Below, piece after piece: positions 1 through 64,000 of a stretch of 64,000 bases of DNA (position 1 is its first letter; every line of letters begins with the position of its first letter). The notes below the pieces were generated by a model that was not told where the DNA came from, did not search any database, and saw nothing but the letters and a program-made list of their open reading frames with translations. A program made the translations under genes and the position numbers. Origin of the DNA: Chiloscyllium plagiosum (Eukaryota). Location of the stretch: contig NC_057752.1 in assembly GCF_004010195.1 (NCBI RefSeq), positions 5,141,535 through 5,205,534 on the forward strand, in the 5' to 3' direction.

Positions 1-2929
1 GATCAATCGGAGACTGGTACAGTTGGGAAAGGGAGCAAGTGAAACAGTCAGGGCAGGAAGGAACAAAGCAGAGAACAAGGTAGGACTGATTTAATAAACT
101 GCATTTATTTCAATGCAAGAGGCTCAACAGGGAAGGCAGATGAACTCAGGGCATGGCTAGGAACATGGGACTGGGATATCATAGCAATTACAGAAACACG
201 GCTCAGGGATGGACAGGACTGGCAACTTCATGTTCCAGGATACAAATGCTACAGGAAGGATAGAAAGGGAGGCAAGAAAGGAGGGCGGATGGCGTTTTTG
301 GTAAGAGATAGTGTTACAGCTGTACTGAGGGAGGATATTCCTTGGAATAAATCCAGGGAAGTTAGTTGGGTGGAACTGAGAAATAAGAAAGGGATGATCA
401 CCTTATTGAAATTGTTTTATGGACCCCCTAATAGTCAGAGGGAAATTGACAAACAAATTTGTAAGGAGATTTCAGTTATCTGTAAGAATAATAGAGTGAT
501 TATGGTAGGGGATTTTAACTGACCAAACGGAGACTGGGACTGCCATAGTGTTAAGGGTTTAGATGGAGAGGAATTTGTTAAGTGTGTACAAGAAAATTTT
601 CTGATTCAGTATGTGGATGTACCTATTAGGGAAGGTGCAAAACTTGACCTACTCTTGGGAAATAAGGCAGGGCAGGTGACTGAGGTGTCAGTGGGGGAGC
701 ACTTTGGGGACAGTGATCGTAATTCTATCACTTTGGGGACAGTGATCGTAATGATGGAAAAAGATAGACCAGATCTAAAAGTTGAAGTTCTAAATTGGTG
801 GAAGGCTAATTTTGACGGTATTAGGCAAAAACTTTCAAAAGCTGATTGGGGGCATGTGTTCGCAGGTAAAGGGACGGCTGGAAAATGGGAAGCCTTCAGA
901 AATGAGATAACGAGAATCCAGACACAGTGTGTACCTGTTAGGTTGAAAGGAAAGGCTGGTAGGTATAGGGAATGCTGGAAGACTAGAGATATTGAGAGTT
1001 TGGTTAAGGAAAAGAAGGAAGCATATGTAAGGTATAGACAGGATAGATCGAGTGAATCCTTAGAAGAGTATAAAGGCAGTAGGAATGTACTTAAGAGGGA
1101 AATCAGGAGGGCAAAAAAGGGACATGAGATAGCTTTGGCAAATAGAGTTAAGGAGAATCCAAAGGGTCTTTACAAATATATTAATGACAAAAGGGTAACT
1201 AGGGAGAGAATAGGGCCCCTCAAAGATCAGCAAGGTGGCCTTTGTGTGGAGCCACAGGAGGCGGGTGAAATATTAAACGAGTATTTTGCAACAGTGTTTA
1301 CTGTCGAGAAGGTCGTGGAAGATATAGAATGTAGGGAAATAGATGGTGACATTTTGAAAAATGTTCATATTACACAGGAGGTGGTGCTGGATGTCTTGTA
1401 ACGCATAAAAGTGGATAAATCCCCAGGACCTGATCAGGTGTACCCTAGCACTCTGTGGGAAGCTGGAGAAGTGATTGCTGGGCCCCTTGCTGAGATATTT
1501 GTATCATCGATAGTCACAGGTGAGGCGCTGGAAGACTGGAGGTTGACTAACATGGTACCACTGTTTTAGAAAGGAGGTAAGGACAAACCAGGCAACTATA
1601 GACCAGTGCGCCTGATGTCGGTGGTGGGCAAGTTGTTGGAGGGAATCCTGAGGGTCAGGTTTTACACGTATTTGGAAAGGCAAGGACTGATTAGGGATAG
1701 TTAGCATGGCTTTGTGCATGTGAAATCATGTCTCACAAACTTGATTGAGTTATTGAAGAAGTAACAAAGAGGATTGATGAGGGTAGAGCAGTGGATGTGA
1801 TCTAAATGGACTTCAGTAAGGTGTTCGACAAGGTTCCCCATGGGAGACTGGCTAGTAAGGTTAGATCTCATGGAATGCAGGGAGAACTAGCCATTTAGAT
1901 AGCCATTTAGATAGAGGGTGGTGGTCTAGTGTTGTTTTTCAGACTGAAGGCTTGTGACCAGTCGAGTGCCACAAGGATCGGTGCTGGGTCCATTACTTTT
2001 CATCATTTATATAAATGATTTAGATGTGACATTAGAGGTATAGTTAGTAAGTTTGCTGATGACACCAAAATTGGATGTGTAGTAGACAGTGAAGAAGTTG
2101 ACCTCAGATTACAATGGAGTTTAATTTAGATAAATGTGAGGTGCTGCATTTTGGGAAAGCAAATCTTAGCAGGACTGATACACTGAATGGTAAGGTCCTG
2201 GGAAGTGTTGCTGAACAAAGAGACCTTGGAGTGCAGGCTCACAGCTCCTTGAAAGTAGAGTTGCTGGTAGATAGGATAGTGAAGAAGGCATTTGGTTTAC
2301 TTTCCTTTATTGGTCAGAGTATTGAGTATAGGGGGTTGGGAGGTCATGTTGCAGCCATTCAGGATGTTGGTTAGGCCACTTTTAGAATATTGCATGCAAT
2401 TCTGGTCTCCTTCCTATTGGAAAGATGTTGTGAAACTTGAAAGGGTTCAGAAAAGATTTACAAGGATGTTGCCAAGGTTGGAGGATTTAAGCTATAGGGA
2501 GAGGCTGAATAGGCTGGGGCTGTTTTCCCTGGAGCGTCGGAGGCTGAGGGGTGAACTTATAGAGGTTTATAAGATCATGAGGGGCATGGATATGATAAAT
2601 AGACAAAGTCTTTTCCCTGTGGTGGGGGAGTCCAGAACTAGAGGGCATAGTTTTAGGGTAAGAGGGGAAAAATATAAAAGGGATCTTACGGGCAACATTT
2701 TCATGCAGAGGGTGGTGTGTGTATGGAATGAGCTGCCAGAGGAAGTGGTGGAGGCTGGTACAATTGCAACATTTAAAAGGCGTCTGGATGGGTATATGAA
2801 TAGGAAGGGTTTGGGGGGGATATGGGTCGGGTGCTGGCAGGTGGGACTAGATTAGGTTGGGATATCTGGTCGGCATTGACGGGTTGGACTGAAGGGTCTG
2901 TTTCCGTGCTAGACATCTGTATGACTCTG
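1..2929 (+). mobile_element. CR1-clade LINE (HER1-like), near-complete ORF2 region (APE endonuclease + reverse transcriptase), inactivated
   Basis: Endonuclease motifs (IIAITET near 177-200, MVGDFN ~501-519, LDLLLGN), KSPGPD near 1416, RT motif KFADDTK at 2049-2069, CR1 C-terminus (LEYCMQFWSP...LFSLERRRLRG...VWNELPEEVV), and a 3' tail ending tatgactct. Multiple stops, frameshifts and internal deletions. Continues off the left edge. Confidence 0.95.
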
Positions 2930-4084
2930 AGCCAAACATAAGCAGTTTTTGGGCATGCTAGTTTCTGCAGCACAAATTCTGTTTTACACTTCGGTTTTGA
3001 TTCCTGTCTCGATGCTTCGGTGTTTTTTGACTTCTGATACTTTGTCTCCCCATTTCCTTCTCTCCTATCTCCAATTTCAAGGGGATAGTAAGCTAAGTGT
3101 AACTTTGTTTATGTGGCTAGATTCAGAAGATCATATCTTGACAAATTACCTGGTCTGGTATTATATTATTCAGTGGCTATTTCAGATTTCTCCTTCTCAG
3201 ATGGCACCAGCCAAGCTGATCAATATTAATGCCTTTCATATTGCACCCTGCAATCAATGCCACCCTCTGGTTGTCCAGACATCCCCATGATCAGTGCTTT
3301 TTAAGGTTATGGCAGAATCATGAATGGGAGTGGAGGCACAGAAGTCTACAGCACAGAGAAAGGCCCTTTGGTGCATCAAGTCTGCACAGGTCCAAAACAA
3401 CCATCTTCCCAATACGGAATATTGTTGAACTTAGAGTTTGCTAATTGAATATTTTGAAAGCGTTAGTGGTTGAATTTGATTAGAAATAAGCATGAATTTT
3501 GTTCAGTTTGAAAAATCTAATTTAGCTTCAAATAGTTAATAATTCAAAGATTGATATATTAAAAAAAAGCTCTGCAAGAATGAGATTTTTAAAATCTCTT
3601 TCCTGAAACATTAAATAACTCAAAGTGTCTATTCTGATCTTTAAAAATTAATGTTTCAAGTGTCTTAAATTAGCTTGGTTTACTGAATGTTGCAATCATA
3701 TCTGGTCTATATGCAAAGTATTGATCATTTAATTTTATTAAAGGTTATTGAAACTCTTGTGAAGAAGTATGGTGCCATTAGCCTCATCCTTTCATTTAAT
3801 CTTACACTTCTCCTATTTCAGTGTCTAACTTGAACAAGGTGGTTTGTTGCGTTAACTTAACTACTCAGAAATCATTTCCAGGTCCTTCTCACTCATTTTT
3901 GTAGCATACATCCTAAATTTCATCCTGAGCTCCCCTTTAATCAGTTGGTACCTAGCACCTCGCACCCTGCAGTTGTGATTTAACTTGAAATTAACCTTTT
4001 TTATTCCATTAACCTTTTCCAATCCATTTAGTATTTTACCTCACATCTCTTAAAATATTCATATCAAAATGTATAAAAATGCAT

Positions 4085-4400
4085 TTTCATTTGATTTATT
4101 GTTGTCAGATATACTGAGATACAGTGAAAAGTATTGTTTTGTATGCTAACCTGACAAATTTTACTTTACCTAAATATATCAGGGTAATAGAACAGAATGC
4201 AGAATATAGTGTGAAAGCTCCAGAGAAGGTGCAGACAAAGATCAACATATGAGAGGTTGGTTCATAAGTCTGATTACAGTGAGGAAGAAGCTATTCTTAA
4301 ATGTGATGGTATATGTTGTCAAACCTATGTATCTTTTGCCCGATGGAAAAGGGTGGAAGAGAATGTAACTGGGGTGGGAGGGGTCTTTGATTATGCTGCA
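4085..4400 (-). mobile_element. 3' end of a Rex1/Babar-type LINE
   Basis: Minus-strand translation SIIKDPSHPSYILFHPFPSGKRY...FKNSFFLTVIRLMN matches the typical Rex1/Babar RT C-terminus, followed by a 3' UTR ending AATAAATCAAATGAAA. Confidence 0.75.
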
Positions 4401-5224
4401 ACTACAGTCAGATGTTTATGCCCCAGACAAAACACTCAAACCCATCACATTGGCTAGTCTCAGTCTCTGGAGGCATTGTGGATTACAAAGAACAGAAAAA
4501 GCTTCATGCAGACCTTGTAATCCCAGTGGATCTAAAGTTTAAGATAGACAGTAAGGTTCACTGACCATGGGTTATTAAGGATACCTGGAGGCAAACAGCT
4601 TCTGTTTTCTCGTCAGGTTGAGTAACTACAGGCTGCTTATGGTATCAGGAAGCAGTAACATTAGTTTCTGCTCACAAAGCTAATCAAACAGAATGTCTTG
4701 ACCTTGTCTGTATCCCAGATTTAATATCCTAATTGATTTACAGAGGTTAACAGGAAAGCAGTTTAACACTAATTGTTATGTATTCTCCCTCTACTCTCTA
4801 GTAGTTAATGCAGGCCACAGAAGTTTCAATAGATATATCTTTTCTAAATTAAAAAAAAGACTTGCCGTCAAGTTAAAAACGGGAACACAACACTCAAAAC
4901 TGTATAAAATGGTTGATGAATTTTAGTCTCTTGAATTGTTTGATTAAAGCTATTCTAGAGATGCACAATCAGTGCAAAATTAGTGGTTAATTTTTAATTA
5001 ACATTTTGGTGGCCTAAGAATTCTTTATTTGAAGGGCTGCTTCATTTACTCTCAACAACTATTTAGATGTTTGGTAATTGATAGGATATGATTCGTCTGT
5101 TTGCAGACTGATCTCAAACATTATTTTAAGCAGTTTATACCTCACCACACACTTCAAGAAAAAGACAGTTGTCAGGTCCAACCTGAAATATCAACTTATT
5201 GCTTTCTTTCGGTTGCGAACAGAG

Positions 5225-5630
5225 TGTCTTGGCTCTGTTGTTTGCACTTGCTTTTGAGTCAGAAGGTCGTGGATTTAAATTCCCACTCCAGATAATCTAG
5301 TCTGAGTCTTCAGTGCAGTACTGAGAGAGTGCTGCATTGTTGAAAATGCCATCTTTTGGACAAGATGTGAAACCAAGACTCTTATCTGCTTGCTGGGGAA
5401 GACATAAAATCTGCTATATGGCACTATTTGGAAAAGAAGAGGGGGATTGTCCTGATTACATCTTCCTTCAATTGACACCACACAACTTTTTATAATCTTA
5501 TTTTTGTGGAATCTTTCTGTGTGTAACACAGCTTTGCAATAATGTCAACCACTGCTCTTCAATCAGTTCATTGCAAGTAGAATACTTTAGATACTTGGAA
5601 GAGATGTAACAAAATGAAACATTTCATCTT
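5225..5630 (+). mobile_element. Deu-domain SINE (SacSINE1/AmnSINE1-like), decayed
   Basis: tRNA-like head (gagtcagaaggtcgtggatttaaattcccactcc) followed by Deu-like core gcagtactgagagagtgctgcattgttgaaaatgccatcttttggacaagatgtgaaacc. Related copies at ~19430, 23235 and 63335. Confidence 0.7.
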
Positions 5631-5687
5631 TGTTTCTTGGATGCTACAAACCTGCTATGGATTTCCTGCACTTTTCGTTTTTACTTC

Positions 5688-5800
5688 TCTAGTGATTGTA
5701 ACAAGGTCAGCCAAGTTGACCTCATAGAATCTCAGTTTCCTGATTGGGACTGTTAATCTGGTCCAATCAGGGAGCCCTGGCTGACAGATATAAACAGGAG
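5688..5800 (+). repeat. Gypsy 5' LTR, left half (CCAAT box and TATA box)
   Basis: Begins t(c)tagtgattgtaacaaggtcagcc, as do the LTR copies at 13917 and 54822. Contains ccaatc (5763-5768) and gatataaa (5787-5794). Confidence 0.85.
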
Positions 5801-7578
5801 ATTTAGCATCCTCACAGTTTAGGGGACTGACTCTGTGCTGGCTGGTACTATGGTCAGTATATTGCTGTTGCAGGTGGTTTCTGCTCCTTTTTTTCTGGGG
5901 TGGAAACCTGATTCCTGAACTGGCTGAATTATTTAGCCAGTTTGTTAACTGGCATTCCTTTAGTGAGGACTGATTGTTAAACTTCTGATGCACATAATGT
6001 GTTTCAGGTGTAGCTCAGTTCTTGTTAGAGGACTGTTGTTTCACTGGCTGGTTACAGCCTGTGTGTTACTCTTTGTCCTTTTCTCAAAAAAAGAGAAATG
6101 TTAATTTTGTGGTAGGGCTTAGCCCTTGGACTCTAGCTTTTTTTTTGTATGTGTCTTCACTTTTTATTGCTGTTTTGACTGAGCCCTTGTGGAAGACATG
6201 CATTTTACCAGAGGAGCTGTTCCTGTGGGGGGGGCCTAGCCCTGGGACTGGGCCTCTGAAGACTGAATGTGTGTGTGTGTGTGCTGGGAGGTGAGCACTT
6301 GCTGTATCCTGGAGTTTGGGAGAAGACCTTTCCTTCAGGAGTGGACCAAACCCCTGTGAGTTAACTGCACCTGTACTATGTTCCTGTGAGTGGGCCTGGT
6401 TTTCCAAGGCTGGGCCAGGACTCCATGAAGACTTAACACCTGTGTTGTGGGATGTGCATTTGCTGCCTTCAGGAGTGGAATCTGCCCTTGGTTGCGGACT
6501 CTGTTTTTAGCAATGGACTCTGCAGTTTGGAGTGGACTCTCATTCCGATGATGCACATTGTATACTGGAGTGGACTCTGTTTCTGGAAATAGACTCTATA
6601 TATTTTGAAGACTCTATAGATTTGGACTGTGTACCAGAAAGGATTTTTCTTTTGGTAATTAACTGTATTGTGGTGTTTCCTGGGTCTATCACCTGCACTG
6701 TCTTGTGTCCCTGGGTCTGGGAGGCTCATGGGTTGTCCTAAAAGCTATCACCCTGAGAGCCGGAGGGTGGGTAGGCCATCCTGTGAACCTGAAGGTTGGT
6801 AGGCTGTCCTGAAAGTTGGAGGGTGGGTAGGCCACCCTGATGCCAGTTGCCCTGAGAGCCAGATGTTGGGTAGGCCGTTCTGAGCGCTGTTGTCCCGAGA
6901 AGGGGTAATCGGGACGGCTGTCCTAGAGGTGGTCGAAAGGTCAGAGCAGCCGAGAGCCAGAAGATGTGTAGGGGCGGGCTGAGATCCGGAAGGATTGTGG
7001 GCTACCCTGCACACTGTTGTCCCAGGGAAGGGGGATGGGCTGCCCTAGAGATGGTTGAAAGGTGTGCCAGGATAGCCCACTGGCCGGATGGTGCATCGGG
7101 GTGGGTGAGAGCCCAATGGTATGTAGGGGCAGACTGAGAGCCAGAAGGTGGGTAGCCGTCCTCAGTACTGTCACCCCAGGCAGGTACCGGGGTGGGCTGA
7201 CCCAGAGGTGGTCGAAAGGTGTCAGGGTGGACCGAGAACTGGAAGGGGCATGGGGTGGACTGAGAGCCGGAAGGTGGGTAGGGGCGGGCTGCCTTAGTGG
7301 TCGGAAGGTGGGAGGGGTGGGGGCTTGCTGGGTCTGTGTTGTCTGCACGTTTGTATGTAACAGTATTGACTAATGTACAAATGTCACTGTTACTGTCTTG
7401 TCCTATGTGGAACTGGGATTTGAGGTTTGTTCTCATCACTGTAAAATGGTTGAACGGTAGGGTTTTGGGTCTAGTTTTGCTGCTCCTCTCCCTTGTAAAA
7501 GTGCTGTCTCTTGTGTACAGCTGTAACAGTTTTTTGTAAACTTTTGTAATTTAATAAAATATTTTTTAAAAACAGGAG
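5801..7578 (+). mobile_element. Non-coding poly(A)-type element, unit 1 (putative non-autonomous Tx1/L1-like retroelement)
   Basis: Colinear with unit 2 (7579-9288). Starts atttagcatcctcacagtttaggggactgact and ends in a T-rich tract, aataaaatattttttaaa, then a repeat of the upstream target aacaggag. No long ORF. Confidence 0.7.
6750..7320 (+). repeat. G-rich degenerate tandem array inside unit 1
   Basis: Recurring motif like ctgagagcc(g/a)gaaggtgggtagg at ~28-bp spacing, with a longer superimposed repeat (ctgt..tccc...gggctg.cctagaggtggtcgaaaggt) three times. Confidence 0.8.
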
Positions 7579-9288
7579 ATTTAGAATCCCCACAGTTTAG
7601 GGGACTGACTGTTGGCTGGGCCATGTGTTACTGCTGTTGGTTTTTTTTTGGGAGAACCTGATCCTAAACTGGCATTCTTATTCAGGATGGGTTTCTAAAC
7701 TGCCTGATCTACAGTCAATGTGTTTCAGGTCTAACTCCGTTCTCATTAGGGAACTGTTGGTTCACTGGCTGGTGACAGCCTGTTACGCTTTTTCTTTTAC
7801 TTTGAGAAAAGGACAATGCTAATTTTTTGGCAGGGCTTAGCCCTTGCACTCTAGTTTTTTTATGTTTTCACTTTTTTGGTTTGAGCCCCTGTGATAAAAT
7901 GTACCTTTCCAGATGAGCTGTTCCTGGGTAGGCCTGGCCCTTTGTCAGTGGACTAGGCCTCTGTAAAAACTGAACACATGTGTGTGCTGGAAGGTGAGCA
8001 TTTGCAGTGTCCCGGAGTTCAGGAGTGGACTGAACCTCTGTGAGTTAACTGCGCCTTCACAATGTACTGTGTTCCTGTGAGTTGGCCTGGTTCTCTGTGG
8101 ATAAACCAGGCCTCTGTGGAAACTGAACATCTGTGTGTGCTGTGGGGTGTGTATTTGCTGCCTTCAGGAGTGGACTCTGCATGCTGGAGTGGGTTCTGCC
8201 TTTGCTTGTGGACTCTATCCCTAAATGCATTCTCTCCACTGGAGTGGACTCCATTCCTGGGAATGGACTCTACATTCTGAAGAGAACGGTTTATGGTAAT
8301 GGACTCTGTACCAGAAAGGACTCCATTTGTTGGTAATTGACTGTCTTTTTGCTTGTTGGGATTATCACCTGCACTGCCTTGTCCATCCCTGGGTCTGGCA
8401 GGCCTTACTGTGAGTTGGGAGGCTCATAGGTCATCCCAAAAGCTGTCACTGAGGGGCAGAGTGTGGTTGGGCTGCTCTGATGCTGGTTGCCCCGAGAGCT
8501 GGAAGGTGGGTAGGCCATTGAGTGCTGTCGTCCTGAGAAGGGGTAATCTGGATGGGCTGTCCTGGATGTGGCTGATAGATGTCGGAGCAGTTGAGAGCCA
8601 GAAGGTGCATCAGAGTAGACTGAGATCTGGAAGGCTTGTGGGCTGCCCTGTGCACCCTCGTCCCAGGGAGAGGGATGGGCTGTCCTAGAAGTGGCCAGAA
8701 GGTGTCTGGGAAGTCCACAGGCCAAATGGTGCATCGGGTGGGCAAGAGCCAGATGGTATGTAGGGGCAGACAGCTGAGGGTGGGTAGGTAGTCCTTAATA
8801 CTGTCATCCCAGCAGGTACCAGGCTGGGCTGTCTTAGAGGTGGCCGGAGGGTGTGAGAGGCTGGTTAGGGAAGTTGGAAGGTGGGTAGGCTGTCCTGATT
8901 GCTGTCGTCTTGGAATGTGGGGAAAAAGAATGGGCTGTCCTAGAGGTGGCTGGAAGGTGTCAGGATGGACAGAACCGGAAGGGGCCGAGGGGCAGGCTGC
9001 CTTTGAGTGGCCGGAAGGTGGGAGGGACAGGTGGTTTGCTGAGTTGTCAGGGGTGTCTGTGACATATGCACTGTTCGGTTTATCAGACTGTGTACATGAT
9101 TGCATTGACTTGATTGATGTAAGGTGGGGTTTGAGGTTTGTCCTTGTTTCCCTGTGAACTGATTTGTATAGTGGGGTCTGGCTTTGCTGCCCCTTTCCCT
9201 TGTAAATTGCTGTTTCTTGTATATAGCTGTTAATGTTAACTGTTTGTAATTTGTACTTTTTAATAAAATATATAAAAAAACCCAGGAG
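7579..9288 (+). mobile_element. Non-coding poly(A)-type element, unit 2
   Basis: Starts atttagaatccccacagtttaggggactgact and ends aataaaatatataaaaaaac + ccaggag, after which the Gypsy LTR resumes. Same internal order as unit 1 but with many substitutions and indels. Confidence 0.7.
8440..9025 (+). repeat. G-rich degenerate tandem array inside unit 2
   Basis: Same gagagc(c/t)(a/g)gaaggtgggtagg-type motifs as at 6750-7320. Confidence 0.75.
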
Positions 9289-9423
9289 TGTCTGAGGTTC
9301 TGTTCACTCAAAGCTGGAGGTCTAAGGAAGCTGGATCAGTGTCAAGTACTCCACATGAGTAAATAAAGGGGGACTTGGTGACAGGATAACAGCCTCTGTA
9401 GAACATTTCCAGTGGTGATGAGG
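9289..9423 (+). repeat. Gypsy 5' LTR, right half, plus primer-binding site
   Basis: AATAAA at 9362-9367, LTR ends ...tttcCA at 9411, followed by g-tggtgatgagg (PBS-like) and then gag. Confidence 0.8.
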
Positions 9424-9493
9424 GAAAAATATGCTCCTGAAGACATTTGCTCACAACAGTCACCTTTTGAGTTGGGGTAAACATTTCTGACAT

Positions 9494-10440
9494 TATGCTG
9501 TTAACTTATTTGATCCTGCTGTTGAAGACTGGGCCTAGTATGTGGAAAGAATGTTATTTTTTTTTGGGCAAATGACATTGGAGTAGATGACAAGCACTGG
9601 CATCTCCAAATCGTGAGAAGCAATGAGTAATTCTCCTGACAGCTTGTGGACCAGCAGCTTTTTCGGTTACTAGGAGCCTAACATTTCCTGAGGCACCAGA
9701 CTAACTTTTTCAAGAGTTGATACGTTTAAGAAATATTACAACCCCAAGCCGCCTCTAATAGTGAGACGCAATCGGTTTTACTTGGCAGTTTGAGAACTGA
9801 AGAATCCACATTGGGATTTTTGAGGTTAATATTGATTAGATTTGATTCCCTTCGGCCTAACAAGTCCACACCGACCCTCCAAAGAGCAACCCACCCAGAC
9901 CCATTCCCCTACACCTAACATTACAGGCAATTTAGCACCTAACTTGCACATCTTTGGATGGTGGGAGGAAACCAGAGCACCCAGAGAAAACCCACGCAGA
10001 CATGGGAAGGATGTGCAAATTCCACACACAGTTGCCTGAGGTGGGAATTGAACCTGGGTTCCTGGTGCTGAGGCAGCAGTGCTAACCACTGAGCCACCGT
10101 GCTGCCCTGGCAGAGGCACGTGACTTCAGTTTAACTTATAATGAGATGCTGAGAGACTTTGTTTGGTATGTAGGATTAATGATGTAACCATGCAAAAGTG
10201 CCTATTAGCTGAAGCTCAACTGGACTTCAAACAGATATTGCAACTGGCATTATTAGAAAATGCAATCAGTGGAGCATGGGAGCTACAGGGTATCCTGATT
10301 GAAGTGGACACTCTCGCCACACCAACTGAGCTCAGGGAATACCAAATGAGTGAGGGCAATTGCATAGCCTCATTCAGGACATATCCTGAATAGAGGGGCT
10401 CTAGGTCAGCCCAAAACAAAGCCAAGCATCAGCCAAACAG
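9494..10440 (+). pseudogene. Gypsy gag remnant, interrupted by an HE1 SINE
   Basis: FDPAVEDWA*YVERM...ANDI near 9509-9580, and LVCRINDVTMQKCLLAEAQLDFKQ (ORF 10163-10393), typical of fish Gypsy gag. Frameshifted. Confidence 0.8.
9832..10107 (-). mobile_element. HE1-type V-SINE
   Basis: Minus strand reads gggcagcacggtggctcagtggttagcactgctgcctca (tRNA A/B boxes), the V-domain tgtgtggaatttgcacatcc...gtttcctcccac, and a (TCTAA)-like tail. Confidence 0.92.
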
Positions 10441-10501
10441 TAAAAATTTTCAGGTGCCAGGCCGGCAAGCCATTATGGTTGCTGCCAGTAGGGGGACTTC
10501 A

Positions 10502-11282
10502 AATCATTGAGATGGAGAGCACAGAAACAGACCCTTCAACCCAACTCGTCCATGCTGACCAGATATCCTAAATTAATCCAGCCCTGTTTGCCAGCACCTG
10601 GCCCATATCACGCTCAACCCTTCCTATTTATATTCATCCAGATGCCTTTTAAATGTTGCAATTGTACCAGCCTCCTCCACTTCCTCTGGCAGCTTGTTCC
10701 ATACTCACACCACCCTCGGTGTAAAATAATTTGTTCCTTGGGTCCCTTTTAAATCTTTTCCCTCTTATGTTAAACCTATGCCCTTGAAGTTTGGACTCTG
10801 CCACCCTAGGAGAAAGACCTTGTCACCCTTCAGCCTCTGCCACTGCAAGGAAAACAGCCCCAGCCTATTCAGCCTCTCCCTATAGCTCAAACCCTCCAAC
10901 CCTGGCAACATTCTTGTAAATCTTTTCTGCACCCTTTCAAGTTTCATAACCTCCTTCCTATAGGAGGGAGACCAGAATTGCACACAGTATTCCAAAAGTG
11001 GCCTAACCAACATCCTGGGTACAGCCTCAACAGGGCCTCCCACCTCCTGTACTCAATACACTGACCAATAAAGGAAAGCATACCAAATACTTTCTTCACT
11101 ATCCTTTCTCCACTTTCAAGGAACTATGAACCTGCACTCCAAGGTCTCTGTTCAATAACACTCCCCAGGACCTTATACACTTAATGGTAAGTCCTGCTCT
11201 GATATACCTTTCTAAAATGCAGCACTTCTCTAAATTAAACTCCATCTGCCACTTCTCGGCCCCTTGGCCCATCTGATCAAGA
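10502..11282 (-). mobile_element. 5'-truncated CR1 LINE fragment inserted between gag and pol
   Basis: ORF 10765-11043 (LEYCVQFWSPSYRKEVMKLERVQKRFTRMLPGLEGLSYRERL). Same family as the element at 1-2929. Confidence 0.93.
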
Positions 11283-11419
11283 CTCGAGACCCGCTGGACC
11301 TAAATGGAGTACGAGAACTCATAGGCCAGTATCCAGGAGAGTGTGCACCCTGGAAAGTCCACCTATATCTGGTTTGGAAGAGTTAAGTTGCTGAACAACA
11401 TCCAAATCAGAATCAATCA

Positions 11420-13354
11420 AAATAAACATCTGGTTAAATGGTCACCCAGTTCTAATGGAGGTTGATACCCAGTGTGCCTGTATCAGTGATCACAGAACTA
11501 GTCTTTAATAAAATTCACTCTGGGCACCAACCCTTAAGTTTGCGTAAGGCCTCAGCTAGACTGAGAACCTATACCAGGGAACCCTTACAGATTAAGGATA
11601 CAACTTTGGTTCTGGTCTCATGTGAGATGCAGCTTTGGTATGTACACATAGTAAAAGGCTCAGGCTTAAGCTTGATGGTGTGAAAGTGGTTCAGGATGAT
11701 TTACCTTGATTGGCTCAACATTTTATGATAAAACATGGTTGTCTCAGTGAAGTCCTAATTAAATGCCTATAAGTTTTTCAGAAGTGTCTACAGACTACCA
11801 AAGAAGACAAGGCCACCTTGCATGTTGACCAGGAAGCAATTCCACGATTCTACAAGACCTCCCCAGTGCTGTTTCCCTTGCATGCAAAAGTAAAGGCAGA
11901 AATCAGGAGGCTGGAAAGTGAAGAAATCATCAAACCAATCTAGTTTGTGGAATGGGCAGCACCGGTTGTACTGATGGTGAAGCCTGATGGATCAGTTTGC
12001 CTTTGTAAAGATTTTAAAAAAACTGCTTCTTGTAGCTGGATTAATACCCAATCCCTCTCAGAGAGGATTTGTATACAAAGCTGGTGCGGGGTAGGGGGGG
12101 GGTGTCCTTCATGAAGCTGGACATGAACCATGTGTACCTGCAATTGTGGTTAGGTGAGGATTCTCATAAGTATGCCACAATTAATGCCCATAAGGTTTGT
12201 AACAATATACGAGACTGCCATTTGGGGCATCATCAGCCTCATCCATCTTTCAGTGGACCATAGAGAATGTTTTTCAAGGTCTATCTCAGGCTCAGGTTGT
12301 CATTTAACTGGATGATGTGTTAATAACAGGGAAAAACCAATAAACAGCACTTCGAGAACTTGGACATCAATGTTTCTCCAAGGCAGGCATATGGTTTAGA
12401 TGGGAAAAATGTGTATTCCAAGCAGCCCAAAATACCAACTTGGTCTACAGAGTCGACAAGACTGGGTTACACCCTTTGGAAGATAAAGTGAGGGTGATCA
12501 AGGGTGCCCTGGCTCCCACGGCTGTACCGGAGTTTAGATCTTTCTTTGGATTGGCGAATTATTACGGAAAGTTCATATATAACCTGACCTCTGTCCGGGC
12601 ACCCTTACATCTACTATTGAAAAAGGGGCAGCCTTGGAAATGGTCTTGTAGATAATACATAGTCTTTAAGGAAGTTGTGTAAGATATTGGCATGCTATGA
12701 TCCTAGTCAAGGTCTGGTTCTGATATGCGATGCTTCCACACACGGTATCGGGGTAGTGTTGGTTTACAGATGGCTCAATGGAGCGGAATGCCCAATAGTT
12801 TATGGTTCCCGGACTTTGGCTCATGTAGAGCGTAAATATGCCCAGACAGAGAAGTAAGGTTTGATGGTCATCTTTGGTGTGAGAAAGTTCCACCAATACC
12901 CTTACAAATATAAATTTGTAACAGTAACAGTCCACAAACTCCTGCCAGAGCTACTCACAGAGGACAGGGCCATGCTGCCCATAGGTTGAATCCAGCAGTA
13001 GGCTCTCCATTCTCTGTGCATACAATTACAAGTTGGAACACCACTGGGGAGGCCGAGTAGCAAATGTGGATGCCTTGAGCCGCCTCCCATTGGCAGATAT
13101 TTCACTGGTGTCACTGCCACTGCAAGAGTTCATTCTGGTTTTAAACTTTCTGGACACCCTTTCGGCCATCACTGACAATATCAGATTATGAACACAAAAA
13201 GATCTGGTCCTGGCAAAACTAAAACAGCTGGTGGTAATGGAGGAAACCAAAGGGCCATCACATCCAGAATTGGAACCTTTCTGGACCCGGTGAGACTAGA
13301 TCACCCTTGAGGATTACATTTTATTGAGGAGCAAGAGTGATTGTCCCGAACAAA
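11420..13354 (+). pseudogene. Gypsy pol remnant (protease, RT, RNase H); integrase core absent
   Basis: WLNGHPVLMEVDT (protease), EWAAPVVLMVKPDGSVCLCKDFK, FMKLDMNHVYLQL and LDDVLITG (RT), RSFFGLANYYGKFI and LVLICDASTHGIGVVL...PIVYGSRTLAHVERKYAQTEK (RNase H). Many stops and frameshifts. Confidence 0.92.
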
Positions 13355-15420
13355 ATTGGGGGGAGGGTGAAATGGCATCAGGAACGTCAATGCTGGACAC
13401 AAGACTCCTCTACGCAAGAGAGACAGTTTACTTCAGGGAACAAAGTTTGGTGTCAAGACCATGGAAATAGCCCTGCATGGAGAAGAGGCGTGGTCGATGC
13501 GAGGTCAGGTCCCATGACACACAAAGTTTGGGTAGATGAGGCTATCCAGAAAAAGCACATGGACCGCATGAAACTTTCAAAATCGCAAACGTGGCAGGAG
13601 CAAAACATATCCTGCTCCTCAGAACAACCGGAAAGGCTGTCAGAACCCATGAGTTCTCCCTCTCTGTCTAGATCAAAGAAATCTTGGAGTTTGAGATGGA
13701 TACGGCAGATGTTGCAGCCTCGATACCTTTACCACTTGAAGAAGAGGATGAATTTCTTCCGAGATGCTCTGAGCACGAGAGGTGGACTATGGTCTAGTAC
13801 ACACTGCCCATATCCAAGGCTGAATTGGATGAGCTGGACCTGGTACAAAAACACCCCTGGAGAGGATATAAGACAAAGAACACAGGCCTACATCCCTGGT
13901 CTTACAGGGGGAGGGATGTAGTGATTGTAACAAGGTCAGCCTGGTGGATCTCTGTCCCTGGAAGGCTCAACGACTCCTGTTTCTGATCGAATGGCCAGTG
14001 GCCCTAGAACAGTATTCCAATGAGAGTCAGTGCCTTCAGAAAGTGAGAAGAAAACATCAGAGAAAATAACAACTCTGGGGAACAGTTCCTGAACTTGAAA
14101 GGGTTGGAGCAGGAAATCAGTCAACGTCCCTGCTCCTGATCGCCAATACTCCAAAAATGCCGACCTGTAAGGACAGGATTAAACAAATTTGTAATGTGAA
14201 CCATAGTTCCATATTCAACCAATATTCAACCAGAGTTTAATTTAAACATACAAAATGGCCACTTAGGGAAGGTACTGGAAAGTGGCTAGGCACCATGGAA
14301 CCATTCCCCAGCATGGATGATTCCTCTAATAAGCGAAGGTGAATGGGAGAAAATCATGAAAGGGAACAGATAATGTTGGAAGCTTTTCTGGACCATACCA
14401 AACCATGGAGATTTACAGCACAGAAGGAAGCCATTCAACCCACCATGCCTGTGCCATCCCTTTCTCAAATAATTGAACTAATTTCACTGCCCCACCATTT
14501 TCCCCAGCCTTGCATCATCTCTTTTCAAACATGGTTTTTTAATGGTACAGGGGTCCCTCCTGCAACCAGTCTATACTCCAATAACCCTCAAAATAATTTT
14601 CCACGATTGTCATTCCTCACTCTCTGAATAATGACTTTAAATGCATTGCCAGCTCAGCAACAAGTTTGTATTGAATCTTATGAAACAAACAAATTAATAC
14701 AAATGTTTTAGACACAGCTAACTTTGTGATCAAAAAGAAATAAAATTAAAACTTTTCATTGTAATTTTAATTAATCTTAGTTAAGGATGCACTTTATTCA
14801 AACTGTATGTATGTAGCTGTTGCACGAAGGAAAAGCAATTCCAAAGCTGAAAGTGAAGGGTTAAAAAAACTTATTTCAAACTATCAGAAATTAATAACTC
14901 TTTTGTAACTAGTTGAGAATAATTGAGCACACTGGACAGATAATTGAGGTTAATTAACCGCAAAGCTTAAGTCTGTAATGTTTTAACCTTAAGTCCCCTG
15001 TGTGCAGTGATAAGGAACAATAGGAGAGGAGCTCAGGCAATGTAAAAATGCTCTCAAATAATTTGGAAGGGTGGATGATTGTGTCTTTAAAAGGGTGAAG
15101 TCGCCTAGCACTTGTATGTTTAAGATTCAGGACTCATTCAGGAGAATAGCACTAGAGTAAGACAAAAGCATTTTGTCTGTCCTGTTGATTGGAAAATTGA
15201 TATGTGGTGTGGAAATACCTGACAAAGGAGGGAGAGGAATAATTCTAAAAAAAACCACACCAGTTCAGTGCACTCTCCTGTGTCCAACTGAAGTATAGGA
15301 AAGCTCCTGGCTTGAGTTAGTTGAAGTATTTGGAAATCTTCAACTTACTATAATGCCTCTGGCTCAAGGTGGTCATCATCAGATGTTCCAACTTCTCTTT
15401 GTTCTATTCTCATGGAAAGT

Positions 15421-15724
15421 ACACATGGTAGCACAGTGGTTAGCACTGCTGCCTCACAGCGCTAGAGACCCGGGTTCAATCCCTGCCTCAGGCAACTATC
15501 TGTGTGGAGTTTGCACATTCTTCCTGTGTCTGGGTGCTCCGGTTTCCTCCCACACTCCAAAAATGTGCAGGTTAGGTGAATTGGCCATGCTAAATTGCCC
15601 GTAGTGTTAGGTGAAGGGGTTAAATATAGGGGAATGGGGCTGGGTGGGTTGCTCTTCGGAGGGTCGGTGTTGGATTTGTTGGGCCGAAGGGCCTGTTTCC
15701 ACACTGTAAGTAGTCTAATCTAAT
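15421..15724 (+). mobile_element. HE1-type V-SINE, full length
   Basis: tRNA-like head (tggtagcacagtggttagcactgctgcctcacagcgctagagacccgggttcaatccc), V-domain, and a tail ending gtctaatctaatc. Confidence 0.93.
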
Positions 15725-15876
15725 CAGATATTGTGCTTGATATTTCTTTTTATAACAAACTAGACTTGGCTTTCAAGTAATTGTGGAAATGTGCAGTTTT
15801 CATATGCAATTTCTGAAAGCGCAGTTCCATTAGCAGCAATGAATACATAGCTTTGCAGTGCGCAATTTTTCATTAA

Positions 15877-16551
15877 ATGTCTGACGCCAACAGGGACAAA
15901 ATCAATTTAACAACGAGTCTCTACAAGTGCTGGTAAACTCATTCATGGAAAGTTGCAATTCTGTACTGATGGGAGAGGCCAGCTCCTAAACATGCAAAGA
16001 AGGCGCCAAGTGTTCGCAATATTATCACTGCCAAAGTGAATGCTCTCTCAACAACTGAGGACCTAGCTGAAGGTCTAGAAGAAGATGCCCGTTTAAAAGA
16101 AAAGTACAAAGGTAAGGATTCAATATTACTGTAAAAGCAGTGCATATATGGATATATGGAATGAACATATGAACATATATGGAACTGAAGGAGAGTGTAG
16201 TTAAAGTTAAAAGCAAACTATACAGGCTCAGATGAATGTTAGCAAGATGCAGCAAATAATGCTTCTGAACCAAAATTGTAGTATTATGTAAATTGCATTA
16301 AACATGCCATGTTGGGGAAAGGGGAGAGAATGTATTGCAGGAAGAACCTCCACAGGCCAAAGTATCCTGACTCAATCCCCTCTTTTGTTTTAAAGGCAAA
16401 ACTGGCATTTCCCCGAAGGGCATGAAATGGAACAAGTGATGGACCCCCTCCCAGACATTCAGGAACTCACTCCATATGAGGAAGCTATGGTTGATTTATT
16501 CGGGAGGGAGAGTTGGGACAGTGGAGATTGGAGGGGAGCGCAGAACTGCTG
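15877..16551 (+). pseudogene. Decayed spliced Myb/SANT-like DNA-binding gene (Harbinger transposon second gene)
   Basis: Across frameshifts: FNNESLQVLVNSFME, DGR/RPAPKHAKKA, ITAKVNALSTT/RT*LKV*KKM, donor AG|GTAAG at 16111/16112, acceptor ttttgttttaaag at 16395, AKLAFPRRA*NGTSDGPP/PDIQELTPYEEAMVDLFG, donor G|GTATGT at 16551/16552. Confidence 0.7.
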
Positions 16552-17644
16552 GTATGTACTATATTACTCATATATTCTATGATTGCACGGTGTGTTACGT
16601 CAACATGTCCATTAGCACTAATTCTGCACAAGCGCATAATAGTGCATGCAATGGCAAAATAGGACACAACTGGATGTGTGCTGAAGTACTCCTAATGTGC
16701 AATTAGCTCTGTCCACAGAGCGTATGGATTATCAACTGCACCAGAAGAGCACTACAAGCATAAGCACTTTCATCACTCCCAGTTAAACTGGATATCAGCA
16801 CAAATGTACCTACCAATGGGAGACAAATTCTACTGGTCAGCAAGAAAGAAAGCACTGGTGAAGAGTGGATATATGGATATGAGTGGATATGGGGAGCCAC
16901 CTGTTAGGGTGCAGCTTCAGCATATTTTGTGCCCCTATGGGGTTGCATGAAATGCAGACCAGTGTGGGCCTCATGTCAAACAGTACAACACTGCAATGTG
17001 GACTAATCTGCCTCCTTACACATACCAGTGAAAGGTGGTTTGGGTTGTATGGAACAGCTAAATACTTGTGTATCCCATGTAAGTGACATCATGGAGCACA
17101 TTTATAGACTGCAATTTGACATGGTTAATGGCAATAGCAGTGGTGCCTGCAGAGTTGACATCCAATTATGAATACACCTATTCTTGCTCCGGAGGCTTTG
17201 TTCTACATAGGTTCTACAAAGTTCATAGATGCTCAGTGTGCTATACTCATTCAGATCAGTAGGCATCATGAGAAGCGGTACCAGTGATATTTGTGGAGTA
17301 GCACAAGAACAACTGGTTGGAGCTCATGTCAGTGGCAGTTGTGTGCTATTGTGTAACCATTGGTGCTACCTCTGATAGTGACTATGGTGACTTGGCACTG
17401 ATGCAGAGAGTTAGTAACAGTTACAAGTCATGAACTTTCTGGAACCCTCTCAGTTCACTAGATGGGTACACAGCCACTCACCAATAATATTCTCCGAATG
17501 GCATAAGACACACTGACAACCCACAAGGAATGTGACATATGTGGCAAATACATTGGTACTATACCACTTGAATAAAATGTTTTTACTTTCAGTGTGTTGC
17601 AGACTCATTATTTTGCTATGCGCAAACTAAAACAAAAGCTGTGA

Positions 17645-17790
17645 AGAGCCTAAGTAGGTGACAGGGCTTGTGATGTAGTAGGTGTCTTATGAAATTACCA
17701 GTGGTGGTGTGCATTCTTCCTTCATGTTTTCACAGACTAGATGGTCCTCTTTGGTCAATGAGCTTGACCAAGACTGGGTAGATGACCATT
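17645..17790 (-). pseudogene. Possible trace of a HARBI1-like transposase N-terminus, convergent on the Myb/SANT gene
   Basis: Minus-strand fragments YP...NMKEECTPPLVIS*DT...IT-CHLLR resemble the M.EE.C.RRLR.S.E.V..LCHLL segment of Harbinger transposases. Very decayed. Confidence 0.3.
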
Positions 17791-19429
17791 ATGTGCTCCA
17801 CTTGATGAAAAAGAGTCACTGCTGAGTTGTACATCTCGTCTGCACTCTTGACCCACCCTTTCTTCCTCCATTGTGTTCTGGCTGACACACTTACGTTCTC
17901 AGGCAGGAAACTGCACTGCTCAATTCTGCCCCTGCTGTGTTGATATTTCCATTTGATGTTCTTTATTAAGTTCTCTGAAACCATGTCTGACGTGATGTAA
18001 ATATCACTTTTCAATTTCACCTTGCAGCTGTAGAATGATGTCCAAATTCATAACTTTTTATAGTCTTTGCTAATCAAAAATGACCCTTATTCCTCCCTGT
18101 CTTTCAATATTTTTTTAAAAACCATTTTTCAAGCAGAGAGGAACAGGGTTGATTAAAAACATTTAAAACTTAGTGCTAAAATTAGCAAGCACAGCAATGT
18201 TTTTCCCTGAGTGAGTCAGATTCTGTTCTAATGCCCCCTAAGGTCAAAGCCTGTTGACACTCCCTGTCCAAGCTCACATGAACAACATCCACCTGAGCCT
18301 GAGGAACTGGGAGGTGCCTGTGGAACTATGGGGAGATAATGAACTTTAAAACGTTTGCCTGTTGGTAAATCCACTGCTCATTGTGGTATTGAATCTGCAT
18401 ACCAGGAAAGTCCCATGTCTCATGTCTGGACTGTATGGAGTCATTCAAACAGCTTTCAGGGCTACTACAATTAATCTCTACAACCGTGGGCCAGGGAGTA
18501 GGTTATGGTGCCAGAAATCAATCCTGGTTCCTGCTGGAATATATATCCAAGTGAGTATTGGGCAAGGAGAGATTTGGATTTGGCAGAAAATCAAGTTAAA
18601 TAACCTGATGATACTTTGTCTAGAATAATGGATAAAGACTTTGCTCAGATCTGGGCCCCCATACCACAAGCTTCAGTTTGGGAGAATGACTAAATGGAAT
18701 TGTGAATTTATAGTTAATTATATATTGAAAATCTTTGTATGATAGATAAGCTGCGTATCTGTTCTATCTCTTTTATCTGTGTACTGCATGCTTGCAGGAT
18801 ACAAGCAAGGATACATTTTCTTTATTCTGGAACTCAGAGTATGCATGGCCCTTGAAGTTTCGTCCTAGCATTTGTTTTCCAAAATTCAGATTATTTTGAA
18901 CTAGCAATGTCAGGCTTGGCTGGCGTGCTGTCATTTTAACCCCATGAATTTGCAGTTCTGGGTTGTACCTTTTCAAACTTGCACACCTGGGTGTGGGTGT
19001 GACTGGTTTCCATATTAAGTTCCGTTTCATCGTGACTAGTTTATGTGCTCCCAACCGAAGAATTGTGACATTGGGTGGGCTTGTTATAAAATATAACAAG
19101 CTCAACAAAGAGTATTCACTAGAAACTCAATTGGTGTATGAAATCTGATGATGGATTATAATTATAATATAACAGTAATGCACCCAGTGTATTATCCAAT
19201 TGACACGGAGATCAAGTAGAGTACAATCCTCATTTGGACAGGGATAACTGTTAATGAAACTTGGCTTTGAAATAAAATACTTCAGGAATATGAGTTTTAA
19301 TATTTTATTTCTAGACTGATGTGTGCATTGGACTTGTGGAAGTTTTACTTGCTAGTTCAGGCCTGGATTCAATCTTGGGTAGTTGCCTTTTTCCAGCTTG
19401 GCTTAATTGGCAGCAACAGCCTTAAATTA

Positions 19430-19770
19430 GAGGATTGTTCACCACTTGAGTATTTCACATAAATCTGGGATAGCGATGAGGAGATGCCGGATTGTCTGAG
19501 GAACCATTCCTTGGATTAAATTTTTTTTAAAAATTGCCTACCTGTTTATGTGAATGTCAAATACTTTAAAAGGAGCAATTTTCCTTGCGTCCAGGTCAGG
19601 ACTTTTTTTTCAGTCAAAAGCAGACTAATTGATTATCTATTTAATTGATGTTATGAAATCTTGTTATGCGCAAATTGGCTGCTGCATTTGCTATTACAAT
19701 GGCATTTTGGAAGTGCTGTGAGTGGTTTGAGGTGTGATAAGGTGCTGTATAAATGCAAACCCTCACTTCC
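19430..19770 (+). mobile_element. Deu-domain SINE, strongly decayed
   Basis: 3' part (tgttatgaaatcttgttatgcgcaaattggctgctgcatttgctattacaat...ggtgctgtataaatgcaaacc) matches the tails of the copies at 23235 and 63335. Confidence 0.55.
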
Positions 19771-19806
19771 TTATGTATTAAAGTTTCTATCAGGTTTTTT
19801 CCACTT

Positions 19807-20312
19807 ATAGAGCCATGGAGCTGTACAGCATGAAAGCAGACATTTTGGTCCAACTCATCCATGCTGACCAGATATTCTAAATTAATCTAGTCCCATGTGC
19901 CAGCATTAGGCCCATATCCCTCGAAACCCTTCTTACTCATATTCCCATCCAGCTTCCTCCACTTCCTCTGGCAGCTCATTCCATACATGCACCACCCTCT
20001 GTGAAAAAGTTGCCCCATAGGTTCATTTTATATCTCTCCCCTCTCACCCTAAACCTATGCCCTCTAGTTCTGGACTCCTCTACCCTGGGGAAAAGATCTT
20101 GTCTATGTGCCCTATCCATGCCCCTTGTGATTTTATAAACCTGTGTAAGGTCACCCCTCAACGTCTGATGCTCCAAGGAAAATAGCTCCAGCTTATTCAG
20201 CCTCTCCCTACAGCTCAAACCCTCCAACCCAGACAACATCATTGTAAATCTTTTCTGAACCTTTTCAAGTTTAACAACATCTTTCCTATAGCAGGGAGAT
20301 CAGAATTGAACT
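19807..20312 (-). mobile_element. 5'-truncated CR1 LINE fragment
   Basis: ORF 19976-20242 (GLEGLSCRERLNKLELFSLEHQTLRGDL...SRTRGHRFRVRGE) plus the CR1 3' UTR. Confidence 0.92.
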
Positions 20313-20356
20313 TGACAAGTATTAATGAGCAGAAAGAAATTTCAATGTCTTTGGTT

Positions 20357-20676
20357 GGCACAGTGGCTCAGTAGTGAGCATTGCTACCTGACAGCTCCAG
20401 ATTCCAAGTTTCATTCCAGCTTTGGGTGACTGTCTGTGTAGAGTTTGCATATTCTCCCTGTGTCTATGCAGGTTTCCTCCCACAGACCAAAGATGGGCAG
20501 GTTAGGCGTATTGGCCATAATAATTTTATCATAGTGTTTAGGGATGTACAGGCTAAGTAGATTAGCTTAGGTGAATGTGGGGTTAGAGGGATAGGGTAGG
20601 GTCTGGGTCTGGGTGGGATGCTCTTCAGAGGGTCGTTGCAGACTTGATTGGCCAAATGGCCTGTTATCACACTTTA
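20357..20676 (+). mobile_element. HE1-type V-SINE
   Basis: ggcacagtggctcagtagtgagcattgctacc head, V-domain tgtgtagagtttgcatattctccctgtgtctatgcaggtttcctcccacag, and a CR1-like tail. Confidence 0.88.
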
Positions 20677-22220
20677 GAGAAGATGTAACTTTGTTCATTC
20701 CTGAAATGTATGATTCTATATGTGGTGTAATATTGGAATGAAAACTTGTTGGGTTTCTACAGTCTTGCGTTTCTGCAGTCATATATACCAAAAAAATGTC
20801 TTAATTTCCCTTTGGATGGGAAGATGCACCTTCAATATCCAGTCCATGCTTTGTTAGCTAACCTCTGCTGCGGGAGCAATTAATGTACAAAACTTAACTT
20901 CCTCTAACTCCTGGTTGAGAAGTGCAGTAGAAACAAATTCTTCTTGATCATTGCACAGTGGCTTTTGCAGGCATGGGTGAATAAGTGAATATTGGACAGA
21001 TACACAACTGGATTTGGTAAACCCCTCCCTGGTTTTCAGTTGGATAGTTTTCTCAGATTCAGTCATCCTTTTGACTCTGTGAGTAAGGCATTAGTGATAT
21101 GAGTTGGCATCTTGAGGGGAGAAAACTGAGAGAGGCATAAACCTAATCCACATTGAGGGAAGCAATACTGTTTTAGTAAAATTTAAGCAGTTGTCATCTT
21201 CATTGTCTGTTGGAAATGATAATAATGTGACTCACTCTCCAATTTACCTAATGTAAATATGCACCTAATACCTGTTTGCATCCTTCCCCACACAATAAAC
21301 ACCAACTGAGGATAAGAAATTCAAGGGATCAACTGCAAGCATGGTACAGTGTTTTGATTACCAATGCATTCCTGTTTTACCAGGTACTTGCGTATTGTTT
21401 TAAATTAGGGAAAAAAAAAACCTCGAACGATTGTTGGCCCATGTCAATATTTACGGGCTTCCTGCTGTGATAATCAGTGATGGAAGGTGGAATTCTGCGA
21501 TCATAGCTGTACATATTCCAAAAAATAGCAGAAATTGAATCTTGTAATCAAAATTCTGACTGACAGCTAAACTATAACTTCAAACTCAGCACTTCCTGTT
21601 TCCCTCTCCTCCCCATCTCTTCATTTTCAGACTGTGATGTTTGTGACGATGTTAATTGTTTCAATGGTCTATTTTGCAGAAAGAATAGAATGGGACAATT
21701 CCTTAATACTTTTACTAAGAATCATCACGCAGCTAACCCAGTCCACCTGATGGCAAAATGTTTCTCCATTACTTGTCTGAGGTATAATGGTACCAATTGG
21801 AGGCTGGAAATGATGAAAGATAGGGAGGGGGCAAGCTGTGGCATGATTTTACAAAAGGCTCAATTTTAAAATCAAGGCTTGTGTAACTGGGAGCTACAGT
21901 CGGTCAGCAAGCAGGAATTAATGGATGACTGGAACTTGGTGTGAGTTAAGATACCGAATGGAGAGTTTTGAATGGCCTCAAATTCAACAAGAGTGAAAAT
22001 CAGAAACTATTCAGGAGTGCATTAGGGTGGTCACATCCAGGGGTAACAAAAATGCAGGTAAAAGTTTCTGAGGTAGGGGTGGAGTGATGGTGTGGATATG
22101 TGCTTGCTAAACTAGGAAAACAGTTGCAGACCATGAGTTTCAAAGCAACATCTCAATTACAGACCAGTTGGCGTTTCTGTGTTTGGGTACTGCAAGTTTA
22201 GAAATAACTCATCTGTCTGA

Positions 22221-22712
<492 letters not shown>

Positions 22713-23234
22713 TAGATGGACAAATAGTTTGACAAGATGTCCTGTTCGCACATGGAGAATGGGTAAGGTACCAGAGCTGCTGGTCCCATCACAGGAGAAG
22801 AAAATAGGCAAACTTGAGCCTACATTATCGGCCTTCTACTGCATCAGCGATGGAAGGTGTCAACCTCTAGAATGAAGTAACATGGATTTGCTCCTAAAAC
22901 TCATCACGTGGCGTTCTTCCATTCTGAACAGATGGTGGAGCAAAGCGCTGTATCCTCCCATTATGAAGGATGCAAGAATGGTAAACGATTCACCCTGAAC
23001 TGTTATGAAAAGCAGTTTGCCCTACTCCAGTGGGGGAATTATGTGATACAAGACCATAAAAAGAAATGAACTAAGGTGGATTAAGGAATTTCTTTTTGTA
23101 CTTTTGGCAATCTAACTGTAGTTAATGAAATTTCAGTTGTGTTCTGAATTAATCAAGAATATATAAATGCTTCTGTTATCTGCAATCAGCAACCTTTTCT
23201 TGTGGAGCCTCTTGTGATAGACATGGTCACAATT

Positions 23235-23660
23235 GTGAACACTCTCATTTTGGAAAGTGTAGTTATGGCTTCAAGTTCCACTTTGAGAAATGTTAGTATA
23301 TAATCAAAGCTGAGACCTCAGTACTGAGGGAGAGCTGCACTGTCTGAGGTGCCATCTTTTGGATGAGATGTTAAAGTAAGTGGCGATCTGCCATTGATTG
23401 GACCTAAAAGATCCACTCACAATGTTAGGAAGAACAGCAGGTGAGTTCTTTCCCAATGTCAACATTTATCCCGAAACTAACATCAGTAAAGTCAATCTTC
23501 TGATTGTGTATTTTGTTGTTTGTGGGATCTGCTGTATGCAAATTGGCTGCTACACTTCCTGCATTACAATAGATATGACACTTTCAAACCACTACATTGG
23601 CTGTGAAGCACTTTAGAATGTTATAAAGACATGAAAGATCCAATTAAATATATGCTTTTT
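23235..23660 (+). mobile_element. Deu-domain SINE (SacSINE1/AmnSINE1-like)
   Basis: Well-preserved core cagtactgagggagagctgcactgtctgaggtgccatcttttggatgagatgttaaag...taaaagatcc, with a tRNA-like head and the characteristic tail. Confidence 0.8.
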
Positions 23661-24479
23661 TTCATTCTTTAGATGGACAGCTTTGTTCAGGATGGCTGGA
23701 ATAAGGGGAAAAATGCACATAACCGGGGAAATGTTCACCTTATGCTCTTATGCCTACTATGTAGTGTAACTGAGTTTCATATAACTTTTTTGACATCCCC
23801 AAAATTTTCACAAGACACACCAGTAACGTAGTGTCCTGGTTGCTGACATAATTAAAAATTAATTCCTAATTTTATTTTTCCCTCTTATAAGCCAAAAATC
23901 AGCTTCCTTGGAGATCATTTTTCTTAATTTCTTTTTTTTTGTTGCCTCGATCTTTTTGTATTTTATTGACAGGCATTCTGTATATTTTATAAATCAAAGC
24001 ATATTCCCTTAAAATATTTTGTTTGTATTTTATCCTTGCTGCAGCAGGGTACAACCACAATATCCAGATATTCAGAGATTAACTTTGCCATGCTTACAAA
24101 TGTACTTTTATGAGGCATGTTTGCTCTGAGAACCTTGATATCTCATTAGTGAATGGTATATGGTGCTGGCAGTTAAGCTGACTGGCATCTGAGGAGGTGA
24201 TTTCTTCAGAATAAAAACCTTTGTAGTCAGAGCCGTAAGCCACTGGGATACTGAGGTTATCTGATTAGTAGCCAGGCCATTCAGCCTGTAAGCGTCCTAG
24301 TTCAATTTCCTTGAAAGGTCATTTGGAGTAGTGATGGAACATTACAATTTGTTTCAGAGCCCTGGATTAGCTATTTTCTAATAAACCTGTTCAGCAATCT
24401 TATTATACTCTATAAAGCGGGTGGGACTTAAACCCGGGCCTCCTGGCTCAGAGGTAGGATCACTACCACAAGATCCCTA

Positions 24480-24692
24480 AATGTAAAGTTGCCATAGTCC
24501 TAGTGGACCATAGAACTGCTCTCTTATTAGAGACAGATGACTAGTGGTGAGTTTAACTGGGGGCCATCACATCCCAGGCAAGGTTGAGAGGGCAGGACCT
24601 TCATGATCTTCAGAACATCAACTGAACCCACGCAGTTGCCCCCACTCTGCACCGCAAATCAGCCATCCAACCAACTGAGCTAATCAACTCCA
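24480..24692 (-). mobile_element. tRNA-derived SINE (MetaSINE-like)
   Basis: Reverse complement of the family at 43500-43720 (tagctcagttggttgga head; gttaaactcaccactagtcatctgtctctaataagagagcag). Confidence 0.65.
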
Positions 24693-25133
24693 AAACTAAT
24701 CCAGTACTCCCAGGAATGCAGTATAAAGCTGGACTCTGGTAGGACTTTAAATCCCTTCAACCTCCTCTGACCACAAGTCCAACACAGTATCTACTGCACT
24801 GCAGTGCCATTTACAAAATCATGGTTTGATCTGTGGATATTTCTAATCAACATATATGGGTACGTGATGATACACCTCTGGAGCAGGTGGGCCTTCTGGA
24901 TAAAAGGTACAACCATGACCATAGCACTGCAAGAGCCCATAAAATCTTAGCATAAATGATCGTATTCAGTTTGAGTTTGAAACTTATGATGGCTGATTTA
25001 AAACCCACATTTGCAATGGTTGGGAATCAAACCCTGGTCAACTGCTTGGAAGGCAGCAATGCTCACCACTGCCCAGGATTAGGATGGGGAGTGGAGGAAA
25101 GAGAAGAGGAACTGGGGCTTCTATTCTTATGGA

Positions 25134-25345
25134 GGAGAAAGTGAGGACTGCAGATGCTGGAGATCAGAGTTGAGAGTGTGCTGCTGACATAACACAACAG
25201 GTCAGGCAGCATCCGAGGAGCAGGAGAATCGGCATTTCGGGCATAAGCCCTTCATCAGGCCTGATGAGGGGCTTATGCCTGAAATGTCAATTCTCCTGCT
25301 CCTTGGATGCTGCCTGGCCTGCTGTACTTTTCCAGTACTACACTC
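25134..25345. mobile_element. Penelope-type palindromic remnant with back-to-back decayed hammerhead cores
   Basis: Inverted repeat centred near 25260 (...cataagcccttcatcagg|cctgatgaggggcttatg...). CTGATGA-stem-GAAA on both strands. Confidence 0.8.
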
Positions 25346-28300
25346 CCCCTTCTATTCTTACGCATTGTCTTGTACTCTCTGCTGAAAAAAACATGCGTGG
25401 CTTTGAATGTTGAAAGATCAGAAAGGATTCTGCTTTGAGATTCCATTTTCATATTAAGAATTATCAAATGGATGAGGTGCTTGAGGGCAGCCATTATCGG
25501 GCCTTTGAGTTCAAGATTATTGGCTGTTTTTGGAGATCAGTGTATTGAAAACAGCAGAATATGAAGGAATGTCATCAGAGAACTTACTCCCAAAGGATAG
25601 TAAGTTGTGAACGAGCCCATGAAGGAAAGACATGAATACAGACAGCTTAGTGAATTTTGTAGTTTTGAATGTTTTTTTTATTGAGATATGGATGGGGAAT
25701 TGGATGTAGTTAAAGAAAAGAATTCCATTTCATTTATATCAAATATTGGGATCTCTCACTTTCACATCACTATTGAGTGAGCATCTACAGTTCAAGATGC
25801 TATCTGAATGAAAGTTGTTGATGTCAAGAGCAGAGGGATTTTGGAGTTCAGTTTCAGATATACATGGCATTAAATGGACAAGACATGCACCAAGTGGAAA
25901 AGGCCATTCAAAAAAGCAAACAGAATACTGGGTTTTATGTAAAGAAGTGTAGAGTCCAAAAATCAAGACATAATAGTGAGTCTCTATAAAACTTTCATAA
26001 AGGAGTCAGCGCAGCATTACTTTTGAGCTTCATGCTCGTGGAAAGCAATTGAGAGGGGATACTGCAGATTCCTTAGGATGGGAGAACCAACAGAACACAA
26101 GACGCAATCAGATGAATGTCGTCTCTTTGTGCTGGCTGTAAAGGGTTGGACATTCCGACTATGCAGTGGTTAAGCACATAACTGTCCATAATTCAACACT
26201 GGCATTGAATTACATTATCAAGATAACAATTAGCCGAAACCAAACAATCTGATATCCGAGGTTAAGACTTAAGAACATTGTTGGGCTTTACTAACAAGTG
26301 GGTAGGATTTTCAGAGATTCTCATAAGCTCCTACTTTAACTTCACTAAAACCAGGAAAAATTAAATGGTTGTTTTCATTTTCAACAACTTTCCACAAATT
26401 CTGCCAATCTTCCACTGAAGAAATGGAATGGGGTTGTGTGTGAAGTGTAGGGATTGAGAAAGTCTTCTAATCTCAACCTGACCCAAATGTTTAATTCTAA
26501 CACTGGTACCCAGTCAAACTGCTGTCCTGATCTGTGCTGATATTTCACTTTGCTTCTAGTAACTTCAAAGTGAAGTACATTAAAGCACAGCAGTCTGGAA
26601 GAGTAGAAGCCAGGATCTCATTTGTCTATGGAGATCCAAAGGTTATGCACTTCCCTCAGTCCAGTGCAATGCATCATCTCACAACAGACATCAGAGTGGT
26701 TATGTTGACACCTGTTTGAGCAGCCACTCGCCAAGATAGTGTCAGCACAGATAAACTCAAGAGCAGTGGAAAATAATACCAGCAAAGACAGCTGTACTTT
26801 CAACAAAATAATTATTGGAAATCTCTGCCCATAGCTGTCACAGCATTTTTCAAAGCTATTTTCTCCTGTTCAGCAATCTGGCTGAATCCTGTCCTTAGCT
26901 GAGGTGGCAGATTAGAATGCCTGCTGCCAAACCATTGACAATGCAGAGAAGAAAGAGCATAGACCAGTAAGAATTCTGTCTTCTTTATATTTTTTTTCTT
27001 TTTCCCTCCTGCCTCTATCCTAAAATGAGTGAGACAACTGCATTTAGCTCACCTCCATTTGAATAAAGATTCAATTCTTCACACTACTCCAGGTATTCAG
27101 TTGATATGGTAGACTATGGGGTGGATGAAACAGGATGAAACACTTCCTGCAGAAACAAGGAATGGTGGAAATTAAGTGTGACTTGTGCTTGTGTACATTG
27201 GTGACAGAGATCAGACCAGATTGTCTTTCTGCTAAAGAATTAGCATAGAGGGAAGTGGGAAGAGAGAAAAAAAATAGAAAATACCTCAGTTAAAAAAAAG
27301 AGGGAAAATAAATTAAATATAAAAAGATGTATTTTTGTCAATCGAACACGATGGAAGTCCTCAACAAGAACTGTGTACTCTAAGGTCTAAATTCTTAAAT
27401 GAGCAGTTTGTGCAATGTGTGGGAAGTTTAAGACAGCCCTCTTGTTCCCACAGCTAATGCTTCCCTTATTGAAATAAGAACCTCTCAGATGTTTATTGAT
27501 GGGAGAAAGAGAGAATTTGCGCACTAATTCAGGAAAATGTACAAGGAGGAACATTCGTAACTTTCCCTTCTGTATAGCAAGACAATTCCTGGATGCTTTC
27601 TTTGGCAGATCTGTTGCTGTTTTCATTAAGCATATGCAAGCATTAAAAACACAGAATTCTAGGGTTCAACCCAGTTAAGCAGCTAATTTAAAACATTTTT
27701 TAGGCAAATACAAGGTGTTTCAAAATCAGTGCAGCTGCATCTGGACAAACTGCAAATGATCAGAAATTTTAAAAAGCATTTAAATAATGTGTTGGTTTGA
27801 ATCCAGCTGATAAGGCAGCTGATGTCGGAGACTGCATACGGCCCACCCAGGACTGAGAAGGTTGGAGCTATTGTGTGTCCCTTATGACGTTATAAAGAAT
27901 AGGAAATATTGTGACTGAGAGGGGAGTGGACAACGTTTTTCCATCCATATGTTAATACTCCTCTAACTTCCTGGCCTCAACGAAGCACATGAGAATTCTG
28001 TTGACCCTCCCTCTCTCTTTTGGGAACCACTTGAATGTTGTTCTGTCTCTGCTAACAGTATAGCTAAGGCAAGTATTTTCTGGCAGGCATTAGCTTTCAC
28101 GTTATCATTCCACAGCATAAGATATGGGACATTACCATTAAGAGATGCTTTCAAAGACTTTTCTCTCCATCTCCATTGGTGAAGCCAGAGTTCTTTAGTA
28201 TCAAACCCAAAAGGCCATTTCTTCATGCAGATCAGGATTAGTAAGTATTCACAGGTTATTCAGTGAGTGTAGCCCAAATATAAATGCCAGCTAACTTAAC

Positions 28301-28737
28301 ACATTGCAAGCCCAACATGTGACCTTCTGGTTTGTCTGAGTTGGTTTTCCAATGAGTGGTACTTCATCCATGAAACCACCACTTGGGTTTTGCTTCTGGA
28401 TCAATTGCATATCTGGCACATACTGCCAGACTTCAAGTTTGAGCTTCCAAAGTAAACAAAAGAAGATTTTCACCTGCTTGTTTTCATCATAGTTTGCACA
28501 CCTCCTCTCCATGGAGATGCTGTTCACTTGTATAACACCAGAGCCTACATTCTGGCTGACAAAGCCAAGGTTTCGGAGGGCGAACACCAAGTAAGTGCTC
28601 GAATTGAATAGCTGAAGGTTTGCAGTTCTCTATTACCAAGTACTGATAACTTCCTCCTGCTTGTCCAGGAGGGACTACACTACCAGCTAGAGCATTCACT
28701 TATCAGATTCTCCAAGGTAAACTCTAAAGATACTCAG

Positions 28738-29183
28738 GAGAAAGTGAGGACTGCAGATGTTGCAAATTGGAGTCGAAAAGTGTGGTGTTGGAGAAGCACA
28801 GCAGGTCAGGCAGCATCCAAGGAGCAGAATTGACGGTTCTGGTATAAGCCCTTCATCAGGAATGTAGGGGGTGGCTGAGAGATAAATAGGAGGGTGGGTG
28901 GGGCTGGGGGGGGGAAGGTAGCTTGGAAGGCAATATGTGGATGCAGGTGGGAGGTGATGGTGATAGGTCAGAGTGAAAGGTGTCCATCCTCCTTTCCACT
29001 TATCCGATCCACCCTCTGCTCCAACCTATCACCATCACTCCCCACCTGCATCTACCTATCGCCTTCCCGGGTACCTCACCCACAGAACATTCCTCCCCCC
29101 TCCTCATTTATCTCTCAGCCCCCTTTCTCCTGTTCTTTGGATGCTGCCTGTCTTGCTGTGCTTTTCCAGTGCCACACTTTTCG
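28738..29183. mobile_element. Penelope-type inverted-repeat remnant with a 17-bp flanking direct repeat
   Basis: Same left end as the 25134 element (gagaaagtgaggactgcagatg). Arms are mutually complementary. actctaaagatactcag occurs at 28721-28737 and 29184-29200. Confidence 0.8.
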
Positions 29184-30139
29184 ACTCTAAAGATACTCAG
29201 ACTTTATTCTCAGGTCTTGAGCTCTCCAGATTCCGTCAGTGAGCTTGATTAGCATGCCCATTATCAACAGCACCCTAGATTTGCCTGGTTCAGTTTTCAG
29301 CTGACCAGGTCTGTCACAGAGGGTCAATGTTACATCTGTTACTAGACATTCAGAATCATCATTTTGAAGCCAAATAACATCCCACTCCCCACACACCCCT
29401 CAAACCTCTTGAGACTCTACTCACGACCCCTTGCCTCACAAAGGAGGATGGTCAGTAGTTACTTGTTACACAGCTGAGTAGTGTGGACAGCAGATACCAG
29501 AAATACCCCAAATTTAGCTAGTGAACAACACAGTTAATCATAAACTGTGGGAGTACATTATCATCATCCTCTCCTGACCTAGACATCAACACAGTCTACC
29601 TGCCCCTACCAGCACAGACAGTCTAGAATTAAATTACGGTTAGCACCAAGCACTGGATGTATGAAAATGTGGTTTCCTACCTGACCTCCCAGGTAGCACC
29701 GTCGAGTAGCTGCCTTTTCAAGATTACAATATTTTGGAAGGACTACTCGGACAGATTGTTTTACACCAGTTAGCTTGATGTTCTGGTGTGACACCACAAG
29801 CTTATTCTTCATCAACTGAGAATATTCTGTGCCAGGTACAGCAGTATAAGTGCATCTAAATGGGTAGACTATCCAATTAATGATGCAATCACAAAGTCAG
29901 TTCTTTCTTCGCCTAATATCTGCACACACTTGTTACCCAACAATCCCTTGCTGAGAAAAAAAACAATCCTTTGCTGGAATCTAATAATAAACACTGGCCT
30001 TGGTTGTTTAAACCCCCTGAACTATCATGAGACTAAATACATTGAAGTGGGCAGTCCATTCTCATTGCCTGCCAACTGCCATACTTAATAATAAATGGAA
30101 TGAGAAATTTTACTTTATGAAAATCACAAAAGAGGATCT

Positions 30140-30492
30140 TAGTGAGTTTTGAGAAGATTTGTGGTTGAGGTTTTGGATGTAGGTTGAGGTTTTGGATGTA
30201 GGTTTGCTCACTGAGCTGAAAGGTTCATTTCCAGACATTTTGTTACCTTACTAGGTAACATCTTCAGTGGACCTCATGTGAAGTGGACCCCATCTACCAC
30301 CCCCTGAGAAAAGGAACAGGAAGTGACTTCACCACCAGAAATGACATTACCAACCCAAAGAAACCCAAACACATAAATAGAAAGCATGAATTTTCAGCCT
30401 TGCTTCGCGTGAGGCCCACTGACGATGTTACCTAGTAAGGTAACGAAACGTCTGGAAATGAACCTTTCAGTACAGCGAGCAAACCTACATAC
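30140..30492. mobile_element. Penelope-type element remnant (second family) with inverted arms
   Basis: Arm ~30196-30275 is the reverse complement of arm ~30411-30490. Each arm carries a hammerhead-like motif. Confidence 0.8.
30416..30455 (+). ncRNA. Minimal type I hammerhead ribozyme motif with an intact core
   Basis: CCA-CTGACGA-T-GTTACCT-agta-AGGTAAC-GAAA-CGTC-TGG: stem I CCA/TGG, core CUGANGA, perfect 7-bp stem II, GAAA, palindromic ACGU stem III, and GUC cleavage triplet (after 30452). Confidence 0.75.
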
Positions 30493-32003
30493 AAAAGAAG
30501 ATGCATGTAGACTGGTACAAGAAATAAACCAACAACGGCACTGGATTCCAACAGAGGCACAAGTAATTTACCCTAAATCACCCAGCATGTTTTCCAATTG
30601 TAAAATACATTGAATTTTCTCCCTCCTTTGCTTATTTTTCTATTCCAAAGAAGATAAATCATCTTGTGGAAGAAAGCCACAGGTGTTAGTAGTCCTCTGG
30701 TACCTTGGCCATGCGGCCTTTTATTGGATGGCATCTCTGTCAATGAGGCTTTGGTTGGTTAAACATAGTTATGGGGAAGTGCACATGAGAAAATCTTAGT
30801 TCCATGGTGCAGTTATTCACATAGCCATGAGGTAGTTCTTCCCTATATCATGAATGAAATGTCTGCACTGAACAGTTTTATACAGTGCACCTTTACAATG
30901 GGCATTTATACTTTGAATCAATTCAATCTTTCTGCAAAATTTAAGTAACATTCACTATTAAATTATTCCCATTAGCCTCCAAGTTTGATAAAGTTAATCT
31001 TTTTACCTGGACAGTGTCTCCTCTCAAATTGACCTAATTAATATAATTTTCAAATATTTGCATAATTGATATACATTCCATATTGCCTTCTGGATGAAGG
31101 TGTTCACATTTTAAATCCCTGACTGATGTGCCTTTCCCTACTTCTCTGAATTTGGCCCCTGGGTCTCTTGTCAACATTGACTAGATTCAAACATTAGTCA
31201 GTCTGTCTTCTTTCTGGCTGTAAAACATATCAGTTCTAGTGAACTGAAGCTGCTAACTAGGTTATGGCAATGAATGCTTCACAACACTGCAAAATAAAAG
31301 TCCTGCCATCCACAAAATCATTTTAAAACTGAAATATTTTACAGAAAATTCTGTTTGGAATATGTTCTTTTTCTATATAACACTCTATTCTTAGTAATTC
31401 TCCAAGCCAGTTCTGAGCAAACCATTGTTATGGTTTGGAATTAGCATGAATACACAAAAAATCCTTAACTCGGAGATTCAGTAATGTCTGCTCATTCATC
31501 TCCACTGTGCTACTAGATTCAGTTCAGCTAATTTTCTCTAATACTATCAGCATTAATACTATCAGCATTCTCTAATACTATTAGCATTAGCTGTATGTTT
31601 AAAAGAAAATCAAAGAAAATGCAAATGTTAGTGAAGTTTATCATAATTCTCCATGTTTGGTCTCGTTTAGAAAGGACACAGGTGTACAATCTGATGAAGT
31701 AGCATGTATTGTTCAAGCATGTAATTTCTCACATGTTGAATTAACAATTGGAGGTTGTGGGTCTCACTGCAGGGGAGGGGAAATCCGATGCAAATTCACC
31801 TTAGCTACTCTATAATAACTCTTGGCAGGTGGTAGATTGACAGTGGTTTGGGAGCCGCAATCGATACCCTTCAGTTCTTTATTCATTTTTAAGCACAGTA
31901 GTAGTTAATAAAATCACAAAAGATCATCCTCTCCTCTATGTCTGAATACAGCACTTGTTTCTTTACGAAAGTATAATGGGGAATGGAATTTGGAATTTAT
32001 AAA

Positions 32004-32171
32004 GGAGTGGATTTTCAACTTGCCACCCAAGTGTCTAGTTGACATTCTGCCACCCATCATAGAAATTGTCTTTTTATCATTTCCATTGAAATCAGTTTGA
32101 CATTTTTCATAATTACTAGCTGATCCACAATGTCAGTTCTATGTACAGAAGGCAAGTTAAAAATCTATCCC
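32004..32171. mobile_element. Short MITE-like element with imperfect terminal inverted repeats
   Basis: ggagtggattttcaact ... agttaaaaatctatccc (13/17 complementary). The ends resemble the Harbinger-type GGGxxGAxTTT termini elsewhere in the window. Confidence 0.45.
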
Positions 32172-32407
32172 AAGGCGTTGAAAATTAATTAAAGAATGGA
32201 GGTTGCGTGGTCTGAGTTCAAATAAGAAAATTAAATCTATATATTTTCATTTATTTCATCTTGCTGCACTGAGTCATTTTAGTAAGATCAAAATTGCATA
32301 TTCTAAATTGCAAATAAATGTATCAATGAATTGTTAACATGACCAGTTGGGCACAAACATGGTAGTGTTTCATTCCTCGCAGGAAATAAGTCCTGACTTT
32401 ACAATTA

Positions 32408-32582
32408 GCAACAAAAACAGAAATTGTTGGAGAAACTCAGCAGGTCAGCACACCATCTGAGGAAGAATCACTGGACTCAAAACTCTTTCTTCCCAAAAAT
32501 TCTGCCAGACCTGCTGAGTTTCTCCAACAGTTTCTGTTTTTGTTTCAGGTCTCCAGCATCCGCAGTTCTTTGCTTTATTTTA
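32408..32582. mobile_element. Penelope-type palindromic remnant (third family)
   Basis: aaaaacagaaattgttggagaaactcagcaggtc ... gacctgctgagtttctccaacagtttctgttttt form inverted arms, with a degenerate CTGAGGA...AAAA core between them. Confidence 0.75.
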
Positions 32583-33164
32583 GAATTAGTGTATTGTCCT
32601 ATTCATTAATTGGTGTTACAGAGTAAGGGAGAAATGCTGATAATAGATCCTAGAATGTGCAACTCAGCAGTACTGTTATAACTAATAAAAGCTTACTTGA
32701 CATCCCTTGTTACGTTTGTTCAAACTCTGACTCTGGCAAATAACCAATCTGTTTGTCTTTGTGTGATGACTGTCCATCCATAACTTGGTCATTCAGTGAG
32801 CCTCCTCTCATGACTACATCCTGTCTCCAAGAGGATATTTTAGTTAAGTGTCCTTCTTGAGGGGAAAGTTGACATTTCATTCATTAACCTTCCAAGCAAG
32901 GAAGGTGTAAATTGCTAATTCCATCCTCCTCCTCCTCCCATTTCTAATTTTAGAAGCAGTAGCATCCTCGCTGATTACAACCAAAATAGTACAATAACAC
33001 AATAACACATCAAAATTAAAACTGAAAGATTGTCATTTGTTTTTCCGGCTTCTGTTGGCATAGAACAGGCCTAGGTGTCATCACTGTCTCTCTTTGAAGC
33101 AGGTTATTTTTGGGTCAGAGTATTTGTTGGAAAATGTGTGATGTCAACATAGCATAGCCTAAAA

Positions 33165-34020
33165 TAAGTATAGAGAATGCTGGAAATACTGAAATTGGTC
33201 TGGCAGTATCTGTGGAGAGAAAAACAGAATGACAACAAGAATTTTATCAGCACATCATCGGTTTCACTGCTAGGATCAAATATGCATCCCAAGCTCATTC
33301 ACGTGGGTCAGTGGTGGGACAGCAAAGTGGATTTTTCTGGTGACTGCCAAACAAGAAGCTAATGCTGGGACTGCCATCCAAATTAAAGATGGTGGCCTGT
33401 CTCTCCAAGCTGCTGGCTCAACTGGAGTTCTGCAGTGTCACTGATGCGATCTCTACATTGTCTGCAGGGACAGAGAGGCAGGCAGATCTTGGAGATTGTC
33501 GGGAACGGTGAAAAACTCTACAGCAGTGGTGTGGGATCTGCAGGCACAGTCTCCAATGGCCATGGAGCATCCAAAAAGAAAGGTTTCCCCTCTTTTCAAC
33601 CCTATCCCAGAAGTAACTGAAAGGCAATCTTGATGTATTTGGCAGTCTCCCAACATATAGGAGATACAAACAGCACCTTAAGATGGAAGCTCTGAAAAAC
33701 TTTTACATTTTTTTAAAATCAAAGGCCATAGCCACCAGGCCATATTATGGAGGAGCAGAACCCTCTACTGGATAGCCCAATGGCTATACTGGGAGGTGGG
33801 CAGGCAGATTTCACAGCTGGATGGAACACTAGATTTCCAGGAAGCTGCTTCCATATCTCTTGGCCATATTCCAGCCTTGGGTGGGAACCCACATCCTAAT
33901 TGGAAAATTCAAATCCACAATGAACTCTGCCTCTCTCTCCACAGGTACTGTCAGAACTTGATAATTTACAGCCTTGCTGTTTTTATTTCAAATTTTCAGC
34001 ATGCACGGTATTTTGCTTTC
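33165..34020. mobile_element. Penelope-type palindrome (third family) split by a ~680-bp Harbinger-like MITE (~33233-33916)
   Basis: Left arm ggtctggcagtatctgtggagagaaaaacaga and right arm aactctgcctctctctccacaggtactgtcaga flank an insert bounded by gaatttt (33239-33245) and aaaattc (33904-33910). Confidence 0.6.
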
Positions 34021-34554
34021 ATAATAGTGTAACCTAAAACAGACACTGATGCTAATAATCCTACATTGCCACACTTTTTAGAAGCAGCCTCATTGTCAAA
34101 TTTCCCCAACCACGCATTTGCAGTTGCTGAAGGTTTGCATTTGCTCAACCTAAAGTTTCTGTCTTCCTTCAAAGGTTTCACAGTATATTTGTGGAAGTTC
34201 GTAGGTAGAAATCCCATGTTCCAACTTTAACGAACTGGTTCCTGTGTTCATTTGAATTTCTATGCGACTTTTAACCATTATTAATCAAAGCAGAGGAATT
34301 TCTACCCCTGGAGCCTCACTTAATCTAATTTTATGTTACCTCTAAACTCAATAGAAAACCACAATCCTTTTCACCTGGAAAGGGAACTTTCATGATTATT
34401 TTTCTCTTGAGACAGAGAGATGTTAAGACTTTAAATAGCCATTTTTGGTTTTGTGTGTATCTTCAATTTGTTCTTTTTGCACTTGTGGAAGGTTAAAACA
34501 GCTGTACCGCTGTGGTATTGTGCAATGTATTTTGAAACGTTCTCATTTTGATTC

Positions 34555-35171
34555 CTCCTCTGAATTTTCAGGCCCTGTAGAGGGGGACAGGGAGAATAGA
34601 GGTGGATAGAGCCAAAATTACCATTATAAGGTGGTACGCTAATTTCTTGGTTGCAGATAATTTGGCAAAGGCGGTTCTGAGCTATTAGGGTTACCTATTC
34701 GCACAATAGTGGGTAGCAAATTCAGTTCATTAAAGAGCCTTATTAAGTACGCTTAAGGGAGGTTGACTGGGGTATCCTGTTGGCTTCCAGGTTCCTGAAC
34801 TGACAGTGGAGAGGGTGAAAAAATTATTTTATTTGCCTTGGGCTAGCGCACTAGGCAGGTCTAAAAGTACTCTCTACTTCTCCACCCATTCCCACACTGG
34901 TGCCCTGGCTTCTGTTTCTGTTATTTAAACTTCTAAAAAAATGTTGGCGAGAGGATGCCTCCATGTTAAAGCACTCTCTGTTAGTAACTACCTATTGTAG
35001 TCAGCTGCTCCTCCCAAGCTGGAAAACATTGATAGACCCTTTAGTTTCAAAAGCCTGCTGGCTGCCCTTAAAAAGACATTGCCCGTGCCAATTAAAGGGG
35101 CATTTCTTCTTGAAAATCCCAAATAGTGATTTCCAATTGGGCAGGTATTCTACCCAGCAGAGTTCTGACCC
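34555..35171. mobile_element. Probable Harbinger-like non-autonomous element
   Basis: Begins ...ctgaattttcag and ends agagttctgaccc. GC-richer interior with repeated ttaa/caatt motifs. TIRs are degenerate. Confidence 0.35.
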
Positions 35172-35656
35172 CTGTTTCCTATCACTGGTGAGGAAGTCCA
35201 GCCCCTTATCACCAGTGGAATAGTGGCAGGGTGTTTCAACTGCCATGTGTCCCTTGGCAAGTTAGAGATTGGCATAGCCAGCATTTCTACAATTGATTTA
35301 CTTTCCAACAAGAGGCACTGGATAGATGAAGTCTGAAAATTGGTTGAGTAAAGCATCCTGCTTGATTGTGGTGTTCACCATTGTCAAAAAGTCTGCATAA
35401 GCCTAAATAGCAAGCTTACACACAAGTGTGAGATTTTCTAGTTTAGCCTCAGGAATAACATGATTTTCTTGTCCCGTACTAAGAGTCAGCTCAACAAGGT
35501 GGAAGCACTCATCCCTCTGAATTGGAATGCTGTGGGCTCAAAAATAGTTCCTTAGTCGTGAAGCACTTTAAGACATTATGAGAACGTGTAAGAGGGTATA
35601 CAAACCTCTGACTTTACATTAATAGTGTTGATGGGAGGGCTGGTATTGAACTGCAA

Positions 35657-35860
35657 TTAGATTAGATTAGATTCCCTACAGTGTGGAAACAGGCCCTTTG
35701 GCCCAACAAGTCCATACCGGCCCTCCGAAGAGCAATCCACCCAGACCCATCTCCCTCTGACTAATGCACCTAACACTATGGACAATTTAGCATGGCTAAT
35801 CCACCTGACCTGCACATCTTTGGACTGTGGGAGGATACCTGAGCACCTGGAGGAAACCCA
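35657..35860 (-). mobile_element. HE1-type V-SINE, 3' part
   Basis: (TTAGA)3 tail, then ttccctacagtgtggaaacaggcccttt...cacctggaggaaaccca, the reverse complement of the 3' half of the 15421 copy. Confidence 0.9.
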
Positions 35861-37714
35861 AATCCAAGAGCTTGTTAGGGTGCAGAGATCACATTGAGAG
35901 CTCAGGCATGCCAGCCTAGTTCACTAGGCCATTTGGTGATTCATTTTAATATGTGCACCTATCTATATAAAATGGATATCAACCAGTTCCTTCTGTTAGT
36001 CCCAGCGGGATCCCTGCTGCAGTACTGATTTTGTTGGTGTGTTAATGAATTCTGAAGAAAAATGATTTTACATTTTAAGATCTATAATACTGTTGCTCCA
36101 CAAAGACTGAAAGTTTCTTCACTGTTCTTAACAAATATTTCTGTCATCCGTGCTCTATTTGCTTTGAACATATTTTATTTATCCCTGTATCCCAGAGAAT
36201 GTTTTAATGTTGAGCAGGTTGGTTGTTAGGACAGGTGCAAGATCCTATGGGAATAAAATAGGATTCATTGCAAAGGTTGCTGAAGGTTTTAGTCCTTTGA
36301 ATATTATTACCTTCCTGAGGCTTTGGCCAGCAGTCAGCAGATAAATACTGTCAATGTTTAATTAGTCTCCTGCTGGAGCCCACTGGGGTTATTAAATGGT
36401 TCAGATTGTAGAGACATGACTGGTTCACTTAGACATGCTAAATTGCACAAGCCCTGTGCAGTGCTGACTGATTTTACACCTCTCTCAGCTTCAGGATTGC
36501 AAATGTGCAATACAGCTTTTTCATTTCCTCTGCCAATTTTCTTCTCTCCTAAAAATGTTTACATTAAACCCACCACTACCTGACCCAAGTAGTCATTATT
36601 CATGTGTAGATGTTGGCAGGCTATTTGAGAATCACAGTCGAAACCCTCCTTCATCTCGCCTCTAGCACCTGAAAGTAGAAACATCGGTGGTTCTCCTCCT
36701 CCACCCTCAAAACTAAATAGAGACTAGTCCAGACTAGAGATCAGAACTTTGCATATCCAGTCACTACAAAAAAGAATGAGGCATTTGAGGACCCTGTGTA
36801 GTAACCTGCCATCACTCTTTGGTGTATATCTGCTTGTTCTCTTGCCAAAACTGGATGAAATTTTTAAAAATGAAATAACCAAAAGTGACATAATGAAAGG
36901 ACCATCGTCAAGCAACCAAATGTAGGCTAGCAAGGGAGATTATAACAAAAATGATAGTTGATTAATATCAGATTAAACTGAAGGGCCCTTGTTGTCTTCC
37001 AACTGATGTCTCATCCCATATTTCAATTTTCACGTCCTTGGGTTCTCCCAACCTTTGTTGATGAATCTGCTGGTGGTACAGTAAATGTTAGTACAAACTA
37101 GAGAGGTTATAGGCTTGATCATGATTTGTGCTCAGTTTACTGACATCAGTGAGAAGAGTGTGGCATTCTTTTCATAAGCTTTTACATCTTGCTGAGGTAC
37201 CTTCAAAAACCTGCTTGTTTGACCACATCCTTAGTTGACGACTGTAACTCCTTTCTTTAAACTCCTGCTTGACACCAATGTTTTGCCCACACTGTTCCTC
37301 TGTAAAAAGCAGAAGTGTTTAATATTCAGTCTTTGCCAGATGTTCCAGTTCTATTTTGTCTGAAGTCTAATCTTCCTTTCAGACATGTGCTGTAATATAA
37401 TAACGGTCTACAGGGAGTGATTACAAGGTTGTAATCTAATTGGACAGCTTAAACAACATTATGACCATGAAAGTGAATCTTGAGCGGTTTGTATTATTTA
37501 TTCAGTAAATTTTTAAATTGTATTTTCTGCTGTGCCCACTCTTTTATGTTTAACCACTCCTGACTCTCTGCCAATAACTATGCCCCAGTTGAGAGGATAT
37601 TTCTCTGTAAACAGTTTACAATAACTTGTCATTTCCATGTGACCCCCCCGACCCAGCTGATTTATGTTTGGGGAAGTGATTAGTGTAAGCTGCTGAACCC
37701 CTAGTTTTTTAAGT

Positions 37715-38425
37715 TATTTAGTTATTTACAAGGCAAGGGTAGTCAAACATGGTGTCATTAAAGGTGGCAGGATAGGTAGAGAGAGCAGTTAAGAAAACTC
37801 ACAGTATTCCGGTTTTATTATTAGGGGCATAGCATACAACAGCTAAATAGATTGTGCTGAACTTGTTTAGGACATTGAATAGACTTCAGCTGGATTACTG
37901 TGTAAAGTTCTGGGTGCCACACTTCAGGAAGGATGTGAATGCGTTAGAGAGTGCAAAGCAGATTCATACAAACAGTTCCAGGGATGTGACACTTCAGTTC
38001 TAAAGATGGATTGGAGAAACTAGGATTATTGTCTTTGGAGAGCAGAAGGCTAAAAGGAGACTTGATAGAAGTTTTGAAAATCATGAGGGATCTGGACAGA
38101 AAGGAAAGGAAGAAACTGTCCCCGCTGGTACAAGGATCAAGAATGAGACAGCACAGATTTAAAGTAATTTTGAAAGGAAGCAAATGCATTGTGAAAGAAA
38201 ATAAAACTTTTTCTTCCATCTGGTGGTGAGGGTTTGGACTGCACTGTCCAGAAGTGTGGTGGAAGCAGATTCGATTGCAGCATTCAAGAGGATATTAGAT
38301 GATTAATTAAATAAAAATAATATGCAGGTTTGAGGCAAAAATGCAGAAGAATGGCGGAAAGTCATAATACTCACGCAGTCAGCCAGTGCAGATGGCTTCC
38401 TTCTGCACCATAATGGTTCTATGAA
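37715..38425 (+). mobile_element. Older CR1 LINE 3' fragment
   Basis: LDYCVKFWVPHFRKDVNALE near 37889, and ORF 38011-38229 (LEKLGLLSLESRRLKGDLIEVLKIM). Confidence 0.88.
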
Positions 38426-38959
38426 CATGGGCTTTAACCTCTCTTGCACAGGAGCTGCCAGAAATGGTGCCATTGTTAGCCACAAGCAGTTCATAAACAT
38501 TACTTAAAGATGCTACTGATTAAATCCTCAGTCGTTGTGTTGCAGATCTTGTGCTGGTGCTTTTTTTTTAAAAAAAACTGGCCACTAGGTCTGTTAGTCT
38601 ACTGCGATTGATGCAGTCTCCGAAAAGTCACAATTCAATCCACTTGCTGAACTTTCCACCTCAAGTTAGTCATGTTACTAATGTCACCTTGTTCACACCA
38701 GTACCTAATGCTACATTATGCAACATGGCTCTCCACAAATCTCATGTTTGGAATAGCAAAATCTAGAATTGTATCTTTGAACGCCTAATAGAAACATAAA
38801 AATCAAAGTATAAAAATTCCACAATCGCCACGAGGTTGAATGATACTGAATTGCTTAACATTCCGGAGGTAGTTTTCCAAAGTTCAGTGTTGATATAAAC
38901 TGGCTTAGTACTGTACTATTTTGAATTATGGGAAATGATTGAACAACTTAACAGGAGGA

Positions 38960-40030
38960 GACAAATATTCCCATCCTCAATTAGGGGGAGCCCAGTGCAA
39001 AAGGTGTGGCTGAAGCATTCACAGCAATCTTCAGCCAGAAGAGCCAAATGTATGATCTATCTTGGCCTCCTCTTGAGTGCCCCAGCATCACAGATGCCAG
39101 CCTTCAGCCAAGTTGATTCACTCTATGTAATAGCAAGAAATAGCTGTAGACACTGGGCATTGCAAAACAATGGACCCTGACAACAGTATTAAAGATTTGT
39201 GTTGCAGAATTAACCACACCCCTCGCCAAGCTGTTTCAATACATCTACAGCACATGTCAGCACTTGATGCCCATTTAAGTCCTACATGCACAAAGCAGGA
39301 CAAATCCAACCTAGTCAATTAACAACCCATTAGTCTACTCTCAAGCATCAACAAAGTGATGGAAGTTGACGTTAACAGTGCTTTCAAGCAGTATTTACAA
39401 AAGTTTAGCGTGCTCACTGATGCTTAGTTAGGGTTCTCTGCTGGTGGAAGTCATACCTAGCAAATAGGAAGATGGTCATGGTTGTTGAAGGTCAATAATT
39501 TTAGCCACAGAACATCTCTTCTAAAGGTCCGTAAGGTGGTGTCCTAGACTCAACCATCTTCAGCTGCTTCATCAATGGCCTTCTTTCCATCTTGGGTCAG
39601 AAGTGGGGATGTTTACTGCACAATGTTCAGCACCAGTCACAACTCGTCAGATACTGAAGCAGCCCATGTTCAAATGCAGCAAGACTTGGACAATATTCAG
39701 GCCTGGGCTGATGTGCTGCAAGTGTCAGGCAATGACCATTTCCAAGGAGAGAATTGAACCGTCTCCCTTTGACATTCAGTGGCATCACCACTGCTGTATG
39801 TCCCACTTTCAAAGTTCTGGAGTTACCACTGACAAGAAACTCAACTGGTCCAGCACTGTAAATATTATGGTGACAACAGCAGGTCAGAGACTGGGAATTC
39901 TGAGTGAGTACCTCTCTTTCTGACTTCCCAAAGACTGTCTGCCATCTATACCCAGCAACATAGAATGCACTCATTCAAAATAACCTTCTCATTATAATCT
40001 TCTCCGTGGCAATTAGAGATGGGCAATAAA
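38960..40030 (+). mobile_element. Second CR1/L2-type LINE family, internally deleted RT fragment
   Basis: AEAFTAIFSQK, PISLLSSINKVME, QQDLDNIQAWAD, CQAMTISK and AGQRLGIL motifs across frames. Homologous to 56770-58713 and 58790-59812. Confidence 0.8.
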
Positions 40031-42389
40031 TTCAGTGAAGGCTAAGTCCAATTATTGAATACAAATGTTTCCAGTGTTTTTAATAGATTACTATACTTAT
40101 ATTTAATCATTGAGGTGATACAATTGCTGGTTATTGTTATTTTCCATTTAACACGCTTAAAAGCCACAAAATGTGGGTACCAGTACTGCACCAGCAAGCA
40201 GGTACAACTAAAGTTGACAGTTTCATATTTGTTCAGCAATTGAGTGGTCAATTTTTGCGTTAGTCATTAAATGATGGTGACCCTCCATCCAAATACCTGA
40301 ATATTTGCAATTACTCTGAGGGCTCAGTGGGCAACTAGTTAACTAATACTGAATAGTACACATCAAGCTGGTCCCAGCTTTAATTTGTCATTTATCCTCA
40401 ATTAGCAATAGTAGTGATGGGAACATAACATTTGGGCTCAAAGCCTAAGGACAGCAATAGGGAACCCCAAGCTAGCAAGTATGTGTGTGCAGCTACAAGT
40501 TAAGGACAGATTAACATGTTTGCACTATCCACCACAGCACCTACAACTTCAGGCTCACATGAAGAAAAGCATGGATGAGGTACTGAAAGGCTGCAAGCAT
40601 TAATGCAGCAGTCCAGCAAAGGTGTGGGCCTCAGGCGAGGACGGAGGAGAACAGCAAGGAATTGGAAGAAAAGCAAATGGTTGAATACTAACTGCAAAAC
40701 GAAGTACATTATTCAAATCAACATGATTGGAAATGAGAGCTGTGTAATTTCTATTCTCTGTAGGTTTCTATAGTAAAATAATGCAAGAGCAGCTGACCAT
40801 AATGTTTGTGGAATGATTAAAAAGATTTGTCATTTCATTGGTCCACATTTACCAAGTTCTTACCTTTTTTGTTGATTGTGGGAAATTTCTATATTCAACA
40901 ATCAATATCCAGCAGCAATTGCAAGACATTTATGTCTGTGAAGGTCAAACAATGGCACAAACCTAGAGAGTTAAACAAAAATAAGATGAGTGTTGAAATT
41001 GCTTCCCTATATGTGTTCTCGGGGTGGACATATTCTGCTTTGTTCCTTGTCATTGGCGTTGTCATGTCAAATTGCACTGGGAGTTTAGGATGTCACTACA
41101 TTTTTCAAGTGAGAATCAACAATTGGCAACCTCAGTTTTTGTTTCAATGCAGTAGGTGCTGACTGAGTACAACCTGCCCTGCTATTAATATTTGATATTG
41201 CAGTATCAATGACCTGAAATTGAATATCCTCGTAGATCATACATATAAGGAAAGGATTGGAAGAGATTGTATTATTTTGAGTACCTTAAAAGAACCGCTC
41301 TTAGTTCTGATGATTTATTCTTTTACAGAAGGCTGATCAGACTTTGTGTGGCATGAGCTTGCCAGGTTTCACATTTTAGCCTAACATCTGGGTCATCCAG
41401 TCAATTGGCAGCAATCCAAAAACCAGCTTTGAAGATAATATATAGGGACCAAAGTTCTTACGATGCTCTGGGGTTGGGTAACTTAGAAAGATTGGAGATA
41501 AGGACAGATTTGCACAAAGGATCTGTTCTAGGAATGCATCAGGTCTGATCTGAAACAATATTGTTTATCAGCAAAAGATAGGAGAAGTTATATAGGACAT
41601 AAATAACAGCTCAGAAGGTTACAAAGCTGACATCCACAAGAGTGAACCTCAAGCAGTTCATACAGCTGTCAAAAATTTAATAGTATTACACGTTTCCAGG
41701 CATTGTTTATATTTTATAAATAATATTTTAGGGGTAAAAGGGTGAACATTTCTGTTGGCATTCCTTTTTTTAACAAAGCTTTTCATGTTGTTATCTACAA
41801 ACTTTTGACATGATTGTAGTTCTTTTGATAGGAGATGGACTTGTTTAAGAAGTTAGTACTAGGATCTTTGTTATAAAGGACAGATAAAAATGCTTCTCGG
41901 GTCAGAGAATTTTGCTGGGGAAAGAACAGACAACTGCAAGCTCTGGTTCCTTCCAAAAGAGGCGAATTCTCGCAAATAAAGTTCTTTCAGCAAGACTAAC
42001 AGGATAGTGATTTGGGAACTCTGTTGTTTTACTCCTTTCTCGGTAAGCCATGCTGGGGAGGGTGGGTGGGGTGCTGCAATTATTGTGCCTTAGTTGCTGC
42101 CTAAGCTTATATCTACAAATTCAGTACATCAGAGCCAGAGTGAACTTGGTCTGAATGGTTCGGTAACGCATTGGGTAGTCCATCCACCCCTCGTTATTTC
42201 ACAATTTGAATATTTTCAATAGTTCTGTCATGATCTAATGATAAAACTTGGTACTGTATATTAAGTCAAGTACGTTTTAATTTCGGAAACTGTCATAAAC
42301 AATTCACCATTTTTTAAGGTTAGCAAGTTATTTTAATTGGTGCTTAAGTCACGTGGCAAGATCATAGTTATTGTTTGAAGCAAATATTT

Positions 42390-43316
42390 GAATAAAAACA
42401 GAAGGCGCTGGAGAAACTCAGCAGGTCTGGCAACATCCGTAGAGAGAGAAATAGAGTCGACATTTTGAGTATAGCTCCAAAGAGATATACTGGACGTGAA
42501 ATGTTAATTTTGGGCTGAATTTTCCCAGCCACTGAACAATGTGGGTGTGATGAGAAAATTTGCATGATTTGGGTAGCGAGTAAATTCCCAATGCAAGAGC
42601 TAAAAGTCGCATTTTCCAAAGGAGTGTTGAACAGTGAGATGAGATTCTCATTAGTGAGCGGCGAGAGGCTGATTTCCATGGATCAGCATATATTAACATC
42701 TCATAGTGACATCACCTGACCTCATTGATATTCCCATTCTCCCACCTTCAGGATAAAAAGTAGATGGAGACAATTCCCAACATGAAAGTCAGATCAGTAA
42801 CCTTGTGACTCCAAAGCACTGCTTGTTCGTCTGGACCTTGTCAGTCACCAACACCTCAGGGCACACTCCATGGGCAATGACTGCACATTCTCTCTCCCCC
42901 CCCCCCCCCCCCCCCCACCCCATCCACCAGGACCTCCAGGTCCCTGTCAGTAGAGTGACAAATACCCTCTGAGGCAACTGACAGGAACTATGATGGGCAG
43001 CTGCAGAGTGCCTGACCCAGTGTACAGCTTGGTTTTAAAGGTGGTGCAGATGGCAGAAATCCAGGGAGGTCCCAGCAGCGGCCTGTGTCGAGTGGGAGAA
43101 TACAATGGGGGTAGGGTGGCATAGGGATGTGGTACACAGGTAATGCAGTGAGTTTGGGAAGATAGCACAAGAAAACTCACTAGGGCTCACAGAAAGAAAC
43201 CCTCCACTTAGTCAATTTCTAGTAAAATTCAGCTCTGTGTTACTTTCTCCATAGATGTTGCCAGGCCTGCTGAGTTTCTTCAGCACTTTGTTTTGATTTC
43301 AGTTCTGCAGTACTTT
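42390..43316. mobile_element. Penelope-type palindrome (third family) interrupted by a Harbinger derivative
   Basis: Left arm aaaaacagaaggcgctggagaaactcagcaggtctggcaacatcc and right arm ccatagatgttgccaggcctgctgagtttcttcagcac flank the insert at 42512-43235. Confidence 0.75.
42512..43235 (-). mobile_element. Non-autonomous Harbinger element retaining a Myb/SANT exon remnant
   Basis: TIRs gggctgaattttc / taaaattcagctc (11/13 complementary). The minus strand encodes STDRDLEVLVDGV (~42915-42953) and IAHGV...QTNKQC...KVTDL (~42790-42878). Confidence 0.7.
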
Positions 43317-43499
43317 AGAATCACTGTAACTGTCTATGTTTTAATGTCTTGTGATGATGATTTATTACTTGGACTGTGTGGTTTTCATTGGGAATTGCAT
43401 TTTTATATGCCTGTAATAAAAATACATGTTCTCCACATGTTTTTGCATAATTATGATGGTAAGTACAGTTGAATGATTATACTGAAGGAGGGGAGAGGA

Positions 43500-43720
43500 A
43501 GGGAGTTGGTTGCTTAACTCAGTTAGCTGGGCAACAGGTTTGCAATGCAGAGTGATACCAATAGCCTGGGTTCAATTCCTACACCAATTGAGGTGACCAT
43601 GAAGGACCTGCCTTCTCAACCTTTCCCTTTGCCTGAGGCATGGTGACCCTCAGGTTAAACTCACCACCAGTCATCTCTCTCTAATAAAAGAGCAGCCTTC
43701 TGGTCCTATAATATCTGGCA
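43500..43720 (+). mobile_element. tRNA-derived SINE (MetaSINE-like)
   Basis: A/B boxes (taactcagttagctgg, gggttcaattcc), then gccttctcaacctttccctttgcctgaggcatggtgaccctcaggttaaactcaccaccagtc. Confidence 0.7.
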
Positions 43721-45967
43721 TTAGCCATTAATAGTCTATGAAAGCTCATTCAACCTGGAAAACACCAAAGCTGAGCCCAATCCTGTCCTCACCTGCTGTC
43801 TATGCACACATATTTAAAGCATTGTTACTGGTTTGCAATCGGGAGCAGGAACCCTGACAGAGGCGAATTAAATCACTCCTACCGCTGCCTTGCCTGAGAT
43901 TCATGGATTCACTGTGCATCAAGCCTGGCTTCTCCTGGCTCCATGGGTCAGTTGGGGATGCTGGACAGACCAGGATCATTTTAACACCAAACATATGGGA
44001 CTGGATGGGGTAGGAAGGTAAAATATAATCTAAGCCTATTCATACATAGAAGCTAGCTAATCCTATCCCCAGCCTTCCAATTATGTACCACACTATGCAG
44101 TGGCTCATCTAACTGCAACATTATTATTACAGTTCGTAAATTGGGCTGTTTTTGCAGTTTCTCAGATTAGTTAAAGGAGGGTTTTTTTCACTCACTTTTA
44201 GCTTCAGGCAATTACAAAATTATTTGCCAATAAATTTGGCCCAGGATCTCAAAAATTCATAATCCACATAATTTACAATCATTAACTTGTGCAATCTTGA
44301 CATTGTGACTACTGTATGACAACCACACTGACTCTCTCAAGTTGTAAAAAATATACATTTAGCTGTTTTACTTTCAGTGCTGTGGTGTTTATTTTAACAC
44401 TTTTTAGTTTTCAAATGCTACTGAGATTGTTGCTGAAACTGCTTCAGAGGAGATATTGACCCTAACCATTTCAAGCAGTGAATAATAATGATGCATGCAG
44501 GAGGAAATTCATGCAGGTGTCCCTGCAGTTTTCTCAGTTGATCTATGTATACTAATTCAACTCCTTCAAAGTCTTGGGGTCTAGCCTATAGTATTACACT
44601 CCCTGCCCCCGCAAATCAATCACCCCAACATCAATGTAAAAACTGCTTCCTGTTTGTATAGTTCCATAGGTAAGTCTACTACTGTCAAGTGTGGTATTGA
44701 CCAGGTCAATTATTCCTCTGTGCTCTTAGCTAATTGTAACACAGCATTTCCCCTCTGAACTGTCCGTAGGGAAATTGGCTCTTTGGGTGAGTTGCTGCAT
44801 ACTTGCCAGCTCTGGAACCACAACGAGAGCAGGTGAAAATTAGTGAGAAAGTTTTTTTTTGTCTTTAAATTTTTTTAGATGCCGATTTTTCTCTTGTCTG
44901 ACCATTGATATCATAAGACAAAACTGCAGAAAACCATAAGGTATTTTCTAAAAAAGGAAATTACAGGCTATTGATATTAATCGTACCCCTTGAATGAGAT
45001 CTTTTCCCTCCAAGGGCATATTATCACCTTTTAACAAGTCCATATCAAAATATTTGAATTGCAGTGTCCCTTCATGCTGCTGCCAAGATTCCTGATGAAA
45101 ATGTTCCTTCAGATGCGTATGATTGGATAAATAGGATTTTGCTTTTTTCCCCCTCCAGCACATTCCAGTTGATGGATTTTAACCGTATTTCCTAAGTGCA
45201 GTGCAGCCTTAAAGGCAGGAGGTTGATTGCCACCTCTAAGTTCTCAATAAATCAACGACAAAACAGCAGGAAAAGACCCTCCGGTGTCCAATTTTGACAT
45301 TAATGACCTAATCCATAGTGACCTAGTCAAGTTGGTTCCTGTTCAGTGAATAACCCGCTTCCCACAAATTGATTTCATCTCTCAGGAATATTCAATGGGC
45401 TTCTTCAGTTTGTGATGAAGATATTCACAGCTTTAACATGTATTGTGCTGCTGGTGGAATGTTATGACCATGCTGAGTGAGAAATCATGTTTTCAGTTCT
45501 ATGGTTTTGGTGACATGAGGATACTATCTTCTTTTCATTAGGTTTATTTACTTGGGTAACCTTCTTTTCATTAAGTATATTTCTTTATTCTGTCATTTTC
45601 TATCCCTTTTCTTTGCTGAAGGTACCATCTCATCTTGGTAACCCTTAAGTACATCTCTTAAGTAGGTGGTCTTGATGTACAAGTCCAATCCAGTGAGTAT
45701 TTCTCCAGTTATTTGACCTTGATGGGCAGCATAGCCTCACCATATCCACACATAAGCACTTTTCAAAAGGGCCACTTAAAAGCAATCAGGAATGGGGAAC
45801 TCTAGATAATTACTTTCCCCACTGCAGAGCCCTAGGGTACTGAGCCAATGTATCCTGGTTCATTTAAAGATTCTTTTAATTATTTTAATTTCATTGTCAC
45901 AGAGCTGGAGAACTTTATTTGGTAAGTAAGCTCAGGATGTTTAATTCCTATTCTTTTTATCTTTCAG

Positions 45968-46638
45968 ATAATTCATTGGCCACTAAAACAGGTGGCTGTT
46001 TCCCTTCTAAAGCCATGGTAACACTGGAAAATGGACAAACCCGAGCTGTGTCAGAGCTGAATCCTGGGGACTGGGTCTTAACAGTGAATGCAGTTGGCCA
46101 GGTGGTCCCCAGTCAAGTCCTTCTCTTTCTTGACAAAGAAGAAGAACTGAGAATCTCTTTTACTGTGCTGGAGACTGAAGATCCCAGACAGCGGCTGGAA
46201 CTCACAGCAGCACACCTCATCTTTGTTTCTGATAATAACACTGACAGAATGGAGAACTTTAGACCGACATTTGCTAGTCGAGTACGTACGGGTCAGTTCG
46301 TCCTTGTGAGAGAGATTGGCTCAGGCCAGTTGCGTTCATCTAGGATTAAAGCTATCTATGTGGAAGAGGACACTGGTGCCTATGCACCACTGACATCTCA
46401 TGGCACATTGTTAGTGAATAATGTACTGGCATCTTGTTATGCAATGATAGAGAAGCACCATTGGGCACACCTGGCATTTGCACCTCTCAGACTCTTTCAC
46501 TCATTGACTTCTTTGTTACCAGTTCTCCATCCTCGGTATGACAATGCCACACAGGAGAGTGGCATCCATTGGTACTCCAGGTTTCTCTACAGCTTAGGTG
46601 AAAAGGTTCTAGACAGGGAAATGTTTCACTCTTTATGA
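45968..46638 (+). CDS. dhh: Hedgehog family gene, terminal coding exon 3 (G|CF autoprocessing site, Hint domain, sterol-recognition region)
   Basis: Acceptor ttctttttatctttcag|AT, phase 1, matching exon 2 (G+AT = Asp). DNSLATKTGG|CFP (Cys codon 45997-45999), LTAAHL, GAYAPLTSHGTLLVNNVLASCYA, GIHWYSRFLY, TGA at 46636-46638. Open frame throughout. Confidence 0.96.
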
Positions 46639-48685
46639 AGAGTTGCAGGAGCAGGCCAACATTGCCTGATGAAGATGCAACCTCTGTGTATCTGAGATGC
46701 ACCAGGTCTATCTGCATAAGTACCTGCATGGTCTTCAGCTTTAAGCAGCATTGTGGACTTCTAATTCTGTACAAGGGAACTCCACTCCCAGGGATAGAAT
46801 TTATTTTGTGTGTCAGTAAATATACATTCAGAATATATTTTTCTACGTCACATATATAACTTTTAATTGTCCCACTGAATGTATATACTTTAAATATGTT
46901 GCGTGGTTAACGTAATCATGGTCAAAAACAAGTCAGTTTGGGGAATTATTATAAAGTTTATTTTTATATTTCTGAATTGTAATATAATTTTTTGGGATAA
47001 AGTCAATATTAATAGAATTATGTTGCAGTATTTCTAATAGTAATGATGAAAGTATGTAATAATGTTTTGTTAATTTAATTTTCTTTGTTTTTATGGAACT
47101 AATGTCTGTCTGATCCCTTTGAAATTTGTATCTCTCCAGCCACTTTAACATGAGTTGGGTCAAGTGGCATTGCTCTCACTTCTGTCTCCTTGCCGCTTTC
47201 CGTTTTGTGTGTCTTTTATAATATCTAATCTGTCTGTCTGTCTGTCTATCCTTGTGCTCTCCCTTTTTTACTCACTTGTTTCCATGTTTAATTTTCTTTA
47301 GATCTGTTCACCCATGTTATATATTTGTTTTTCGATTCATTTTCTGCATAATTTCCTCTGTAGCTCCATGTCATCATCTTTAAACAAATGCAGAAAAATG
47401 ACAGGTGTAGTCACTTTTTAACCTATCTCACTTGTATTGAATTTTTGTTCCGTAAATCTCTCTTGTGTGTTATGTAAGGAATTTAATATTCAATTGTTTT
47501 AATCTGAATCAACTTCAATTAACCTGCAGATTGCACTATAACCTAGCTGTGAACTGGTCCATACATACTTTAGATTATCTTATGCATGTGGTGTTGTAAA
47601 CCTCAAGGCAGGAGTGGAGCAGGAAATCTGACTTTATCAGCCTGATCAGAACCTATTTATATTGCAGTTAGTTAAAAATCAACATGAGGAGTTGGGTGTT
47701 TTTACAAGGACTCATGCTGAAATAAATGCGCTTCATTTTTTATTTAATAGCTGTAATTATGGAACAAATCTTTCAATATTGTGTCTTTTTGTTTCACTGT
47801 TTCCCCACATCCCTCTCTTAGATTGTGCTTCTTTCTCTCTCTCTCTCTCTCTCCTAAGGTTTATAGCTGTTTGCTGATGCTTTTAACTGAGTTTGTACGT
47901 GCTTTACTGCATTTTTACACCTGTGGAATCAGACTGACCTCCTGGCACACACCTGCACCTTGACTGTGCTGTTTAGATAGGGCACTGATTTTCTTGGAAA
48001 ACATTAACCAACTACTTGCTGCTGGCAAACAGCATACTGTTTCTGTGCTGAGAGCAGCCCGCCACTCCCAATGCTGCCAGCTGCAAACTTACCACTTATC
48101 AATAAAATGCAATCACTCCAGTTAATAAGTAACCCAAACTTCACATTTCCTTTTGTTGGAATCCTTGTATCTTTCCAATGGGTTTGTTTGCATACTGCTG
48201 TCTTTATTTGTACACTGCCTCATCTCCAAAGAGGCCCTTTGTGCCTCCCCATTACATTTTATTGTGCATACAAGACGAAGACCACAGTTGATGCACCATT
48301 ACGTATTCCATTTCTCACTGTTCTTTCAGTTTAACTCTATTACCATTTCGGATGGATCAAAACAAAGATCAACTTGCACTGCTGGGACAATGGTAGCACT
48401 ATGTAAGGATAGTGAATAGTGGAGATAGAGATTGTGGAATTTGTTTGCTTATCTTTGGAAGAGTTGGGAAGAAATTCTACAAAACACTTTTGTCTAATGA
48501 TCAAATAAATTCAGTAGAGGAACACGTAGATGATTAATAGAATATATCTGGTCTGCGAGGTCAAGATCTCGGTCTGTGATTTCTTGTATTTTTTCCATTC
48601 CCTCTCTTTTCTTCTGAAGCCATGTGTACATGTTGGGGTAATGTTTCCAAGATTGTTTCTCATCCTTAAATAGCTTAACTACTAT

Positions 48686-49170
48686 TCATAGTGAGCCTAG
48701 ACAATGAAGGGAGTGTGATGGAATACTTTCCACTTGCCAGGATAAGTCCAACTCCAACAAAATCCACGAAGCTTGAGCCCATCCAGGACAAAGCCGCCTA
48801 CTTGACTGACTTTCCATCCATAAGCATCCATTCCTTCTAGCACCGATGGTCAGGAGCAGGCACATTACAGAAATTTGCTGAAGTTCCTCAGGCAGCACTT
48901 TCCAAACCCATGACCACTTCCAACTAGAAGGGCTGCAGATTCATGGGAACACTGCCACCTGCAAATTCCCCTTCAAACCACTAACCATCCTGACTTGGAA
49001 GTGTATCCCCATTTGTTCAGTGTTGTTCAGGGTCAAAATCCTAGAATTCACTTCCTAATGAGATTGTAGGTTTACATGGATTGCGACAGTTTAAGAAGGC
49101 AGCTCACCACTACCATCTCGGGGTAACTGGGGAGGGTGACCCAGCCAATGACGCCAACGTCCCATGATTA
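48686..49170 (+). mobile_element. 3' end of the second CR1/L2-type LINE family
   Basis: agggagtgtgatggaatactttccacttgcc...ccatccaggacaaagc...accatcctgacttggaa..., homologous to 57935-58713. Confidence 0.8.
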
Positions 49171-49805
49171 CGTTATTTTTTTAAAAAATTCCTTGAGTCT
49201 GTTCTGCCATTTAATTAATATTGCTGATCTGTACCTTAATTTAATCAATTTGTTTTGGTTCCAACTTGGTTTGACATTCTGCTTAGTGTAAATATCCTGT
49301 GATCCACTGTACCGTTCTTTCTGCCACCCTGTTGGAGATCAGTGGACTCAGTTGCAGTGTTCAAGGCTAGGTCCTTCAAGCTCTATTCCACTTTATGTTC
49401 CAAAAACTACTACAACAATTACAATTTAAAGAGCACAACAAGGGATGCAATTACTTTGTCTTAATTCAGCATTGAGAATTAAAAATAATTCTGGCCACTC
49501 ATTTCTTTCTGTTGCTACCCTCTTGCTTCACAATCAATTTTCATTCGGACAGTAGAAGCATTTTCACACTTTGCGATAACTGCAAATCAAGGCCATCTGC
49601 TTCACATCCTATGGTGAATAAAGTGGTTATTCTATCTGACTTCTCAGCAAAACTTTAGTTATGCTTGCCAAGGTAAGGAAGGTCATTGTGAGGAATTAGA
49701 CAATTGGCCAAGTACTGCCTGGATAGTTGTAGGATACTCTAGCTACAATGCAGAATTGTCTCCCACAGTATGCCTTAGCCTCAGCTTCTGCAGTTCATCC
49801 TGATG

Positions 49806-50376
49806 TCATAGAGTCATAGAGATGTACAGCGCGGAAACAGACCCTTTGGTCCAACATGTCCATGCCGACCAGATAGCCCAACCCAATCTAGTCCCACCCG
49901 CCAGCACCTGGACTATATCCCTCCAAACCCTTCCTATTCACATACCCATCCAGATGCCTTTTAAATGTTGCAATTGTACCAGCCTCCACCACTTCCTCTG
50001 GCAGCCCATTCCACACACGCACCATCCTCTGCGTGAAAACATTGCCCCTTAGATCTCTTCTATGTCTTTTCCCTCTCACCCGAAACCTATTCCCTCTAGT
50101 TCTGGACTCCCCGACCCCAGGGAAAAGACTTTGTCTATTTATCCTATCCATGTCCCTCATGATTTTATAAACCTCCATAAGGTCACCCCTCAGCCTCCGA
50201 TGCTCCAGGGAAAACACCCCCACCTATTCAACCTCTCCCTATAGCTCAAATCCTCCAACCCTGGCATCATCCTTGTAAATCTTTTCTGAACCTTTTCAAG
50301 TTTCACAACATCCTTCCGATAGGAAGAAGACCAGAATTGCACGCAATATTCCAAAAGTGGCTGAACCAACGTCCTG
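49806..50376 (-). mobile_element. 5'-truncated CR1 LINE fragment, relatively young
   Basis: ORFs 50190-50447 and 49888-50223 encode the CR1 C-terminus. The tail reads (ctatgact)n on the minus strand. Confidence 0.95.
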
Positions 50377-50683
50377 ATGTCTTCAGGGTTAGTGAAGCAG
50401 AACAAAATTAGCCAGGATTTCCCTCTATTTATATCTAAGCCTTCCATCCCCTACCTCCTCCCTATCCCACTATCTATTCCCTGAGCTTTTTTGTGTTAAT
50501 TCATAGTATGTGGGCATCACTGCTGAACATTTATTTATTGCGCATTAAGGATGGGCAATAGATGCTGATCCAGTCAGCAATGCCCACATCCCATGAAGGA
50601 GTAAAATAAAACTCATGCCCCTCAAACTGACCATGCCAACCTGTGGTTCTCTACCCACCCACAACAGCCTTTCATACTCTTCA

Positions 50684-50922
50684 TGGGGCAACTTTTTCAC
50701 GCAGAGGATGGTACATGTATGGAATGAGCTGCCAGAGGAAGTGGTGGAGGCTGGTACAATTGCAACATTTAAAAGGCATTTGGACGGGTATATGAATAGG
50801 AAGGGTTTGGAGGGATATGGGCCACGTGCTGGCAGGTGGGACGAGATTGGGTTGGGATATCTGGTCAGCATGGACGGGTTGGACCAAAGGGTCTGTTTCC
50901 ATGCTGGACATCTCTATGATTC
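50684..50922 (+). mobile_element. Short CR1 3' fragment
   Basis: GNFFTQRMVHVWNELPEEVVEAGTIATFKRHLDGYMN plus a 3' UTR ending ctatgattct. Confidence 0.93.
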
Positions 50923-51272
50923 TGGTATTTCCATGCCCATTCACCCAGTTTATACCTGGTACAGAGCTAATGAACCCCATAGTAACAATGGGATGTGTGG
51001 AAATGCGTTTTTAAAAAAAACAGTAATTCAGTAATAACTGTCTTTTAAAAACTACTTTTACCAAAGCCCTATAAAAGTTTAAATAATCCAGACCATTAAA
51101 GTATTAATAGCAGAAAATACTGCACTTGGTATGACTTTATCTTGTACAAATAAACATTATGCAATTGGCAAGACATATCTAACAGAAACAGCTGTTAATC
51201 AAACTGGGGTGCAGCTGTTCCAACAGAATAATTGATGTCTGCACTTTCAAGCACACCACATTATGCATTCTT

Positions 51273-51790
51273 GGGGTCAGATGAGGGTTGCCAGTGGGAA
51301 TGATCAGTGTTGGATGAGTCCCATTCTGCAGAAAAAGCCCAACAGGCCTCTGGAATTGGCCTCCCAGTAGCAGGCCAGGGAGGTGGCAAAACCTTCTTTA
51401 CTTATCACCACCCCTTTTCCCCAGAGCTGCTCTGTCATCATGCTATAATTGTGGACACAGGCCACCCTATGGAGGGCACCCCCTTCCATAATGGCAGTTG
51501 TTTAGCCACAAATGATTTTTAAAATTTCTTGCATCTTCAGATGGTACCTCCATCATGCTCTGCTTGCCACAGAATGCTCAACTTCTCCTCGAGGGACTAC
51601 TGACTGAAGAATTCTGCTGGCCTTCCCATTGGCCCCATCTTATTGAATGTCCTGCCCACCTCACTGATTGGATGCTGTTCTTGGAGGCAGGCTTTTAATT
51701 TGTTGCCGCCAATCAGAATACATAGGCAGGTGGCCACACACAACCAAGGGTTGGGGATCTGCCTTTAGTCCTGACCTCAGAAAATCTTTG
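51273..51790. mobile_element. Possible Harbinger-like MITE
   Basis: GC-richer block starting ggggtcagat and ending gaaaatctttg, with interior motifs resembling the 33233-33916 insert in reverse orientation. Confidence 0.3.
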
Positions 51791-52559
51791 AGGCATTAAT
51801 TTTTTGCCAACAAATACTTCTACACTGGAACAATCTGATTTGACTTACAGACACTTTGGTGAAAGACCTTTTGTGAACGTGGCAACACGCTGACCTGGTT
51901 GGAGTGCACTGAATTTAGATCCTTATCTCATTTGTAAGCAGTACAAAATTGGATTCAGACCACCCAACAGTCTATTTTATCAGCAACTTGAAATTTCTAT
52001 TGCAAAATCTGATAAATTTCTCAAAACCAGCAGAGCTGATACCCTGAACTATAAACCAAGCAAATTTAGATAAATCCAAATATGCACATCACAAATTTCT
52101 TGCATGTATTTAAATACCATAGATTTACATTAGATCATTGCACAAATTTAAAAGAACAGTCTGACAATTGGAAGGACTATATTTAAATCTAATCCTATCA
52201 AAGAGTGCTGTCAAATAATCTATACGCACTTTCCTCAACTTCCTAAGTATAAGTGTTGCCTTCCAGTGTATGTCTCAGTCACAGACACTTGAATTTTATC
52301 ACAGTTAAGTTATCAGTCCCATTCCTTCCATCCTGGTTACAAGTTCTCCAATTGATGTCAAAAAAGAGCGCCATTCCTTTCAGCCTTCAAATAAACCATT
52401 ATATCCTCCCATATACGTCTAGTTTATTTTTATACTTGAATGTTGAAATGTCTAGTAATAGGTTAATTAGTCAGTACAATATTGTCTTTCTCATCTTTTA
52501 AAATAAATTATTTTCCCCATGGTTATCAAAAGTGAACAGAACAAGTCAATTGGAAACTA

Positions 52560-54730
52560 CAAGAATAGATTATGGTATCATTAAGCAACAACCAAGATGA
52601 CTGATAATCATTGAAATCCATCATCGTTCATACAAGAAATCCCAAGAAATACACAACATTAGAAGACATCAATACTGATCTGATGGGAGACATATATAAA
52701 TAACTTGATTGTAAACAGACAACTCAATCAAAGCTCTGCAGAAAAGAAGCTTGTCCACCAAATAGCCAAAACTGAAATTCAAATACCTGTGATTTGAAGA
52801 ACAAATGGTGGATAAAGAAGGCTGAGGAAATTCAATTTCTTGCTGATCCAATACAACTGAAGAGATCCATGGATCCTCAACATCAGTAAGATTTAAGGAT
52901 GACAAAACTATCCTTAAAGACAGTATCAGCAACTACTGGAAAGAACACTTTGTTGAATCACTCAGTCAGAAGTCCACAGTGGACATACACTTGCTGGAGC
53001 ATCTTCGACAACAAACATCTGGAAATGAGCCAGGCAATGATCTGATGCTCAATGATGTAATAACTGTTGCCAACAAGATGAAAAATAGCAAAGCTTCTGA
53101 TCCTGATGACATCCCTGCCCAAGTACTGGCATATGTAAGAGGCATATTGATCTCTCTGATACGTATTTGTGAAGCTCTAACAGGATGAAAAAATTCCAAC
53201 TAGAGATGCCATGATGATCACAATCTTCACAAAAGGAGACAGATCAAACTATAGCGACTGCTTAAGTAAGTCATTGCTCTCAACTATTGGGGGAAAATCA
53301 AGCTAGGTTATTTCTTATTGCCACCCACCAATTGTGTGTTTCCTCCAGAGTCCCAGTGTGACTCCTGACCCACCAAAGGGACAATTGACATGATTTACCA
53401 AGGAGACTACCTTCAGGAAAAGTGCAGAGAACAGACATCCCATTTCATACATGGCTTTCTTCAATTTGACAAAAGCTTTTGACCTACTGAATCAACCCTC
53501 TGAAAGGTGCTATTACAATATGGATGCCCAACTAAGTTCACAAACATCATCCTTTTCTGAAATGATAGTATGTAAATAACAGCACCATACAATGACTCCA
53601 CTATAGGCTCCTTCCCTGTCAAAACAAACAGAGGTCAAAAAGTGATGAATCTTTTCATCAACATTATTCTCAATCTTTCCACCAGCAGTGTAACTTACTA
53701 CTGATAGACTCTCCCCAAGTGTGGTTAAAACTTAGCACACTGATGGTAAACCTTCAGTCTCAACTGACTGATGGCCACACCCCAAACACTTCTGCAATTC
53801 ACCTACAGTATGCTGATGATGCATAAATTAGTGCTCATTCTGAAGGACCATATCAGACAACTGACGCATTCACTGAATCTATAAGAATACGAGACTTGCC
53901 TTAAATCAAAGTTCTATACCAACTCACATTGAATGTATATATCCAATATGCTGAATTGCAATTTGTGGTGAAGTGTTGGAAAATGTCCCTCATTTCCATA
54001 TCTTGAAGTTATTTATTCCAAAAAGCCAACATTGCATTTGGTGATATACGTCTTCACCAATATGCTAGCTCAGTTTGTGCTAAATTACAGACTCTGGTTT
54101 TTAAGAATTGTGATACACGATCAAACACTAAACTCAAAACTCAATTGGGCAAGGGTTCTCCCCTCCTCCTCCACCCCTTAAAAAACTCCTCCCTGCCTTT
54201 CTATGGTGTTGAAGCTCAGACAACTTACAAACACCACATCCAGGCCCTAGAATAGCATCATTAATGTTGTCTAATCTTGTGAATTAAGTGGGAGGACAAT
54301 AGAACAAACATAAGCACAATTCAAGTCACAGACGTGCTGAGTAGAGACACCATGCTAATCTCACATCAGATGATGGAAGGGACATGTCATCTTAATACAC
54401 AATTTATGACAGTCCAAATAAGTGCTCTACTTAGAGCTATGCCACGAGACTCACTCACACAGGGACCAAAGAAAGCTATTCAAAGACAATCTCAAAGCCT
54501 TCATGAAGGTCTCCTTGATTAACATGAACACACAGGAAGGAGATGTCCAAATGCAACCAAAATGGGCATTCATCATTGAAAATGGTGTTGAAATCCACCC
54601 ACTGAAAAAGAACACGGAGAGAGACAAAAAGAGAGGAAAACTGCTCAAGACATAATCTGCCACTACCTCTATCAGCTAACAATCATGTCCTCACTATGGG
54701 AAAGTTTGTAAAGCTATGATATCACCCAAG
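52560..54730 (+). mobile_element. RTE-clade LINE, heavily decayed
   Basis: MKNSKASDPDDIP, LQEKCREQ, YMAFFNLTKAFD and LQYADD (53803-53820) motifs across frames, plus an RTE-like C-terminus (QRKLFKDNLK). Confidence 0.85.
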
Positions 54731-54821
54731 GTTAATACTAATATCTCACTCCCATCCAGCCATCTATTGGAAAGAAGGATTGCTGATAAAGATAGATAAA
54801 GGTGCAATTTAGATTTTCTAG

Positions 54822-54909
54822 TGTAGTGATTGTAACAAGGTCAGGCAGATGGACATCACTGAATATGAATTCCCTGATTCGGGCTGTTAATTTGGTCCAA
54901 TCAGAGAGC
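54822..54909 (+). repeat. Start of another LTR of the same Gypsy family, running into the assembly gap
   Basis: tgtagtgattgtaacaaggtcaggcagatggac...ctgattcgggctgttaatttggtccaatcagagagc aligns with 5688-5776. Confidence 0.88.
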
Positions 54910-55409
54910 NNNNNNNNNNNNNNNNNNNNNNNNNNNNNNNNNNNNNNNNNNNNNNNNNNNNNNNNNNNNNNNNNNNNNNNNNNNNNNNNNNNNNNNNNNN
55001 NNNNNNNNNNNNNNNNNNNNNNNNNNNNNNNNNNNNNNNNNNNNNNNNNNNNNNNNNNNNNNNNNNNNNNNNNNNNNNNNNNNNNNNNNNNNNNNNNNNN
55101 NNNNNNNNNNNNNNNNNNNNNNNNNNNNNNNNNNNNNNNNNNNNNNNNNNNNNNNNNNNNNNNNNNNNNNNNNNNNNNNNNNNNNNNNNNNNNNNNNNNN
55201 NNNNNNNNNNNNNNNNNNNNNNNNNNNNNNNNNNNNNNNNNNNNNNNNNNNNNNNNNNNNNNNNNNNNNNNNNNNNNNNNNNNNNNNNNNNNNNNNNNNN
55301 NNNNNNNNNNNNNNNNNNNNNNNNNNNNNNNNNNNNNNNNNNNNNNNNNNNNNNNNNNNNNNNNNNNNNNNNNNNNNNNNNNNNNNNNNNNNNNNNNNNN
55401 NNNNNNNNN
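54910..55409. other. Assembly gap (500 N)
   Basis: Run of exactly 500 N, a round placeholder length, so the true size is unknown. Confidence 0.99.
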
Positions 55410-56094
55410 TGTGAAGTTCACTGTTTTTTAATTTTCCCAGATGCACTCCGATATCCAACGATACATGAATTCATCAGTAAAGGCAGTAACTGCTCACTTT
55501 GTCAGTTAGCAATGTGGGTTTCTTTCTCTCTCTCTTGCACTGACCTCACCATGTGCTTCCTTTGTCTGTTCTTTTCCCTTTTAAAAGTGCTGTTGTTTTT
55601 ACTTTTTCTTCTCCAAAGTTTCAAAACAATGCAACAGCATATAAAACAGTAATTGCTGCTCCTAGAGTTCGAGGAAATCACCTCAAACAGCTAAAATAAC
55701 TCAGAAAAGGAGCAACTGTTACAGCCAGAAATTTTTCCCATCCTCCATCTTGGAATGCTTTATCTTTTACACGGTGCAAATGGCCTGCAATATTATCATG
55801 CGCCAAACACATTATTTTTACATATTCTGACTGATATTCGATATGTGTATGCAGGTTCTTTAAATAACCTCAAGTACACACTATTTCATGTGTGAGAACA
55901 CTGACAGCAGCATCGAATTTACTTTCTTTCCCAAGCTAATCTGACAACCCTTAGGCTATTTCGATTATTTTGCAAATTCGCTGCTCTTTTTGAACTCTTT
56001 GCCCTTGTTTGACACATTTTGAATATGTATCCTGAAACCAGTGGTCTCTGGAATAGGCTCCTTAGGAACCCCTTTATAAACAATCCGTTTTGAG

Positions 56095-56400
56095 GGAATG
56101 AGTGGTTGCAATGGATTAAGCACTGTCCTTTCACCTCTGGGACCTGGACTTGAACATTAATGGGATAAAAGTAATTTCTACCTTCTGACTACAAATTTTC
56201 CATAAAAAGAATTTGGATAGTCTGGTACACTTAGAAGATAAATGAACTGGAAGGACATAGGCTAGAGATGCACACAGTTTTACGCCTCTAAGCATGCACC
56301 AACAATGTAGAAGCAAAATGTTAACTGTCTATCTACTGGTCAGTAAAGATCCACAGACTTGCCCTAAATTAAGCCACAATAAGGTTATTGGAGGGTATGC
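56095..56400 (+). mobile_element. LF-SINE-like tRNA-derived SINE, decayed
   Basis: tggttgcaatggattaagcactgtcctttcacctctgggacctggacttgaac...aaagtaatttctaccttctgac resembles the LF-SINE head (cctttcacctct...ctggttcgaat...aaagtcattaccatctgac). Right boundary uncertain. Confidence 0.45.
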
Positions 56401-56769
56401 TCTTCTGAGGTTTGGGCTCAGACTCAACATTGACACTGAATAGAAGATGATTTATTTGATATATGCTCTGTCAAATTTGGGAATACAAAAAGTTCTACAC
56501 CTCACACTATCATTCCTCATCTGGATGAGCATACAATTAATTTAATTAAGAAATCTGTTTTATAAGAAATAATTGGCATTTTGGAATAATGTTGAAGCCT
56601 TTGATGTTGAAATGATGGGAAGTTATTTCTGATAAAATGCCTTAACTTGTGTTTCCCATTTGCTCTTTCTAATGAACAGTGACTTATTCTATTCCTTTAA
56701 ATTGGTCCAAATTGAAATATTGCCCAAGCACTGAATCTGAGAATTGTATTACAATATGTTGTTGCCCAC

Positions 56770-58713
56770 TCTCTGATGCTGCTCTCTTGGCTATGTCAAA
56801 GTAATTCTATCACCAAAGAATCAGACCTCAGATCTGCAGTCCTGCCATATCCAGGCATGGACAGTGGTGGTCAATTAAACACCACAAATATCACCCTCCT
56901 CAATGAGGGGAGAGCCCAGCACAAAAGACAAGACTGAGGAATTTGCAATAATTTTCAGTCAGAATTGTCACGTAACATTTATCCTTTTCCAGAGGTCCCC
57001 AACATCACAGATTCCAGTCTGGAGCCAATTTGATTTCCTACACATATCAAGAAACAGCTGAAGGCACTAGATACTATGAAGACTGTGAGCCCTGGCAACA
57101 TTTGGCTATAGTATGAAAGACATGTGCTCCAGAACTAACCAAGTCATTCCTGTATAGCTACAACACTGGGATCCACCCAACAATGTGGAAAGTTGCTCTA
57201 GGTTTCCCATGCACACAAAAAGTAGGGCAAATCCAACCCAACCAATTACTGCCCCATCAGTCTGTTCTCGATCATCAGTAAATTGAAGAAAGGAGTCATC
57301 AACAGTGCTTAGCAACTTGCTTAACAACAATCTGCTCACCGATTCCCAGTTTAGATTCTGTCTAGGCCACTCTACTTCTGACTCAATTACAGCCTTGGTT
57401 CAAACATGAATAAAGTGGAGGCAACACTGACTTCCTTTGACAAGGCAGCATTTGACTGAATTTGGCATTAAAGAGCCTGAGCAAAATTCCAATCAATGGG
57501 AATCAGGTGAAAAACTCTCTGCTGTTTGGATCCCTCCATTACAAGGCCAGAAGTGGGGATGTTTGCTGATGATTGCACAATATTCAGCACCATTTGCGAC
57601 TCCTGATACTGAAGCAGTCCATAGCTCATGCAGCAAGACCTGGACAATATCCAGGCTTGGACTGAAAAATGACAAATAACATTCACAGCACACAAGGGCC
57701 AGGCAATCACCATCTCCAACAAGAGAGAATCCACCCAATGTCTCTTGATATTCAATATTACCATTGCTGAATTGCTTACTACCAATATCCTGGGGGTTTC
57801 TATTTACTAGAAATTGAAGTGGACTAGTCATATAAACACTGTTGCTGCAAGACCAGGTCAGAGGCTAGGAATCCTGCAGCAAGTAACTCACCGTCTAACT
57901 CCTGAAAGCCTGTTCACCATCTTTAAGGCACAAGTAAGGAGTGTGACGGAATACTCCCCACTTGCCTGCATGAATGCAGTTTCAACAACAATCAAGAAAC
58001 TACACACCATCCAGGACAAAGTAGAGCGTTTGACTGGTACCATATCCACAAGCATCCACTCTTTCTACCATCTTCGCAGCAATGTCTATTACCTACAAGA
58101 CGCACAGCACAAATTCACTAAGGTGCCTTTCAAACTCTCAAACTCCATCGTCTAGAAGGACCAGGGCAGCTTCTGTGAGTTCCCCTCCAAGCCACTCACC
58201 ATCTTGACTTGAAAATACAGGTACACAATCCTTTACCTGAAATTCTGAAATCCAAAAAGCTCCGAAATCTGAAGATTTTTTCATGTATAACAACGTTGTT
58301 TGGCATGCGAACAGGTGACCCAACCCACTCAGATGTGACGTGGTGGCGTGGCCCAGCAATGGCAGGTGTCAATTGTATCTCAGCGCTCTACTAGTCACAT
58401 ATGGGTATGCTGTTCAGTAATTTTTAAAAATTTCACTGTGAAAATGTCATTTATTCCAAAATCCGAAATACTCCAAATTCCTAAAAACAACTGGCCCCAA
58501 GGATTTCAGATAAAGGATTGTGCACCTGTATATCATAATACCTTCAGTATTGCTAGGTCAAAATCCTGGCATACTCTCCCCCATTGTGGGTAGAACCACA
58601 ACAAATAGTGGTTCAAAAAAACAGTTCACTGCCACTTTCTCCAGGGCAATTACAGATGGGCAATAAATGCTGGCCAGCCAACAAAGGCCACATCCTATGA
58701 ATGAATAAAAAAA
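56770..58713 (+). mobile_element. Second CR1/L2-type LINE family, long 3' fragment with poly(A) end
   Basis: MFADDCTIFS near 57559, ORF 57814-58155 (WTSHINTVAARPGQRLGILQQV...IFKAQVRSVTEYSPLA), and an end of atgaatgaataaaaaaaa. Confidence 0.88.
58218..58528. mobile_element. pogo/Tigger-type (Tc1/mariner superfamily) MITE, 311 bp
   Basis: TIRs caggtacacaatcctttacctgaaattc / ggatttcagataaaggattgtgcacctg (25/28 complementary), TA on both sides (58216-58217 and 58529-58530). The host LINE 3' UTR rejoins across it. Confidence 0.9.
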
Positions 58714-58789
58714 AGCTGCTGCAGGGCAAGTTTGAACCGACTGGCTATTCTATAGCAGCATCGAATTTGTTTTCTTTCCCAAGCTAACA

Positions 58790-59812
58790 AAGTGCGCCAC
58801 CCAGCGCTCCCGGATCCTGTTCTGTTGAAATTTCCTCATCATGAACTTCTGAATTCAAAATTCCTTGCCGCACACCATCTATCTGCATACACATGATCAC
58901 AACTAATGGATCAGATCTAAGCTCTGCAGTCCTACTGCATCCAGTCATGAATGGTGGTGGACAATTAAACAACTTATTGGAGTAGGAGGCTCCATAAATA
59001 TTCCTGCCCTCCATGATGGAGGTGCTGACAAAAAATAAGGCTGAAGTATTTGCAGCAATATTCAGCCAGAAGTGCCGAGTGGATGATCCATCCTGGCCAC
59101 CTCCAGTGATCCCCAGGATCTTCAGCCAATTTGATTCACTCCATCTGAAATTGAGAAACAGTTGGAGGCACTGAAAACCACAAAGGCTATGGACCCTGCC
59201 AACATTCCAACAAACTTGCTGAAGACTTGTGCTCCAGAACTTGCGACTCCCCTAGTCAAGCTCTTCCAGTACAGTTACAACACTAGCATCTACCCGACAA
59301 GGTGGAAAATTGCTCAGGTTAGTCCTGTACACCAAAAGTAGGACTAAACCAATCCGGCTAATTGCCGCCTCATCAGTCATCATCAATAAAGTGATGGAAA
59401 GTGTCATCAACAGTGCTATCATGCAGCACCTGCTCAGCAATGCCCACTTTAGCTTCTGCCAGGGCCACTCAGCCCCTGATATTATTACAGCCTTGGTTCA
59501 AACATGGACAAAAATGCTGAATTCCAGAGGTGAGGTGAGAGTGACAACCTTTGGCATTGATGCCACATTTGACTGAGTGTGGCATCAAGGAGTCCAATCA
59601 AACTGGAATCAATGGGTATCACAGAGCAAACTCTCCGCTGGTTGAAGTCGTATCTGGCACATAGGAAGACGGTTGTTGTGGTTGTTAGATGTCAGTCATC
59701 TCAGCTCCAGGACATCTCTGCAAGAGTTCCACGAGGGAGTGTCCTAAGCCCTACCATCTTCAGTTGCTTCATCAATGATCTTCCCTCCATCATAAGGTCA
59801 TCAATGATTGCA
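58790..59812 (+). mobile_element. Second CR1/L2-type LINE family, internal RT fragment
   Basis: KAEVFAAIFSQKCRVDD, KAMDPANIP, FSFCQGHSAPDIITALVQTW and VPRGSVLSPTIFSCFINDLP. Confidence 0.88.
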
Positions 59813-60329
59813 AAATGATTCTCGGGCTATGCGCATCATCAGCAAATTCAGTGCAGAGATTCCCTTCCTACGTGGGACAGGTGATGAGTTTGAGGAGTTT
59901 GCACCTAATGAAACACAAAGCACTCATGAGCAGATAGTGGTTGCAGGGCCCTCTCCCAGCTCTACTGAACAGGAAAGCAATGTAGACCCCCAAAGACCAG
60001 CCATGAATATAATACACATGGGGCCCAGGTGAAGATTTGCTATTTGAAAGTTTGCTTAAGTCCTTTGAGCACAAAGTCTGAGAATATGATGCAGTTCTTC
60101 TCCAACATGTGTAGCATTCTCTCATAAGGCATTTCCACTCTCCAACGTACCTTGGACCTTATAACCAACCTTAGTTGATCAATGGTTGTGAATGCATTAA
60201 AAAAAAGCCTTTAAGATTTAAAGTCCTCAAGCAACTATCAAAAAGAAATCTCCCCGGCCTCTACCCAACGTTCCTTAACTGCAGATAAGTAGTGTTTGAA
60301 ACTAATTCTCGGGATGTGCATAAAAAGCT

Positions 60330-60730
60330 TGCTGAGGATAACATTTGTTGCATGTTTCGAATTTCCCTTGAGAAGGTGGTGGTGATTTTCCTTGAACTGC
60401 TGCAGTCAGTGATGGAGGGAGTTCCAGCATTATGTTTCAGAGATGAGGAAGAAATGGGCAATATATTTCCAAGTCAGAATGGTGAGTGGTTTAGAGAAGA
60501 ACTTTTAGGTGGTAATGCTCACACGCATCTTCTGTCCCTGTCCTTCTAGGTTGTAGAGATCAAAGGTTTGGGGAACATGCTATTGAAGAAGCCTTGGTGA
60601 TTCACTGCAGTACATCTTTTAAATTGTACACACTACTGTAACTGTGCACCAGGTGTGGAGTGAGGGTTTATTTAAGGTGATAAGTTGGCTGCTGATCACT
60701 TTAACAACAAATGACCACCTCCTGAGTTGT
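60330..60730 (-). mobile_element. 3' end of the second CR1/L2-type LINE family, reverse orientation
   Basis: cccttgagaaggtggtggtg...atatatttccaagtcagaatggtgagtgg...tgaagaagccttggtga is the reverse complement of the 3' UTRs at 48880-49160 and 58100-58700. Confidence 0.8.
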
Positions 60731-63334
60731 ACTGCCCATGGATAATGAACAGGAATGCAAACGGCCTCATTTGAACTCTGATTTATATGTTTTCCTTGGG
60801 TGCTCCAGTCATCAGAATAGAGATTCACGCAAAATTGGGATGGATGACAATTGGTGACCATCGATTATTTTATTTTGGTCTTATTAGTTTAAGTGAGGGG
60901 AAACAATACAAAAATTGCCTTTACGTTTTTGAAATTCTGCGAACCAAATTTGCTTGCTTTTTTTTTAAACAGTTCCATTAATCGTCATTGCCCCATGCAG
61001 GTGTTAAGACCATTATTGTTTTTCTTTTATCTTTCACATTTTTGGCTTGGAACTGTGAGTTACAGTTGCGAATTTGAACTATGAGTTAAAAAGACTGATA
61101 TTTACTGTTGGGAGTTGGTCTCAAAAGATAATGCAGGTTTAAGTGTTGCTCTAAGAACACTAAAGTTGAATCAGCACCAAGATGTTGGTATGTTCAAACA
61201 CTGGCAGCTGGTTGGATGTTGAATTGATCAATCAAGGTAGGACCGGTGCTGGCCAGCCATCCACAGAGAGTGTTGAAAAAGGAAGAGAAACCAAAGGGTG
61301 AACTGGTTTTGACTGGGGTTTTGGACAGGAGGCAGTATTGCGTTGGAAGCTGCTGGACTGGGTTTTTTGGTTTTGCTGTCTCTAGTTATTGACATGTCGA
61401 AAGTGCTGAGAAAAGAAAATAATAAAGGAAAAGTCTCCAAAGTCTGCAGAAGCTGTGTGCATTTACCACTGACTTTGGAATTCAAGCAAGATACAATCCC
61501 TACATGCCTGCAATATAAATCATCAGATTTTATGAAGGCCAGTATTTGTCGAAACAGTTATTGAACTGATAATTTACGATTCTTTTATTTTAAAAAAACC
61601 CTTAACTGTGTGTCTGTCTGTCTGTCGGTATATGAGTTAGGGTTGGTGATCAAAGAATATTGGGTTCAGATCGGAGCTATTAATTTGATTGCCTTGAAAT
61701 TCACCTGTGTTTTGCTAAAGTTACATGATTAATAATGAATTGTTAATTTCAGTTAAGCTATAAGCTTGTGTCCAAGATTGGTTAATTGTAAAGCCTGGCT
61801 AGGAACAATTGAGCAATTTTGAAGGTCATCGAATGTTTTAATTTCACTGTGTTGTGAATCTGATAGGGAGTCTGACTTGGTCTGGCTTGCTATTCCTACG
61901 TTGTAACACAGGACATTCAACACACATAATGAATGTGTTACTTTTTAAAAATTGTCATATCCAATAAAGGGAGAGTTTAATGTGATTCTCAATTATTTGG
62001 AAAGGAAGCAATAATTTAACATATCAGAAACTGGTAGAAACATCATAGTACCCACTTTTGTCACCACATAATGCTCACTAGCCTTTCTCTACCAAATGTT
62101 GAAATAGTACTGGATTCAGATGTAAGCCAAATTGGCAGTGGTTTGTGTACTGCCTTCAGTGAAACATCTACATTACCACATGATAATAAATGCCTCTCTC
62201 TGCTGATCTCTCTCTCATATACCTCACAAATGCAGCATTGGAGCAGTTACATGCAGACGCTTCCCTCTTTTGGTTGGAATTTGAACTACCACACAAATTG
62301 ACGACCATTTAATTCCAGGTAAAAAATGAGATTGCTGGAGAAACTCAGGTGGGTTCTCTGTTTTATTTAATTCTAGGAACCAGTTTGTCAGGAATTTAAC
62401 TAAGAGACTGTAAAGGTTAGTCCCCTTACTGTAACTGAAATCAGATGGCTCAATGCAGCCCAGTGATTAAACCTGGCAGCCTTCCTGTTCCATATGGCTC
62501 AGTACAGACTGGCCAGTGTGGTTGTCAATTGAGTCATCAAATATGATTTTCAAAGATCACTTTATTCTACACTACTTCTGAACTTTATAATGATGTAATT
62601 TTAGATATATTTCAAAATATTTTGGGTTTTTTTCTACTTTTGAATTATACTCTTGATTTTCATCTTTTAATTTTCTTCTCTGTACTTCTCTGTAAAACCT
62701 TTCTTCTCCTCTATCTTCTTCATAAGCATATTATAATTGTTATGTGTTACAGCCATAATGGTGATTAACCCTGCAAAACAGATTGAAAACCTAGAACACT
62801 CTGATCATCTGAGAGGACGTATTGGCAGATGAAATTGTAATTTTAGCAGCTTTAGATAACACTGTGAACAGTAGTATTGATTGGTACAGCTATATGCCAC
62901 ACAAACCACACAGAATTTTAGATTCTAACTGTTTGATGCAGATTAGTGGATTCCAGCCAGACTGGCTCTACAATGTCCATCTTGGTCTCTGTGATCTTGG
63001 GGTTAATGATGCAACAAATCAGCCCAGTTTTCTAAGCTTGATCAGTATCTATTGATGCCTGCTAGAAACAGCATGCTTGTAGGCAGCATATAGAGACAGA
63101 ATTAGACTCATCTCTGATTACTTCCTTTGACAAATAGCTCATTAGCTGTCTTGTGGATGCATTGCTGTAGTAGCAATGAGGTGGCTTCCAGAGACGCAGA
63201 TCACCAATTGCTGCTACCAGCAGATAGTAATGCTGGCAGTAGGGCTGCCATTTTATTATGCTTATGCCTGAGCTTGTCCATGGAGAATACTGGACTCGGC
63301 AAGCCTGAACAGCACACAGTCATAGAGCACAAAT

Positions 63335-63730
63335 AGCGGTAATTCAATTGGTAGCTGTTTTGTCTCTGAGTAAGAAAGTTGCAGACTCAAATCCCATTAG
63401 AGAGACCTGAGCACAAAATTTTAGGTTGACACTCCAGTGAAGGACTGCACTGAGACATTAAACTGAGGCCCACATCAGGTGTATATAAAAAATATCTGGA
63501 TAATATTTTGAAAAAAGGGAGTAAATTCTTACCAGCGTCCTGGTGAATATTTATCCTTTAACCAATATAATTTAAACAGGTTATTCATTCATTATCTCAT
63601 TGCTGTTTGTGAGTGCTTGCAGTGTGCAAATTTTCAACTGCAATTCCGGCATTACAACATCAACTACACTTCCAAGATATTGGCATATCATGAGGTTATG
63701 AAAGGCGGTAAGTAAATGAAAGTCTTTAGT
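63335..63730 (+). mobile_element. Deu-domain SINE, internally deleted
   Basis: tctgagtaagaaagttgcagactcaaatccc head, tgagacattaaactgaggccc core remnant, and a tail (tgctgtttgtgagtgcttgcagtgtgcaaatt...tgaggttatgaaaggcgg) shared with the other copies. Confidence 0.7.
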
Positions 63731-64000
63731 TTAATGTGCAACTTCCACTCTCAATGTAGGGCTGAGTGAGGTGCATTTATGTCATGAACTCCTGCTATGA
63801 GTGTAATCAAATCTGACAATGGGGAAGATATAGGGATCAGTATAAACAGCCCTCTGCAGTGTCTGTGGATTTAGAGTGACAAGCTACCATGATGATTTGC
63901 AGTGTGACATTTGGCTTCAGCAGCCCTGCACGAGGCTTCCTGCACACGATCGTTCTCTGGTAATCCGTTCTTATATTAGATAAGAAACAGAGGATTTTAC

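Follow-up and report, generated by a model that had tools for sequence, protein, structure and literature searches.

The locus described here raises the question of how a retroposon of 1.7 kb, which encodes no protein on its sense strand, can retain a fixed 5' end beside the TATA box of another transposon, and this is its main point of interest. Two such units lie one behind the other within the long terminal repeat (LTR) of a Gypsy-type element, in a window of 64 kb (the whole stretch of DNA that was analysed; all coordinates refer to it). We considered where the LTR is interrupted, whether the two units arrived separately, and which insertion process could have produced their arrangement.

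The host LTR and its element

The upstream part of the 5' LTR, with a CCAAT box and a TATA box in its U3 (5688-5800, + strand), is similar to a 3' LTR stub and to a further LTR at 54.8 kb. Outside evidence came from four of 24 listed runs, aligned over 5550-9550 with an identity cut-off of 80%; one was an RNA run, and the others provided contigs of three organisms, namely A (X1), B (X9) and C (X12). Upstream of 5690, the flanks in the three contig runs diverge (405-412 contigs per run, agreement 0.37). The rest of the LTR, comprising the end of U3, R and U5 (9289-9411, +), was delimited from the loose ends and joints of empty sites; its AATAAA at 9362, its CA at 9410-9411 and the PBS-like sequence that follows (9413-9425, +, identified from its letters, with TGGTG from 9413) confirm the preliminary description, in which the LTR was split after 5800 and resumed at 9289.

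The internal region of the host (9426-13916, +) is a decayed Gypsy-type sequence with remnants of gag, protease, reverse transcriptase (RT) and RNase H, recognized through Pfam and through relatives of its fragments. Other repeats interrupt it at 9848-10101 and 10504-11245, and one frame contains 31 stops. One of the nine host fragments scanned matched Pfam RT_RNaseH_2 (12663-12854, E 4e-13), and relatives of the fragment at 12344-12652 carry PF00078, an RT-family domain; the order of protease and RT was read by eye from the fragments. Two fragments downstream of RNase H gave no Pfam match to an integrase, and the integrase core of the host appears to have been deleted. The polypurine tract ends at 13916 and is followed by the 3' LTR stub (13917-13952, +), which is truncated after approximately 35 nt and matches the start of the 5' LTR at 30 of 34 positions. 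With LTRs, PBS, polypurine tract and Gypsy-type RT/RNase H, the host has the features of a Ty3/Gypsy element, and it is long decayed.

Uninterrupted copies of the LTR are common. The top loose end behind 5800, which resembles the sequence from 9289 onward, was found in 723, 671 and 669 contigs of the three contig runs, and joints from 5794 to 9283 and from 5800 to 9321-9359 were present in X1, X9 and X12. As the empty LTR is common in all three contig runs, the 3.5 kb between the two LTR parts represent an insertion and not a standard part of the LTR.

Anatomy of the two units

Unit 1 (5801-7565, +) is an ORF-less retroposon with a conserved head (5801-5832), a T/G-rich body, G-rich internal repeats at 6750-7300, a T-rich 3' end and an AATAAA at 7553. 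Unit 2 (7579-9269, +) is an independent copy of the same family, with the same first base and an AATAAA at 9262; in both units, a T-rich tract precedes the AATAAA at the 3' end. The colinearity that had been noticed (5801-7578 with 7579-9288) was recovered by blastn (70% over 1316 columns, E 8e-161), and the units show 80-83% identity in ungapped columns, 74-112 gap events and a K2P distance of 0.23. Their shared start was also upheld: a 20-mer occurs twice in the 64 kb, against 0 in 100 shuffles, and both units (2/2) begin at the same base. A misassembly at the middle junction is excluded by an X1 contig (record 7), which spans 7476-7770 with 0 differing letters and 5 gap letters. The junction of tail, word and head is also spanned in organism B by a contig (X9 record 20) with 21 differing letters at single-copy depth, which represents the orthologous locus or else another stack.

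The units had been described as having no long ORF. This holds for the sense strand, where the frames of 104 and 121 codons were matched by 84 and 34 of 300 shuffles, but not for the antisense strand, where 182 and 280 codons run without a stop, lengths matched by 13 and 2 of 300 dinucleotide shuffles. The antisense ORFs were rejected as genes: they lie mostly over internal repeats, 15 of the 74 indels between the units keep the frame, and no homologue was found; the antisense translations of the two units are 44% similar over 66 aa, following the DNA repeat. A Pfam scan of 18 frames of the units yielded no meaningful match and no LINE domain. The units were likewise rejected as autonomous Tx1-clade LINEs, as no Tx1 ORF, neither ORF1 nor an ORF2 with APE endonuclease and RT, lies within them and their sense frames are of the lengths given above.

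A classification as SINE or SINEU was also discarded, since the Rfam and tRNA scans indicated that the head is not derived from tRNA, 7SL, 5S or U1/U2. The Rfam search, which covered 5500-14200, gave two matches at E up to 1; these lay outside the head and did not reach the gathering score, and the tRNA scan of head and tail found none. No match to a 5' self-cleaving ribozyme, like that of the R2 SIDEs, was obtained among the ribozyme families described in Rfam. Neither head nor tail folded better than shuffles (z -0.8 to +0.8). The head pattern had 0 loci in metagenome contigs and prokaryote genomes, as expected for vertebrate DNA, and an RNA run (X22) gave 0 reads on 5550-9550 from approximately 6% of the run, a sample too small to test expression.

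The target word and its duplications

Directly before unit 1 lies the target word ATATAAACAGGAG (5788-5800, +), a likely target-site duplication of 13 nt, as indicated by decayed copies that end at 7578 and 9288 and by joints into 5788 in X1 and X12. The copy between the units (7566-7578, +), bridged in both X1 and X9, agrees with the word in 9 exact letters at its 3' end and in 11 of 13 ungapped positions, and it is the sole other such site on the + strand of the window. The copy behind unit 2 (9270-9288, +) has an expanded A/C run, includes the TATA-like TATATAAAA, and agrees in 6 exact 3' letters and 9 of 13 ungapped positions. Thus, the repeat reported at the junctions is present, but its extent is likely the 13 nt of ATATAAACAGGAG and not caggag only, and therefore much of what had been taken for an A-tail is decayed target. 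The AATAAA signals stand at 7553 and 9262 as reported, but the tails behind them are short and merge with the duplicated word: in unit 1, a T-run and then four A's follow the AATAAA, and the sequence behind each signal is best read as a few A's and a decayed copy of the 13-nt word.

Taken together, the duplicated word at all three junctions, the 3' AATAAA with a short A-run and the empty site in all three contig runs support the target-primed anatomy that had been proposed. The layout of word, unit, word, unit and word is as expected from serial target-primed insertion, and the presence of the word at each of the three junctions bears out the proposal that the target is regenerated upon insertion.

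A dispersed family and the independence of its copies

Approximately 25,000 contigs per run match the 4 kb, LTR parts included. The summed depth, which is not a copy number, is approximately 280-1700 times that of the single-copy flank in the unit bodies and approximately 2500-6400 times at the 3' end of unit 1. Among the long pieces listed, 22 of 24 lie inside a unit (the two junction-bridging pieces were excluded), and all 22 differ from their own unit by 8-19% and from the sister unit by 20-32% over the same intervals; the 80% cut-off favours close pieces and the figure for the sister unit comes from global alignment, a different method, and what counts in this test is the existence of closer relatives than the sister unit. 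In X1, which includes the locus itself, all 7 listed pieces were closer to their own unit than to its sister. Of the 40 sites listed at which a unit departs from nearly all of the depth, 32 were used, 8 low-depth sites being excluded; here the family letter stands in the sister unit at 20 sites, the same departure at 6, another letter at 3 and a gap at 3. The depth and the behaviour of the listed pieces thus support a multi-copy, ORF-less family with two independent insertions at this locus.

Two outcomes named in the preliminary description as fatal to this interpretation did not materialize. One was that the LTR exists in a long variant of which the unit is an ordinary segment. In agreement with such a variant, the depth in the U3 and head bins exceeds that in the R-U5 bin, and the local 3' LTR, being truncated, is uninformative on the presence of the unit; however, empty LTRs form the top loose end in every contig run, and the insert comes with a duplication and an AATAAA of its own, so that we find this possibility barely credible. 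The other was that there are no other copies and that, after a single insertion, the second unit arose long ago by local tandem duplication across the repeated target words. Such an event would yield the identical layout of words and units and would account for the identical starts, and the six diagnostic sites with the same departure in both units also speak for it. Nevertheless, a local duplication is very unlikely, because every one of the 22 listed pieces is closer to its unit than the sister unit is, and because the sister has the family letter at most of the diagnostic sites (20 of 32).

Possible target specificity and transcription

Both copies within the window are situated at the same word (2/2), and in X1 and X12 there are multi-copy contigs in which head and target word adjoin each other (joint from 5846 to 5788, depth 108 and 139). 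As to the flanks of other copies, the comparison covers the top 6 loose ends per run, with 5106 others behind them, and random flanks would rank below those considered; that unit ends are absent from these top rows was given no weight as a sign of targeting.

The TATA box begins at 5789, and it is followed at 29 nt, in the register of the uninterrupted LTR, by an initiator-like motif. In both unit heads, an initiator-like motif (BBCABW) is found 25 nt from the TATA, at unit base 14. Transcription of the units from the LTR TATA box, as originally proposed, is doubtful as written: a TATA-driven start would lie 14-19 nt inside the unit and would erode the head, as the RNA would miss the first 13-18 nt, which both units have kept. 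The LTR-promoter model therefore needs an additional step.

A model for serial insertion

With a probability that we place slightly above even, the locus arose from two independent copies of an abundant ORF-less repeat, which inserted serially by target priming into a Gypsy-type LTR, at its 13-nt TATA word, with the enzyme of a Tx1-clade LINE acting in trans. In such a process, an insertion would proceed by target-primed reverse transcription at the word, with a Tx1-clade LINE presumably supplying the enzyme. Each insertion duplicates the word, and therefore the site becomes available again and stacks can grow. The template RNA may be the product of an internal promoter and begin at base 1, or it may begin upstream of the target by read-through, and a copied target word in the RNA might then anneal to the cut site, as has been postulated for R2. 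The exact 5' end would be kept because the RNA most likely starts at or upstream of the target. For R2, uniform junctions are reported when the RNA carries upstream target sequence, with annealing as the postulated cause (PMC3774820). The repeat family was probably derived from a LINE and is non-autonomous, being either LINE ends with the middle lost or the progeny of a once-truncated master copy. For the host, the insert puts 3.5 kb between the TATA box and R, U5 and PBS, and the LTR would therefore be disabled as a promoter of its provirus.

The main rival to serial insertion of a fixed-start repeat takes the unit for the 3' UTR of a Tx1 LINE, which we regard as unlikely. The first six letters of the unit read Ile-stop in frame, its composition and 3'-high depth resemble those of a LINE 3' UTR, and the depth of the head bin is high in X1 and X12 (2 of 3 contig runs), as expected beside conserved coding sequence. 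Two random truncations at one base are improbable, however (approximately 1 in the element length), unless the base is a hot spot, and no loose end before 5801 is found among the top 6 per run, a weak point against this rival. A once-truncated master copy would unite the 3' UTR and the fixed-start readings. It is also conceivable, though we think it quite improbable, that many A-rich sites receive insertions of this family, the word being no more than a favoured one. The start of the target is AT-rich, an L1-like cut context, which speaks for such a hot spot; on the other side stand the two window copies at one word and the adjacency of word and head in multi-copy contigs. A loose preference also has precedents, as SINEU-1 and SINEU-2 target their sites in just 23% and 13% (Kojima 2015, PMC4494074).

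A promoterless element that is transcribed from the LTR TATA box and ends at its own poly(A) signal, the model with which the locus was first presented, appears similarly improbable. The sense orientation directly behind the TATA, seen twice, and the BBCABW motif at the same distance in both heads agree with it, and host-driven transcription has been proposed for SINEU (PMC4494074). Against it, bases 1-13 cannot be restored from an RNA whose start is 14-19 nt inside the unit, a degenerate motif of six letters is weak, and directly upstream of unit 2 there is no U3 with a CCAAT box. A variant that supplies the missing step has a marginally better but still poor chance: in a promoterless 1.7-kb retroposon, the duplicated target word would be the promoter before the head's own initiator, and stacks would be self-renewing, with read-through RNA restoring the 5' end. 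If this were true, thousands of copies would have disabled the promoters of one LTR family while exploiting them.

Comparison with known systems

In the literature searched, which lay outside Repbase and most subscription journals, none of the titles and abstracts listed described this shark element or TATA-box targeting by Tx1. Several components of the proposed process are already known from PMC4494074, namely that Tx1 targets LTR elements, that SINEU-3 copies stand in tandem about a duplication, and that the host may drive transcription. Tx1-8_Crp and Tx1-4_AMi are described there as Tx1 families that prefer LTR retrotransposons, and Tx1L of Xenopus is cited for its sequence-specific insertion into another transposon, Tx1D (PMC4494074). 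In contrast to the present units, Tx1-8_Crp and Tx1-4_AMi are autonomous LINE families, and Tx1L is autonomous and targets a piggyBac-type DNA transposon. To the targeting of LTRs by Tx1, the locus would add an ORF-less passenger.

The closest parallels are found among non-autonomous elements. In crocodilians, 313 of 347 copies of SINEU-3 have Mariner-N4_AMi as flanking sequence, mobilization in trans is ascribed to Tx1-Mar, and tandem copies that sandwich a duplication were read as serial insertions; transcription of such a target-specific, non-autonomous retroposon from the host transposon was also proposed for SINEU (PMC4494074). Like SINEU-3, the units are non-coding, probably aimed at a site in another transposon and arranged in tandem around a duplication. 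Unlike the SINEU elements, which are shorter than 500 bp (except a dimer), have U1/U2 heads and target a Mariner, the units are 1.7 kb long, have no head matched in Rfam and sit at an LTR TATA box. The R2 SIDEs and R2/R1 SIDEs, which derive from LINEs, have no ORF, insert site-specifically with a borrowed enzyme and keep a fixed 5' end, and those at the R1 site have 14-bp duplications (PMC3414825). They have an HDV-like ribozyme head and an rDNA target, whereas the units match no ribozyme family in Rfam. By analogy with derivatives of the SIDE and Bov-A type, the units may have been derived from LINE ends; Bov-A and internally deleted L1 and Vingi are named as comparable LINE derivatives (PMC4494074). 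One-direction, head-to-tail arrays are also known from HeT-A, in which upstream sequence can give a promoter and buffer 5' erosion (PMC5537684); as HeT-A is telomeric and has a gag ORF, it offers only an analogy for head retention in the units.

The unit may be placed, in its mode of operation, beside SINEU-3 and the SIDEs, and it would belong among the passengers of Tx1. It provides a tractable case for a question left by Kojima 2015 (PMC4494074), namely by what means target-specific retroposons that lack a Pol III head achieve transcription and retain their 5' ends. For RNA-templated gene insertion, the combination of a sequence-specific LINE endonuclease with a non-coding passenger also has a modest interest.

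Representation of the U3 and head sequences

In the contig sets, summed depth, which is distinct from copy number, was several-fold higher over the U3 part of the LTR than over R-U5 and the unit body, and in those of organisms A and C (X1 and X12, respectively) the head, the conserved start of each unit, showed a several-fold excess as well (U3 and head, 5684-5951, versus 9302-9435). This excess may reflect the divergence of the present copy, or it may derive from a more abundant element that carries a U3-plus-head segment. In addition, a joint at 5846>5788, at which head-like sequence and 7 further letters are followed by the target word of the LTR, was found at a depth of 108 in X1 and 139 in X12, suggesting either a tandem of approximately 66 nt composed of word plus head or very short stacked pieces.

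The same LTR occurs again at 54822-54909 (15 differences in 86 nt), where it enters a run of 500 N (54910-55409) approximately 12 nt short of its target word; this gap might mark the position of an array that is hard to assemble.

At the junction 3' of unit 2 (9270-9288), a TATA-like TATATAAAA is re-formed, lacking a CCAAT box and lying a few bases farther than normal from the LTR R region.

The head can form a 5-bp hairpin (5808-5826 in unit 1; 7586-7604 in unit 2), and the T/C difference between the two heads preserves pairing with G; overall, the head folded no better than shuffled sequences.

Genomic context of the insertion

Among the other repeats are LINE fragments at 43-2929 (with an endonuclease match at 43-519), 10504-11245, 19807-20345 and 49808-50924, which we take to be CR1/L2-like and which include an inverted pair (49810-50923), as well as short elements arranged as fold-back inverted repeats, whose arms measure 61-106 nt (25154-25365, 28767-29190 and 30190-30496).

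Exons 2 (22305-22570) and 3 (45889-46635) of a hedgehog gene were identified on the forward strand by Pfam HH_signal and Hint matches, with almost equal scores for Shh and Ihh. As a search of the window for exon 1 motifs found none, intron 1 of this gene probably holds the Gypsy element together with the two units, all in sense orientation, and would thereby gain three AATAAA signals.

What the first reader, a model, noticed from the sequence alone, without database searches (positions are those of the whole stretch)
30416..30455. Intact minimal hammerhead ribozyme core in the sense strand of hedgehog intron 2
Seen: CCA CUGACGA U GUUACCU-agua-AGGUAAC GAAA CGUC UGG. All core nucleotides are present, with one extra U after A9, a perfect 7-bp stem II, a 3-bp stem I, a palindromic ACGU in place of stem III and a GUC cleavage site at 30450-30452. 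The partner arm on the - strand (30231-30270) has the same fold but GAAA>AAAA and CGTC>TGTC, so it is a dead core. Established: minimal type I hammerheads with a palindromic stem III occur in Penelope-like elements and cleave efficiently as dimers, and an extra residue after A9 is known in natural hammerheads. Inference: every hedgehog pre-mRNA would carry a potentially self-cleaving motif, held in check by the need to dimerise and by pairing with its upstream antisense arm (~80-bp hairpin). Its three CpGs survive while the partner's have decayed, which is weakly suggestive of retention.
Basis: partly seen in the sequence, partly recalled or inferred. Interest (0 to 1): 0.72.

Follow-up and report, generated by a model that had tools for sequence, protein, structure and literature searches.

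The report
Stray jumping-gene ribozyme in hedgehog intron
The self-cutting-RNA motif is really there, but it is the end piece of a very abundant, known kind of jumping gene (Penelope-like); this copy has no partner to pair with, is predicted to be locked in a long hairpin, and likely does not cut the hedgehog transcript.

Summary
The motif is exactly as described, on the sense strand of hedgehog intron 2 (22567-45967). It is the minimal hammerhead at the 3' end of a Penelope-like retroelement: longer sister copies carry reverse transcriptase and GIY-YIG, and the ORF's stop codon lies in stem II. The family is abundant: 6,048 first-look candidates, and 168 of 829 exact-pattern copies keep both core CpGs (20%). 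A head-to-head pair with one intact and one dead arm is the commonest state (10 of 21). One of the three 'surviving' CpGs is a private gain (A in 44 of 47 copies). That change is predicted to mispair the core, making this the worst-folding of 19 intact copies. The upstream arm is predicted to sequester it (48 kcal/mol), and no same-strand partner exists between exon 1 and exon 3. The insertion is shared by two related species; in one, its 3' part has diverged no slower than the flank. Published minimal hammerheads do not cut as monomers. Verdict: an ordinary, likely inert retroelement relic. The scan has already reported the same kind of motif on other DNA of this and other genomes.

The parts
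22305..22566 (+). hedgehog exon 2 (N-terminal signalling domain); paralogue likely Dhh, not settled
   Evidence: LMBR1-family exons about 170 kb upstream on the same contig and strand, DHH-LMBR1L linkage recalled; solved-structure scores do not separate the three paralogues
22567..45967 (+). hedgehog intron 2 (GT...AG, reading frame continuous across it)
   Evidence: exon 1 found upstream in L047
30140..30283 (-). left arm: 3' end of the Penelope-like element reading leftwards, with the ~37-nt optional tail and a 19-nt internal duplication; its hammerhead (30231-30270) is dead; on the pre-mRNA it reads as antisense
30286..30496 (+). right arm: last 211 nt of the element (end of the ORF, hammerhead, 3' terminus at the short end)
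30286..30435 (+). remnant of the last 49 codons of the element's RT/GIY-YIG ORF; its stop codon TAG (30433-35) sits in stem II/loop 2 of the hammerhead
   Evidence: same C-terminus in L020, L021, L025, L038
30416..30455 (+). minimal type I hammerhead, core complete, 3-bp stem I, 7-bp stem II, no monomeric stem III
30423..30423 (+). private A>C change at core position 7; creates a CpG and a predicted GACG/CGUC mispair
30190..30496 (+). 94-bp inverted repeat (30190-30283 / 30403-30496), predicted long RNA hairpin that buries the core
45968..46400 (+). start of hedgehog exon 3 (Hint module; only this part was examined)

Best explanation
The motif is the hammerhead carried at the 3' end of a truncated Penelope-like retroelement copy lying as a head-to-head pair in hedgehog intron 2; in the pre-mRNA it is predicted to be base-paired to its own upstream antisense arm, has no same-strand partner, likely never cuts, and is likely decaying neutrally. 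How it works: in the parent element the motif forms a double hammerhead with a second copy in a tandem transcript (established for the family, PMC4209133). Here one retrotransposition event likely left two short 3' ends back to back (inferred from 20 of 20 two-arm loci sharing this geometry). On transcription the antisense arm is made first and would capture the core as it emerges (predicted). Without that arm the private A>C change would still favour a mispaired fold (predicted). The hairpin would leave with the spliced intron (inferred).
For: Family identity: RVT_1 over cut-off then GIY-YIG then the same terminus with the hammerhead in L038; atlas hits to GIY-YIG clusters at 0.95. Abundance: 6,048 candidates; 168 intact of 829. 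Geometry ordinary: 20 of 30 loci have two arms, all divergent; one intact plus one dead arm in 10 of 21. Folding: 38 of 40 motif bases pair with the antisense arm at P>=0.95, cost of the hammerhead fold 47.7 kcal/mol; open-core probability 5e-5 against 0.008-0.13 in 18 other intact copies. No same-family copy between exon 1 and exon 3. Non-CpG divergence 11 of 203 vs family mean 3.6% in 41 copies. Organism C's orthologous contig has about 5 differences in 56 element bases against 8 in 284 flank bases. Literature; 42-44% of Xenopus retrozyme copies lie in introns.
Against: The right arm keeps 4 of 4 ancestral CpGs and the left 0 of 4 (Fisher p 0.029, post hoc); such a 4/0 pair occurs in only 2 of 17 pairs, this one included. 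Only 1 of 36 non-CpG sites in the motif has changed against 10 of 167 outside (p 0.69), the direction selection would give. The insertion persists in two related species, with about 1 difference in 56 bases in organism B. The positions of the orthologues' differences were not resolved and 30416-30440 was not covered. All folding results are equilibrium secondary-structure predictions without proteins, ADAR editing or tertiary contacts. No cleavage assay and no informative RNA data.
Confidence: 0.88

Rival explanations
1. The core cuts occasionally but without host benefit: RNA of other family copies, or the element's protein acting as chaperone, would supply the missing half in trans when the hairpin is unwound or edited.
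For: Core, palindrome and both stems are complete. Hundreds of compatible partners exist in the genome. A vertebrate PLE hammerhead cleaves only when the element's protein is added (PMC11167929).
Against: A 47.7 kcal/mol penalty with the antisense arm and 6.7 without; the double-hammerhead fold is 11.5 kcal/mol above two monomer ensembles, against 2.7-8.6 for 18 other copies. PMC11167929 found no RNA-seq reads ending at the cut site even for an active element.
Confidence: 0.07
2. The copy has been domesticated as a conditional cut site that attenuates hedgehog pre-mRNA, with the antisense arm as a lock, like the conserved intronic hammerheads of amniotes.
For: Sense orientation in a developmental gene; 4 of 4 vs 0 of 4 CpG asymmetry between the arms; insertion shared by three species. 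Precedent: RECK, CTCL and DTNB intronic hammerheads (PMC6155905 passages).
Against: Two of the four kept CpGs lie outside the ribozyme; 10 of 49 other arms also keep all four; the only change in the core is predicted to harm folding; no dimer partner; organism C diverges faster in the element than in the flank (p 0.046); the amniote cases are canonical motifs conserved across classes, this one is minimal and young.
Confidence: 0.03
3. The relevant feature is the 94-bp RNA hairpin, not the ribozyme: it would act as a double-stranded substrate for A-to-I editing or slightly alter splicing speed.
For: Hairpin of -164.8 kcal/mol, z -15.9. Inverted repeats in introns are typical editing substrates (own knowledge).
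Against: The same hairpin geometry is present at 19 of 29 other loci, so it is a by-product of insertion; it lies 7.6 kb and 15.5 kb from the splice sites; no RNA evidence was obtained.
Confidence: 0.05

Closest known systems
Minimal hammerheads (min-HHR) in pLTRs of metazoan Penelope-like elements (Cervera and De la Pena 2014, PMC4209133; parts 1-3 of 4 read)
   Same: 7-bp helix II, extra base between 9 and 10.1, G10.1-C11.1 pair, palindromic 15.2-16.2 with no helix III, thousands of dispersed solo copies, and pairs on opposite strands ~100-700 bp apart, which that paper describes.
   Different: Helix I is 3 bp here (4-5 bp in the Schistosoma families described; 4 bp in part of this family). 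Sharks are not among the genomes named in the parts read. Position 7 is C instead of the family's A.
PAc Penelope-like element of Anolis (PMC11167929; passages and section 3 part 2 read)
   Same: RT plus GIY-YIG element with a pLTR hammerhead overlapping the ORF boundary; optional 30-40-nt tail, matching the two 3' ends seen here.
   Different: In PAc the ORF starts in stem II; here it stops there. The window copy is a 211-nt stump with no protein.
Conserved intronic hammerheads of amniotes (RECK, CTCL, DTNB; passages of PMC6155905)
   Same: Type I hammerhead in an intron of a host gene.
   Different: Those are conserved across birds, mammals or reptiles; this is a minimal motif still embedded in a high-copy repeat, with no sign of constraint.
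Non-LTR retrozymes (bioRxiv 10.64898/2026.07.22.740005; part 1 of 5 and passages read)
   Same: PLE pLTR-related, type I hammerhead, often intronic (42-44% in Xenopus).
   Different: Retrozymes are head-to-tail tandem units with two same-strand hammerheads; this locus is an inverted pair with one.

Membership tests
PLE minimal hammerhead (min-HHR) | Conserved core CUGANGA, GAAA, UH | tested here: met
PLE minimal hammerhead (min-HHR) | Long helix II (7-8 bp) with G10.1-C11.1 and an extra base after position 9 | tested here: met
   95% of cells paired in 49 distinct copies vs 24-42% for slid controls, covariation weak
PLE minimal hammerhead (min-HHR) | No helix III; palindromic 15.1-16.1 | tested here: met
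   ACGU at 30448-51 with no loop bases
PLE minimal hammerhead (min-HHR) | Helix I of 4-5 bp | tested here: inconclusive
   3 bp in this copy; copies with T at 30415 (17 of 47) form 4 bp; the 4-5 bp figure is from Schistosoma families
PLE minimal hammerhead (min-HHR) | Lies in the terminal repeat of a Penelope-like element | tested here: met
PLE minimal hammerhead (min-HHR) | Self-cleavage as a dimer | not testable with these tools
   only energy predictions
Penelope-like element (parent family) | One ORF with RT followed by GIY-YIG endonuclease | tested here: met
   L038: RVT_1 35.7 bits (cut-off 29.6), then GIY-YIG E 0.003 (18.2 bits, below the 22.6 cut-off), in two frames of a decayed copy; atlas support
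Penelope-like element (parent family) | Optional 30-40-nt 3' tail | tested here: met
   two discrete 3' ends about 37 nt apart
Penelope-like element (parent family) | Clade (Poseidon, Neptune or other) by RT tree | not tested
   no reference RT set was available
Non-LTR retrozyme | At least two head-to-tail units, each with a hammerhead on the same strand | tested here: not met
   arms are inverted; no second same-strand copy
Domesticated intronic hammerhead | Conserved above the neutral flank across species | tested here: inconclusive
   present in organisms B and C; about 1 of 56 and 5 of 56 differences in 30441-30496 vs 3 and 8 of 284 in the flank; positions unresolved, 5' half not covered
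Domesticated intronic hammerhead | Able to fold as a monomer with helix III | tested here: not met
   no loop between 15.2 and 16.2; no Rfam hammerhead match

The most novel reading that the evidence does not exclude
A Penelope hammerhead has been kept in a hedgehog intron across three species as a locked cut site: the antisense arm holds it shut, and RNA or protein of active Penelope copies opens it in trans, tying hedgehog pre-mRNA survival to transposon activity.
Probability: 0.03. Interest if true: 0.72.

Novelty: new member of a known kind. Interest (0 to 1): 0.1.

Why it matters
As it stands it matters little: it is one of hundreds of intact copies of a described motif. It is a useful caution for genome scans: in this genome an intact sense-strand hammerhead in an intron is expected by chance, and CpG survival must be judged against the family (20% keep both core CpGs). 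If the copy did cut hedgehog pre-mRNA under control of its antisense arm, it would be a rare young case of ribozyme domestication in a key developmental gene.

Tried and rejected
Rfam scan of 28000-33000 at E<=1: 0 of 21 matches were hammerhead models; these likely need a helix III. Loose core pattern: not above chance. RNA: no RNA holder listed; one single-cell run of the same species label, about 2 in 100 read, gave 5 reads on 30330-30780, none on the core, 4 only partly fitting, and no end pile-up: uninformative either way. Reading the orthologous core directly: single-copy contigs in organisms B and C begin at 30441 and differences there are hidden under paralogue depth, so only counts could be derived; an unlisted difference could also lie next to the end of the stretch. 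Summed contig depth was not used as a copy number. Target-site duplication: nothing longer than 4 nt shared by the two flanks. Heterodimer with the other-family motif at 25261 (+): palindrome decayed and stem I arms not complementary (sequence); the one other intact core found (C43:5079685) lies 5.8 kb upstream of exon 1's CGPG and has other stem I arms. Naming the paralogue from solved structures failed. Pfam found no family for 2 of 4 proteins and 4 of 5 (decayed endonuclease pieces). L036's long open frame was an assembly gap. Lunse et al. (PMC5785218) was not held. A search for shark + Penelope + hammerhead ribozyme gave 1 paper, where 'shark' refers to the shape; supplements of PMC4209133 were not read and may list cartilaginous fish.

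Full report
Observation. The minus-strand arm at 30231-30270 has the two changes described. The host gene is a hedgehog on the + strand: exon 2 at 22305-22566 matches solved hedgehog N-domains, exon 3 starts at 45968 with a Hint module, and exon 1 lies about 56 kb before the window. The motif is therefore in the sense strand of intron 2. The genome has three hedgehog genes. This one is likely Dhh, because LMBR1-family exons lie about 170 kb upstream (the linkage is recalled), but structure scores do not separate the paralogues.

What it is. A search of the genome with 30160-30500 gave 6,048 first-look candidates; 40 were scored, giving 103 matches. The shared sequence is 30140-30283 on the minus strand and 30286-30496 on the plus strand. 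Longer copies extend into an ORF: in L038 an RVT_1 match over the cut-off is followed by a weak GIY-YIG match and then by the same terminus with the hammerhead; a protein-atlas search of another copy returns GIY-YIG clusters at 0.95. This is a Penelope-like element. The window's plus arm still encodes the last 49 residues of that ORF, and the stop codon sits in stem II. Of 30 loci, 20 have two arms, all 20 back to back, 117-1,372 bases apart. Cervera and De la Pena (PMC4209133; parts 1-3 of 4 read) describe this motif class, including the extra base, the long helix II, the palindrome, thousands of solo copies in fish and amphibian genomes, and opposite-strand pairs about 100-700 bp apart.

Is this copy special? 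An exact 35-base pattern with both core CpGs has 168 matches; allowing CpG decay gives 829; the reversed control gives 0. So 20% of otherwise intact copies keep both. Among 56 sampled arms (top hits, biased towards the window's sequence) 20 have a full core with ACGU, and among 21 two-arm loci 10 have one intact and one dead arm, 9 two dead, 2 two intact. The 'three CpGs' argument fails in part: position 30423 is A in 44 of 47 arms and C only here (3 of 50 hits dropped as partial), so that CpG was gained. The plus arm differs from the family majority at 11 of 203 non-CpG sites, against a mean of 3.6% in 41 copies. Against my reading: the plus arm keeps 4 of 4 ancestral CpGs and the minus arm 0 of 4 (p 0.029, post hoc), and a 4/0 pair occurs in 2 of 17 pairs including this one; but 10 of 49 other arms also keep all four, and two of the four lie outside the ribozyme. 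Inside the motif 1 of 36 non-CpG sites changed against 10 of 167 outside, which is not significant.

Could it cut? There is no loop between positions 15.2 and 16.2, so a monomer cannot form stem III (sequence). A dimer needs a second same-strand copy with matching stem I arms. None of this family exists from 24 kb before exon 1 to the end of the window, apart from assembly gaps (1,288 N between exon 1 and the window end). In the 426-base context 38 of the 40 motif bases pair with the upstream arm at P>=0.95, and forcing the hammerhead fold costs 47.7 kcal/mol; without that arm it costs 6.7. The private C lets GACG pair with CGUC at the cut site: the open-core probability is 5e-5, against 0.008-0.13 for 18 other intact copies, and the double-hammerhead fold is 11.5 kcal/mol above two monomers against 2.7-8.6 (stem I counted as 3 bp throughout). 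These are secondary-structure predictions only. Published assays point the same way: no monomer cleavage and low dimer activity; 'very low, even as dimers' (PMC6765202 passages); no cleavage without the element's protein and no RNA-seq ends at the site (PMC11167929, passages and section 3 part 2). Lunse et al., whose title reports dimer cleavage, was seen only in a reference list and may give higher rates.

Related species. Public DNA runs of two other organisms (B, C) hold the locus. Single-copy contigs run from 30441 across the right junction into the flank in 3 of 3 runs laid from these organisms, so the insertion predates their split; flanks differ by about 1.5-4.5%. By subtraction, B differs at about 1 and C at about 5 of the 56 element bases, against 3 and 8 of 284 flank bases (p 0.51 and 0.046). 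The positions are hidden and the 5' half of the core is not covered, so this does not show loss of the core, but it gives no sign of extra constraint. RNA data were uninformative (see Tried and rejected).

Mechanism. Shown: identity, anatomy, abundance, lack of a partner. Predicted: sequestration and misfolding. Inferred: one insertion event left two 3' ends back to back; 15 of 18 two-arm loci have one tailed and one short end and none has two tails (p 0.003), which fits the two reverse-transcription start sites and both-strand priming reported for PAc. The copy most likely leaves with the intron uncut (confidence 0.88). Rivals: rare trans-assisted cutting without benefit (0.07), a passive dsRNA effect (0.05), domestication (0.03).

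Novelty and score. A new member of a known kind. Intronic position is ordinary (42-44% of retrozyme copies in Xenopus; bioRxiv 10.64898/2026.07.22.740005, part 1 and passages). The scan has 160 earlier findings holding the same words in at least 26 genomes, two of the eight listed in this genome; these are unchecked notes and were read after my own tests. Interest 0.10.

Noticed in passing
L001-L030, two-arm loci; window 30140-30496: In 15 of 18 back-to-back pairs one arm ends with the ~37-nt tail and the other at the short end; none has two tails, 3 score as short/short (p 0.003). This suggests that each pair comes from one event using both reverse-transcription start sites. Sample is biased to top hits.
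   Followed up: partly
window 30416-30435 and family copies: The hammerhead's 5' half doubles as the last codons and stop of the element's ORF (T-E-D-V-T-stop in the family), so position 7 is under coding as well as RNA constraint in active elements.
   Followed up: partly
window 25215-25304: A second back-to-back pair of minimal hammerhead relics from another repeat family (4-bp stem II), both decayed at the palindrome, in the same intron.
   Followed up: partly
window 30027-30041: Contigs of organisms B and C carry several hundred extra bases here that the window lacks (table 8): a deletion in this lineage or an insertion in theirs, 100 bases from the element.
   Followed up: no
window 28914-29078: Another long inverted repeat, giving sub-threshold miRNA-model matches in Rfam; part of it is repeated in other loci.
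   Followed up: no
L048, G000:C43:5079685 (+): An intact minimal hammerhead core with ACGU of the other family, 5.8 kb upstream of hedgehog exon 1.
   Followed up: no
window 30163-30200: A perfect 19-nt tandem duplication inside the left arm's tail replaces the family's usual sequence there.
   Followed up: no
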